A DNA stretch of 64,000 nucleotides, from the NCBI GenBank assembly GCA_036172245.1, contig JAYWIR010000042.1, positions 1,612,001-1,676,000 on the forward strand. Direction: 5' to 3'. Below the pieces are notes generated by a model, which saw only the letters and a program-made list of their open reading frames with translations, made no database searches and was not told where the DNA came from. The stretch is from Raillietiella orientalis (taxonomy: Eukaryota). Below are positions 1 through 64,000 of the stretch, piece after piece. The position numbers and the translations under genes were made by a program. How positions within the stretch are numbered: the first letter of the stretch is position 1; each line of letters starts with the position of its first letter.

Positions 1-184
1 TGAAAGTCAAACACACTTCTTGTGCATCCACTCCTACTGTTGGAGAAACTCAGTATTGTGATTGCAGAATAGCAGAAGAGTCCCATCATGTGAACTACAG
101 GAAGGGAGGGGGTTGTAGCCTACTATTAGGGAATTTATTACTGGGAGTGTAGAAAGCCTCTATGCTCAGCACACTACCAAAAGC

Positions 185-233
185 ATCTGCACCTCTGGGG
201 TATCCAAATTTTGGATACCCCAGAGGTGCAGAT
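185..233. repeat. Perfect inverted repeat, 24-bp arms with 1-nt spacer
   Basis: atctgcacctctggggtatccaaa-t-tttggataccccagaggtgcagat read directly. Confidence 0.95.
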
Positions 234-399
234 CTTTGCATTCTGCAATCTTAAGGAAGAGTCAGCAGTCAGTGAAGATGGCACTGTTGCATGGTTGATG
301 TGCAGTCATCTTCAGCATTTTGTACTGGAGACCACAAGCTCATCTTATGGGGGGTACAGTCTCTGAGATTCAAGCTACTCTTGTTAGCACATTCAACAA

Positions 400-1870
400 T
401 TCTGCCCACTGGAGCAGTCCATTGGCCTGGAACCTTGGTGTGGCCACTTTGGCCAGTTCAATTGTCTGTCAGGAATTTCTTTACTCCACAGTTTTTCGGG
501 AGAATTCTCATTCAGCCAGTAATCAGCTGTCATCCCTTGCCCATGGGGCATTACTTCTAAGGGAATAACGGATGGTTGAGACCACTCTGTCCATTCTCTC
601 CAAGGGGTACTCAAGGAAGCAGTTGACCAAGTCCCACTAGGTAAACTTAAGCCTTGTTCAGGTGTTGATTGCCTTCCACCATCATACATGAGAGTTCATG
701 GAGCGCTAGAGATCCAGCAGTTTCTAATAATGAGGATGCAATTTGCTTCAAGGAAAAGCCAAAAGCCTGAATCCTGATGCGGCCACGGAGCAGCATTGAA
801 GTGACATCCTCGCAGCTGACCACACTACGGAGGATGAAGCGCACCTGCAAAGACCAGTTTGATGTCCCCAGCTTGGTCACAAGGGTCGGTTTTCGAAGCG
901 GCACTTGCAGCTTGATTTCATCCAGCTTCAAGACGGCCGCGACCATCGTTGGTGCACGTGATCATGAACCAACATCTGGAAATCACCCGAGTGTATGGGT
1001 GTGAAAGATGGCTCGTCTGCATAGCAAGGATCAGAGTCATGTGGAACAGATGGGATGCAAGAAATTAGTGGAGGTTACACATTGAAGATGCATTGAGCAT
1101 TTTGTTGCAAGCTGAGTCAGAAAGAAGCATCACAGTGGCCGAAATCGATTATCGTTTTTGTGACGGCACTTGCCCGAACCATGGCCAGGAATGAAACAAA
1201 AATTCGTTCAGAATACCCATGGATTGCACATGCCCTTCCACAAGCCTTTTAACTAACTAATGCGCTATTTGCAAGATTTCGTGATTGAGGAAGTGGCGAT
1301 TCGAAGTATAATGGCAAGTGAGAGGCAAGCAAGGAAGGTGGTAGTTTTTGTAGGAGATAGGGAGGAAAAAGAGCATTGGACTGCTGATTGATTGTGCGTC
1401 ACGCACGCTATCTATGGAAAAGGAAACCACTGCAGAAAAGACGAATCTGTTGGTGAAAGATTGCACTGCTGTACAGCGCTATTCCTTGTTTGTAAAAGGG
1501 TTGACTGTGTTGGTACGAGATGGCACCACTGCAGCACCTACGATTTTCCTTTTAGCTCAGCGGATGGGCTCCTGGACGAACTCCCCACGGCTGCAACAAA
1601 AGCTGTTGTGCGCTACAGTCTTTTGTGAAGCTGCGACATCACTCCAGCAGATGGAAGGATGGCAGAACAGTGAGAAGATTGTCTTCTACTTGACAATGGT
1701 CGCACTGTTCCAACAACCTTTGCGTAACAAGCAGCACAGAAATGACCCTGTCCCTGAAACAGGAGTCCAAGAACTGTCCCTCATCGCACGCTAAGTCTCC
1801 AGGAAGAAGGTCTGGAATCCGGTGATCCTTCCCTCTACACCAAGTATTTTCACTGTAGTTGCATCTCTTC
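400..1870 (-). mobile_element. Possible decayed non-LTR retrotransposon fragments
   Basis: Minus-strand fragments resemble LINE ORF1 (IASSLLETAGSL..YDGGRQ, about 650-750) and a LINE C-terminal Cys motif (LEQCDHCQVEDNLL, about 1670-1715). No intact ORF. Confidence 0.25.
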
Positions 1871-4800
1871 AACTGCCTTTACTGAGCTGGTTCCTATGCT
1901 GACAATAGGAGCCCGTGGTGTCCAGATTCCGCAGGCGGGTTTTCGTACTAGTTTCTTTGTGTACATATTTAATGCGTAGGTAAATAAACGTACCGAAGTA
2001 ACATTCTCATTCCGACTTCCCAATCCATTTATCTAAAATAAATAAATGAAAATCTATACAGTTGTAGAAGACCGGTATGGGCCGATCCGAAACCTGAGCG
2101 ACTACCCTCACTAGGAACAGGACTGAGGAGAGGATGGAGGATCAGCAGCTAAATAGGAAATGGGATGGAGCGCCCTCACGTTCCTTAAAATGATTGCAGA
2201 GGGTCTGTGTCGGGTGGGGGAAGGATGGTGGGGAGACATGGCTGGGCTAAGAGATAGAGCAGATGCACGTGCATATGGCGAGAAACCAGGAGACATACAA
2301 TGATGCTCGAATCCAGACCCTCAAAGAGTTGATGTTTTTAATCGGATTTCACCACGAGGCAATGAGAAGCTCTGAGCAGAGTCACTGCGGAAATACATAA
2401 GAGTAAATCAGCGTGCGCGCGCAAATAATTATTGTTTCAGTAAAATCATTGCGAATCACCTAATTCCTTAAAAATTGCTAATCTCTTGCTGAAGAGGTCT
2501 TGATCTCATTTCCGGGAAACTTAGGATAGGGAGCGGTCGTATCTATGGCAAACGGTATTTTGTCTTTGGCCATGTTATCTTGAGCTGCGCGATGTACCGA
2601 ACCATTGCCACCTGCATGACTCCTGACGGCATGAAAAGACCGCATGCACGATCAGACCTCTCAGAGACAACCCATCCTCGCAAGAGGCTCAGAGTGCACG
2701 TTGCAGCACGCTGGGAATGCTCCACAGACTACACCACGGTACTTATTGCGGAATCTGGGTCACCCCTTCAACCACCCCACGAAGCCGAGCCGTACATTCT
2801 ATAGCAGTAGAGAGCTCCACCTTTCCATGTGGTAGGAGTGTCAGGTGGAGCAACCGGTGCTCTTTGAAGGGCGTCGCTTATGTTTTCCATCCACGATGGT
2901 GCACAGATTTGCGGGCAGGCAAAAATTCATATCAAACCCATGTGAGTAAAGGAAAGTGATCTAGAGCACACAGCATGTTGCTCCTCTTCCAATAGTACGG
3001 AACATACCAAATAAAAACCTGTGCATGTGCTGTTTAGGGCTTAACCATAACTTGACTTCGAAAATCCTCCCCAATCAGAGTTCGTTGCAATTGAAAGAAG
3101 CAACCAAAACTTAAGGACGAGTGCGCAGACCGAGAGATCGGGGAGTAAGCGTTGACAGTGAGGTAGCTTTTCCTGGACAAAATCAACCATGCCGATCTCT
3201 CAACAAAGAATACTAATAATCACGGCTGAGCGTGGAAAACTTCCCCTTCTCTTTGAATGCTTTGTCTACGAGTTTTGAAAGATTTGCTCTGAAGATCTTT
3301 ATCTGCTGTGAAAAATTCGAGTTTTCCCTTTGGAATCTGCAACGTCATTGCGTTATCCACGTTTACCTGGCAGTCAGCTTTAGAATGATGCTACGGATTA
3401 CGTAGCAACAGGTTCATCACTGCTTTCAGAAGAGAAGGCTTGATGTAGCGTTCCCCCTTTTTTTTTACTGTCACGAAGATTTCTGGGAGCAACCCGCCCC
3501 CCTTCGTGGTCAAACACCGTCCCATCTTTCCGGTCCATCCATTTTCATTTATTCATTTCATGCACCTACATAGCGCCGCTGTGATGCAGTACGCGTAACC
3601 CGAATAATTTCTTGATGTTCCGGAAGTAGGGAGCTCCGTACCATGGTGAACTTTTCATATTCCATGCGATACCTTCCATATGTTCGATAAGTCGACAAAA
3701 TTGGCATTTATGATTTATAATAATGCGATTTCCATCTCTTTGAAATTAACTCAATATTAAAAGGTACGTTAATCACACCATGCCTAATGCACCTCAGTGC
3801 CACTGGAACAGAAACTCTGGTTCACCTTAAAGAAGCAATGATGTTTATTTCAGGCACTGATAGCATTTAAGTGATGGTGTAGTTTCACTTAGTCTCCAGA
3901 GCTCGCAAACTCCTTTTTTTCAGACTGAAGTGGAACCAAATAAATTCCTAAAGGACGCGACAGGTTTCCGACTGATTCGAATCTGTTCACACATGTGCTC
4001 TCCTCACATGCAAAAAGATTTCGCAAAATTCATTCAAAGATCTTATGGACAAACAGCTCGCAGTGGAGATTCAGAACTCAGAAGACAGCTGTTGGTAAAC
4101 TCATTTTCCATTCTATTAAAAAATTAACCAGTTAAACTGCCTCAACTCAGACTCGGTCTTATCGAGGAACCAAAGGTTGAAATTGTACTCAGAGCTCTTC
4201 CCATAATCAGCAAAAAAAATCATTGGACAGAATTCTTTGCTGGATCACTCATACAATTATTTGACTCCAAAATATTACTTGTGCCAACTATTGACATGAC
4301 CGAATGTTTTCACTAGCTAATAGTAATGGATAGAAGCAAGCTGCATCACGACGAGAAGTTATTTAAACGCTGAAATCAAGGCATTTTCTGTATAATTTTT
4401 AAGAGAAATCATTTATTAAAATTACTAACTAATTATGAATCCTCAACTATATTTTCGGAGCAACCAGTTTGAATTCAGTTTCAATAATGTGTCTCTTTAT
4501 TCAGATCTCTTTTGTATTCCTTATTTTATTTATTCTACATTTTCAAAACAATCTACTAGGTGATATTATGCCCATTTATATCGGCAGAAAGTTTCATATT
4601 TTAACATTTAAACAGTGAAGTGGTTGCTGAACTCGTAGTCGCCGTATTTTCCTGCGGACAAATGTCAACCAATGTTTGCAAAAATATTCTCTCTGCTCAC
4701 AAAGAATAACTACTGATTTCAATCTTCTCCTCTGTTTAGCAGCTATTAAGCTACGTTAATTCGTGCAAGATTTTCAAAATTAGTTGTGCGTATTGGTATC

Positions 4801-5846
4801 ATCTTTGCTATTTCTTAATAGAGTACGCAGCAGAACATAGAGCAAACTCAAAAAGGTTTTCTTTTAAAAGCATAAAAATATAAACAGCAATTTCTTGAGT
4901 GGTTCCATTCTTGCCTGTTCCCTCAGAAAGCAGAAAAATAACACAAGAATAACCAAGACTTATCTATCATAAAGAATCATCCTTATTGGGATAAAATAAA
5001 ATCATGTAATTCACAATACAACTTCAGAACTTTAAAAATTATGAAGGAGCAGAATACAAAGCGCAACTTACTTTGAATGTAACATAGAATTAAAGATATA
5101 GTAAATAAATTTCCACTGAGATTAGTTAGTTTTCAAATTACAGGTTTGACTAATTAATCCATAAGAAATAATGCTTCATTATGATCTTTGACAAAACTCA
5201 TAACAATAAAATATCTTCCTTTCTGAAAAAAGATATGCTTCCCTTATTTGGTTCATTTCAAAATCCTATTCCCGATAGAAATTGAGTTATACCTCTCTGG
5301 CAGAGACAATACGATTCGGCAAAGTTGTGATGAGAAAACAAAGCAGTTTTTCGCATCTCCATAACTTCCGATAAAAGCTCTGTTTTCTTTTCTTTTTTTC
5401 TCAACATTTCATAATTATTATTACATTATCTATTTCCTTCTGAAGGAAACAAACAGACGGACATAATTTGGGCCTACATATGAATTTTTCCAGGAATCTC
5501 ATGTGCAGAGTTGCTAGAGTTTAAAGTCAGAGATGAGATTCATTGGTATGCCTGACTTTTTCGTTTTGAATTTTGGTGTGGATGGGTTGATTACTGCAAG
5601 AATAATCTAACCATTATGAATAATCGCAATTTAACTACTTTTGCATTCTCTTCTGAGTTATCTAGTTTGCTAATTTCATTTGTATCGCTACTTCCCTTGG
5701 AAGGTGAGTGAGTTTTTTCTCGTGAAGAGCCCCTGTAGAAACAAAAGGTGCGACTGTGAAGCTGCTCATCATCATCGTATACCTTCAGCATATCAATTGC
5801 ACGTATCCATCGAATTCTTTTAAAGGAAATCACAAGGCTGTTTCAA

Positions 5847-8800
5847 ATGAGTAATTTGAAATCTTCCGCAAACAATTCCAACGTGTGCCGTCTGGAAACA
5901 TTGCTCTCCAGCTTTAATCTCACTGAAGAAATAAGTCAGATATGCAATTTTAAAGAGGGTTTACGTGAGCTGGATGTGTCCGGAGGTGGAATGAAGTGGG
6001 ATGATGCCAGCGATGGTAATACATGGAACGAATGCAGAGTTGATTGCGAATATTTTTCCCATATCTAACGAATTTAGAAAAGTTTTCGGTTTTGGATGGG
6101 GGGCTAACGTTTTGTGCATATTTATGGTATAATAAGAGCTTACTTCGAATAAAGTGGGATGCAGAGTGCTTGCCTGCTGACAAATTCGATGCATTGAACA
6201 CTCATCTTTTGTTCAGATCTTTGCCAAACTAGACAATGCATGCTTAAGTTGCTCATATATCAGGGACAGAAATGTCTGTACTGCTTTCTAAAACTTGTAC
6301 GAACTCCGGTGTCCAGGCGTTCTCAGTGACTTGGCATCGTTTCATATGTATTCAGTATCGCAGATCACCCTTTCTAAGTTCACCTCCTGTTGCACTGCTA
6401 TTGTGGATGATTTTTACATCTGAGCTGAGATTATACTCATGTGCTCTCATTTTGTAATCATTGTATCAGTTATTATTATTATGTTTTTTCAACATTTGCA
6501 TCTAAATCAGTTTTGTCTTTTAATGAGAGCAGAATGAATATTGATTGAAAGCAGATGATAAAATACAATGGGGTTGATCAAAGAGAATATATGAATGTAA
6601 GTGTGGATAAGATACATAAGCCTCCTATAACAATTTGGAAGAAATGGAAAGATTGATTAGGAAAACATAATGATAAAGTCCACAATTTTTGTGCATAAAT
6701 TAGAGTTGTTTTCTCTACAATAAGCCTTCTTTTTTGGGAAATGCTGTGATTTCTCTCAAATGAGTTAGCTTGGATAAGTGTTTGAGTAGAGAAATTTAGA
6801 GCTCAATAGCAGCGAAAGTGTAGAGAAACTAAAGTGATGAATAAATGTATTTCGTTTTTTCTCCAATTTCTTTGTCAACATTATTTCTTTCAGTTTAGAT
6901 TCTGAATTTTCCATGTATACTTCATCAGTTTAGGTGAAAATTGCAAGTTCAAGAATAGAAACAGTCAAGAAATGACTAGGAAATCCAATGAAATTACTGC
7001 ATATTTTGGTCTTTTGAGATCATCAAATAACTGACAAGAGTTTATAGTAGCAGTTAAAACCTGTTTCAGTGATTCATAATACTTGGAAGAAGACTGTTGA
7101 ATGGTGCCAATGAATTAGAAAGCACCAATCACAAAAATTTTGCTAGTGCAATTGGTTATTACCTGAACATCATGATGAATAAAAAAAAATGTAATTTAAA
7201 AACATAATTATGGGGATTTTTGTCATTTGGTCCATTTTTGTCGGTGGCATAGTGGATATGGAATGCAAGGGATAGCCTGGTAATTGTTTTTATGACTGCT
7301 GAAGTTCACTCATCATTCAAGTATTCACAGTGACTGGTTAACCAAAACAAATGGTAGCAAGAACAAATGATATGGCGATGCTCATTTGGCGAGAGCAAAA
7401 ATAAAAGACCGTGTTGGATTTGTAAGTAATTGGTTGGTTAGAGCAAGACTTGCAAATTTAATTGTCAAAAAGCAATAGCATCAACACCTGGGTAATAGAG
7501 GATGTTTTGAATGCCAGAGGACTTGTGCAGTACTGAGTTTACCTAAAAGTACATTATGCTTCCACTAGCTGGGACATGCTTATGCCAATCAGTTATGTTA
7601 CATGCACCCATATCTCTGGATGTATGGTGTGGAATTGCCATTTTCAGGGCTGTAAATCCATGTTCTGATGATTGCATTGTGAATTACGTTTATTACCTTT
7701 GACTAGTGAAACCAATAGGAAAATAAACTATTTTACAGCAGCAGTTAATTATTAATAGATTTGTGTAAATTATCAGATGTAAAAGAAATGAGTGTTCAGC
7801 ATGAATATGTGCCACATATTGGACTTTCTAAGGGAAGCCAGATTTGCTCCTTTCTGAAGTGTGAACCTTTCATTGCAGGAAGTAGAAAGAAATTAAAGCA
7901 TGACAGAAGGATATGCTGAATGAATAGGAATGTAAAATTATGTTTCAGGATCTTGTATGTAGGAAAATCAGTATTTTTTTTTTTTTTTTACATCAAATCA
8001 GTAACAGTAGCTTGTTCGTCCCATATATCCATCTTATCAGGTATCTGTGTTTCTGTTCTGCTGACTTCTGTATTTCCATGCCTTTGGAGTATCCCTCCTT
8101 CCATCAGGTGAGAATACACACTGTAGGTGTTATTCTGTGTTGATTGAGGCTATGTACTGTATTTACTCAAGATTAGATGTTGAAGCACCTTGAGAAGTAA
8201 TGCAGATGATTTCAAGAATAATTCTCGTAATTAAAATTATGTTTCTTTTGTGTTGATTTCTATTGAAATAATTATGATGATCCTAGTTTGCCTTCCTGGG
8301 TATGCACATACTAGTATGGGCATTTTTTTATTTTTTTATTTCAATCTAAGTGAATTTTGTTATCGGTAGTAACAAAATTCGCTTAGATGAATGAATCATG
8401 TGTTACTTTTGGCTTATTCGAGCATTCAAAATTAAGGTAGCACATTTGTTTTTCTTTTGTTGTATTTCCCTATTTCATTTCAGTTTCACTTTGTTACTTA
8501 CAAACTTAAATGTGTTTATCTACTCAATTGTTGTGCATCCTTTAAAATTCCAATGAACATTTGATGAAATAGCAGATCTTCATGAAAAATTATTCTCGAT
8601 ACTACTATGGCATTTTCATGGTGTGAGCCATTCCATGGGTATGGTTATATTTTTCGGACTACATGGTAATTTCAGCCCATTTTGCTGTGTGTGTGTGTGT
8701 GTGGTGTGTTTTCCATCCCTCCTGGGAATGATCCTGCCAATACTTAACTGCTGCAAATGCATTTTCACTGTTCTGTATGCCTCAGTTTCTTAGTATGGAA

Positions 8801-11430
8801 ACATTTGGATGATGTCTTTCAAATTCTTGTGTTGGTTATTTTGAATGTAGAAAATCTTTGAAGTGATGAACTGAATACGTGAACCACAGAGTCATGAAAT
8901 CCAACCATCTAAACTTTTGGAGTATTAAATACTTCAGTAGATTTGATTGGGAGTACATTTCCAGTAAAGTCATATTTAGTTTCATGGTGTGTTTTTGAAT
9001 TGTTTTTAGTGTGCATTTGCTATTTGAATGGTTTGCAGTCCAGTCATCAGTATGCAAAATTGGAGTTTGCGGCAATCCAAGTTTGAGAGCCCTTTCAGAT
9101 TACTTGTTCCAACTTTTGCGAATATATCGGTGTTTTGATTTCACCATCTTTTCAAGTAGTAATCACATTTTTTCCTATAATTATGCAAACTGAGTATAGT
9201 CCATTTATGTGTGGAGCAAGGGAGTATCCACTTATGCTTTATTTAGCTTGAGATGCCTGCTTTTTTTTTTATCTTTGCAAGCATAGCAGGAGATCCAGTT
9301 TATTTGAACATTGAATATTGCACAAGTGATTTTTAATAACTCCCGATCTGACTTTTCGGAATAATGGTTCTTAAAGAAATATATTCATGTGCCACTCCAC
9401 ATTATTAGGACAATGAAACGTCATTTCTTCACAACATTGAAATTACTGAACTTCTAGCCAAAAAAACTATTGCATGCTAACCAATGTTTTTTGTTTGAAA
9501 TTGTTTTGTGGCATTTTTGTGCACAGCCAAAAAAATCTTGCCCATTATTCAGTTCCTTATTCTTTTTGAATTTAGTTCTGAACATTGTGAATGAACTGAA
9601 AACGATGGAAACTTTGAATAGTTTGAAACTTGAAGGAAACAGCTTGGGGATCGAAGCTGCAAAAGCAATTGGTGAAGCATTAGCGCTTCATTCTGATTTG
9701 AAAAGTGCTAAATGGAAGGATTTATTCACAGGCAGACTGAAGACTGAAATCCCACAAGCTTTGGTAATATAATTGTTACCTGTGTATGTTACTGTTGGTA
9801 TCCTATAATTGAAGAGTTATCTGAGGCAAGGACTAGAGAGAGGCCACGTTCAGTTAGAAGAACTAGATCTCAGCGATAATGCTATTGGTCCTGTTGGCAT
9901 GGAGGAACTACAAAACTTGTTAAAAAGTCCAGTATGCTACACATTGAAAGAGCTTAGACTCAATAATTGTGGTTTGGGTATCCAAGGAGGACAAGTAAGT
10001 AAATCAATGAATCCTGCAACAAAAACCTATATTTGCAGATGCTGTCAAATGCCCTCTTAGAGTGCCACAAATCAAGCAGTTCTGTAGGAAAACCTTTATC
10101 CCTAAGGGTTCTGCAATTGGGCCGAAATCGCCTTGAAAATAAAGGAGCTATCTCTTTAGCGAAATTGTTCAAGGTTATAAAAACTCTAGTGAGGATTAAA
10201 GCGTTATCAGATATGTAGGTTCTAAAAACTCTTGAAGTTGTCGAAATGCCCCAAAATGGTATCTACTTCAAAGGATTTGAAGCATTAGCAGAAGCTCTCG
10301 CTCTGAATTCTTTCTTATATGAATTAAATCTAAATGATAATACATCTACTGAGAAGGGAGCTAAAGCTTTAGCAAACATTATTCCCCATCTTCCACGATT
10401 AAAGATACTGAACCTTGGTGATTGCCTTCTCAAGACAAAAGGAGCTGAACTCATCAGCCATTCTTTACAGCTTCACAGTCAAGAATTGAGGGTTAGTTGC
10501 TTATGATTTCTTATGAATTGACAAATTAATATAGGAACTCCATTTATCTGCCAACGATATTTCTTTAAATGGTGCCTTAAACATATTAGAATGCACAAGT
10601 AATTTGAATAATCTGGATCTGTTGGATCTAAGTGGAAATTCGTTTGGTAAGATTGATTGTCATAAATTATTTTCTCATCCTGGAAGAGGTGATTGGGTTC
10701 ATGTCCTGCGAAATCTGTAAGCATTGCATTACTGGCTTAAACTTTGATGACTTTCCTGCTGTAGTAATGAACATGAAGATGAAATGGAGGGAAGCGAAGA
10801 ATGCCTAAGTGAAAGTGAGGTATCAAGAACATTAGATGAGAGTAATGACATTACACAGGAAGAATCAGACGTTTCCGTTGTAGAAAACTTTTTTCTACAT
10901 CCCACTATTGTGAACTTGCTAGAAATGAGTAAATATCCTGCATCAAAACTCCAGGAATACGTACAGGTAAAAAAATAGTTTCCAATTCTCACTTATGGTG
11001 CAGCATCATTGCAAACAAAGAGCATGACAATTGAGGACTGCTTAGAGTCTTTTGCCCAAGTAGCAGAGTTAACTGTGAATAACGAATCAGCTGTGGTTTC
11101 TCAGTCAATAATAGAAAAACTTTTAGCACATGCTTTTGCCACACATCCCATTACTACTACAAACTTATTGCTCGTAAAGTTAGGTCTACTTAAAGTGAGT
11201 GATTATACTTTTGTAGTTTTTACACCAGAATTATACAGGCAGAAGAAAAATCGTTTTCTGTGAACTGGAAACTGGAAGACTGCTTATTGGCTTTTACAAA
11301 CTATGTGAATCAAGTAACTCTTCCTCAAGAGGTGAAATCTATCTTACAATTCTTCCTGTCACAACCACAAAAAGAATTACAATGTTGCAAGGAAACTACA
11401 CATACATTACTGAAAGCATTATACCAGTAA
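5847..11430 (+). CDS. RANGAP1: Ran GTPase-activating protein 1 (spliced)
   Basis: Inferred exons 5847-6015, 9576-9763, 9815-9994, 10039-10173, 10219-10491, 10535-10646, 10689-10716, 10765-10966, 11021-11194, 11239-11430; all GT-AG and in frame. LRR motifs LEGNSLGIEAAKAIG, WKDLFTGRLKTEIP, LDLSDNAIG, GRNRLEN, MPQNGI; acidic linker; C-terminal LGLLKAEEK matches the RanGAP1 SUMO-site context. The 28-nt exon and the 11020 acceptor are less certain. Confidence 0.93.
8686..8703. repeat. (TG)9 microsatellite in RanGAP1 intron 1
   Basis: Direct read. Confidence 0.9.
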
Positions 11431-11485
11431 TAAAAACGTAAATGTTGAAGTAAAAATGTTTATTACTTAGACCATGATGAAACAC

Positions 11486-12544
11486 TCAATCTCTTGTTCC
11501 ATTCCTCTCACTGGCATAACTGGTTCCAGATCTCGATCTTGACCTGCTTAACAGGAGGATCAAATTAATGCTGCTGTTTCATTACCTTCTGCTTCTAACT
11601 GGAGAATAGGAATGTGATTGGGAATCTGATCGACTGCCACGTGAATAACTCCTTGATCTTCTCTGTGGAGACCTTAAGAGAACAAGAATGATGAAAAACA
11701 AGTCATGTCTAGTCTACCTCACAATCAGATGAGCACCTACATGATATGATCTCATGTTAGCACAGAACACTGGGTAAAGGTGAGGCAGAAATAGCTGCAG
11801 AGTATTACAAACCACAATAAACGAATCTACTGAGTAACAAGTGAAGATGCTACTGAATGATAACTGAAGATGGAATAAAAGAGAAAAAGGATTTGAAGGG
11901 ATTGTTGATTGCTGCTGGTACCACTGCAGGCATCAAAAGAGCTCTGTAGTATTCTGCTGCCTTGCAGATGGTCACCACAAAGAAAATCAAATGATGAGTT
12001 GGGAAGAGGTGTCAGATGGGCTGCCAGTGATGCAATAATGCTGAGAGACTTGTCAACTTGAAATGATACATGAAGTCCTAGAATGGGCAGTCCCATTAAG
12101 AGGTTCCACAGATTTTTGTACACCATTCATAAATTTTTTGTAGTCCCGAGTATCTGAGGAACTCACCTAGAGTAATTACGGGGTCTGTAAGAATATCGCG
12201 GCGAATAACGAGATGGAGGTCCGTAACGCCCTCCTCTTCGACTTTTCCCACTGGACATCTCTACACGTACACGGGAACCACAAATACGACTGTATTGATA
12301 TTCGTAGAATTTTATTTTACTATATTCAATTCTACCTTCCATCTAAGGCACGAACAGCATCTTCCGCATCTCGAGGATCTTCAAACTCCACAAAAGCAAA
12401 TCCAGGTGGATTTCTGGCTACCCACACATTGCGTAGTGGTCCATATTTGCCAAAAGCACTCTCCAGCTCATGCTTTGATGCATTGCTCCCCAAGTTACCA
12501 ACATACACCTTACACTCCAAATCCCACTCACGGTAACGTGACAT
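11486..12544 (-). CDS. Rbp1: Rbp1/SRSF3-like SR protein, downstream copy B
   Basis: Exons 12544-12336, 12289-12167, 11672-11586, 11543-11486. [22 protein letters not shown]...[21 protein letters not shown]...[11 protein letters not shown], then an RS tail ending GTRD*. AATAAA at 11464-11459. Confidence 0.92.
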
Positions 12545-12725
12545 ACTAGCTACTGATAACTAAATACTTTTGAAGTTCTCATTACATTCAAAGACTCGGG
12601 GTGGTGGGGTCGTCAAGCCCAATGACAGAAGTCTGCCTCTGTTCCCCTGCCAAAAACAAATTCACACAATTTTGTCAGTAGCTTTTATTCATCAAAAATT
12701 CAGTACATCTCCACACATAGCCACG

Positions 12726-14896
12726 CTAATTAGCATCATTACTGTGGAAACTGCCATGAGATCCTGAACGTGATCTGCAAAGATGGCAATAAATTCAGTT
12801 ACTTTTTTTTTCTAGAAAACAAAAAAAACAATGAATTACCTATTCTTTACAGGAGATTTTTCAGATGACCTGCTTTTGGCGCTAGAAATAAAGAAACGTT
12901 AATTACTGTAATATTTCCACTCACCCACCTTGCCTACCGTCTATCTCTGTTGTAAGAAGGAGAACGTGATCGACTCCTTGACTTGGAACGAGACATGGAG
13001 CGAGAGCGACTACGTGAATAACGGCGTGGAGATCTACAACATAAAAGGCACTCAGTATCAATAATGACCAACCCACATACCCCATTAGTTTTATACAAAC
13101 CTACGTAGTATATGTCCCACCCATGCCCTGAAGCGTCTTACGCAGTTAGTACAAATTCCCGACCTTACATTAAGATTATTGCAAACAGTGAAGTGAAAAC
13201 AAAATTTTACATGACTTTCAGCTCCCTGTGAAAATGCAGAATTTAAAGGGTCGACCATAGCAGACGCTGGTCATGACTTTGAAGAGCCGAATGTAACCAA
13301 TAAGCAGAAATACGAGGTAAAGCAGCCGAATAGTCGACTGGCGAGCTGATTTAACATAGCCGTGAAGTGGAAGTAGAATTTCAAAAAGGGTTTGGGTGAT
13401 GTGTTCAATGATGTCAAGGATGACAGAATCACATCTTTGTGGCAAATGGCGAATTATCAGATGGGAGTACAATAATAATGGGGAAGGCCATCCTGAAATT
13501 GGTTTATACAAGATAATATTAGTGCATTCCATCTAGTTTTCGGCCGAATCAATATCTCACTCTCTACATAGGTTAATCATGTCTGACAAATGCACTAATT
13601 TTCAGTGTTTCAGATACACAAAGTTTATAACTTTGCAATGGCTCCACAGCCAACATTACTGTATGTACTAAGGTGTACAAAGAAAAACCTAAACTGCTAC
13701 ATAACGACAATTATAAGGTATTTCATAATGTTGTCCATGATGCCGAAAACTTACCTAGATCTTGAATGCCTCCGGTAAGTATCATATCTGGAGTACCTGG
13801 AAGGTGGTGGGCCACGACGTCCTCCCCTTCTACTGCGGCCAGTCGATATTTCAACTCGCACTCTTGTACCACACATGCGCCTGTAAAATCACTGAACTTT
13901 AATTTTTGCCATTACGATACTTAAATTTAATTCAATGTTCACAAAAACTTTAAAACAAGATTGGAACTTTTTCCAAAACAAATGCTACTTGGAAAAACCA
14001 ACAAGTTCAAGACTGAGTTTCACATATATTTAATGATATAAATAACTTACTTAAACATATGAAAACTCAATAAAATCAAATGAAAACAAAACTCGAAACT
14101 TGTTTCACATTCTGAAGGGCTCATTGATAATGATCACGAATATCTTGCTCAAACTCTTCCCATATTACACTTTGTATAAAATAAAATTTCATAAGAGTAA
14201 TCTTGTGGATAAATCACCAAAATGCTACAAATGTCTGCAAAGACGATTGTTTCGACAAATATCAGAAAAATGATGACTCCGTGATATTTACATTTAAAGA
14301 ATTGGAATAAATAAAACGGGAAAATTACGTGAACCATTTGATTATGCCGATAAGAATTACGCTAAACCACATTTGCTTAGCCACTTATAGTTTATTTCAA
14401 TCTATTCAAAATGTGACTTCACAGTACTAATAATAACTCACAAACAAATGTCATTAAAGGATACACATGTATTCCTACTCACATAGATCTGCTATTGAAT
14501 CAAATGTTAAATACAATGGTAATAAGATTCAAAATTAATCCATGTAAGGGGTGAAAGAGAATAAGTTTAATGCAAAAAATACAAAATTCATTCTACAAGA
14601 AAGTATGCCTTTTACAGACATCCTTTTTGAGGATGGCAAAAGTGACACCAGTGATAACAAGGGATTTTAGCAATATTAATCACTTACGCTCCATCTAATC
14701 CCCTAACCGCATCCTCGGCATCTCGGGGATCTTCAAATTCAACAAAAGCAAATCCTGGAGGGTTTCTGGCCACCCAAACATTTCTAAGTGGTCCATATTT
14801 ACTGAAGGCGGACTCAATTTCATGCTTTGAAGCATTATTACCAAGATTACCAACGTAAACTTTACTTTCTAATGCTCTGTCATAATAACGGGACAT
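12726..14896 (-). CDS. Rbp1: Rbp1/SRSF3-like SR protein, upstream copy A
   Basis: Exons 14896-14688, 13880-13755, 13033-12938, 12881-12840, 12774-12726 (all introns phase 2). [22 protein letters not shown]...[13 protein letters not shown] tail ending SNDAN*. Alternative short form stops at 12934. AATAAA near 12689-12684. Confidence 0.9.
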
Positions 14897-16044
14897 CTCT
14901 AATGCTTTTCTAGAATATCTAAAAATTGCAGTCACTTTTTATGCTTACTACAAACAGTGACATTCATTTTTATGTATTCATTCATTCACATAATACAATA
15001 TAACATGTTACCTTAATCAATGAATAACTTAAATAACTTTCGAGATTTGAAATCAAGTCTCAAAAATTTATGTGGTAAAAAAATTTGCAATCTTCTTAGC
15101 ACGTTTAATAGTGATGGCTCAGAAAAGCACTAATTTCAACTTTCAAAACGAAAAAACTAAATACCAACACTGAGCGACACTTTCAGCAATCTGCTTTCAC
15201 TATAAACCACAACACAAATGGCAAACAACGCAATTTGAACCGTGCCTTGCAAAAACTAAAGTAAAACGATAAAAAAGTCAATAACGAATCAAGGCTGACG
15301 AAATGCAAACTGTAACCTTGCTTCAAACATAAGCGGTCGAAACACATCGGACTGCTGAACTTAAATGCGAAAACGAGCAATGCGCTGCAATGGTGGAATC
15401 CTAAAAAATATGAAGAGCACGCACTCTCAAATCATGCCTGAGGCTTCACAAATGGTTCCTAAGTGGCTCCACAAGTAAACAAACCCTTCAACAAATAAAG
15501 TAAAAATTGAGACCTACGCTACTTTTCAACATATTTTAAGAGTGTTAGAATCAGACTTAGATTCTAACACTTTGACGAAAAATGATCACGAATATTGCAA
15601 CCACAGGCCCGTTTACAATGAAAAAAAATTATTCTCAGATCACTAAAATTCTACATAACGTATTCGGGATCGACGCATACAACATAATTACAAACAATTA
15701 CAATACTTTTTGCAGCAAAGCACCAAAACACTGTACAAAAAATTCGAGTACATAGCTCTCAACTAAAACGAAAATAAAGATTCAAAACCGGGTAACGAGC
15801 TGATTAACTCCTAGCGTTTTTCTACACATCATTATAACACCATTAATTAATCCGTCCTATCGCAATCTTTCCCGCAACGGTAAAAAAACTACCAAATACA
15901 CTGGTGCCGCTAAGGCTGCTCTCCAAAGAAAAACACTCCAAAGTGACACTTTCATATTCAATACTTCAATACATCCTCAAATATATTCCATAATGTAGTT
16001 CTTACTTCTGAATGTAATGATTTACGCACCCACAACATACTCAC

Positions 16045-16110
16045 TATATTCAACGCAAACAAGTTGGGCACGCGTCCCTCTATTTTGCGGTCAAAATGGC
16101 GGCGAAATAG
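16045..16110 (-). promoter_or_regulatory. Putative non-coding leader exon / core promoter of the Rbp1 locus
   Basis: YY1/Pho-type motif CAAAATGGCGGC at 16092-16103, local CpG enrichment, and a consensus donor GTGAGT at 16044 on the minus strand. Confidence 0.55.
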
Positions 16111-18136
16111 TAGTTGTTGACGCATAAGGAAATACCAGTTCCTTTGAATTAAAAAACGGAAATTATGAAACTGCACATAAAACTATCAAAGGTTACAGTG
16201 ATATGTTTTTTTTTCAAACATGAAATCATGGAAAAACCAAGAATGAGAGCATTTTGTTTTGAATTACGGAAAAATTCATGATTTTTTATTTTTTTCATCA
16301 TTAATGAAGTTGTAAAGAATTCAAACCTCACAAAAAAATATCTTTTTTTATTAATTTTATAGTTAGAAGATTTCTAGAAGTAAAAATTGCAAGGTCCAAA
16401 TCATTCCATGCGGTCTCAACCATTCCATATTGCTGTATTTGTTTCAATATTGCATCCCGGAAAGCATTCTGGAAATCAATTGATAGAAAAAAATACCTGC
16501 AGAAACTCTTCCTCAGGTTTCCCTCTCATATTAGGTTTTCCTTAAGTGATTCCTTACGTGACTGTCTCCAACGTTTCATTTAAAATTTCATTAAAAATGA
16601 TGAAGATCCTAAAACAAAAAAAGTATTTCCAAATATTTGCAAGTTAAAGGATTAGGGAGAGATTTAGAACATCTAGAGCAATCTAAAGTATATCAATTTT
16701 AATATTAAATAAAATATTAAATAATATTAAATAAGCACCTGCAATAATTAAATCAGAGCTTCCGAGAAAACACAGTTATGGATTGAGATCACCAAGCAAT
16801 GTTTTGGCAACCAATCAACCTAAACTTTGAATCTTAAATTTCTTTTACGATTTGAACTGAAGAATTGAAAATTCAAACGCAAAGGATTAAATTTCATATC
16901 TCACACCTTTTTCTCTTATTTTTCTTCATTTATATAATTTGATTCAAACTATACAGAGTCCAACCTAAATCCAATTTATGAGCTACTGACAATTACAGTG
17001 AGAATGCTCCCATGATATTGATTCCTTTTAGGAAACAGTGGTAATTGTAGGTATTTGTACCTAAAGTTTTCTTTGTAATAAAAGTCCCCTGTAAAAAAAT
17101 AATGTGATGGATTTAATTTTAGCCATGGAAAATGCTAATGCTAAAGGTATTGTTTCATACTTTGAAATCAAAGTAAATTCATTTAAAAGTAATAGTACAA
17201 ATAACTTTAGTAGCATTACGACGCTCTACTCGAATTCATTTTTGATTATAAAATTCACACAATCCGGAAACATCTGTTCACGAAGATTTTTCTCTGCCGT
17301 GACTTTCACATATTTCAGCTTCATAAGGAGAATTTGTTCCCCTTGTTTATAGTAAATTGGATCCTGCGAACACATCCTGGACCATGTTAGTATAAATACA
17401 TATTCATCATTCAGGAAACTCTATGATCTTTTTATTTAGTTCTCCGGGGTTTCTCTTTTAAATACTCGTATTTCCTTCATTGTTGTGCATGATAATGCTT
17501 GCTTGCTAGGAGTGGAACTCATTTTTTTTGGCAAAGAGTTACTTATTCCATTGAAAACGAAGTAGAAATTTATGAGGGTCACAGGCTGGGACTTTAATGA
17601 ATTATATTAACTGTGTATGTATCTCGGAAGGCAAGATTTTCTTCTTACGTAGCTCATTAAACTGAAAATATTACTAGATGTATGCCATCAAATGAGGTTC
17701 CTTTTTCCTTTTTTTTTTGGCTGGATTACTAATTCAGGGTACTGATAATTAGGAGCATATTTTTCTACCTTTTGACGATGTTTACAACCGCTAGCAAAAT
17801 GAAAACCTTTTCTGTTTTGTCCAAACATTTATTGTTGGGAAAAATGTGGGAAAGCGTGCGTTGGCCTTTACTTTTCACATAAACAATCGTCGGTCGAGCA
17901 GGGTACACCTATTTGTACTGGTCCTCGTTCTTGCTGCTCTAGCAGAGAAGAAACTCTCGTGTGCATTAGCACAAAGTTGGTTGTCGTTAAGCAAAAAAGT
18001 GTTTTCCATAAAAAAGAAAAAAAAAAGTCGCCGAAAATTTGAAATTTATGTGGGTAATCTTCTTTCGCAGTGCCCCTTGTCTAACTTGAATGTTAAATTG
18101 TAAACTTTCGTTTACTGGACGTGTTTCAACGTTCGA

Positions 18137-18908
18137 ATGACATTTTATTTGCCAGTTTTTCCCAAACTGAAACCGTCACGGTTGGATTCACTTTGGTTTA
18201 ACGTTGACAAACCCCGTGATGAGGAGTCGGAATTGTCCAAGTTAGAAAAGGAGTATCAGCAGTGGGTAAATTAAACGTTCGAATGACATTTTATTTGCCA
18301 GTTTTTCCCAAACTGAAACCGTCACGGTTGGATGAGGCGTTGGTTTAACGTTGACAAACCCCGTGAAGAGTCGGAATTGCCCAAATTAGAAAAGGAGTAT
18401 TAGCAGTGGGTAAAAAGAAAACCTTGCTCGGCCTAATCGCAGGCTGGGGGAGCCTCTGGCAACCGCGATTGTTGATTTTTGAGCTGTTATAAATTTTTGT
18501 AAAGCTGACGCAGCCTGTGGATTTTAATTCAAGAATTGAATTTTAATTGCCATGTGTGTGAATGACTTGCATAATTTTACCTTTGTATCAGAGCATGAAC
18601 TGTTTTTATGTATATGTAAGAGATTTATTTTTTTTCAGCTCACAAATATAACTCAGAAAGATGTTGATTTGGCCCCAATTGGAAAAGCAGCACATGAGGT
18701 TATTAGCATTTTATGTATTTATTTTTTGTGTGATGTATGTTGTACCACATGCAAAGGCGTTTAATTTTTCATATTGTTTTAGCATTTAGATGAAGATGAT
18801 GATGATGATGATGACAATGACGAAGATAGTGAAAGTAATGATATTGATGATGATGATGATGATCTAGATGTTGAAATCAATGACAATGAATCCCAAGTGA
18901 CCCTATAA
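18137..18908 (+). CDS. ANAPC15: Anaphase-promoting complex subunit 15
   Basis: Exons 18137-18265, 18639-18698, 18783-18908 give MTFYLPVFPKLKPSRLDSLWFNVDKPRDEESELSKLEKEYQQW|LTNITQKDVDLAPIGKAAHE|HLDEDDDD...; matches the recalled APC15 pattern (LWFNLDRP..EETEL..QAWL..I..KD..L.PIGK followed by an acidic tail). Confidence 0.9.
18274..18413 (+). pseudogene. Disabled tandem duplicate of ANAPC15 coding exon 1
   Basis: Near-identical copy of 18128-18270 (period 146 nt). A +1 indel gives an early TAA; also a 3-nt deletion and CAG>TAG at 18401. Donor GT at 18410 is retained. Confidence 0.9.
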
Positions 18909-19104
18909 ACAATAGAGAGTGGTTGAAGATACATTGTATTTGTTGAATACTTCCAATTGCTTAAATTCTTGAAATTTTTCCACAAGGGCTGGTTTTCTTT
19001 TATCACATTGGAATAATGTGGATATAAGTTGCACTCTTTAATGTAGTGTACACTGACGTAACTTCTTGTCGATATTTATCTAATTTTTTCCCTTCAGGTG
19101 CAGT

Positions 19105-19758
19105 ATGAACATATATAACATTTACATTTTGTCGAAATCTGGTGGTCTGATTTATAATTATGATCAGGTCATTGCACGATCCCCTGTAGAAAAAACCTTT
19201 AATTTTCCATTACCACTTGTCTTAGGAAAATGCAACAATAAAACTGTAGTCGTATTTGGTGAACAAAGTGGCATTAAAGTTGGTTACATCTTAGTGAATA
19301 TTAATGGATGTCATGTCAATGGGTTTCAACTTGAAGGAGGCAGCAAAGACATATTTGAAATAATTCAGGACCCTGAAAATTATCCCCTTACATTGCAGTT
19401 CAGCCCACCATGGAATACAACAAATGACAAAATCTTCCTAGCTAGTATGTTCTATCCACTGTATGCATTGTCAGCTCAGCTTAGCCCAGAACAACACAGC
19501 TCAGGAATAGAACAGCTGGATGCAAATAATTTTAGAGTACACTGCTATCAGAGCCCAACTGGGATAAAGTTTTTGATAGTTGCCTCCCCTAAGCTCTCAG
19601 CAGTAGATGCACTGCTGAAGAAACTGTATGAACTCTATGCTGATTTTGCACTTAAAAATCCTTTTTATTCCTTGGAGATGCCAATACGTTGTGAATTATT
19701 TAATAGTAATGTTCAGGAAGTAGTAGAATTAGCAGAGAAAGCTGGAGGTACCATATAG
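19105..19758 (+). CDS. TRAPPC4: Trafficking protein particle complex subunit 4 (Trs23/synbindin), intronless CDS
   Basis: 217-aa ORF: IYILSKSGGLIY, PDZ-like insert, TTNDKIFLASMFYPLYA, SSGIEQL, LYELYADFALKNPFYSLEMPIRCELF. Acceptor ttttttcccttcag ends at 19097; AATAAA at 19780. Confidence 0.96.
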   Translation: MNIYNIYILSKSGGLIYNYDQVIARSPVEKTFNFPLPLVLGKCNNKTVVVFGEQSGIKVGYILVNINGCHVNGFQLEGGSKDIFEIIQDPENYPLTLQFSPPWNTTNDKIFLASMFYPLYALSAQLSPEQHSSGIEQLDANNFRVHCYQSPTGIKFLIVASPKLSAVDALLKKLYELYADFALKNPFYSLEMPIRCELFNSNVQEVVELAEKAGGTI

Positions 19759-19792
19759 ACTGTTTTCAAAATTACTGGCAATAAAGTATCAT

Positions 19793-22700
19793 TCACTGGA
19801 TGTGGACAGGTGTACATTCTATGAGGGATTTCCTCTTTTTCTTGAAGTCATGAGATGACTGCCACATATCCTCACTCACTGATACTATAGGTGCCCATTT
19901 TTCTAACAATCCATCAAAGAAGAGCTCCAACTTTTTACCAGCTTTGTAAATATCATTTTCGGGCTGAAAAAAATTACGTAAAAGCTCATAAATTATAAAT
20001 TGACATACAGTATTGAATTCTTGACAATTACAGAACAGTGTGCGCATATCAGCAACAAAACCAAAGAAAGAAGTGTATGCTTCTGGCGAAGATTTGCATA
20101 ATCTGGCCTTTATGACATCCAGAGCAATTGGTTGTTTAATTGCTTGGTAGTAATCCTCAAACTGAGATTAGCATGTTTTTGAATACTACTTCAAATAAAT
20201 AAATAGCTTACAGAGGGATCCACCATTTCTCTGAAAGCATTACTTTCTTCCTTCACATATATCTCTAACAAGATGCGTTCAGCAACCATTCTTTCTTGTG
20301 AGGTCATTGCATAACTTTTTTTTCGTTTCTGGCCATTGGAAAAAGGCTGTTCTACTAAAATCTGTTGATGCTGGCAAAAGGTACATTTCCAAACTTCATC
20401 TTCTCTGAAGAAAGTCAACTATCAAGATGCCACCCATAAAATATCATCACCTGGGAGCTGCTTTCAGCACTGGTACATGGCAGGCTAGATGATACACTTT
20501 GGGACAGGAATCACAGCACACAAGTTCTCCACCATCTTGACATACAGCACACCAATCCTCATTAGGATCCTGAGTATTTTCTAGTCTTGTAACACAGTCA
20601 GACAACAGGTTTGCAGCATGCCTTTCTTTTTCAGATTCATCAGCTTCACTATATACACTAGCAATAACAGGCAAAGAACTGGTATCATGCTGGCTTGATT
20701 CTGTTGTTTTATCGGAATTTTCGATACTCAGAGTACTCTGAGACTTGGTGAAGGCATCTGTTGGCTTTTCATTAAAACTTTTGTGTAACAATGTTTGGAG
20801 TGTACTGGTACAAGATGTCACTACAGTGCTAGGAAATGACACTTGCATGGGGAGAGTATCAGAAGCATTCACGTAGTGATTAATTTTCAATGCAGGGCTG
20901 TTAACATTACTAGGGCTAGGTCCCAATCGTATTTTAAAAGACTGATCTCCAACAAACTGGACATCATCTTCAGATTTAGATACACACTGCAATGGAGGTA
21001 TTGGGATATTTGATGGTATGTGCCAAGATGTACACACTAAAGACTGAGGCTGCTGAGAAGTTGGTTTTGGAGCAATTGGTTGCAAAGCCAGCAAATGTGG
21101 AGGCACAGGACGAATTTGTTGAACATTGGGCGCATGGCGAACTGCACAATTTTGTTGGCAAGCAACTGTTTTCACACTTGTAGCTCCAGCTGTTGTTACC
21201 CTAACATGAGAGAGATCCTTAACACCCCACGTATCACTATTTGGATTGTTAGGTTTAGAAGCACAAGGATTTTGTTGAACAGGGGTGATTGTGGCTGGTG
21301 GCATACTTGGACTGACATTAGCTTGTGGTACTGCTAAAGGAGCAGAAACAGTTTTTCGAAAATGTCCTTGGCTATTCAACATTGAAATTGGCATATTAGT
21401 ATAAGGGATCACTATTCTATTTGGAGGAGACTGCCTCACATCTACAAAACTATTACTTGAGTTATGCATTGTAGCAAGTGAAGTATTGGCTTGAGATACA
21501 GCTGCAACTTCTGAAACTTGTTGAGAACCAACATGAACACCAACTGATCTCAATTGAGGATTACTATAGCTAGGATATGTTTGCCAGTTTGTTGGCTGTT
21601 GAGATCTAACTCTATACTGGGCAGGACGTATAGGAGCAATGTTAGATGTGCCAGCAGAAAAAGACCTCGCAGTGCTTGCAACATTAGGAGCTGGTCTTAC
21701 GATAGGTGGATAAGGCTTGTTATCAACCAGGATCTGACCCATTTCTCGAATTGCTAAAACAAGCACAAGACAGGTTAATAAAAAAAGGAAATCAGTGATC
21801 TTCTAAAAATTTTATGCATTATATCAATTTTTGATAGCAGCACGAACGTAGTCCGTGAAATCATTATCTCACAAAATAAAACAGTTCACACAAAGTAGGA
21901 TATTAGCATTAAAAGAAATGCCTGCAACCAAAGTCCATTGCATGAATAAACATGCTGCTTTAATTGCTTTTTAAAAGGCCAGTAGCAACCCCACAGGGGG
22001 ATCGTTACACTTGAGCTCGGATGATGGAAATTTTTGAATTATTCTGCTTCACAGCTTTCCTTCCAGCTTTTTTTTTGCTTTTTCAATGATTTTCTTTGTT
22101 TGGTTCGCTAAGTACTGAAGAACCACTCGTCTCCTCAGGGAGGCATCAGAGAGGCTTGGCGATGACGCTATATGGTGGCTCACAAAGATCTTTAAACACC
22201 ATCAAGCCACCTGAGGGTTCTAAGGAGCAACCCTGAAGGGACCATCCCAATTAATCCAGGAAGGCTCCGAGGATGGAGTCCGTTCCTCTTGCTCTTAGCA
22301 AGGAGCCCCGAAGAGACAATTCCAATTTTCTCTGAAGGACTCTCCCTGAAGGGAGCAGCGCATTTCTGAAACTCTGGAGAGGAAGCCCCCAAAGGGATCA
22401 AACTAGTTCCATGGAATGCAATGGAGGGTCTCCCTGAGACAGGGGGTCAGCTCCATTTGCACAATTGGAGAACACCGAAAGAACCAAAAGGAACCGGGTC
22501 GTGATTCCTGGAAGGGCCCCAAAGGTCAACCATGAATCCCAGCCAACCAATGGGGGCATCCTGATAAGAGTTGGTCAAAAGCCTATCAGCCAACCAGTGA
22601 CTTGTAAGACGTGTGACTCGAAACCTATGGCGCATCTATTCTTGGCATCGATCCTTTATGGGTATTCGAATCTGCAACACTTGGTGCCACACATGAAAGC

Positions 22701-25700
22701 TATAGTCACATGGCCACCAACACAAGCCAATAAATCCAGGATTGATAAACAATGTAATTTAAGTTGTTTTTTCCGAATATATCTTCTACTATCATCTTCT
22801 ACAGTTGTAATAAGTGTAGTTTATTATTACTTGAAAGAAGATGATAAAACAACTGATTTCCAGGATCCACATGCAGATTACTTAATACATATAGGGAGGA
22901 AGTTTGCACCTAATACACAAACAGTTGACAGTATTGTGTCAAAGTATCTTATGGGAAAATGGCATCTGATACACTCGATAAAGCATAACACAGATCTGAG
23001 GGGCGTGATGGTGATCTGTTTAGCAGGCTAGAGGAGTTCCAGCAGGAATATACATCATAAGATCAGAAGATTGAGTCACCTACTGTGGAAGGACAGCCAA
23101 AGTATGTGCAAGCTCACGTCACACCAATTGTTCAACAAGAAAAACAGAAATTAATACGTTGGATGTTCATAGGATAACAGATAGTAAAACACTGGAATCT
23201 GTCGTTAACCAGCAGACTAAACAATTCAATGCTTATAAACCTACCACATCTACAAATGACAAGGATAGTAGTATACCACAATGCATGCTTGGTCAACACT
23301 TAACATGTGCATCCATGTTAGCTCAGTTGCTAAATGATTTTAAATGCTATGTAAACAATCAAGTACCTGCAAGCACTCAAATGAAGTATTAACATTGAAG
23401 AGCAGGTTAAAGAAGAAATGACCTTGATGAGAACTTTTGTAGCAGCCCTAGAACATACATGGACGAGTCCGATGGAATTATTCGAGCAACTATCCAACTC
23501 TTGACCTATAATTAGTAAGGCTCAAGGTATGCTAAAGGGTCTATCAACATCAAAATCTGATAAGCCCCCAAAGATTGGTGTGTCAAATTTAGACCCTGAA
23601 TTTTATACGACATTTATATCGTGGTTCGAAAAAAATTTCCTGAACCACTGAAAATCTTTTTTTCCACGATTATACACTACCATATACTGTGCAAGTGAGT
23701 TGGGTATAGATCAAGAACTCCCAGGGCAATCAATATTGCCTGAATTTAACTTATTAGCGTTAATGTTGGTGATTCCATCAAGTGTCCTTCCCATCAGACG
23801 TACAATTCACTTGACAGGTACACTGCTACAGTAACTCCTTAAGTTGAGTTACCACCAGCAATGCCAACATGTGGTTGGCACCATAAAATGAGTTGTTAGC
23901 AATAATATAGGGTCTATGCTGCTTTAATTGTCTGCAAATAATGCCACAATACTGAGCATACTTAAAACTAGTTTATGTGTGCTTACTTGAACAATATAGA
24001 TGCTACTACTGACAATTAAAATCACACATTTGATTCTAAATATGTTGCTACCATGGCAAATACAACATTAATTTCCAATTTCAACAGTAAACACATGCTG
24101 TGTATACAATAAGAATTTAAGCATTGGTTTCAAGCAATAAGTACTTAGAGATGAACTCTTTCAAAGCAAAATCTATGTCTATGTGGGCTTCTTGATTAGA
24201 TGTTCTTACCATTGCAGATATAACATAAATTTCCAATCTCAACAGTAAAAACGCATATCAATGGAAAATCCATATAAACATAAATTTTGCTTTGAAAGAG
24301 TTCATCTCCAAGTATTTATTGCTTGAAACCAATGCTTAAAAACTTATTGTATACATAGGTTACAGTAAGCAACTGTATCTATGAAACAATGACTTGAAGA
24401 TCAATAGGAATTATTGCAGAACAATGTCCCCAAATTGTAAACTGTTTGAATCATGGTGAATGAAAACAAAAACTGCACGAAAATTAAGAGAAATAAAGCA
24501 AATCTCATGTTTCCCTAAAAGAATGCAGTACACTACTGTCTGCAAAATCTTTGCAGTGATGAACAGCCAATTATCTCTGCATAAAATCGATTTAAATAAT
24601 GTTGGTTTCAAAACGAATTATTGTAAAAAAATAACAAATCTACAAATACCCAGCCATCTTTCTATTTTTAGAGGCAATAAGACATTTCCAACATCCTTGA
24701 ACATTTTGAAGTTATTGGATCACTTGTACTGTGAGTTTTGAAATATTTTTCTCTCTTATTGTGTCAATATTCTGCTTATCATACTCTTCCCAGCTATGTT
24801 TTACAAACTGATTTAGATGGTGATAGCATTTGATTTAGGATATTTGCTGATCACTAGACAGAAACATACGAATCCCTATTTACAGTGAAACAATCATGTC
24901 ATCAACTCATAACAAATTTTAAATGCATTCATCACCACCCAAGTCCATAATAACAGGATCAACAGAAGAGCACCATCAAATCAATTAAGAAACTATAAAT
25001 ATGACTACCTGAACACCTTAAAATTAGGTGGTCTCTAGTTTTCCTACTCAAGATAACTTAAATAAATATATCTTTATACATAGATGATACTATAGTTTAA
25101 CCAATATTAGATTTCTTGATTTCACAGGATTATGACTACACAGCACTCTTAATTACAATTCAACATGAATATAAGTGATTGCCAAAGCATGTACTCGAAC
25201 TTCGATTCATGTTGAGCTATATGTTCAGTATCTTTCTTTAAATATGTGAGTATATCATCAGTTTACCTGATATGATTGGATGAGCTGTTTCCTTATTTAA
25301 AGCAACAGGGGTGACAGCATTTACTATGGGAATTTGGCTATAGCATTTCTGAAGATATGCCAGTTGTTTATGAATCATATGTTTAGTATACAGTAGGGCC
25401 ATATCTGTTCCTTGTCCAAGTGCTAATTCCAGGAAACATACAGCTTGCTCAGCCTGTTTCAGCATACATCCAATACGAACTACCCACTGATTATAATATA
25501 CTGATCTTTGGTTACAGACTTCATTGAGTGAATGCAACAAAACAGAACCCCGCTGTTTAATGGCATCTACCAATCTAATGCCAACAATGGATATATAGCA
25601 ACAAAAACAACTCACATATTAATCAAATCCTGAATTTCAGAAACTATCTGGGAGTGACTCTGCAAGATGCTTTGACTGTGGCATTTCATGCGATTCTTTG

Positions 25701-27907
25701 CTTCTTCAAAATTGAATTTGCGTTTCCTGAAACAATAATTTGATCCAACAGCCCACCCTTAATGCTAAAGCTTAACATAAAACTACTTTTATAGAAATAA
25801 AGCAGATCACCTAAATTCCAAAAGCATACTGCTGATTTGTTTTTTCACACTGTCAGCAATTTCTGATGCAAACTTATATTGATGGTCACGATGGTCCATT
25901 AGCTGACAGTCCCGACATGTTACTTTATCACAAGTCTCACAATAAAGACTGAGTTGCTCCTAAACAAAGCACTTACGTTAGCTTTCAAATCTGTGCAAAC
26001 AAACAAGCAAATCTTAGCAAAACTTCTCATCAATTATGATATATAAACATCAGCATGCTGTCCATGTCTTTGTTTGTATGAGATGCTGAACTTCCATTCA
26101 TTAAATTCTAAACAAACTCTATGCATTACATTGAGAATAACAAACTGCAGCATACTGCACAAAAAACTATCCATGGAAGTGAATAAATAGAATGAATTCC
26201 TGAATTTTAATAAGTTATCCATATTATCTTATCTAGAAATTTGCTTGAACAATACTTTATCAATTCACTGCAGTAATTGCATTAATACAAAAACCTTTAG
26301 AAAAACATCCAAGTATGCAATAACAGATGTATCTACTGATTAAAAATATATGAATTTCAAAGTACAAGGATTATTTTGCATGGACTTTTTGTTTTCCCAA
26401 TAAAATGCAAACAGATACAACAATTACGTATACTAGCAGAAGCCACTTGAAGGAAAATAGTCCTGAAAAAAAAAGGTTTGCGAAATGCAGAAGAACTGTA
26501 TTACAATTAAAGCCCCAAGAATTACCTGCTGATGCGTTGGACAATATAGCAGTTTGTACGAAGACAATAGCTGATTTTCTGAGCAAGCATCAGCTTGTTC
26601 TTTCAGCACATGGTCTTTTGTTACTTTAACTCGTTGATGTGCCTGAAGCAAGAATTTTTTCCATCAACAAAGATGCACACTTAATTACCTCCACACATGC
26701 AACACATAACCATTCCTTGCAATTTATGCAGAATTTGAAAGCTTCTGTTTCATCAGCACAATTTGTACAAATCTGTGATGAAGTTACAGAATTAATTCTG
26801 GATGTATCATTTTCATTAACAGATTCCTTGATAAACTGATTCACAATAACTTTATCATGTGGAGTCCTTCTGTTACATGGGAAGCATGTTATAGATGCTT
26901 CTAAATAAAAAAAAGAAAGAAAAAAAGAAAAATGAATAAACATCACTTTGGACAAAATAAGTTTCTTACAAACTTATTAACCCTGCTAATGCTATTAAAA
27001 ATGCATTTTTTTTTTTTTTTCCTAAAATAACAAAACGAAACTATTTAAGGCATATGTGAACACAAAAGTCAGGCACTTTGGAGCAAACGCTATAAGAAAC
27101 AAACCTTGTATGTCTAGTTTATCATCCAATTTGGGTGTGGAACACTTTTTGCATGCAGAATGTAAACACAAAAGTAATTTGGGATCGTCATTCACGAGTT
27201 CACATCTACAGACCGCACATTTTATCTGATCCCAGGAACAGAAAATGTTAGGAGATTCACTTTGTACATTGGGACTATTTAAACTTTTGGTAGGATGCTT
27301 AATAACTGAGCAACTTATTTTATTTTCCTCATGAGTTTTAAGTAATGGTACCGCGGTCTCCGAAAATTTTGAAGGAACTTCTGAGCAAGCTTCGGATTCT
27401 TTTGATTTGCCAATGAGACTGTCCCTTGAATCAACCACTTCACTAAGATGATTTTCAAAATAAATTAACGATGGTTCCGAATCGCACTTAGCATCCTTAT
27501 TTTCTGAACCGACTACCTGCACATTTCGGTTTTCGGGGCAGTTTTTCAAATTCTCGGAATTATCTGTATACGTTAATTCGTTTAACAGGTCAACTAGAAC
27601 TGAATGAGACATGCTAACATTATCATTTCCTTTCACTCATTCTTTCTTTTTATTTTTAAATGGGATTCAACTATCTATGGGATTCCACACTTCTGTCTGT
27701 AATTCAATGACTGAATACTGACGAGGGGGGCAAACGTTGCACAAAAAATCAGTATGAAATTAACAAGCAGTGACAACAATTTATAGGAATATCGCTAATC
27801 GTAATTCCCAATTACAACTTTGTGAAATAATCTAGGCACCATTCTTTTAACATAATGTCATGGTGATTTACCTCAACAACAATGTTCAAATCTAACGATG
27901 TCGCCAT
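19793..27907 (-). CDS. TRIM33: TIF1-family RING/B-box/coiled-coil/PHD/bromodomain protein (TRIM33/bonus-like)
   Basis: RING ([18 protein letters not shown], about 27150-27220); B-box1 ([30 protein letters not shown], 26780-26610); B-box2 ([30 protein letters not shown], 26540-25880); coiled coil 25726-25267; large exon about 21753-20451 ending in the PHD ([25 protein letters not shown]); bromodomain 20300-19880. Start at 27907 ([12 protein letters not shown]|gt) and the second exon are tentative. Confidence 0.88.
22105..22400 (+). repeat. Interspersed repeat, copy 1 (TRIM33 intron)
   Basis: Aligns by eye with the reverse complement of about 31850-32275 (shared blocks taagtactgaagaa, agggaggcatcagagaggct, caaagatctttaaacac, tccgaggatgga). 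Confidence 0.85.
24098..24358. repeat. Long imperfect inverted repeat (about 90-bp arms) in a TRIM33 intron
   Basis: 24098-24190 is the reverse complement of 24265-24358 (e.g. ttaagcattggtttcaagcaataa / ttattgcttgaaaccaatgcttaa). Confidence 0.92.
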
Positions 27908-30900
27908 CTACAATGAATATTTGGTACCATTTTCTGGTACTGAGCTTTTCGAATTTTGAAACTTGAGAAAACAAGGACTTTTAGCAAAATGTAATTTTTC
28001 AAGTAGCAGTGTATCTGCCTATAAATAAATCAATGGTTTTCTAGTGTCCTCTTGTATAAAAAGAAAAAAACAAAATCAATTTATTAGCATGCATCCAGGA
28101 TGCATCATCAACTTCACTTCCGTCGAGAGCTATTTCGTTTTGTGAATTTTTTGGGGAAAATTCTGGAGCTTTATATTTCAGGTTCAGAGCGGTAAATTTA
28201 CAATTTGCATTTGAATTCTCGTCATCTTGGTTTGGCGAACATATTCTCGACCTCCCACATCCTTCGATTGTGTAACGCATTGTGTTAATTGAACGGTGCC
28301 CTTAGGCCTGCATGTGCTCTTCAGATTCTGTTGCACACATCACAAAATCAGCTTCCTCATGCAGCTGGTCCTAAGGAGATGCCACGCTGAAGTTTGCCTC
28401 CCGCCTCGATCTTTATCATCGATTTTATATTGCAGTGCTCATTAAATACGGGGCTGGTCCTCCGAACTTTGTACACCTCTGATAATGTAGAGTTCGGCGC
28501 CAAGAAAATGCTCATCAAAATAAAGGCAGCAAAAAGAAAACCCTTGAAATAGGTTGCACTTCCAAAATTCACTTTGTAGGGAAAACACTGGAGCAGTTTA
28601 CATCGGTCGACACTGCATGAAAATATTCCTCAGCGTGTTGAGATGGATCCAAAAAAGGTTGCAATCCAATATCGGCGCAGACTTTTTCTAAATTAGCAAC
28701 TTGCAAAATGAGCTCCCATTTTCAGGATGCAAAAATGCTCGTAGCAAAACAGTATTTAACTCTCTAGTTTCTGGATCATCCTATACTAGAGGACGATTTT
28801 TTTTTTTTTCCCCCTGCCTTACACAAAGAATTATTATCCTCTGTGTTGTTGTCTTTGTGTTGCAGCACGGATCATTAACATTTGAGAGAAAAATAAATAC
28901 AAAAAAATTCACACACGATGCTTCATTTAGTGAAAAACGCGGGTCTGACAAGCAATGATCGTGGCAGCAAATTGTTTTTCTGGAATTCTTTCCTAATGTC
29001 GGCAAAGGGAATTTCCTGAAATGATGATTCTAATCACAAGGACAACACAAGTCTGGAAGCTGCTCTCAAAAGCAAACGTAAATATAAAACCGCTCATCTC
29101 GGAACAGGAGAGAGCCAAAACAAGAAGGGCAGAGCAAATGCAAATACACAAAACGTGAATATTCAATCGAATAAATGGATTCAGTAAATGTTAGTATGCA
29201 TCCTTTTTCTTTCTTTCCTTCTTCCTCGAAGTTAGGCGTTTGCAGTTTTGTTGCGTGGAATGATGACATTAATCATCACGATGAGCGCTCATTCCGTATA
29301 CAGATTGCAGGCAAACCTTAAAAAGAATCTTGTTCATATCAAAATATCCTGCATGAGATAAACGAAATCTCCGTGGAAGACTATGTAACTTTTAGAAGGA
29401 AATTAATTGTTTCATAAAACGAAATCAATCCTTGGAATAAAGGTGTACTGGAAGCTATAGAATGTAAACAACATCTCCAGGTGGCAAGTACCAGATTTTT
29501 TTTACAGGAGAGAGCATATGACATGTAGAGAGCAAATAGGAACGAATGAAATTTTAGAATTGCATAAATCGGAAAAATATTGAAAAAGGAAAGGATGCTC
29601 CAAAAAAGGGATCTCCGAGCAAGGAAAGCAACAAAGTACACATCTCAATCAAACTAAAGGACTCGCCATGGCCTACCGCCAAAGTGTTCTTTGCTACCGA
29701 AATACTGCTACTGGTAACTATGGCAAGCCCGAGGGATGCAGACTTATTTGATGTCGGATCTTCTCTTCTAGCGTTCATGAGCCGCGCACCCTTCTTTATA
29801 CTGAGGAAGAGGTTTTCCGAGAATCGAAGGTTGCCGGAACCAGATGGCAGATCCTGAAAAATGTGACTCAAAATGGCCACCAACAAGGAGGACTCAGGAG
29901 CCATGAAAGGGAGGGTCTTGTAATCATAGGAAAGAGGGAAAATTCTTTGCCATATCCTTGCGACTTGAAGATGTTTTCTCTTTTTATCATTCAGGTACGT
30001 AGCAGTTTCTGGGACCTGTGAGTTATGCGTTGTTGCACTGCTGACAGTGACAGGGTTCGTTGTTTACTATTTTGGGCAGAGCAGATGACGACTTAGGTTC
30101 TCGTTTGAAGATGACCTACCACGATTTCCTGCACCATCTCCCTCACGCCACTGCTTGGGAGGTGAGAAGAAAACAGACCCCGACTTCTTGTTTGCACGAC
30201 CTTGGTAACCCTTCTGAATACTGGACTTAGTCACCCAGGCCATTCTTCAGGCTAAAGACAAAAAAAAAGATTTCCCGAAGGGATTATCCACAATTTCCTG
30301 GAGTTCTTCTTATATTCCTCAAAATTCACAGCATCAGCAGGTGCGGAAAGCCATGCACTCAAGATTTAAATGCCTGGAATTTCTGTACTTTCCAGCTGGT
30401 GGAAAACTTCAGAACTGTGGCTACCTCTGCTGACTCGTTAAGGCTTGTCTCACACCACACGCAAAATAACCATCTCTACTCTATCCACTACCATTTTCGG
30501 ATGTCAGTGGCCATCTGGCAACTTCTTTCCAGAGAGGATGGAAAGATATTCGCCGTCCGCGACCAATCTCCAACAGTAACGACCTAAAGTTATGCTGATA
30601 CCTTCAGGAACGAATGCCATTCTTCACTTTATGGAAGAAGCAGGCCTTGGAATTGAGCTTAGCAGCAGCCACTCGAGCATCATCGTGGATGTTATCCACT
30701 CTCAAATGCCAGGGAAGCATCCTGTAAATTATGCTGCTTCACTCTCCCTAAAGCTGTTGGCAGAAGGGACTTCTCATTGTCTGGAAGTCTCTTTCAGCCT
30801 CCGCAGATTTTTCTCTGAATATATGACCTTTCCAAAGAGCCTCGGGAAGAGGACACACCACAGAGGCATTCTCACACCAGAGATGCGAGGGAAAAGAGTG

Positions 30901-31849
30901 GTGGGAGCATACCGATGAAATTCCGTCGACAAGATGCGAGTTACGTGTGCTAATGTGATACTCGTGAGACTGACGGTGTTCGCGCGGAATCATCGACATA
31001 GCGTGTTAAGGTATGCACTTTGCCATTTCCTGCTATTGCAGGCTCCAACATGTGGATGACGATTGCAGGTGTACAGAATCCGGGAAAGCAATTAAACGGA
31101 TCCTTGTCTCTTCATGCACGATGTTGTTCAATCCACTGGCTGCTCCTCAAAGAGGGAGGCAATCATGGGATACTTTGACTCTCAGGGATCCTACATCCCT
31201 TGGTATGCACTTCAATGAGCTGACCAGACGGCAGTGACATCTGTTCATTAACGAGACTGTGTGACGCAGCCATCTACGCGAGCACCAGCTTATGGAGTGG
31301 GAAGGAGATGCACCCAATGAGATGCAAGGACCCTCAGTAAGCACACCTCTTCGAGTGCGTCTTCATTTATTGCTTATCAAAGCCATGGATTGCAAATGTT
31401 TGCAGACGACAGTACAAGAACGGCGGCGGCACTTTGTATTGACGTTTGTTTCTTGCTTTCGAGCAAGGAAGGATGAAAACGTGAGCGGCAAAATGGGACT
31501 ACAAAATGGGATGTTTGGAATCTCGATTTAGATTACTGCTCGAGGACCCGTTGAAGCCTTGACTTACTCTGATACTCCTGTAGTCGTGAAAATTGTGAGA
31601 ATACAACAAGCGATTCTTCTGGAATCATCTTCTGAACTCGCTCTATTGGTCCTTCTCAAGAAATTCAGGAAACTCATTTTTTTTTTCTATCAGTCGAATG
31701 AATGCCCTTCTTTAGTTCCCAATCTGTCCTATTGCTTGTGTATTCCTTGTATTGAGAGATCTCAGTGCACTCTTAAACAGCAGACGACCGTTGAAGGAGA
31801 TGGTTTACCCCCCACCCCCATACCCCCTCGGGGGATCGTCGAGCACTTC

Positions 31850-32275
31850 TGATACTGGAGAGAAGTCTCTTTGGGGAATTTCTCTTCCATGTCAGAAGTG
31901 TGCTGCTTCCTTCGGGAAGAGCCCTCCAGAGAAAATTGGAACTGTCCTTTCGAAATTCTTTCGGAAAAAGGAAACAAGAAGAAGCCCCTTGGGGATCCCT
32001 CCGGAGAGAACAAGGAAAAAGTTCCCTCCAAGGTTCCCATTGGAGACGACCAGGGTGAGAGTTGCCTTAGGGGTACCCTCCCAAGAGTATGAGGAACGGA
32101 GTCCATCCTCGGAATTTCACTCGATTAATTAGGGTGGTCTCTTCGGAGTTGCCCTCAGTACCGTCGGGTGGCATTTACAGTGTTTAAAGATCTTTGAGAG
32201 TCACCGTATGGCGGCATCGTCGAGCCTCTCTGATGCCTCCCTACGGAGATGAGCGATTCTTCAGTACTTAGAGAA
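31850..32275 (-). repeat. Interspersed repeat, copy 2 (intergenic, inverted relative to copy 1)
   Basis: See 22105-22400; ends not precisely defined. Confidence 0.8.
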
Positions 32276-33164
32276 ATAAAATAAAACCAACAGCAGCCGA
32301 CTGTTGTGTCTGCTCTCGGCTAGAGGAGTTCTGTGGAGAAATACTGAGCTGGAAATAACTTCGAGGCAGATGAAACATTTGTGTTTTCTCTTGCATCCAT
32401 TTTTAAAGATCCGTCGATATTGGCGTTTCATTTGCCGCATGAACCAAAAGCAACTGTAGAGGACGTTCCAGTCCAGCAACATCCACCTAGCATTTGCCTT
32501 TGGGAAATACCATCTGCGAAAATCGTAGGACTTCACCATCAACTTTTACATTTAGTTGCCAGAAGTAAGAAGTTTTGCCAGCATATGACGAGTTTTCATT
32601 GGTGCCACTTGATAGAAAGATAGCAATGATTTGAATGGCTGATTGTAGGTGCATCTGGAGAACAATTTCAGGCTGATTGGTGAATTAAATGAGCACAGAT
32701 GTTATTGCATCAAGGTTAGATGAGATTCGGCAATCATACTTGTGAGGTTTGTGTATAGTATGCGTACAGCTTTCTAGTCCTTCGGTGTCAGACTAGGGAT
32801 TTCTTCGAGAAAGACCCAAAGCATGAAAAGAGGAGAATCATCGTCTGAATCCTGGGAAAGGACGACTTGGGCCACCTATGATTTTCTCCAGAACGCAAAG
32901 TTCTGATGAAGAGGGCTTTTTTTTTCTCGGAATGTTCTCAATTCCATTCTTTCTCACTCCTTTGAACTACTTTTCACTTGATTCTCCTAACAGTATTACT
33001 CCAAATATCTTAGTATACCTGGTTTGCAGACTCATACACATAGCTCATGTCCTCGTATAGAGGTCATGAACATACATATGTGATGCGAGTGCACAGAATT
33101 AACGCCTCTTATTGTCCAGATGTTTAAGACTAATTTGGCTTTCGAATTGAAAGGATGTTTCTCT

Positions 33165-33211
33165 TTGCGCTGAACCTTGCGTATAATTATTATACGCAAG
33201 GTTCAGCGCAA
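33165..33211. repeat. Perfect inverted repeat, 23-bp arms with 1-nt spacer
   Basis: ttgcgctgaaccttgcgtataat-t-attatacgcaaggttcagcgcaa read directly. Confidence 0.95.
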
Positions 33212-36094
33212 TGAAGGATTTTAGGATTAATTAATGTTTCAAGTTCAACTAGGACGGAGCATTTTTGAAGTTATGAGCCCACAGCTCGGTTGTGTGGAAT
33301 CGCTTCTTGTCAGCACTGTTTTCGTCGTTCTTGTCTGTATGATGAAGACGCAGTCCATATTTCTTGTGACCCCACAGTAGTCTTTTTGAACCTTAGCTTC
33401 ATGAAGTTAGCACACACTAGCAAAAATCTCTCTCTCATCCATTCATGTCCGTTTCTATGCCTTCGATCAGTCAGTGTGATGGACATATACAAGGATCCTT
33501 ATGATCAGCAGGTTTCGCCTTCTCGCTCTGCATACAGCTCGATGTAACATACAAAATGTCGAAAAACTTTGTTTCACTTTTCTATTCAAATTATCTCCAA
33601 AAATTGCCAGGAAAATGAAAAACGCATTCATTAATCATCGTTTAGTTATTTGATGAGACAAAGAATGACCCTATGACGGAGCCTATTCTGTGCACATCTC
33701 CCAGACAAACATTGGTGCCGAGTGAGCATCGATGGATACATCAGTCGCTATAAAATAATGAACAGGGTGCCCAGTTCATACTTTTGTCATCTGTGGCCAG
33801 AGAACGGAGCAGAACAGTATAACTAAAAAAGATGAATATCTCTAGAGATTTTTCGAAATTATAACTAGATCAAATTCGAATTAATTTAATTGCAATGGCA
33901 AAGTTCCACAATTGCAATCAACTAGGGCAATTCAAACTTTGGTGGATTTTTGTGGTGGAATGGCCTTAGATATGCACAATGACTGGGCGGACAATGACTG
34001 GCATGTTTTCGAAAGTCCCTTCCCAACATTCCAATGAAGTTTTTATTGAATGACACAATTCTCTGATTGTAACGAAAGCTACATAGCCACATATTTTCCT
34101 AGAGATCTAATTCTGATTTACGAACGTTCTTCCCTAGTTCAAAGAAAATTCAAGCTCCGAATCACATGGTAAGTGACAGATCCCAAGCACAAAGACTTAC
34201 TCTAACAAATCAAAGTTTTCGATGACAGGCAAGGTAAGATTTCCTAAAAAAGAAAAATTAAGACTCGAGTCGTTAAATGAAAAAAAAAATAGATGCATTT
34301 CTTAAAGAGGACCCTATCCTACGCTGCAATTTCCCCAGTACCCCTGTCATCACCTCTTGACAGCAGCATGGAAATCGGGCACGAATTCTGAATTTTCTTT
34401 CTGTTATTTTAAAATGTGTAAGCATGTGAAATGCATGTCTGCTAGTAATGTAAACCATGAGGTAAACCAATTTGACCTGAAGGCTACAAATTATTTCATG
34501 CAGTTTTAGAAGTATTGGCGTGTGTTCACAGGAATTGAGAAGCTGCCTGGGACTCTGCTGGCTGTCTGGAGCTGCTCGACTCCATCTCTCTCTTCAAATC
34601 TACAGTCTCATCTCTTGGTGCTGAACACTAATCTCGCCAGCCGGCACTGAATTCGAAGACCGATGACCCAAACGCGAGAAAATACTTGATTGGAGATGCA
34701 CGATCGCTTTTCCTCTACCGCAGTTTCCAGACTCCTAATTAAGCTCTGTAGCATCTCGAGTTCCCACGTTTACCTCATTGTATGAGGTGCTGATATGACG
34801 GTGATGACTGGAACCGAGCTACTCACACCACGATGAGCCCTGAAAGTTTTGCTACCACCTCAGTCGCAAACAGTTTTGTTTCTTGGGATATCGGAATGGC
34901 ACAAGCACCATACGACACATGGTTATTGCTGCAAATGGTTTTTTTTTTTTTTTTTACTGTCGGCATCCACATGCAAGCCAATAATATTTGCAGCCATTCA
35001 CTGTCCACAGCACCAAGTCTGCTAGTTGCTTCGACTTCACTGTCTACTTCAAACACCATTGTATACTTGGCATAGATAGACGGTCTGTCGTATTCTTACT
35101 AGGATAGTAGCAGCTCATGTGAAATGATGCACCTTTTCCGACCTATAAAGCCTCCTGGAACCAACTGAGGTTCATTTCAGTTACTATTTAAAGTATTGTC
35201 CAACAAAAGTGCAGAAGGAACTGTACATCAGCACAGAAATATCACGGCCTCCTCTGGGGCTTTTGCATTCTAAAAAACATCCGCTATAGACGCAATGTGT
35301 GACTTCAAACATCAAATTTGCTAGTATCAGGAAGGCGACCCCACCCTCTTCTTTGGTTAGATGAACAGCCATATGATTCTTTGCTATGATTGCATATTTT
35401 ATTATAAAAACGATTTAAAGTACTATTAATCTCATGAACAGAACTCCAAAGTTTTGTCTTGGTTCAAGTGCTAAACTCATTTCTAAAACAAAATGTACTC
35501 AATTTACATCATGTATCGTACATTGCATTCAAGTAATACTGTAACCTCTTATCGTACTGTCTTTCTACGTAATTTTGAATTTTCAAATAATTTGCATTCG
35601 TTAAATTAGTCCATAGAACTATTAAGAAAACATGCCTCAACGAAAAACAAAGCGAGTGATGCGAAAGTATTTTGCTATCCTGCAAATCAGTTTTGCTGGT
35701 TGCGAAGATCAACCCCAAAATGTTGCATGAGAAAGAAGTTTGCAGTTTCACTCTATTTGTACAGGAATACAAATGCTGACTGCTACATCTTTAATTTCTG
35801 TTTTGCTTCGGAAAACATGGTCCAGGTACACTCTTCTCCGCTAGGTATATGCAGACCATGTTGGAAGCAAAATATTAACATTTTTTTTTTTTTTAATTCT
35901 AATGATAAGGGTTTAATCTAATTTCACAAAGAGATCATTAATGAAGAAGGTTCATGTGAAATCACGGGTTTGCAACTTATTTTGCATGTACCATCATTAA
36001 AATGCTAAGAGTGACAATAAAATTATTATAAAAATACAATATTCTGGTTGTCAGATTAAAAAAAAAAAAAATTCAAAACATGATGAATAACCAG

Positions 36095-38699
36095 CTAAAA
36101 GGGTAGATGAGATGATGGTTGCACTAGGGAAGCACACTGCCATCTAAAAGGCACAGCGTTTTACTGTGAGTTCAACAAGAATGATGAACTCACTTTGAGG
36201 ACTTGTATTTGTTTGGAATGGCTTGTTGAGGATGTGAGAATGCACCAACAAAAGATTTATGAATTAAGAGTATGCATGACTGGAGATCAGTGAGCTGATA
36301 ACCTGAGAAATCTTGCAATTTACTATCCCATGCAGGCAAATCAAGTGTATGCCTTGCTAGAGCTATTGCTGAACAACTAATGATGGAAGGGAGATGTTGA
36401 AGGAATGTCTCAACATCCAAAAGAAACAACTCTGTAAGATACTGCAAAACAACTGGTATCCTTTTGAAACATAAATTAACTTACCATAGCAAGGTGTTGT
36501 ACTCGTTGTGGCACATCACAATGATAACAGAAAAACTGTAGAAACACCAAAGCTGTAGGTGTTCCTGTATCAAAACATAATACTTTGAGAATGAGCTGCT
36601 CCATTCGGAGAAGCTGTTGCTTATTGTATGTATTGTCTGTGATGTAAGTAAACTCAGATACATCAGGTGGATAAATTTCCTCATATTTGCTACTCAGTCA
36701 TTGGTGAAAGAGCTCACAGAATACTCACGCAGCAATGAAGATGGCTGTTGTGCCTACTAGCTGTAACTTCGACCGTAGCACAGACATGTGACACAAAAAA
36801 CGGTCAATTAAAGAGACTGCTAAGTATAGTGTCTCTGCATGTAGTTCAAATTCTTCTGCCACTTCCACCAACCAATCAACAAGAATGCTACGCATCGTTG
36901 GAGTGATGTCTGATTGCCTCTTCATGTAATCAGGGTTAGGATGATACTTCTCCTGTGAATAACGAAATAACTCATGAAAAAAGACAATTCATTACTGAAA
37001 CAATGTCTTTGTGAAATGCTGATACAGGCTTTTAAAGAATTTTCGAATTCGAAAGAATTTTGAGGATAAAACTAGTACTTCTCAGTAGAAAGGGAAGTCG
37101 ATCAGTCAGATCAGTTGTGTCAGTGGTACACGCATTTTCTGCATTCACACAAAAGCAAGTGTACATACACAATATCTAGGTACACATTGCCCACATATGT
37201 AGGATGTGCAGCAAGAGATGGAATTAATCTAGATTTATCTTGTGACTGCCATTCACTAGACCAAAACCTACAGTAGCAGCTTATCTGAAAGCAGTTCAGG
37301 ACAAGAGTGCTTCATGATCCAGAACTACTATCAAAATAACTTTCGATTACCAAAACCAAGGAAACTAAAATTCTCAGTTGCAAATGTCACCCAACTTTAC
37401 TTTTTGATTTTTGAATTTGAATTCAGATTTTGAATTCAACCTCGAGTTCAACTGTCTCACTTGATAAAATTTAAGTTTTCAACAATTGTAAATTTGAAAA
37501 GTACTTACTTCCATTTGTTGCAGATGAAAATAGACATCAGCAGCATACTCATCAGACTGAGAAGTAGAACTATCAATTCTCTTAAAGCTTTGAGTAGAGT
37601 TTTGAGAAGCATCAATACACTTAACAGGCTCATCAGGCAAAACTTGAATATTTTCTTTGTTATCATCAACACATGCCATGTCCAATACTGAAGCATCTTT
37701 GAATTTTACAGGAGAACTCTGAAAACATGACATTTGGGTTTTTAAATGCTTTATCCTGTTCCCTATGTTCAACCCATTTCTCACAATATAAGATGGTCTT
37801 TATTTGAGACATGTGTAAAGAGCAATAATAAACTGTTCATAAGAATAGTACAAACATTACTGAAAGAAATTAATTATGAATTGCTGGTTAAATAGCCAAG
37901 TCTAAAGTAACTGTTTTGTTTGTTAGTGAACCTCTTAAATTCAATTATTATTGGACTTACTTCCAGTTCAGAATGTACTTCTTTCTGTACCACTGTTGCT
38001 TGTGGAATACTCTGAAATTATATAATATTAAGGAAAGCATTTTCTATTATGCCCTGACAGATTCCGAGTTCAACGAATGCAAAATAATTCTACACACATG
38101 TGAAAAGCTAATCCTACAGATGTTTTCTCAAACATAAAACTCCAAGGATTCAAAGTTTTGAATTGTTTCAAAATACCCAAACGTAAAAAAGGCAATTTGA
38201 AAAAAAATCATTCCAGTTAAAACATTCAATTATTCAGCCAGATCCAGTAGGAATCCAGTCTGAATATTAATCTATCACCATGTTTGTTGAAGTTAAAAAT
38301 ATATTAAAAATTTACCTGTAATGAAGGAGGAATGAGGGAGGAAACGTCATCTCTCTCATTTTGAGAGTCCTCGTAAACTTCAAACTTACTTTTTGCTTTT
38401 CTGAATTGTGCATTGTATCCAGCAATTTCTTGAACAGTTTTTTCAGTTTTCTTGACTTCCTGATTAAAAAAGATTTAAAAATTAATTGAAAGAAAACTTT
38501 TTCCATCAGAGTGAAGTCATAGTCAGAATTTACAATCGTTGAACCGCACAAACAAGGAATGACTTACCTTTTTAGTATTTCTAAAAGGCTGGATTCTTTT
38601 TATATTATTTGTAAGTAATCCAAGAACTTGTCTTTTGGAACCATTTTTTAGTGCTTCTTTCGGAGGAAGTTCCTGGTTTATTTTTAAAGCGTTTTCCAT
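36095..38699 (-). CDS. CycA: Cyclin A
   Basis: Exons 38699-38568, 38459-38316, 38011-37961, 37718-37509, 36952-36729, 36689-36485, 36441-36194, 36143-36095. D-box [13 protein letters not shown]-like FEVYED, KEN, cyclin box [55 protein letters not shown]. Confidence 0.95.
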
Positions 38700-39023
38700 T
38701 GCAATGAGTATTTTATCAAATGAATTGATTCACAGCATAAAACCTGCCTGAAATCAAGATTTTTATAAAGACAACAAGCAGAGCATATTCACAAACAACT
38801 GCAATTGTTAACTACTGTTATCAAATAACGATAGGCGCAATACAACCATATTGACTACATTATTCAAACTAAGATAACTACTTCAACTATGTATAGTTTT
38901 TAACCCACAATTGCCATGAGTGTCTCATTTTTCAAGATTTCAATTGTGATAGAGTGACATTGAAATTATGGAAAAAATATGTGAAACATGATACAGCTAG
39001 AAAATCAAGACTAAATCACCTAC

Positions 39024-39170
39024 TTGCAGTTTTCTGGAATTCAATTTACGTAATCAACATTTCCACATAATTTACAAAAAGCGCTGCATTTCGAACGCGG
39101 CTTAGAATCACTCAGCTGATATATTTATTTAACGCGCTTCATGACGTATTCCGAGAACAGCCAATAGTAA
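39024..39170 (-). promoter_or_regulatory. Putative Cyclin A promoter and non-coding first exon
   Basis: AGCCAATAG (NF-Y box, core 39161-39165), CRE-like TGACGTA (39142-39148), CHR-like TTCGAA next to CGCGG (39090-39100); donor GTAGGT at 39023; acceptor near 38748. Confidence 0.5.
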
Positions 39171-42100
39171 GGCAACTACAAGATTCAAAGATAAAGGATA
39201 GCAATACGGCTTAGATATACACGTTCTTATCAAACAATCTTTTAGAAATACTTGCAATACAAATCATGCAGCGTCTCATTCTTTCATGAATTTAATGCCT
39301 ACATAAACCAAGCTAGTTCTGCAACAAGTGCGTACACATAACCAACAATCAATCGAATTTGCAATGCACTTTCAATGATCCAATGGTCGTAGTACTTATG
39401 CAGAGTCCGGACAAAATTCAAACAATGACTGAATGCAGTAATTGCTCGATATGAATATTAGTAGCTGTATTTAGTAAAAGTTCGGAATAAATGGAGGCAT
39501 AAATCGAAAGCGATTGTCTCTGAGATGTTTTCAAGCCAAAAGTTTACTGAAAGTGGTACTATAAGCAGTCCATGATGCAGTGGCAATTCTACTGCCCATT
39601 TACGAAGAGCATTCCACTTCTCCGGAGCCACGGCAAATGAATATGAGGGGGATAGGGATTTAACGAACCAACGGCTATTGACTAATTTTCGAAGCACACA
39701 GAAGATGACTTGCATGCCAGCTATCCTTAAAGACGCCGCGATATCCAAACGTTGAGACCCAGCAGCCACGGACACAAAACCTCGAAGAGTTGTACGAAGT
39801 TCTATGTTGAACGGGGACTCCCGTAAAAACGACGAAGAGCAAAATAAGGAGAAGCACGCAAGCTCGGCATACAAAAATGAACAAAAAACCCTTCAGTAGA
39901 AAAAAAAAAAGAAAAAAAGAGAAAAAAAAAAGCATTCTGATTTCAACAATGAACACCAGCGAAAACATTCACGATCGTGCATTGCGGCTATTGCAACACG
40001 ATCGGTGCTCCCTCACGACGAATTGTCCCCAGGAATGGGGGGGCTGCCGAGCACAATGGCACACCTCGAAGTTCAGGTCGCCGGTCAATCGTGGAAGTCG
40101 ACGCTACCGGACTCCTCGGTCAACACCGAAGTCATCGGACTCGGCAGGGAAAACCCCAGTGGACCAAACTGTGCTTCCACTGCTGTTACATCTCTGTTTG
40201 CATAACGAAAGCACCTTGACAATTAGTAATAGGAATAACACCAGTGAAAAAAAAAAAAAAAAAAAGCTCCACGAAATCTTCTTTATTACGAGTCAGGGCT
40301 TCTTCCCAACATAAGTTCATTTTAAATACTTTGAGAGAATGAGGATTTCAATCCCTACCTCCAGTGGCACAAAGGATGCTCGTATGTTGAGTTTTTCCCA
40401 CTTCACGATGCTCAGCGAGTCGAGAGTTCTCTGCTATCTATCTTCATGGCAGAAGGATGGCTCATTGCAACATCATTTCCCGATTAGCAGTATTGCTTCT
40501 GCTAGTTAATTGCAAGCAAAAGAGCGAGAGGGCGTTAACAAGCTTTTGAATTGGAAACTTCTTCCATCTTCTGCCTCTGCCTGTTCGCTTCTTCCAATCA
40601 CGAAAGAACGGTTTTCTGGTACGCTCATCTTTCAAGAGGCTTGTTCCATATCTCAGTATTAGCAAAGGGTGCTTCACTTCAAGTGCACAGTATCAGCATC
40701 ACATCCTGAACACTCAGAAGTGCCGATTATGAGCTGACTGCAGATCTCTGCTGGACGTTTTCGTGGTTGATCAGTGCAAAGAACTCTGACGAGCCCGTTG
40801 TTGGTGGCATGCCATCTTCTGCAAGGTTCTAATTGGCTTGACATCCCAAGGTTTCTTTAGTTTATTATTTCACTGCTTCTATAGCTTTTTTCTTTTTTTT
40901 TTCTTTTCTTCACATTGCTGATCTCAGCTGACATTTGGAATCAATCACCTTTGCAAGTTTTGGCTTTCGCTTCTCACTTGCTATGTTTTTGTTTTTCTTT
41001 TTTTCCAGATTTCGTCCTTGGCATTGGAACAGCCTTTCTCGGAGAGGGAGCTGAAGACGGCGAAAGAGCAGGAAACGCATCAGAAGGAGAAGAAGGAAAG
41101 AAGAAGAAGAAAAAAAAAAACCCCGCATGGGAAAAATGGCTTTCAGAAGGGATACCGCACGTGATTTTCAGAATTCGCTGTCTCTTCTGGACAGGAAACA
41201 GCAAAACTTATTTTGATTTTGTACGAGCGTTTTATAACTTGGTGAGGGCAAATGTGAAAGGGAACTTTCAGACATGCGAGTTCGAGAGCCTCATTTTAAT
41301 AAACTTGGATTTGGGCCTTTTGACCGCATTTGCTGAATTTTTGCCGGATCTGAAGCAACCTGTCTGGAGAACCGAAGTCTCGGTGAGCTGCGTTTAGGCC
41401 GATTCTTCTGCTCTTTCATCGACACAACGCCACTGGAACTAACTTGACTTGACTTTTCTGCACTGGATTGGAAATTACGAGCTCTGTAGTGAGCGATAGT
41501 GCGAACTCTGTAAAAGAGGACCACGTCTGACGGCATCATCATACATTTCGATAACACATGTCACTATCATGTATGTGTGAGTTTATGAACTTTTCCGGTG
41601 ACTGCGGCAGAGGCTGAATTTTTCGGGACGAGAGCGGTGTCCACGGAATCCCGAAACCGGGACTGGTTTTCATCCAGACGATGGGTGATGAGAGGGAAAG
41701 AAGACCCGAGTCGAGCCGATCTCCTTACCGGTTTCCCGCATGAGTGTTTCCAGCATTGCGTTTGGTTCGCCGGCGTCAAATTAACTTCTGTGGCGTACAC
41801 CTCTTTGCCTCAGGCTGGTCCACGCAACCCACATCCATAATCTCGGATAATTCCCCAAACCCACTGACGAGTTAGGAAGTAAGTAAACAGTTGATTCCTT
41901 TCCTCCACTTTACGGAGAGCACGGTGGGTTCACGTCATCCGGCACATCCATTTTTCCCAACGTTTCCATTCCGGAGAGAGTTTCCAGAACTTCTTTCTTG
42001 CACGGCACGTCAAGGAATGCTTCTCACCTAAGGAAACAGCCATAGCAAGCACAGTAGGCGTTTTCTGAAAATCTGTGTAAATACATCGTACCACAGAGTG

Positions 42101-43760
42101 GATCACTCATGAGACACTGCATGACAATGGCTGCCCCACACAAAATTTGCATTTTGTGTGAGTCTACGGACTGCTGTCTAGCGGGCAACGGAAGGATTCA
42201 TCTGATCTGTGGGAAACTTCGGCCGGATGGTTGGCGGCGGCATCACGAAATCGCGATTTGCTTCGTTTTGCTTCGTCGAAAATCAGCATTCGCATTTGTG
42301 AATGCCATTTTCCCTCTGCACCACCGTGCTGTTGGCAAGCGGTTGGGAACCCTTTGTTCCGATAAAGCGTTCCTCCTGCGTGCGCCTCCCAAAAGGCTAT
42401 GCGGGCCGTGTTCTGATGGTGCTGCTGCGAAGAGTAGATTCCTCACCCGATCTAAAAGAAAGGAAAAAAAAAAAAAAAAAAACTGCCATGGGCGAAATAC
42501 GGTTTTTGTGGACGCAAGGGCACGCAGTGTGGTTTCGTGGTTGCCGACTACTGCAAGACCATGTGCAGCTGAAATTCTGGATCGGTGGCAGATAAAAGCG
42601 AAAGTTTACTCCAGAATTCCAAAAAAAGAAAGATTTTCTTTTTTTGTTTTTCTTTCCGACGTTCGGGAATCGGGTACCGTGTGAAAAAAAAGTCTGTTCT
42701 TTCCCTGGCGAGATGCCTTACAATCGGTTTTGCACTTTTTGTTTACCCCACGCAGATTTCGCGTCTCGCGCCATCGTAGGAAGTCGCTTACGTCACGGGT
42801 GACGTATCTCCATTCAGTTGACCGGCGAGCTCGGAGGGATGGAATCGACATGGTTGGTGCTACGGCATTAATCAGGCCCGGGGATCAGCAGGCTAGGAGG
42901 AGCCCCGCTGAAAGTTTCCAGAGACAAACGAGGAGGAACCACCACAGATTTGAGCCACGAATTGCGATGCCGTCCTCGGCTCCGGAGCAGCACCGACGTT
43001 TTTCCGTGTACGCGATGGGTTTCCCGGCAACGCTCGCGTCTTGCACGCAATTTTTTTCTTATTTTTTTTTTTTTTATCTCGCATCGCTTCAATTGGGCTC
43101 GCGTACTCTTTCGCCTTCGACGCTGAATCTGATTGGTGATTCACGTGTTTGTTTCAAAAGCCAGTCCTGATTGGTCAGTTTAAATTTCTCTGCAGGCCAT
43201 CCAGAAAATTTTTCGAGATTCTTGCAGCCTCCTCCTCCTCCCCCCCCCCCTGAAGAGGAATTTTCAACTTGAAGTACTGCAATGTGAAGGAAGCAGGTTC
43301 TACTAGGCACATACATCGAAGTACAAGGAATACTGGAAAGCGATAGTAATTACTAGCGATGAATGTTGTCAGTGGATCTTCTAAACTGTAGTACTACGCT
43401 AGGTCGCACTACTTTACGAGGAAAGGTATTTCCAGTAGTGCATATGTACATTAGTACAAGCAAACGAATGATCGAACTCGAGGCAAAAAGTTAGGAGCCA
43501 ATTGTAAACACGAATGCACACAAAACATGGGCTCTCGAATCGAAAAAAGATTGGATTTCGAGAGAGCGGATTCCACGTCAAGAATTCCCTTATGGTTAGC
43601 TTTTTAGATGTGTTTGCTATTCTTCTTTCTTTCGTGTGTATGTGTTGGTTCGTGAACGACAACAACAAAAAATCAGTGATTTGCCCTACAGTGGCTCGTT
43701 TGAAAACAAGGTGCGGCAAATTTCGGTACTTTTTGAAAAGTTCGTCCATTCTTGAGGCTC

Positions 43761-43794
43761 CACTTTGATCTTAGCCAAAAGGCCGAGAAGAGAT
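43761..43794 (-). pseudogene. U2: 3'-truncated U2 snRNA retrocopy (first 34 nt)
   Basis: Minus strand ATCTCTTCTCGGCCTTTTGGCTAAGATCAAAGTG equals the U2 5' end with one mismatch; flanked by a 13-bp direct repeat attcttgaggctc / attcctaaggctc. Confidence 0.9.
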
Positions 43795-45162
43795 ATTCCT
43801 AAGGCTCAACAGTCGCAATTTGGAGATAAAAAAAAAAAAAAAAAAAAAAAAAATCGCACGTTTGGTGGTTTAAATACATAATTACTCATCTCGAAAGTAA
43901 ATACCGAATGTTCAAAAAGTATGTATTTCCGCACCGCCTCCTATCTATGTGTAGCCCTGGCAAGGAGAAAAACACCGATATAAGAAAATCGTTACCGACT
44001 TTTGAGCATCGGATCGTCTTTCTGATTGTAAGTGGTTCGGTTCGACGTATGGCTTACATTTGTATCAACAGAGTGCTCGAATTGCCTTCATCACGAGGCA
44101 TATTTGGTCACAAGGAAGAGAAAAAGAAAAAAAAAAAAGATGGAATCCTATATGAATAAAACGTGAAACACAGAGTTTGTCCGAGGACGCCTGCGTGGAG
44201 TACTGCAACATCCATCACTGCGTAGCAGCCTGTGGTATCCGGTGATTTTTTTTGCTTCGACGTTTACCAAAAGAAATCTGCATCGTGTAACCTGCTTTAA
44301 AGCACTAATTTACCCCAAGTATTGAATATCACGTGGTGGGCTACCGCAATTAAACTGAAGATGCCAAAACATAGAGGCACGAACTATCGGTAGTGTGCCC
44401 AAGTTCCTTTCGTTAGAATCGCCCCACGATTATGACAAAGTGCACTTCCTTTCGTCTGGCATAACCATTAATTTCGTTAGTAGCAATGCGTGCACGTTAT
44501 CTCCATATTAGTCTCCTAGTAGTCTAACAGCAGCGTTTCCTCTGTGTTTTCTGGGTGCACAAAGGGTATCCACGAAGGATTTGAAATTCCTGTAGAGTTT
44601 TATATCTGCCTTTCACCGGGAAGAGTTTTCCAGCCTTCATGCATGCTCTCCATTACATATCATTTTCCATTTGTTTTTAGGCAGCACTTTCGTCTTATGT
44701 AGTTGGCAAGTATCACCGGACGCTCCATTCGTTTGCTTTTATTTCCCTGACCGAAGATGCAGACGTCCATTTTCTCTTGGAGACGAACATTCCTGCTTCC
44801 ATGATTCCCACACTCGCGTCTTTCTCATACATGATGTTTTCGTTTTCCTTTCCATTTACCTTCTTAGTCCTAAAGACGGGTCCACTGAAGCACTTCCCGA
44901 TTCTGCCATCCTGTTTTCACCCTTGCTTTACGCTTCACCCCAAGCCCCGCACGACCCCCTCCATTTTCCACTCCCGATTGCTCCTCAATGATTTATCACT
45001 CCGAACAGAAAATTTGTGGATACTTCCAACTGAACTCTGAAACTGTTGTGTTTCGAAAACTAGAAAGAAGGTGTTCCCAAAACTGCTGTTCCCCGAGTTG
45101 TGGTTCGACTTGATCTACCTTGATTTTTGAAATTTCATAGAGGCAATCTTGAAGCATGGATA

Positions 45163-45462
45163 ATTGGCCTTCTAGGATTCACAGTATGAGCCCACCACGT
45201 ATCTACAGTAGGACGAGCCTATTTCACCTCAGCTACCATAATCATTGCCATTCCAACAGGAATTAAAATCTTCAGATGACTAGGAACCTTATCAGGATCA
45301 ACACTATCGCACACCATTCCACTATTTTGAATCTTGGGTTTCCCCTTCCTACTTACTATCGGAGGACTAACTGGTGTTGCCCTAGCTAACTCGTCCATCG
45401 ACACCTCCCTCCATGGCACATGTTTTGTCGTGGCCCACTTCCACTATGTTCTACCTATAGGG
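45163..45462 (+). pseudogene. COX1: Nuclear mitochondrial insertion (NUMT) of cox1
   Basis: With the invertebrate mitochondrial code (TGA=W, AGA=S, ATA=M): [40 protein letters not shown]...[33 protein letters not shown] 15-nt deletion removes MDVDT and conserved residues are substituted. Confidence 0.95.
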
Positions 45463-45469
45463 TATGGAA

Positions 45470-45878
45470 CCTCACCGTACAAGTCGGTCTGTTTGCACTT
45501 CACACAATACCTACGATTCCTCATCGAAGTTTTCCATCGATGGGTCAGCTGCGTTATTCTGCCAACGAGAGGAGTTATTTGTTTTTGTTAAGGAGATTGG
45601 ATCCCACCTTCAAACGGCCAGGCTCCATTTGCTGGTGAAGAAACTGTCCACCACCAAAATCGAAGGTGGAGCAAGCCATCATACGAAAGGTTGCAGAGGT
45701 GATACGTTTTCTTTCCCTCTTTCATTTGCCCGGGTTTTGCTTTCGTTCATGTTCGGTAACAGCACGTTTAGTAAAACGGGGAGGCTTATCTTGAAACCCC
45801 TTGGCAAATAATTGCAAACTGGAAGAATCGTTTTCGAATCCACTTCTGGTGACATGAGATTACGGAATGAAAAAGCGA

Positions 45879-45910
<32 letters not shown>

Positions 45911-46600
45911 CAGGAGATGCACTCGTTTCTCGCAACATCCATACTTGTACCACATCTCGTGGAACTCTTGCTCATTGTGTAAAGGACGGGGCATCTTGAT
46001 TTCTCCAGCTTTCCAGTTCTGCATTCTTTCATTATAAATCGTGCCCTGACAGATTCTAAGCGTGGTCCCACGTTATTTGTGCTCTGCATTTGAATTCTTG
46101 AAATTCTGATGGAAGCAGTCGCCTCTGGAATTGCTTCTTTCGATTTCTTTAGAGGAAAGGAGCACACGAAAATTCTCAAGTGATGAGCACACATTGCAGG
46201 GCGCATTTTCCCGAAACTTCAGGAGTTATTTCAGATGACGATGTGCGTTTGCAACACGGCCAAGTACGTTGGCAATGATGTTGACATCTGTACAAATAGG
46301 CTTCGCTCCTTTCTGCGTAGTTCTGAGTCTGTTTCCTTCTTTCACAGTATATTCGGTCGTGTTGCTTCTTGCAAACTGCACGCACGTTTCTTCCCCTTCC
46401 TTACTCATGGCGCTCAGTTTCGGCTCTTTTCCTCATCGACTCGTCCTGCCTGAAAAGAAGAAGCACTCGACCGCTCTCCTCGAGCGCTGCAGGCACGGAC
46501 AGCTGAACCCCCAATGCACCCCACTTTGTATTGGAAGGGGTGACGGAGAATACGCGGATTGTATAAAGCACAGTCTCTTGCTTTATTGTACAATGTCCTC
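45470..46600 (-). mobile_element. Decayed BEL/Pao-like LTR retrotransposon fragments
   Basis: In order on the minus strand: gag-like knuckle RAVCKKQHDRIYC (about 46380), RT-like NNVGPRL..RF..LEK (about 46080-46000), WW..WP-like segment (about 45660-45615). Many frameshifts. Confidence 0.4.
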
Positions 46601-47199
46601 ATGAAACGCCTGCCGAGTGGACGCTCGAGCCATCTTTCTCGGAGAACTCAGCAGAGATAGATCCATCGCTTTTCGGATACAGAATCCAAGAGAGCTTTAG
46701 ACATGGAAGGGTTTCCTTCCAGGATGCGATTCATCAGAGGGGAAGTCAATTTTCAAAATATGCATAGCTCACCATCAATTCTTTGCAAATACCCACTTAA
46801 GAGGAACGAAAACCACCTTCGTCGGCTTCACTTGACAGATGTTACGAAAGTTTTTATTTAATATAGTTTTCATCCAAAACCATTGAATCACTATGAGAGT
46901 AAGAATGAATCGCGGAAGAGTGAAATGCATGCAGAAGCAGAAATCTTTGTTTTTCTGATGAAAACGGCTTTTGGTTTCATTTTGGGATTTTCTTTCCACG
47001 AAAGTCGGTCGGGGAACTCGGACTCTCGGGAAATAATGAAACTTTCAGTTCGATTTCTGGCAAAGAGGGGAACGATGCGAATCAGCAACAGTTTCCCGTG
47101 TTCCAATTTCGTGTCGTCGCATTTCATCTTTTTGGACGGATGGGCCCAACCGCCGTTGGGCTGGTCATGGGGGGTCGCTCCACGCGTGAGACTTCTTCC

Positions 47200-47395
47200 G
47201 CAAGAGCAGGGCCCGAGAGACGAGGTTCGTCTTCTCCGAAAGATTCCAAGTTTCGTGTGGCCACTCGGAATTTCGCATGGATGGTGAGAGTGGAAGAAGA
47301 ACTCATCGCTCACGCACAGCCCCCGCTTGACAAGAAGTGCTTTGAAAACACGCGGACGCCGTTTCACTGTTTTCGCAGCAGACCAAAGTGAACAC
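47200..47395 (+). mobile_element. L1/Tx1-like ORF1 fragment
   Basis: VRLLRKIPSFVWPLG...AQPPLDKKC resembles the ORF1 RRM end plus knuckle; frameshifted. Confidence 0.3.
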
Positions 47396-48547
47396 TTTGA
47401 GGACTCCGTCGTCTCTCCCATTCCCATTCAGATTGGATTCTTTCCTCAGCTCCGGTAGTCCTTTCCAGGAGGTTGCTGGCTCCCCACGCTGCCTTCTTCG
47501 GGCCGGGATCGCGGGTCGAGACGCTTGCGCAGTGCCCCTGCGCCTTGCTGCGTGCGGTTACGTGAAAAGAGTTTGCTGAACCCGGAAGCTTGAATGGATG
47601 TAGCTTGCGGGCGTAAACACGACATTCGAGCACCAAGACTTCGGTTCTTATCGTTCAGGAATTTTCACAATCGTATTCTAACAAAATTACCGACTTCCTT
47701 CTGCGGCGAAATTCGCTTTCTGCGATGATCATCGGAATTTTCAGGCTGGTTTAAACGAATCCTCGTCTCGGTAGAGGAAAATGCATCGGAATGGGTACAC
47801 TCACGACGCGGGACACGGATTCCCAATAGTCCCCCACAGCACACTGCAGTTTGCATTCCTTGCATTTCTCATTTTCAGAATCGAGATGCTGCTTTTCATT
47901 CAAAGAGTTCATGTGGGTACCGTAATAAGCATTTTTCACAAAAAGTATTTGGTTAACGTGTTTTCACTATACTTGTTCAGTCTTTGCAAGAATGCCAATT
48001 CATTTGCTCGGGAAGGGAGTCGCTCGCGAGGAAACCGTGGGAAGTCGAATCGCACGCGGAGAGGCGTACGGTACGTGTACATTCCGAAAATTGGAGGGAA
48101 TCAAAATCAGCTCACAAGGAGATTTATTTATTAAGTCCACTTTTTTGATTGCATGACTATGATTCGCATTTCTTTTTCTGTTGGCACCCAAAATGTCTTT
48201 CCGATGAACCGTGGGGTCACAATGCAGTGTGAAATTACATCGGGTTCAAACAATTGTATCTGTCTGATATCGTTTCGAGTTACAAAGTAATCACATGATT
48301 TCTTGGAATTTTCTGTCATCAGAAATGGTGTCAGTGAAGAGCAATAATCAAATGTCTAGTACTGAACATCAAAGCAAACAGTTGCAGAAAAGCCAGCACA
48401 GTCCTCGATAAGGGCAATACGAAATTGTCTCTTAACTTCCTTCTGATTGATTTATTTACATTTTTGGCTATTCTGATGGAATCTTCTAGTGTTGTCCATC
48501 CATTCAACAGACATCAGTTCAAAAATAAATTAATAATAAAATGTAAC

Positions 48548-51500
48548 TTAGAACCAAAGAGAATCGTCAGTTTCATCATCTTCATGTGACTGCTTATCGG
48601 GATTGGTGTCCATCTCTTCATCTGAATCACTTACTTGTAGGTCACATTTCACATCGTGTGTCTGCTTTGCTCTGTATGGAAACTCTTGCAATAAAAACTC
48701 AGATGGGTCATAATTGGCATCTATCCCCATTCCTTCTCCACAAACAGTCGAGGAATGTTTAAAGAAATTTATGAAAATACCTGGCTGAATTTCCTGGTAA
48801 TAACCAATTCCTTGGGATACAGGTTTAGGTTTTCCTGATTCTGTATCTGAAGTGAAAGAAGTGCCTTGTTCTTCCTCATCAGTGAAGTCTGAATTTTCAG
48901 GTGTCAGTTGCAAATCTTTAAAGAAAGTAATGATAGTCACAAATGCTTTTATACACCACCTTCATCCAAAAGATTATCTTGTAAAGCTCCTGAACTTGTA
49001 TCACCCACATCTCCTTCAAGCATGGAACTGTTATGAAAACTCTCTTGATGACCATGTTCATTATCAATGAATGTTGGAGAATACTGCTCTTCTTGAGTAA
49101 GTGATGTTTCAATAGACTCCTCATCTGCTGCTTCCAGTGCTTTTTCTTGAGCTAACTGTATATTTTCTTCTAGTTGATTTAGATGGTCCTCATACTAAAG
49201 TGGGAAGATCACAAACAAATCTGTCATCAAATGCTGACCTCTGCTAATGTATCTCGGCAAACTTGTACCAATTTCTCTGCTTTGCGAGTGAACTCTGAAT
49301 CTCTTCCATTGTATGTGACGCTATTTTCATGTATGAGTTCAATGTCATGAATGAAATCTGCTCGGTTGTGGTAATGATGACCTGCCATATTCACATTTTA
49401 GCACACTGGAAACCAAACACACTCACTTTTAATATTTTTGGCTATAGTCTCTAAATCCATTGGTTCCTTGATGATGTTGTAATAATCTTTAACATTTTTC
49501 CTGTTCACAGGTTTCCAGAATGGATATGATTCTGTCATGGCTTTAATTTTTGAATTGAGAATGTTGTCCAAGATGTATGTTAAGGCCACCTGGTCATCAT
49601 CATCCAACAAAGGATTGATAGCCTTCTCCAATCTCATCAGTCGATCTTCTTTTTCAGCTAGACGCTCCACACATACATCTAGCATCTTTCTGGCATTCAA
49701 TGTTAAGATACTTTTTGCACCTGGAAGAAATGACTTTTTATCTGCATGTTCCTGTTGCTACTACCATTGTATAGGGTGCTGTTTTCCACAATTTGATTGA
49801 CATCACCAAGGAATTCTTCCCGGGACTGATACTTGCGATTATGCAAATTTTTACGTATTGTTTGTAAATCCATTGGACGTGCCACTATCTTATAATAGTC
49901 AGGAACTGCTTTAGCATTTACTGGGAAGAGGAATGGCTGCACATCAGGGAGATCCCTCATATCATTAAGGATGGATTCCAGTATGGTAGATAATGTCACT
50001 TGTGGGTCAATTCTTTGTCTGTTTGCAGGTCGCTTCTATAAATTCGTTGGCGTTGAGATACGATACCATCACTTACGTGTTTTTTCAGGTAGTCACAATG
50101 TGAGCTTTCATCGCTAGCTGTTCGTAATCGTTTCTTTTTTACATTCATTGCAGCCTTTGGAAATTTCAGTAGAAGTGATTTTCTTTTGAGTTCTTCTGCA
50201 TGCTACAATGGATAATTCAAAATAAATTTTGAGCACCACCAGATTCAACTGCTAACCTTGATCAATGTTGCTGACAACTTCACTTTTGTACCATCAACAT
50301 TTACCAAACCTTCATCACCAAGATTCATAATATCCTTTTCCATTTCATCTTCCTGTTCTTCTGTCATGGCTACAGGTACAGAAGGCAAAGGAGCCAATGG
50401 TTGATACAGGGGACATGCTTTGTTGGTACGCATATGACCTATCTGCCCACAAGCACCACACTTCAATTTGAGATCTGGTTTGATTTTGGGTTTTTTTTTT
50501 TTTGGCTGTGTAAGCCCTAATTTCTCTTTCTCCTGATTTCGCTTGATTCTTCTAAGTTGTTCCTGTATCCTTCTTTTCTCCTTTTTCATTTCTTCTTTCT
50601 GATGCTCATCCAAGGTCCCAACAAACTGTTTAATGAATGCTTCATCTTTGGTCATTCGGATGCGCACGTATGCATCAATTATAGCTGGGCGACGTACTGT
50701 CTCCACACGGACGTATTCTTTGCCTTCCGTATTACGAAAAGTACGAAATATCTTTAGTTTCTTTCCTAACATGGCAAATTACAAAATACTAAATGAAGTC
50801 ATGCAAACCTTGAATGGAGCCCAAACTACTCAAAGATGCATTTTCATCTGCTTCCTCCTTTTTTTTCTCCCTTCTTTTCCTTTCATCTTCTGATGCCATA
50901 TCTCCTTCCCTCATGAGCATTTTCTTCAGTTCTTGTCTTTCCTGTTCCTCACGTTCATGGGACAACTGATGCAACATTAGAACGTACTCCTTTCATTCAC
51001 GACCTACCTGAATACTAGTCTTCTTGTTTGAAAGCATGCTTTCAATATTTTTCCCCATCTCCTCAATGTCGGAAATATCTTCCTCAGTTGTGGACCCTTC
51101 ATCAGTACTCAAAACCTCATCTGATGCTAATACTTTATTTTGCAAATCAAATATCCTTTGACATTCTTCTTTATATCTGTATCCAATGTAAAACTGCTAT
51201 TATATGTACCCAGTTACCTTTCTTGATGTTCAGCAATTGAAAACCTATTTCCTCTTGAAAATTTGGTCATCCCTTCTTCTCCAGCTTTAGCTTTCTCTGT
51301 GGATAATGTGCGCACTACATCAATCACTTCCCAGCGTGATAGTTTTTTGATCTAGAATTTCAAGTGAAATCCACTACAAATTGGGGTATCATACTTCTTC
51401 TTCTGGTACACCAAACTTTCTGAGCAAAGCTTTAGCATTATTCAAGGATAGACGTCTGAGATCAGCATCAGTACCAGTCACAGTTCTCTTAGGTTGCTGT

Positions 51501-54500
51501 TCTACCTCTTCTTTACTCTAAAATTAACTCAATGAACAACAGAACATATTTTGCTACGTTTTACTTGTGGCTTGTTTGGTACACGAACATATGAAAAACC
51601 TTCTCCAATTCCAGTTGGATCAGCAGGACCTGTAAGCTGGAGGAGGCATTTACCTTTAGCAGCTTGAATATATGCTCTTGATGTATTCCATGGTGCTACT
51701 TTGATCTCATCATCCATTTTCAGCTATCAAACAATCAATACATTAGTCTAAATGAACCAAAAGCCTTCACCTGCATATCTTCATCATCTTCATCTTGAGG
51801 AACAAACAGGAATTTTTCCCCATAACCAGCATCTTTCAGGCGTTGCTCAGATGCTATCATACTGAAGTAAGCACAACATTGTTCTGGAGAAACCATAGTA
51901 CGAATTTCATCCTCGGTAGGCAAACGGAAATCTGGCTTGATGACCCACCAATTCTGATCCATCCCTACTCAGCAAATAAAGTAATTCCAAAATCAGTTAG
52001 AACCTGTTCTCTTGAAATCAGCACAGAGTTTAAGCCTCTTACGAATGCTACTCTCTGAATGGGCTGGGAATGCTTTTCGGATCTCCTCCATTTTTATTCT
52101 GCGAGGATTATCTTTACTTTTCCAAAAAAGTCGATAGATAAATACCTGAGATAATATCTCGAGTTAATTCTGAGCCTAAGAAAACAATTCTTACTTGGAG
52201 AAAATCCCGAACGAAATTATTCGCTCTCTTTGAATTTGGACCAGGTACTTCATATAAAGGGCATTCCTGCCCTACAACATATAGCATGTTCACTTCTCGA
52301 ATAGCATACATATTTCTAAAGACAGGAAGATTAATTACTATTAGGAAGATACTCACCTTGTGCGAATGATTAAAAAGTCAGTCTCTCTCCACTTATGTTC
52401 ATAAAGTGGAGCTCGATACATCACGTTTTCAATGGCTTGAATACTCTGTCCTGGATGCAGTACACCCAGAAAAGGAGATGTATGGGCATATGCTGTCTCT
52501 CCATATGCATATCCTGGTGGACCTTGGTCATTACTAGCTTTACGTTTATAGTAATTCTTAATCTTGCTGCACATGCCCACTTGGGAAATCAGAGGAGGAT
52601 GCTCTTCACAATATTCCATCAGAATAAGATCACCGTCTTTTCCTGTCAAATCTGTAGCTGTTCTCATGAAAAACATTTCTCCTCCTCCTGATGCTAATCG
52701 TTCTTGTTCTCTCAACTGAAATTCAACAAGTCCCGCATAAGAACTGCACTGATGTCAGCATTACTTTGGCTTTTCGTCGAATATCTTTTTGCAAAGGGTT
52801 AACTGGATGTGGTCCTGGAGTTGAAAGTGGTCCATATGAATAACGTTTCAGCCCTGGACGATGAAAATTACGCAGTTTCATCGGTCCCATATGTGTGGGC
52901 AAAAATGGAGCTTGAAGTTCAACAACTGGAATGGAGTGTTGAATCAAATTTCCTCCAACGCTGGTCTTGAGAGATGGTTCCTAAAACCAAAATCCAAAAA
53001 TTCCTAGAATGTCGTTTTCCTACAGTTTTTGGTTGATAAAACTCATCATTAGAAATATTGAAAGGATCTTTGTCTGGAGATTTTGGTGGTGGTGGTGGAG
53101 ACTCTTCCTCAATCTGTGTAATTACACCAGCTTTGCCAAGCAGTAATCTGTAATTTTTATTTATAAAATTTCGAGTTTTCAAGGGGTACTACCTTGATTT
53201 TTTCACATGGGGATGAGGAATTTTTACTTTGACAGGTTGTGTCTCGTTAGGCACTGAGCTGGGATCAATATCATCTGGAATGCCAAGAATGATATTTTCA
53301 TCATTAGGATCCAAAGTGACAATCCTGGGTGAAGGGATTTTCTCTGGGTTCTGGCAAGTACACAAATGATGAAACTGAATAAAGGAAAAAAAAAAAGCGT
53401 ACATCAGCATCCCAGATGATATCATTCTCCCATTTTCCATAAACTAATTCATCATTTTCAACTGGAAAAATGGAATACCAGGTATCATCAGCAACTTCTT
53501 CACCTCCATGAGTACTGGACGAGGACTCGATTTAATTTAACTACTGAAATTTACTCACCCACTAGCAGCATTTTTCCCTTTTGCAGGTGCATTAGTTGCT
53601 GATCTAACACTGCTAAGTGACTGTGTACCACAAGCTGGCAAACCAACACTTTTGGATGGTTGACTAAAAGTTTGGGCAGTTCTGTTTAAGCTGCTTGGAA
53701 CCCAACCAGCGACATTGTTGCGATTATTCAGTTTCTGCATGACCTGAGATACGTGTATTTGGAATGGGATTCCCATGATGCACCCCAACTTTGTGCTTAA
53801 TGTCTTCTCCATTCCAAACTATGTCGTCTTCCCAGCTCAGCTGTGTGACCATGAGAAAAGCATCGTCAGGAATGGAGGGATTTTCTGTGGAACACAATTG
53901 TTGCAAATCAAGGGTTTCTTGATCTGGTTTCTTCTCAGTCTCCTGAAAGTGAATTTGAAGAAAAAAAGCTATCTCGTACTCACCTTGCGTTTCCAAAATC
54001 CATAATCAAATCCTTCGCCATTTTCAGGAACTTCTAACATATCATACCAGAGCTGTGCAGGACCATAGCGCCATTCTGTAGGATGACTTTCATTAAATCC
54101 TCCATTTGGAAATTCCGATGAGATATCTCCATTTTGAGATTCCAGAGGGCGTAAAAAACGAACCTAGAAATACATAAATAAAGTACACAAGAAAAGTTGC
54201 ATTGGTAATACTTCATCTTCGGTAGCAATCATGTCTGGAGTGGGAGGAAGTCCAAAATCCAATTCCCATTCGGAACTGAATTTCTTTTGATCACTGCCAT
54301 CTTTTTCAAGTCCTAATCCTTCTCCTTTTTTTTTCTTCCGCTTCTTCACACCTCTCCAAATCTGTGGCAAGCTGTTTGTTTTTCCAAGACCAAATAATCG
54401 TGAAAAGCGCAACACCTTGGAATTTTTTATAACACCTATGAAAACATAATTTTTTCTTACTTTATTATGTCGAAATTCCGGAAATAACTGTGTCACATCC

Positions 54501-55151
54501 ATATGTGCATATTTGGAAGGCAACATGGCTGCTAGAGGAGTGTTAAGTTTTTTTTTATTTGCATCCAATGCATGAACTCTGTCTTGATTAATCTCAGCAT
54601 TTATGCAATCAAGGTGCTTATTGGACTGAAGAAGTCCTGACTGCATAGCATGTAAAGAGTGAAATCTCACATCATCTGTGCTGTTAGGAACATCTGCTAC
54701 TCATGCAAAGGAAGACTTAGAATAAGATTTCAGATCATAACTTACAGTGTGTTTTATGATCATCAAGATTTACATCTTCTTCTTTGGCAAGCTCAGTAAT
54801 ATCGAAGAAATCCTCTGCTGAAGGAGACTTTATATTTTGATCTACAAATTAGAGAACACAATATCTTCATTTTCTGTACAGTAAATTTATACCATTGTCA
54901 AACTGACTCTCATCTTCACTTGTTGAATTCAGTGTACAATCATCCACTGATTCAGCTTTGTCATTTATGACTTGCAAAAATGATCCCAATCCAAAACGAC
55001 TTAAAGATTTCAAATGCCTCTTAGAGTCTTCATCAAAAATTTCTTCTTCCAGTTCTCCTGATTGATTCACATTTCCAAAGAGGAAACCTGTAAGATTGAA
55101 TTGTTCTTCCTCATTATCGGGAAGATCAAATTCATCATCACTATCTGCCAT
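48548..55151 (-). CDS. TAF1: Transcription initiation factor TFIID subunit 1
   Basis: More than 20 short GT-AG introns. [36 protein letters not shown]; central domain ([46 protein letters not shown]); zinc knuckle [19 protein letters not shown]; two bromodomains (PFLFPVN..PDYY..PMDL; PFWKPVN..DYY..PMDL); acidic tail ending DSLWF*. Confidence 0.97.
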
Positions 55152-57999
55152 AATATGAACTATTGAATTTCACTTCAATACTGATGGCTCTTTCTGAAAC
55201 TAAAAAATGATCAATACAGCATCAAATTATTTCCAAGCTATGATACATATAATACATGTAATTAATACAGGTAAACTTAAATCCTAGTAAACACGTTTGG
55301 CAATTAGAGCTCATCAAAATTAATTCCCTTACGGCATTTCACAATTTTAATTTTAGAAGAATCATGATTTACCAAGGAATTTTCAGTTTCTTTTCTTTCT
55401 CTTTCAAGTGAATTACATTAACACAAAAATACTATTTCTTAGCAGTGCATTAACTAATTTTATATTTTCATCATTGAAAACATAAGTACTTCAATGATTT
55501 CCCCTCCCTCTCCTAAAATTAATGAGTTGGATAAATGGGCCACAAAATCTCTGGCCTAAGCATGAGCACTGATTTACATGGATTATATTGTATGTATGAT
55601 GTTAAAGATTTATAAGAATTTTTTTGTAAAAATTCTCTTTTGTAAAAAAAGTAAGATTCATCCACTAGCACCAAATATGCTTATTTAGCAAAGGACCTCT
55701 GCTTGATGTTTTTTTTTAAACTATTCTTTTTATTAACTGCATTTCATATTAGTTTTCGTATATCGAGTTACCACTGAATCCAATTCAGATCATACATATG
55801 TGTAAAGCCTACTTATGATTGTTCAATAATGTATATACGATTCAATTATTTGTCATCCAAAATCTTAAAGAGGGACAATGGCCTGCAAGTGGGATTTCTG
55901 TACAAGTCTATTTTCATTTTGTATTGGTCATGTTTTTCTCTCTGTGAGAGCAAGAATGTTCTCTCAATTAGGAATTTATGTAGCATCATGGTTACATTGC
56001 TATGCTACCTTGATTTGGATGACAATTATGCTCACTGGTGGAAACTATTGTTCAGGCAATCACAAAAAATTTCAGAGGCATTGTTTTACATCACAAAAAT
56101 GGCTACCATAAAATTGACAAAAACGTACCCTCACCATTTGTAAAAAAAAACGCATCCTGGATTATTAAGAGCAAAAGTACTACATTATGTTAATTGAATG
56201 CACAAATGCAAATCAATAACCATTCGGATTTATAAGTTCAGTTTAATATTTCTTACATTAGTTCAGATAATTGCTAATATTAGTGGATTACCTTTCAATA
56301 TTTGCTGTCAATGTAGCAAGGTTAACTAAACTACTTTTTGTGAGCAGAATAGATGAATCTAATAAAAACCTTGGAAAACAACACATCATGTACTTTGAAA
56401 TTCCAGAAATATTAAAATTAACTTGACATTAGCACTAATTAATTGAACACAAATAACACACTGTGTGCCTAGAGTTGGATACAAGAAAATGATACACAAC
56501 CACAATACAGTAGTGTTCATGAACATGCACTCCTTCATTCAAAATACTTGATAATATGAAATGTATCAATAAAGGGTCGATCCAATGGAGAAAATAACTT
56601 GAAAACGAAAACATACTGTTGCACAGTTAACTTCAACAAAAACAAATATCCGTCCCCGGAAGACTTATAAATAAGGAAAACGGTAAATAATATACCTTTT
56701 GTGAATAATGACGTTAATCGAACAATGTAAATGTACAAAGTATGCCATTACATACCACATTTTTTTTCGACTTACATGTTTTTTCGCACTCCAAGAATTC
56801 CTCAATGCTTGTGCACATGTCAAAATAATGGGCATTCTAAATTTTTCAATAAAAGTTCTTTTTTATAAAAAAAAAATACTACTGGTTCTTGCATTCAACA
56901 AATCTCTTGATACGTTTTTTCCACCCTTTGAATGCAAGAATTCAACGCTACACTACTTTCTGCAACGTCCTCCATCATTAGTTTTCTATGTTCCAGAATC
57001 TGTACTGAACAAAAATATCAAACCTAGTTTTTCAGCGTTCTCTCTTTTCTTTCTGATGGAAATACACTTTAAACAGGGTTAATAAATCTGAGCACAATAC
57101 AGAAAAAAAACTTGTTAAAAGGTTCGGCTTGATGTTCATAATACTTCAAGCAGATCCGCTCCCTCCACAAGAAACCTTGCCGTACTGAAGTCACAAATAC
57201 GATGTACATGATGTCCTTTCTGGAGATCTGCAGCATTCGCTAATGCTGCACACACATGTTATCACCAGCCAACAAATATACAAAGCTAACTATCACGAGG
57301 CAAATCTCAATAAACAGTTTTCCTTAATAAGAAAGACCAAATTTTGAAAAAAGTATTTCTGTACAATTTCAACTTGTAGTCCTATGTTATTTCAAAAAAC
57401 GAAACTCATTGTTACTCATTCCACACATGACAGAAAAAACGTTTGTGAACAAATAAATTGCAAATAGTTTTTGAACTTTTAACAAAACAGGGTCTCGTTA
57501 ATATAAAGTTTGAAATGCACTTTACTTTGGATCCCAATATCACGTACCTATTGATCTCATTTTCTGCTATTATTTCCAATGCAATGTAAATGAGCAAATG
57601 AAGTCATTCGTGTACAAAATTCCAGATGGGAAAAAATTGAGTGCACTAAAATCTGCAAGTAATTTCTGTTCAGCTGCAAACGGAACCACATAAGTTAAGA
57701 ATCACATGTAGATCCTCCTAAAACAATTAATTAGAAATTTACATATCATACATTAAAGCAGAAAAACTGAAAGGTCTGAACAGATTTGTGTCTTAGATGA
57801 ACATTGCATATCTTACCACTAAGCTTGTTTTCACTCTAAATTTAGTAACACGTTTATGCAAAAACATACATTTTCAATTGTAATGCTCAGCAGTTCACCA
57901 TATAAGAATGTATAATGGCAGTGATTTGATTTATCCTGGAAGGCTCATTAGACTTCTTGCAGATGATTTGATATCAGAAAGTGATGTGAAAATTCTTTA

Positions 58000-60180
58000 A
58001 ATACTTTGCTTGAATCTTTAAGAACAGATGCGTGAGGAAAGAAGCGGTTTTCTATTGTTCCTGAGATGCAGCATAACGTTACGATCACAGAAGCAGACGA
58101 GAGACCGTCTCTCGAGAAGAAGCGACGCAGCAGCTCATGCAACGTTGTCTTTAGGATGCAGAAGCGCCCTTACGACCGACGGAGGACACTGCTGTTCATC
58201 ACCAGGTGCGAGGGCGATCCGATCGTCCCCGCATCTGCTACACTCCTCAGAGATGCTGTCCCTCGTGACGTGGTGAAAGCGATCGTTGCAGGGTGGATCC
58301 CAGTGCAAGAAGAGCATACCGCCATGTTGACATCTGGAGGGGAGCCCCACGGAAGTGTGCAAGCACAGGGGTGGGGAGGCGGTCCTTCTGGGGGCACATT
58401 CAAAGTTTCCGTCCACTGGAGCAGTCCTTCTTCTGGAAGCAGGGCGTAGTCGTGTAGGCCAGCACTTTGGATGTGCACCCAACAAGGAGTTTCTTCACTC
58501 CTGCGATGGCACAGAGGAACTTCCACCTTGCCCGTAGGCAACTGCCATTTCTTTCCCATAGGTAAGACAGCACCGCGGCGAAATCTGTGGCCGAATTCTT
58601 CCGCTCTTCAGTGATCTTTGCAAGGACATCCTACCGAACCGTTAAACCGGCACTAGTCTTCCGGGTTGGTGCTGGTCAAGCGGGCCCAGGTATCCGAGGA
58701 TTCCTGCTGCCAGGCACGAAAGTTCAGAGGCGGCAGGAGATCTACCCATTGCTTTCCAAAAGAGAGGCAAGCTGCTTCAGAGGGAGACAAAACTTTCATT
58801 CAAACCCAAAACTTTCATTACTTTCCGGTTGCGTGGGAATAGGGATGCAAGTCACTAGCAACCGGTCGTCCGTCGCAGAATGTGGCGAGTGGGAGGCACC
58901 ACTACTGGTTCCATGTCCTGTCCATGGAGGGTAATCTTCTAAAGTGGAACTCCAGCTCTACCCTCTTCAATGTCAGAATGCCGATCCCGGCATCCCTACG
59001 AGGGGCAGCAGGGTCACTGAGGCGGACTCGTGCCTCTAGATGTCCAAAAGGACCTTCTCCAGTAGTCCGTAGACTTTTTGTGTCGCTTCAACGGGAAGGA
59101 AACATATAAAAAGAAAGGTTGGGAGGAAGGAGGCATCAAAAAGGATTCCAGTTGGAGACCCTCTCGGGCAGGAACAACCTACCTTCAAGGGACAGGCCAA
59201 AAACCTTTTCTGCTTTTTAAAGACAGCGGGACCGCACTTCTGCTGCGCAGAAGTCTCTGACGGGCACGCCAAGGTACTTGAAGTGCTTTCCCATGGGAAT
59301 CTCCAGGCGGACATGGTCGAACTACTTCTATACACGACGCTCTCATGGGGACGACTATGCAATCCGTCCCATATCCGTTCCCATTTCCGTCCCATGAGTG
59401 CTTCCTGGTGGATCATCTCAAAGTCCTAGAGGGGCGCCGCCGGTGTAAATATGGGAAGCAGGAGAAGCAGGACGTCCACATAGGGTGCCATGTTCACATA
59501 GGGTCACATAGTGTGCATGAGCAGGGCATCGGCAGATCGGCCAGCGTCAGCCTTTTCGTTTTCAGCGATCAAGTCAAAGAAGTTGCTGGAGAGCATGGGT
59601 CTCAGGTTGTCCCCTTGCCTCTGCACAAAAGCACTCCTAACACGCGCTTGCCTCGAACAGAGTGCTCTTTGTCGCTGCTCTGTGCACGGAAAAGTTTTCT
59701 CGCCAAGTGGTCGAGTGTACAGATTCCATGGTGGTAAGAGGCACCAGTGCCTGACAACATCACCAAGAAAGGCTAGGGAGATGAGTTCAACTTGACCTCG
59801 ACCAATGGAAGTAGGGGGAGTCCACCCCCGTGCAACAGACTTCCGTGGAAGGAAGGAAATAGAACGCTGCGGTTCTTGCTCGTACAGCAGCCGTCACAGC
59901 TGAAAAGAAAGTTTACTTGGCTGAGGGACACAACCCAAGTCTCTTCTGCAAGGTAGGCCGTCTCCACTCACAAACTGCGCACTCCTTTGGAAAAGAACTG
60001 CGCAGAATCAATGTCACAGAGGACGAGCTCGCAGGACAGCCCATTCGTGGTGGGAAGGAGGGAAGATCGTGGAGCGGACCTGCAAGGATTTTGGCCAAGC
60101 TTAAAAACCTCTATTCAGGTGGAAGACCGTAAACTCCTTCCAGTGACAGTGGACCGCTCGATGGTGATTCACCGTCACTG
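58000..60180 (-). mobile_element. Decayed L1/Tx1-like ORF2 (RT and C-terminal zinc finger)
   Basis: Motifs in the expected order on the minus strand: AKILAGPLHDLP (about 60095), RQGDNLRPML (about 59620; cf. RQGDPLSP), PYVDV (about 59485; cf. YADD), NDRFHH..CSRCG..HL (about 58290-58200). Confidence 0.65.
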
Positions 60181-60199
60181 TCACTCTGCGGATACCTAA

Positions 60200-60900
60200 A
60201 GATGCCTCATGCAGAAATTTTGAAAAATTCCTCACCGTCCAAGCTCTTCGAGCAAAGCCCAAGCCCTTTCGAGGGCTTCGGAAGGACGTTCAGTCGCAGC
60301 CTTGCCACAGCGCGAGTCACGGAGGGCGAACGCACGTGGGTCTCTCCACAAAATACACATCAACGAAGAAATCGGGCATTTGTGGTATGTGGGAAACCCA
60401 AATACTGGCCACTGCAGTGGTATGAGAACGCAAAAAAAAGGCCATCGCAAAAAAAAGGCTCCCGAACATCCGGTGCAACCTCTGTGGTGCAAACGCGCAC
60501 ACCAAGAGAGTGTGTCCGAAAAAGACTTTCCGCGATGCAGCCCGCCTGCGACCATCCAAAAGCGCGCAAAAAAAAACAAGAAAGAAACGGGAAAACTAGT
60601 AGAAGAAGGGATGATTCTGCAGCCAACGACGGAGACCGCGCAAGAAGCCTCGGCAGAAAAAAAGTGAATCGCAGAGGCAGAAAGCAAAGAACCCGGCTGG
60701 AAAAAAGGATTCATGGAATCAAAATGAAGAATAGTAAAAAGAAATGCGAAACCTGGCCAACAGATCTTGCTTGGCGAGAGAATCAGCGACCGCATAGCCG
60801 CCACCGTCCGAGCGAGTCCTTGCCGTCCAGCAGGTCAGTGCGGTTGAACCCGCCTCCGCCGAACACGTTTTTCCTCCGGGACTCCTCCGGTACGTTTTCT
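60200..60900 (+). mobile_element. L1/Tx1-like ORF1 fragment with CCHC knuckle, copy 1
   Basis: IHINEEIGHLWYVGNP followed by IRCNLCGANAHTKRVCP (C-x2-C-x4-H-x4-C) at about 60468-60518. Confidence 0.65.
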
Positions 60901-60999
60901 GCGTTTTAGTGTGGTGCTGTGAAGACCTAGCGGTGTTCCAATGGCAGAAATGCTAAGGAGGGTCATGGGGAGGGGATTTCCTCTTCCCTCCGGCCATGG

Positions 61000-62000
61000 A
61001 ATTTTGGGCTGCTTCATCTTCATCTTCAGCCATTGCAGAGGAAGTCTACGCATCCGAACAGTACAATCTGGATCTACTTTACAAGGTATTCTATGAACAC
61101 TGAGCTCTCCTTCGCGAAGGAGCTGCTCGGAACAAATGTGCAGAAGGAAGAGTTCGCGATTCGTAACGAGAGACAGCTCATGGAGCTGACCTGCAAGGAT
61201 GTAGGTCTTGCTTAATATTGCTGAACACTCCTGTCAATATCAAGGATCGTAAATTTTCCCCAGTGATATTGCATCGCTCGTTGTCCACCTCACGGGGATA
61301 ACACTGCGCATGGCAAAAACACCCCGTGCGTAGTGGATTGGAAAATTTGGAGCCTTCCAAGATCTTTGGACAAAGTCCAGCCCTTTTGAGGGATTCAAAA
61401 GAGTGTTTACTGGACTTGCCGCAGATCGAGTAACGATCAATGAAGGTGGTGGGTTGCCTTACAAACTTTAGGTTGAAGGAGAATCCATCGATGAGGGAAA
61501 ACCCGAATGCTGAGGAATCCACCTGTCGAAAACACATCAATCCCCCTCGCAACAGCACCAGTCACCTCGAAACAAGGTGCCTGAGAATACAGCGCTTGCA
61601 GCGTGGGTCTCGGAGGCACACGGAAAAAGTGCGGCCAGAGGAAAATCTCTGCGACGCGTTTGTTGGAAACAGCAATAAGGGCTCATAAAAAAAGGGGTGG
61701 TGGTGGGGGAAACCGGAAAAACCCGCACAATAAAAAAGAAATTCCAATCTGCAACCAGTCAAAAAGGCCACTCAGACCTCCACGGCAGGAAAAAGTGGAA
61801 GCCTACGAGAAAACAAGCGAAGAGCATGGCTGGCAGCAGATGAGAAATGAAAGGAGGAACCTTACCGAAAGTGTTAATAAGGAAATCACCAAACGCGAAG
61901 GTAAAATGCTCCACCGTTCCACTTTCAGCTCCCCGCCGTCGAGCTGTCCAGTGCAACAAGAGTCGCCGTCATCACCGTACCCGACGAAAAAACAAACAGC
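61000..62000 (+). mobile_element. L1/Tx1-like ORF1 fragment, diverged copy 2
   Basis: 61353-61415 aligns with 60236-60300; degenerate knuckle RLQRGSRRHTEKVRP keeps CCHC spacing (about 61590-61636). Confidence 0.5.
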
Positions 62001-62009
62001 TTAGCAGAA

Positions 62010-63330
62010 GCCTCGTCTGACCGTCTTCAAAAACCAGAGTTGGCACTCGGCCTGCCTTAGGATGGCAAGTTGCTCCTACAGGAACGGGCTGCGGTGGGAA
62101 ACGCGTTTGCGACTCCCCTCTTCCGTCCCTTGCTGTTTGCCTGCTCCCCTCCCAGAGAAGTGAAAAGCGGACCGAAGACCTTTTGAGGAAGGCCTTTTGG
62201 GGAACTCGCCGGTGCCAGGTCCGCTTGAATGACTTGCGCGCTTTGCGTCAGGGAGGTGTTCTTGTCCCCCTCACGCCGGAGCGGATGGAACGCAGCCGCG
62301 GTCCAGAAGACTGGCACCAGTTTCAGAATATGGGACCACTCTTTGGTGCGTGCCGGCAACATTCCTGGCCAAGAGAGCAGCCGGACTCAGAGGGATTCAG
62401 TTCGTTCCTCGTGTGCGGCTACCAAAGACTTCCCCGATGCTTCGAGAGATGGTTGCCTCGGCTCAGGACTCCGCATGGATCTCCTGCTCGCCCGCAAACT
62501 GCAGTGCCTGGATACAGGAAACAGTTGAGTTGTAGACCAAGAAGAATGGCACAGCACGAGCCTGGAGGAAACGCAATGTCTGCGGCATTCGAGTAACGGT
62601 CGCTGCTCATTGAAGGAGATGATGGAATGCCCCAAGAAGACCTCATAAGTCCAAAAAATCCCGCTTGCTGCAGCGCTGTCGTCCCTACGGGAGAAACACG
62701 AAGGAGATAAACCCGCAAGATGAAAAATGAAACCGGTAAATCTAGGAAAGAAGAAGGAATGGGGAGAATTCGTGTCAACTTGCTGATATTTGCACCCCCG
62801 CTGCTATCCCCAAAGGACCTCCCCGCTGGACGGAACTCCTGGGAATCCCTTCGGTTGGATTGGAGATCCTTCCGATTTCCACGGATAGCTTTGTGCTTTC
62901 CCTGAAGTGCCAGGAGCTGCAACTGCTGCATCGGGCTATCCCATGCGATAAGCCCTCCACCGCTGAACCAGAAGGATGGCTCCAGGCTGTGACAGACGCT
63001 GTGAAGGGGAAATCATCCTGCACCTGCTATTCGAGTGCGTTTCCCTCCAGAGTGTTTGGTAACGTTTGTCTGCTTTCCTGAACTCACTGAGAGGCAACGC
63101 GGTGAACCTGCTGAGACGCCTCTTCACTAGCGGCGGAATGTCGTCTGCAGCATCCATAGAAGCCCATTCATGCACGGTATCGTGGAGACTAAAAGCTATG
63201 ATGATGATGGCAGAGCCAGACGAACAGAGACGCCACCCCACTGGTGGCCTCGTTTTCGAGGACGACCCTATGATGGCCGCCGCATCTCACTCATCACAAA
63301 GAGGAACTTGCCGACATCCTGCAATGGAAT
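62010..63330 (-). mobile_element. Possible upstream part of the minus-strand LINE ORF2 (endonuclease end / linker)
   Basis: GHHRVV...GWRL resembles SDH..WKLN at the end of APE domains; position and strand fit the RT remnant. Weak. Confidence 0.3.
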
Positions 63331-64000
63331 AAAACTCCAGGGTTGTATCTGTGATCCCTACTCCTGCTCCCCAAACTTTTTGAAGCACTTTTTTTTGTTT
63401 CCTTTTATTTGTTTTTTGTGTCGACAGTCTTCCCCTTTTCTTTTATTTTATCATCCGAATTTTCCAAGGCATTTATTATTAAAATTTTATAATAAATTCG
63501 TCAGAATGTTTGAGGTATAACACTTGGCCGCACTGCGAAACACTCGTCTTAACCGGTGCGCAGACCGATGAGGTCCTCTCCATTGGCGGTGAAGAGGGAA
63601 TACCACATAAAAAAATTAACAAAAGAAACCAACAAAAAGAGAGGGAAATGTTTTTTCTGGGAGCGGGGGACACGGAAGGGATCACCGGTCGCCTGGAGTG
63701 GTCCTCTGCATCCTGTTCCGGATGCTGACAAGTGCTGAGTGAATGTTCCGGAATCGGGAGGCGTTCTTCATGAAGATTGTCGCCCAGTGGGTGGCATCCT
63801 TGCTGTTGTGGCCTCTTATTGGTGCGTTCCGTTTTGCCAGGATTCCGCGTACGCAGCAGAAAACTGCTACAGACGCAGCTGCACGCAGGGTGTCATTCAT
63901 CAAGAGGATCCAGAAAATGCTCTTCGGGTTGCCTACCGGGACTTGGAGGATCAAAGAAAGCCAATCCCAAACGACACAGAGGGCAGCACAGTCAATTAGC

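Follow-up and report, generated by a model that had tools for sequence, protein, structure and literature searches.

A tandem pair of SRSF3/Rbp1-type SR-protein genes, probably co-transcribed as one unit

Two complete SR-protein genes of the SRSF3/Rbp1 type, here called A and B, lie head to tail on the minus strand of a 64 kb window (the whole stretch of DNA that was analysed), and we infer their co-transcription as one transcription unit (probability about 0.6) as well as the splice partner of B. A single CCATTTTG-type promoter and leader at ~16.1 kb would drive the A–B unit. The A mRNA would arise by splicing of this leader (donor 16045) to the acceptor at 14910 and would be polyadenylated at 12689–12650; polymerase reading on past the A poly(A) site would supply B, whose 5′ end would be made by splicing at an acceptor cluster before the B ATG, best at 12550. 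Two gene copies running off one promoter is a known kind of arrangement. The features concerned are as follows.

16045–16110, minus strand: putative non-coding leader exon of the unit, with CCATTTTG at 16099–16092 and 0 ATG
14910–16044 (1135 nt), minus strand: A 5′UTR intron, ending at AG 14911–14910, 13 nt before the A ATG
14896–12726, minus strand: gene A coding region, 5 CDS exons (14896–14688, 13880–13755, 13033–12938, 12881–12840, 12774–12726)
12545–12725 (181 nt), minus strand: A–B spacer, from the A stop to the B ATG (12544–12542), including the A poly(A) site
12650–12689, minus strand: A poly(A) site (AATAAA 12689–12684, CA 12674–12673, GU/U-rich element 12669–12650)
12546–12554, minus strand: B acceptor cluster, with AGs ending at 12553 (2.1 bits), 12550 (6.0 bits) and 12546 (−2.5 bits)
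12544–11486, minus strand: gene B coding region, 4 CDS exons (12544–12336, 12289–12167, 11672–11586, 11543–11486)
11464–11459, minus strand: B AATAAA, 21 nt after the B stop, in a site styled as in A
18137–19758, plus strand: ANAPC15 then TRAPPC4 unit (ANAPC15 ATG 18137, stop 18906–18908; intronless TRAPPC4 19105–19758)

By domain make-up, A and B are SR proteins of the SRSF3/Rbp1 subfamily. The A product (173 aa, with a TAG stop ending at 12726) and the B product (158 aa) each join an RRM to an RS tail; Pfam RRM_1 matches both first exons (E 3.2e-18 for A and 1.9e-18 for B, a single N-terminal RRM each), and the tails contain 26 and 17 RS/SR dipeptides, respectively, with R+S fractions of 0.58 and 0.56. 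The CCHC zinc knuckle (C..C....H....C) that marks SRSF7/9G8 is absent from A and B, which have 1–2 cysteines in all. SRSF3 RRM chains top a search of solved structures, the SRSF3 RRM being the best solved relative of B (E 7e-31), and odonate Rbp1 is 94% identical to the B first exon. The coding introns of both genes are GT..AG and in phase 2 (7/7 on each count), with open reading frames clean across them. B intron 1 measures only 46 nt; a phase-2 intron follows CDS nt 209 in A and in B, and 15 of 18 related genomic loci have a GT at this point. Intact frames, canonical splice sites and RRM_1 matches in both genes confirm the initial annotation's claim of two complete SR-protein paralogs, and its positions for the A stop (12726), the A AATAAA (near 12685), the B ATG (12544) and the 181 nt gap are all correct. 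Drosophila Rbp1/Rbp1-like and vertebrate SRSF3 (SRp20) resemble A and B in their N-terminal RRM, short RS tail and lack of a zinc knuckle. The fly Rbp1 and Rbp1-like paralogs are unlinked, whereas A and B are tandem neighbours separated by 181 nt, for which a single promoter is evident.

Splice sites were scored with a position weight matrix built from 14 frame-verified introns of the window, which is crude and noisy (an AG that lacks a pyrimidine tract, upstream of the TAF1 ATG, still scores 7.3 bits). On this matrix the leader donor (16045|16044, reading GTGAGT) reaches 6.5 bits, in the top 2.4% of window GTs, and the A 5′UTR acceptor 2.9 bits, in the top 15%; the last 200 nt of the intron between them are unlikely to serve as 5′UTR because they contain 6 ATGs. 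Across related loci CCATTTTG occurs upstream of the ATG on the sense strand in 12 of 77 (~1.3 expected, 1 antisense). It is not enriched across the whole window (7 versus 5.4 expected), and its weight comes solely from its position in related loci. At the A–B locus it occurs once, ahead of the A leader donor, and no sequence within 1 mismatch of GCCATTTTG is present on either strand from 10261 to 16091. This family-typical, singly occurring motif supports co-transcription and bears out the earlier suggestion of only one promoter-like leader; a non-coding first exon spliced just ahead of the ATG, also suggested before, is typical of relatives, with an acceptor 8–18 nt before the ATG in 13–14 of 18 related genomic loci as judged by eye. 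Spacing gives further support: the motif would stand 68 nt from the ATG once the leader is joined to A and 60 nt once it is joined to B at 12550, compared with 61–62 nt in five relatives that have no 5′UTR intron.

The spacer combines a poly(A) site for A with a good acceptor for B, and its donor candidates (12724 at 2.7 bits, 12585 at 2.3 bits) are all weak, a combination that also favours co-transcription. The AG at 12551–12550 is in the top 3.8% of window AGs. Of the 2652 window ATGs, only 3.4% are preceded within 15 nt by an AG that scores as well or better, so an acceptor just ahead of the B ATG exceeds chance. The initial annotation had placed an acceptor directly before each ATG. For A this holds (AG 14911–14910); for B an acceptor does lie near the ATG, but the exact site proposed, AG 12547–12546, looks random (57% of window AGs score equal or better), and the well-scoring site is 4 nt further upstream. 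The A AATAAA lies 134 nt from the B acceptor, which in turn lies 5 nt from the ATG. Downstream of B, transcript cleavage is expected at a site overlapping the 3′ end of RanGAP1, a convergent gene (plus-strand stop 11428–11430; RanGAP1_C Pfam match at 11203–11427, plus strand).

The same layout recurs in an unrelated pair, ANAPC15 (Pfam E 8.6e-14) followed by TRAPPC4 (Sybindin Pfam E 1.7e-43; 53–61% identity to its best protein matches in insects, barnacle, scallop, scorpion and fish alike). Their spacer is 196 nt, with an acceptor AG (19096–19097) 7 nt before the TRAPPC4 ATG that scores 9.7 bits on the same matrix (top 0.4%; equalled or bettered within 15 nt upstream of 0.41% of window ATGs). 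Both units point away from the sole large gene-free gap, 16110–18137, and each ends tail to tail with a convergent gene, 34–55 nt separating the stop codons. This recurrence and the shared orientation both support co-transcription. The initial annotation had everything after exon 1 duplicated in tandem, a scheme now disfavoured: since an unrelated pair shows the layout, it can be accounted for without partial duplication, and a general mechanism (operon-type processing or compact promoters) would fit both pairs better. Upstream of ANAPC15, a 100 nt stretch that stops 11 nt short of the ATG was scanned for an acceptor of at least 2 bits and gave none, so a non-coding leader is not evident for this pair. 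A TIF1-like first exon ~170 nt after an upstream AATAAA was considered as a further case and set aside as ambiguous, with an acceptor as well as a donor flanking it.

Outside co-transcription the chief competitor, possible at odds well short of even, is a small promoter private to B, situated in the spacer or in the A 3′ end, A and B being ordinary neighbours in a compact genome. B would then have either no 5′UTR intron or a tiny first exon and a mini-intron of 36–40 nt (donor 12585, acceptor 12550 or 12546). Compact intergenic DNA, seen in the closely spaced convergent stop codons, makes a private promoter possible and to that extent counts against co-transcription. Mini-introns of 39–46 nt are the main class here (8 of 14 verified), the lowest score of a true donor is 2.1 bits, not far from the GTAATG-type donor at 12585, and splicing there would drop two nearby upstream ATGs. 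A comparable donor in the TRAPPC4 spacer (19058, 3.3 bits) would give a 40 nt intron. The presence in both spacers of such a weak donor and of a TGACG half-site (67–71 nt before the B ATG and 47–51 nt before the TRAPPC4 ATG) was likewise counted against co-transcription. TGACG, a motif chosen after looking, is not enriched in the window (53 versus 68 expected) and was dropped as promoter evidence, as was TCGCCRNNA (5 versus 7 expected, also chosen after looking). Set against a private promoter are the room available (only ~120 nt from the expected A cleavage site to the B ATG), the lack of a copy of the family-typical CCATTTTG element in the spacer, and the size of the 12585–12550 intron, which at 36 nt is shorter than all 14 verified introns (minimum 39).

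If A and B are co-transcribed, the B mRNA could be released in several ways. A tentative one, with the odds against it, is a spliced-leader operon, in which cleavage and polyadenylation after A divide the precursor and the B acceptor takes a leader in trans from a spliced-leader RNA. The geometry suits it: as in the spliced-leader operons of nematodes, chaetognaths, rotifers, flatworms and tunicates, the genes lie on the same strand less than 250 bp apart, with a poly(A) signal ~130 nt before an acceptor that sits a few nucleotides ahead of the downstream ATG, and ANAPC15–TRAPPC4 repeats the arrangement, making two such candidate pairs in one window. The 181 and 196 nt spacers fall under the working criterion used for candidate chaetognath operons (same-strand genes <250 bp apart) in a study that also gives 48% of chaetognath genes as trans-spliced and tandem duplication as rife (PMC12460157). 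Taken with the short introns of the window, these spacers support co-transcription in general and a spliced-leader operon in particular. Very short introns are typical of trans-splicing lineages. Against trans-splicing, A, and probably TAF1, appear to be served by ordinary cis-spliced leader exons, which sets the first genes here apart from those of spliced-leader operons, and Rfam at its gathering threshold finds no spliced-leader RNA family in the 64 kb (it and ARAGORN return 0 matches each across the window). Spliced-leader RNA genes usually sit elsewhere in the genome. Trans-splicing of a two-gene precursor, the alternative offered in the initial annotation, is at least as likely as that annotation's main proposal; if the organism trans-splices, the A–B pair would be one more ordinary operon.

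That main proposal, which we consider unlikely, has the 16045 exon cis-spliced either to 14910 or across the whole of A to B, in competition with polyadenylation after A. In its favour, there is one leader with a good donor, and two acceptors lie near the two ATGs; the leader lacks an ATG and would give a clean 5′UTR from either junction, and the motif-to-ATG spacing predicted for B is close to that of relatives. There is also precedent in FlyBase, where 130 Drosophila genes are flagged as sharing a promoter and 5′ non-coding exons (PMC4528330). It leaves the ANAPC15–TRAPPC4 pair unexplained, no non-coding leader being evident there, and the duplication limits have left no surviving trace, since no non-coding similarity between A and B remains.

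Less probable again is a mature dicistronic A–B mRNA, with or without a spacer intron that, running from donor 12724 (one base after the A stop) to 12550, removes the A poly(A) site. Donor-like GTs follow both upstream stops (12724; 18919 at 4.1 bits) and would define introns 175 and 179 nt long, but these are weak donors and the pattern was noticed only after looking. In FlyBase, 159 dicistronic pairs are listed, and ~18% of polycistronic loci hold similar genes, probably tandem duplicates (PMC4528330). Such shared-promoter and dicistronic pairs (Adh–Adhr) resemble the proposed A–B unit in setting two coding genes on one promoter; compared with the obligate dicistronic Adh–Adhr type, A–B has a canonical AATAAA and GU-rich element between its ORFs. 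Nor is the A–B spacer depleted of ATGs, as scanning or re-initiation might have it (5 seen versus 4.0 in shuffles). A further precedent, which supports both co-transcription and a dicistronic mRNA, comes from another organism: contigs L062 and L066 of a metagenome collection each carry two tandem SRSF3-type ORFs with no coding introns, the difference between them being a GT..AG segment of 340 nt that stops 3 nt short of the second ATG. Between their ORFs there is no AATAAA or ATTAAA, and the spliced spacer of 463 nt is poor in ATGs (1 seen, 4.6 expected, P 0.048). They represent an SR duplication independent of A–B, in a distant lineage, and because assemblers can fuse overlapping transcripts into one contig their two-ORF structure is to be read with caution.

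That one copy is silent or decaying is very improbable: its sole point is the missing promoter motif of B, and it is opposed by intact ORFs, canonical splice sites and the purifying selection implied by a conserved N-terminal protein with near-saturated third positions. The duplication is old, A and B being ancient tandem paralogs that have both been kept functional. By blastn, only coding exon 1 aligns between the A and B loci (76% over 207 nt), with no non-coding similarity. When the upstream flanks of the two ATGs are aligned locally over 40, 80 and 180 nt, the scores are no higher than those of shuffles (equalled or bettered in 738, 900 and 205 of 2000), and the same goes for the 3′ flanks. 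Although only 33 of 69 third codon positions are identical, close to saturation, A is 88% and B 90% identical to damselfly Rbp1 over the first 88 residues; together these figures imply long purifying selection on both. An N-terminal tree (49 sequences, 88 columns) places both A and B in an unresolved polytomy that also includes insect-type Rbp1. A comparison of the locus with 80 related loci yields no conserved non-coding element, all 147 of 147 blastn matches falling on exons A1, B1 and B2; at the DNA level identity peaks at 86%, over 35 nt.

The initial annotation also raised chimeras joining the A RRM to the B RS tail through matching phase-2 introns. Its phase argument is borne out: all introns are in phase 2, so these chimeras would be in frame. 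Any A donor spliced to 12550, by comparison, meets an in-frame TAG right after the junction, one base before the B ATG; in-frame fusions through the start-proximal acceptor of B would for this reason need the weak 12546 site.

SR proteins use RNA processing to adjust their own abundance and that of one another. If one precursor makes both paralogs, the A:B ratio would be determined by whether the transcript is polyadenylated after A or spliced on to B; the A and B products themselves could govern that decision, making SR cross-regulation directly testable in a simple layout. A and B could cross-regulate each other; Kumar and Lopez 2005 reportedly described Rbp1/Rbp1-like feedback. A doubtful extension makes the spacer a self-regulated switch, a homeostat of the paralog ratio in which A and B proteins choose between the poly(A) site after A and read-through with splicing at the B acceptor. 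The 175 nt spacer intron (12724–12550) would then remove the A poly(A) site and leave the A stop 6 nt from the B ATG, and splicing of an A exon to 12550 would end the A frame at the TAG by the B ATG, coupling termination to re-initiation. The switch draws on vertebrate members of the subfamily: SRSF3 and SRSF7 proteins are reported to regulate proximal poly(A) site choice, and SRSF7 to form Split-ORF transcripts (PMC7948361 and PMC12179342, among others). These are two-ORF transcripts from an SR subfamily gene, as proposed for A–B, although they derive from one gene split by a poison exon and A–B consists of two whole paralogs. The conservation of CCATTTTG and the two-ORF SR contigs, which stem from a different lineage, suggest that co-transcription may be a recurrent fate of SR genes duplicated in tandem.

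The window is metazoan DNA (G+C 0.32 to 0.53 across 2 kb steps) and carries two complete SR-protein genes, A and B, arranged head to tail on the minus strand. The initial annotation had described the pair in this way, and on re-reading the sequence all of its coordinates for the locus are correct; its interpretation, in which one leader exon is spliced alternately to A or, across A, to B, is as a whole only partly supported. The features of the locus are as follows.

16110 to 16045, minus strand: leader, a putative non-coding first exon upstream of A, with its donor (GTGAGT) at 16045/16044
14911-14910, minus strand: AG 13 nt upstream of the A ATG
14896 to 12726, minus strand: gene A, complete, five coding exons, 173 aa; its stop ends at 12726
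12689-12684, minus strand: AATAAA of a canonical poly(A) site of A, followed by CA and a GU/U-rich stretch (12669-12650)
12544 to 11486, minus strand: gene B, complete, four coding exons, 158 aa; its ATG at 12544 lies 181 nt past the A stop

Assignment of both genes to the SRSF3/Rbp1 type follows from the match of their first exons to RRM_1 (E about 1e-18), from the nearest solved chains (SRSF3 RRM first, SRSF7 RRM next) and from RS-rich tails in which the zinc knuckle is absent. All seven coding introns are GT..AG and phase 2, with intron 1 at the identical position in A and B (after nt 209 of the CDS), and odonate Rbp1 reaches up to 94% identity to the B first exon. The long second introns each contain, in sense orientation, about 100 codons uninterrupted by a stop (A, 13221-13532; B, 11830-12126; both minus). 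The G+C of these stretches is above that of the other introns, and they resemble neither each other nor the related loci; in SRSF3 and SRSF7 the poison exon lies at this position.

In a protein alignment of 173 columns A and B agree at 111 residues; their first exons agree at 157 of 209 nt, but at just 33 of the 69 third codon positions. Non-coding similarity is gone, both across the two loci and in the sequence preceding each ATG. The boundaries of the duplication, on which the proposed origin (tandem copying of everything after exon 1) rests, can hence no longer be made out. The N-terminal regions of A and B are 88-90% identical to an insect Rbp1, which implies that both have long been under selection and hence would be expressed.

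A set of 80 related loci, drawn from a metagenome collection, supports the leader exon and bears out, for the gene family, the premise that a non-coding first exon is spliced to a site shortly before the ATG. Of the 77 loci with 60 nt or more of upstream sequence, 12 have the 8-mer CCATTTTG in sense orientation no further than 500 nt ahead of the ATG, where about 1.3 would be expected, and one has it there in antisense. The 8-mer lies inside the transcript in three intron-free, cDNA-like contigs, and in contig L067 it begins 7 nt from the contig end. The window copy (16092-16099, minus strand) stands 47 nt upstream of the 16045 donor, and a search of both strands between 10261 and 16091 found no GCCATTTTG with at most one mismatch. 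The leader is free of ATGs; the 200 nt of intron that lead up to 14910 contain six. Joining the leader to A would set the motif 68 nt from the ATG, and joining it to B at 12550 would give 60 nt; the distance in five relatives without a 5'UTR intron is 61-62 nt. A good acceptor was seen by eye 8-18 nt upstream of the ATG in 13-14 of 18 related genomic loci inspected among the 80. The element, which is YY1-like, is conserved in Rbp1-type genes of several lineages, either in the 5'UTR or just upstream of it; the window also has a perfect copy at 29869-29877 (minus strand) and a near copy at 56095-56103 (minus strand), about 950 nt upstream of the TAF1 ATG and followed by donor-like sites.

Splice sites were scored with crude donor and acceptor matrices from 14 window introns verified by continuity of the reading frame (A and B together seven, TAF1 five, a cyclin gene two); these matrices are noisy, an AG without a pyrimidine tract upstream of the TAF1 ATG scoring 7.3 bits, so all scores are indications only. 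The leader donor has 6.5 bits (top 2.4%) and the A acceptor (14910) 2.9 bits. For B, the acceptor originally put forward, AG 12547-12546, has −2.5 bits and does not rise above the median AG; AG 12551-12550 scores 6.0 bits (top 3.8%), and only 3.4% of 2652 window ATGs have an AG of at least 6.0 bits within 15 nt upstream. The possibility of A-B chimeras depends on which of the two is used: at 12546 every A donor would join B in frame, whereas at 12550 a TAG directly follows the junction, ending one base upstream of the B ATG.

A second same-strand pair, ANAPC15-TRAPPC4, lies on the plus strand, and each pair meets a convergent gene tail to tail.

18137 to 18908, plus strand: ANAPC15, ATG at 18137, stop at 18906-18908 (Pfam E 8.6e-14)
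19105 to 19758, plus strand: TRAPPC4, intronless, ATG at 19105, stop at 19756-19758 (Pfam E 1.7e-43)
11428-11430, plus strand: stop of RanGAP1, opposite the B stop (11486-11488), 55 nt stop to stop
19796, convergent: end of the last ORF of a TIF1-like gene, opposite the TRAPPC4 stop, 34 nt stop to stop

With a spacer of 196 nt and a very strong acceptor 7 nt upstream of the TRAPPC4 ATG (9.7 bits, top 0.4%, chance 0.41% on the 14-intron matrix), these unrelated genes have the geometry of A-B and are a second, predicted operon-like pair. Both pairs face away from the sole sizeable gene-free gap (16110-18137). As placed in the sequence, the predicted 3'UTRs of RanGAP1 and B, and of TRAPPC4 and the TIF1-like gene, must overlap on opposite strands.

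Tandem SR copies also occur elsewhere. The SR gene is single in 78 of the 80 related loci; contigs L062 (1-2399) and L066 (1-1278), from another organism and about 99% identical to each other, each hold two tandem SR ORFs (163 and 126 aa), neither with an intron at the conserved position. L066 lacks 340 nt that are present in L062, bounded by GT and AG and ending 3 nt ahead of the second ATG. This marks the contigs as unspliced and spliced RNA forms of a two-gene stretch, with the caveat that an assembler could have merged overlapping transcripts. Between the two ORFs there is no AATAAA or ATTAAA, and the spliced spacer of L066 has one ATG against 4.6 expected (P 0.048). This duplication is independent of the one that gave A and B and belongs to a distant lineage. 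Database predictions P0001, P0002 and P0003 fuse two or three Rbp1 copies (stick insect, braconid wasp, ostracod), indicating that tandem duplication of Rbp1-type genes recurs; in the wasp fusion the end of copy 1 is followed by four residues and the Met of copy 2, and an acceptor about 12 nt upstream of the copy 2 ATG is suggested.

We favour, with a probability of about 0.6, a single transcription unit in which B would depend on the promoter of A. Arguing for it are the predicted functional acceptor at B, a spacer (12545-12725) too short and too donor-poor for an obvious first exon, the position of the A poly(A) site within this spacer, the presence of a single promoter element typical of the family for both genes, the parallel pair and the L062/L066 precedent. 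Operon-type trans-splicing, a candidate route to the B 5' end, fits the geometry: AATAAA and B acceptor are 134 nt apart, only 5 nt separate the acceptor from the ATG, the window has two pairs of this form, and both spacers lie below the working criterion for chaetognath operons (<250 bp; PMC12460157). TRAPPC4 shows no more than 61% identity to any entry of the protein collection. Sharing of one leader between A and B is viable and has known parallels: FlyBase flags 130 Drosophila genes with a common promoter and 5' non-coding exons, and lists 159 dicistronic pairs, of which about 18% join similar genes (PMC4528330). It leaves the unrelated ANAPC15-TRAPPC4 pair unexplained. Against a plain dicistronic A-B mRNA stand the canonical poly(A) site and the five ATGs of the spacer. 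A dicistronic RNA with a 175 nt spacer intron is conceivable; its donor, one base past the A stop, is weak (2.7 bits), and ANAPC15-TRAPPC4 has a counterpart (179 nt, donor 4.1 bits).

The main rival to a shared unit, a small private promoter for B in the spacer, is plausible in a compact genome, and mini-introns of 36-40 nt could run from weak donors to the B and the TRAPPC4 acceptor alike; we consider it rather unlikely. No matter how the B 5' end is made, the arrangement is of a known kind (operon, shared-promoter pair or dicistronic pair), and what is new is an instance with SR paralogs.

Introns in the window (A, B, cyclin 36442-36728, TAF1 49195-50256) fall into two length classes: of the 14 verified, eight are 39-46 nt and 11 at most 65 nt, and three are 494-807 nt. 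Those of 39-46 nt have rather loose donors (GTAGTA, GTCAGC, GTTAGC). Introns so short are unusual for arthropods, in contrast to the SR protein, which looks arthropod-like. G+C-rich blocks (0.44-0.53) at 40000-48000 and 58000-64000 contain many overlapping ORFs on both strands; a Pfam scan covering those of at least 100 aa and a minority of the shorter ones gave no match for the former. The first coding exon of ANAPC15 is directly duplicated with its flanks (18104-18270 and about 18272-18410, plus strand), and the second copy, which reads an in-frame TAG in place of CAG, looks like a decayed pseudo-exon within intron 1.

Follow-up and report, generated by a model that had tools for sequence, protein, structure and literature searches.

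ANAPC15 and TRAPPC4 are encoded head to tail on the same strand with a short spacer between them, which raises the question of whether the second gene is transcribed from a promoter of its own or together with its neighbor and, in the latter case, how two proteins would be obtained from one transcription unit. The window analyzed here is a 64,000-nt stretch (G000:C42:1612001-1676000) of a 210-Mb animal assembly, and the copy-number searches cover this assembly (G000). The two genes are laid out as follows.

18137-18265, + strand: ANAPC15 coding exon 1 (Pfam PF15243, E 2.8e-13)
18274-18411, + strand: broken tandem duplicate of ANAPC15 exon 1, with indels and an in-frame stop, donor 18410 retained
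18639-18698, + strand: ANAPC15 exon 2, with GT-AG boundaries and an open frame
18783-18908, + strand: ANAPC15 exon 3, with the acidic tail and the stop codon (gene model)
18909-19104, + strand: spacer of 196 nt, CpG-poor (2 CpG, o/e 0.39) and devoid of a stable fold (z +0.91)
19105-19758, + strand: intronless CDS of TRAPPC4 (Trs23), 217 aa (Pfam Sybindin, E 1.5e-43)

The three coding exons of ANAPC15 add up to 104 aa, and comparison with 35 homologues indicated that TRAPPC4, a single-copy gene in this assembly, is full length from its own ATG. The limits given in the preliminary description (ANAPC15 stop at 18908, TRAPPC4 start at 19105, 196 nt between them) hold on the sequence, as does its statement that TRAPPC4 is intronless, and we conclude that ANAPC15 and TRAPPC4 are real, single-copy, tightly linked and unrelated housekeeping genes. 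The TRAPPC4 protein finds its best matches in insects (approximately 60%) and forms a long branch (1.33) outside any supported clade in a quick, unfinished 55-row tree; together with the N-terminus of Rbp1, these insect matches suggest an arthropod-like host. ANAPC15 was detected beside TRAPPC4 in none of 80 metagenome loci (only about ten of them insect-like, with 0.6-5.4 kb upstream), a weak test since ANAPC15 exon 1 alone retrieved no homologue, and our literature searches found no paper tying the two genes together. Retrocopies of ANAPC15 or TRAPPC4 were likewise not found in a search of the genome. A fusion protein or shared coding sequence was considered and rejected, because the joins from donors 18054, 18266, 18699 and 18897 are all out of frame.

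The base composition around the two genes bears on the number of promoters. In this genome the 5' ends of genes are CpG-rich and the gene bodies CpG-depleted, and one region of the first kind precedes and overlaps the start of ANAPC15.

17750-18500, + strand: CpG-rich 5' region, putative shared promoter and first exon (CpG o/e 1.0-1.4 versus about 0.2-0.4 in the adjoining gene bodies)

The segment 17760-18136 is single copy in the assembly. Between -300 and +130, 5 CpG were observed for TRAPPC4 where 11.3 were expected, versus 20 and 17.6, respectively, for ANAPC15 (p 0.036). Within 600 nt upstream of TRAPPC4, no 300-nt window has more than 3 CpG, as compared to 5-16 (median 10) in the best windows of 40 control loci, taken from the 1200 nt upstream of the domain match, a comparison that is indicative only since window size and anchor differ. 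It is thus likely that ANAPC15 and TRAPPC4 are transcribed from one shared promoter, because TRAPPC4 is devoid of the CpG-rich 5' patch found at ANAPC15 and at most control loci. Two independent genes, with ANAPC15 ending at about 18930, a compact TRAPPC4 promoter in 18940-19050 and an ordinary 5' UTR micro-intron at 19058-19097, appear unlikely: the spacer and the TRAPPC4 start are CpG-poor in the manner of gene bodies, and about 110 nt would be left to accommodate both promoter and first exon. This arrangement could draw on the spacer being the longest of the set of similar pairs described below, and on three of the 40 control loci whose best window also holds only 5 CpG. No weight attaches to a DRE-like word found in the spacer, since none of the 36 upstream regions inspected contains the exact DRE; promoter-motif discovery in 36 upstream regions returned nothing convincing.

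The following poly(A) signals were located.

18904-18916, + strand: TATAAA (over the ANAPC15 stop) and AATAGA, both variant poly(A) signals, followed by a G/T-rich stretch, possibly in use
19780-19785, + strand: canonical AATAAA, 22 nt past the TRAPPC4 stop

Neither AATAAA, as the preliminary description had noted, nor ATTAAA occurs in the spacer. Two variants do occur, TATAAA at 18904 (-4 relative to the ANAPC15 stop) and AATAGA at 18911. The AATAAA at 19780, which had been described as the first, is the first past the TRAPPC4 stop but not the first overall, as another lies at 19237 inside the TRAPPC4 CDS. We compared these signals with those of 14 terminal genes (21 family loci minus 10 that run into an intron, plus TRAPPC4, RanGAP and CNBP), 13 of which carry AATAAA or ATTAAA at -4 to +54 nt from the stop, overlapping it in 5. 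The TATAAA of ANAPC15 occupies exactly the position of the AATAAA in SmD2, PSMB7 and REXO2 (3/14 terminal genes), so that a weak 3' end of its own at TATAAA is plausible for ANAPC15. A search for known non-coding RNAs in 11000-21000 gave one sub-threshold match only.

These signals affect the proposal that both proteins are made from a dicistronic mRNA, reading through to the AATAAA at 19780 with or without removal of a 40-nt intron and yielding TRAPPC4 by re-initiation or internal entry. The small size of the upstream ORF (104 aa) and the absence of canonical signals ahead of 19780, the CDS apart, are in line with it, and Drosophila offers precedents whose spacer range includes 196 nt (available part of PMC4528330). 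Nevertheless, this bicistronic reading is weakened because TATAAA overlaps the ANAPC15 stop, where this genome often has AATAAA. Furthermore, two additional ATGs lie within the spacer (19016 and 19041), a structured or IRES-like spacer fold was examined and rejected as not stable (folding z +0.91), the strong acceptor before TRAPPC4 would be left unexplained, and upstream genes of such pairs do carry canonical signals in 5 of 12 cases. We consider a dicistronic mRNA quite unlikely. The preliminary description had placed the two genes in one transcription unit expressed by alternative splicing, a bicistronic mRNA or spliced leader (SL) trans-splicing. The transcription unit receives indirect support from the missing CpG-rich patch at TRAPPC4 and from ten similar pairs, whereas, of the three mechanisms, a stable bicistronic mRNA has the least in its favor because of the plausible poly(A) signal at the ANAPC15 stop and the strong acceptor before TRAPPC4.

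That acceptor and its candidate partners are the following.

19080-19097, + strand: branch-point-like motif, pyrimidine tract (11/12 pyrimidines) and acceptor, 7 nt 5' of the TRAPPC4 ATG
19058-19097, + strand: candidate GT-AG micro-intron of 40 nt, a rival local partner of the acceptor (short introns here measure 39-54 nt)
18054-18059, + strand: candidate donor 5' of the ANAPC15 ATG (shared-leader model), with no AG from 18071 to the ATG

The strong acceptor that had been reported, its AG ending at 19097 and 7 nt before the TRAPPC4 ATG, was confirmed, the motif upstream of it being named branch-point-like by reference to the branch-point consensus. Ordinary genes of this genome, too, commonly have an acceptor directly 5' of the ATG. 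Of the five donors that had been proposed, all have a GT, but the one at 18410 sits in the broken exon 1 duplicate. To place the acceptor among the introns of this genome, we relied on the 22 introns solved out of 28 junctions tried, which comprise 19 of 39-54 nt and 3 of 84-373 nt; an annotation-free histogram of intron lengths across the genome was too noisy to read. Pyrimidines were counted in the 12 nt preceding the last three bases of each acceptor. The TRAPPC4 acceptor has 11, versus 4-9 in 18 short introns (one ambiguous short intron having been dropped) and 11, 9 and 11, counted by eye, in the three introns that make up the long side of the comparison; its tract is richer than those of all 18 short introns and equals those of two of the three long ones. 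Since the pyrimidine tract exceeds that of every short intron counted, the TRAPPC4 acceptor looks built for a distant partner, a property that also speaks against the ordinary micro-intron of two independent genes. On the other hand, the acceptor is not strictly an orphan, as GTs lie 40 (19058), 50, 52 and 55 nt before it, the three at 50-55 nt being weaker. The 40-nt GT-AG pair with its branch-point-like motif would suit independent genes, as would the variant poly(A) signal at the ANAPC15 stop, and introns of 39-40 nt account for 2 of the 19 short ones. This local intron candidate leaves room for an own promoter or a read-through transcript at TRAPPC4.

A distant partner could also be found in cis. 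According to this scenario, a shared promoter would be followed by a non-coding first exon, and a cis-splice from 18054 to 19098 would skip ANAPC15, as in the FlyBase "shares 5' exon" class; ANAPC15 would then be nested in a 5' UTR intron of TRAPPC4 whose removal competes with the weak ANAPC15 poly(A) site. The candidate donor at 18054 is a good one, located upstream of the ANAPC15 ATG and inside the CpG-rich region, the acceptor is of the long-intron type, and ANAPC15 is short, so that the intron would measure about 1 kb. Cis-spliced 5' UTR introns do occur in this genome, in Rbp1A (donor 16044) and SmD2, and promoter and 5' exons are common to 130 genes in Drosophila (available part of PMC4528330). 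However, the resulting leader would contain an out-of-frame ATG at 18048 opening an 8-codon ORF that overlaps the TRAPPC4 start, ANAPC15 itself would lack an acceptor in the 66 nt preceding its ATG, and the scheme extends poorly to the trios and 5-kb upstream genes found elsewhere in the genome. We therefore rate a shared non-coding first exon as rather unlikely. As a separate matter, the possibility that donor 18054 is the relic of a third, older copy of exon 1 was tried and rejected, 822 of 1000 shuffles scoring equally well.

The preliminary description had proposed looking across the genome for close same-strand pairs with an acceptor before the downstream ATG. Ten further pairs were confirmed in genome DNA, with spacers of 42-143 nt and a YAG acceptor in each spacer: VHL-RUVBL1, PLPBP-MARS2, MARS2-ZDHHC16, Ku80-CHRAC1, CHRAC1 and the next gene, WASHC5 and the next gene, UTP23-NAXD, REXO4-CNBP, EB1-PSMB2 and TGS1-NF-YC. 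EB1-PSMB2 and TGS1-NF-YC were found independently and the other eight had been chosen in advance. Both members are supported by Pfam in 7 of the 10 pairs, no Pfam match being obtained for the PLPBP fragments and the two "next" genes. In half of the pairs (5/10) the acceptor lies at most 62 nt from the upstream stop, which leaves too little room for a promoter together with an exon and a 39-nt intron. No GT occurs 39-55 nt before the acceptor inside the spacer in 6 of the 10 pairs. The downstream genes of the ten pairs are also CpG-poorer upstream than controls (median 6.5 versus 10, p 0.0004). Their upstream members include the long multi-exon genes WASHC5, Ku80 and MARS2, and two trios are present. 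Leaky scanning or exon skipping would explain upstream genes of several kb and trios poorly, and trans-splicing may be the simplest common explanation of the ten pairs, of such upstream genes and of the trios. A canonical signal (AATAAA) is found in 5 of 12 upstream genes, a count biased by the choice of some pairs for the absence of AATAAA, and in 13 of 14 terminal genes. Among the 12 pairs, ANAPC15-TRAPPC4 has the longest spacer, the longest stop-to-acceptor distance (189 nt) and the most local GTs; that distance makes it the least forced case.

The Rbp1 pair, which had been held to share this layout, differs from it: its members are paralogues, AATAAA lies 37 nt after Rbp1A, and CpG-rich DNA is found within 600 nt of Rbp1B. 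In addition, at least 2 of 44 unselected housekeeping loci have such a pair (LSM/proteasome 1/32, by Pfam among 280 ORFs; histone-fold 1/4, L7Ae 0/6 and others 0/2, by eye), a frequency not clearly above the 2.5% polycistronic plus 130 shared-promoter genes given for Drosophila in the available part of PMC4528330. A genome-wide strategy, as had been suggested, is not established by the frequency among unselected loci.

Taking these observations together, our best reading, to which we assign a probability of roughly 0.45, is that ANAPC15-TRAPPC4 forms an operon resolved by leader trans-splicing. We infer every RNA step of this mechanism from features observed in the DNA, namely the genes, the spacer, the signals, the CpG pattern and the ten pairs. 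One promoter at about 17750-18130 would drive both genes, and the ANAPC15 mRNA would end near 18925-18940, directed by the weak TATAAA over its stop. The downstream RNA would be rescued by SL trans-splicing at 19098, and the resulting TRAPPC4 mRNA would be capped and monocistronic, with its 3' end past the AATAAA at 19780. Trans-splicing requires an unpaired acceptor, according to the available text of PMC1488885. Against the operon, the local GTs at 40, 50, 52 and 55 nt and the upstream donor 18054 mean that the acceptor may be paired. In a wider and somewhat more tentative form, the animal could be an arthropod in which a spliced leader of its own, independently evolved, resolves many true operons and gene-body CpG depletion is kept; ANAPC15-TRAPPC4 would be one such operon, in which the intron-free TRAPPC4 arrived late behind ANAPC15 and lost the need for a promoter.

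Each of the candidate mechanisms is already known in some animal, so that the locus by itself does not represent a system of a new kind; by analogy, it would work most like the operons of tunicates, nematodes and chaetognaths or like the FlyBase shared-exon genes. The operons of Caenorhabditis (SL2 type), of Ciona and Oikopleura and of the chaetognath Paraspadella similarly contain unrelated housekeeping genes head to tail at less than 250 nt (available parts of PMC1488885 and PMC12460157). As here, SL-resolved operons in these sources have the acceptor just 5' of the downstream ATG and many upstream genes with weak or absent AATAAA; in Ciona and Oikopleura the upstream cistrons mostly lack it (PMC1488885, same part). 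Unlike them, the present locus has a stop-to-acceptor distance of 189 nt, local GT donors and an arthropod-like host. The shared 5' exon of Drosophila Ip259/RpS27A, in the available part of PMC4528330, resembles our locus in that a donor precedes the first ORF, a strong acceptor precedes the second and one promoter is used, this promoter being putative in our case. In contrast to the Drosophila shared-exon genes described there, the junction here is a candidate and the leader would hold an overlapping uORF. Trs23 (CG9298) is absent from the 12 supplementary files of PMC4528330 that were searched.

The Drosophila gene lmgA is Apc11. In dicistronic lmgA/lmgB, as here, a small APC/C subunit is followed by an unrelated gene after a spacer in the known range, 89 nt being listed for lmgB in the supplement of PMC4528330; the available part of that paper counts 159 dicistronic pairs and gives spacers of -34 to 319 nt for exclusively polycistronic loci. 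The present locus differs from lmgA/lmgB as described there in that its first stop carries a variant poly(A) signal and its second ATG follows a strong acceptor. According to a 2021 methods paper (PMC7986045), no operons had been reported from the amphipods and copepods that possess spliced leaders, and our literature searches, whose coverage leaves out most subscription journals, found no report of an arthropod operon. What gives this locus its value is the possibility that an arthropod-like animal has leader-resolved operons. If the operon reading is true, operons would be extended to such a lineage, and its CpG-depleted gene bodies would bear on the link between trans-splicing and losing methylation in gene bodies that is proposed in the available part of PMC12460157.

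A search for SL RNA genes had also been suggested, and low-sensitivity searches with Rfam SL1/SL2, in 5S and U1 neighborhoods and with promoter-guided patterns found none. Neither SL1 nor SL2 gave a match among the 50 candidates scored for each, no SL RNA gene was seen beside 20 5S or 30 U1 loci, and patterns guided by the U5 promoter motif did no better than the control and returned U5 genes only; these searches are insensitive for a leader of unknown sequence, at most about 50 candidates being scored and an intact U2 gene not being recovered. In a search for a readable leader, no retrocopy turned up for Rbp1, EB1/PSMB2 or any of six genes of the L7Ae family. A processed retrocopy of CNBP, the downstream member of REXO4-CNBP, is present in the genome and starts at about the CNBP ATG, without REXO4 sequence. 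Its 5' flank has no match in the 42 kb upstream of CNBP or elsewhere in the genome, and the copy is too decayed for this flank to be read as a leader. The CNBP retrocopy, which may simply be 5'-truncated, fits a monocistronic downstream mRNA in one of the pairs.

The insect-like TRAPPC4 loci (L022, L024, L033 and L036-L042) carry an intron near residue 58 that is absent from the window gene (19105-19758, + strand), and we therefore conclude that intron loss or retroposition has taken place. Intronless TRAPPC4 genes were also found at some non-insect loci. A processed retrocopy of another gene was located elsewhere in the assembly:

contig C22, 3060295-3060866: processed CNBP retrocopy (locus L310), intronless and GC-drifted, with a mean column identity of 74%

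Upstream of TRAPPC4, intron 1 of ANAPC15 contains a disrupted copy of the preceding exon:

18274-18411: ANAPC15 exon 1, tandem duplicate (broken)

The duplicate is identical to exon 1 across its first 60 nt and retains the donor, and the duplication is recent. Positions 18028-18043, lying 5' of this cell-cycle gene, hold what we take to be a CDE/CHR-like tandem element. The CHR hexamer by itself is frequent here.

Two further closely spaced pairs were mapped:

contig C50, 1073409-1073553: EB1 and the proteasome subunit gene PSMB2 (L210, L239)
contig C12, about 3876300: TGS1 and NF-YC (L287)

The end of EB1 is separated by 143 nt from the first conserved PSMB2 codon, and the acceptor falls immediately 3' of the position where the PSMB2 start methionine belongs. 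This spacer contains no ATG with GT after it; the methionine would have to be supplied by a weak donor (adding 5-7 residues), by a distant exon or by a leader with a terminal AUG. TGS1, a trimethylguanosine cap methylase by its match to Pfam PF09445, lies upstream of NF-YC and stops 86 nt short of it, with an acceptor inside the spacer.

None of the 12 best U2 matches in the assembly (L135-L146) is an intact gene, the normal U2 5' end being absent from all 12. It may be that small-RNA genes in tandem arrays were left out of the assembly or escaped scoring, and the failure to find an SL RNA gene carries less weight for that reason.

Very short introns predominate in the window and loci L161-L165, with 19 of the 22 solved measuring 39-54 nt, and their donors are degenerate. 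The poly(A) signal overlaps the stop codon in 5 of the 14 terminal genes compared. Two SmE-like genes (L203 and L204) contain introns.
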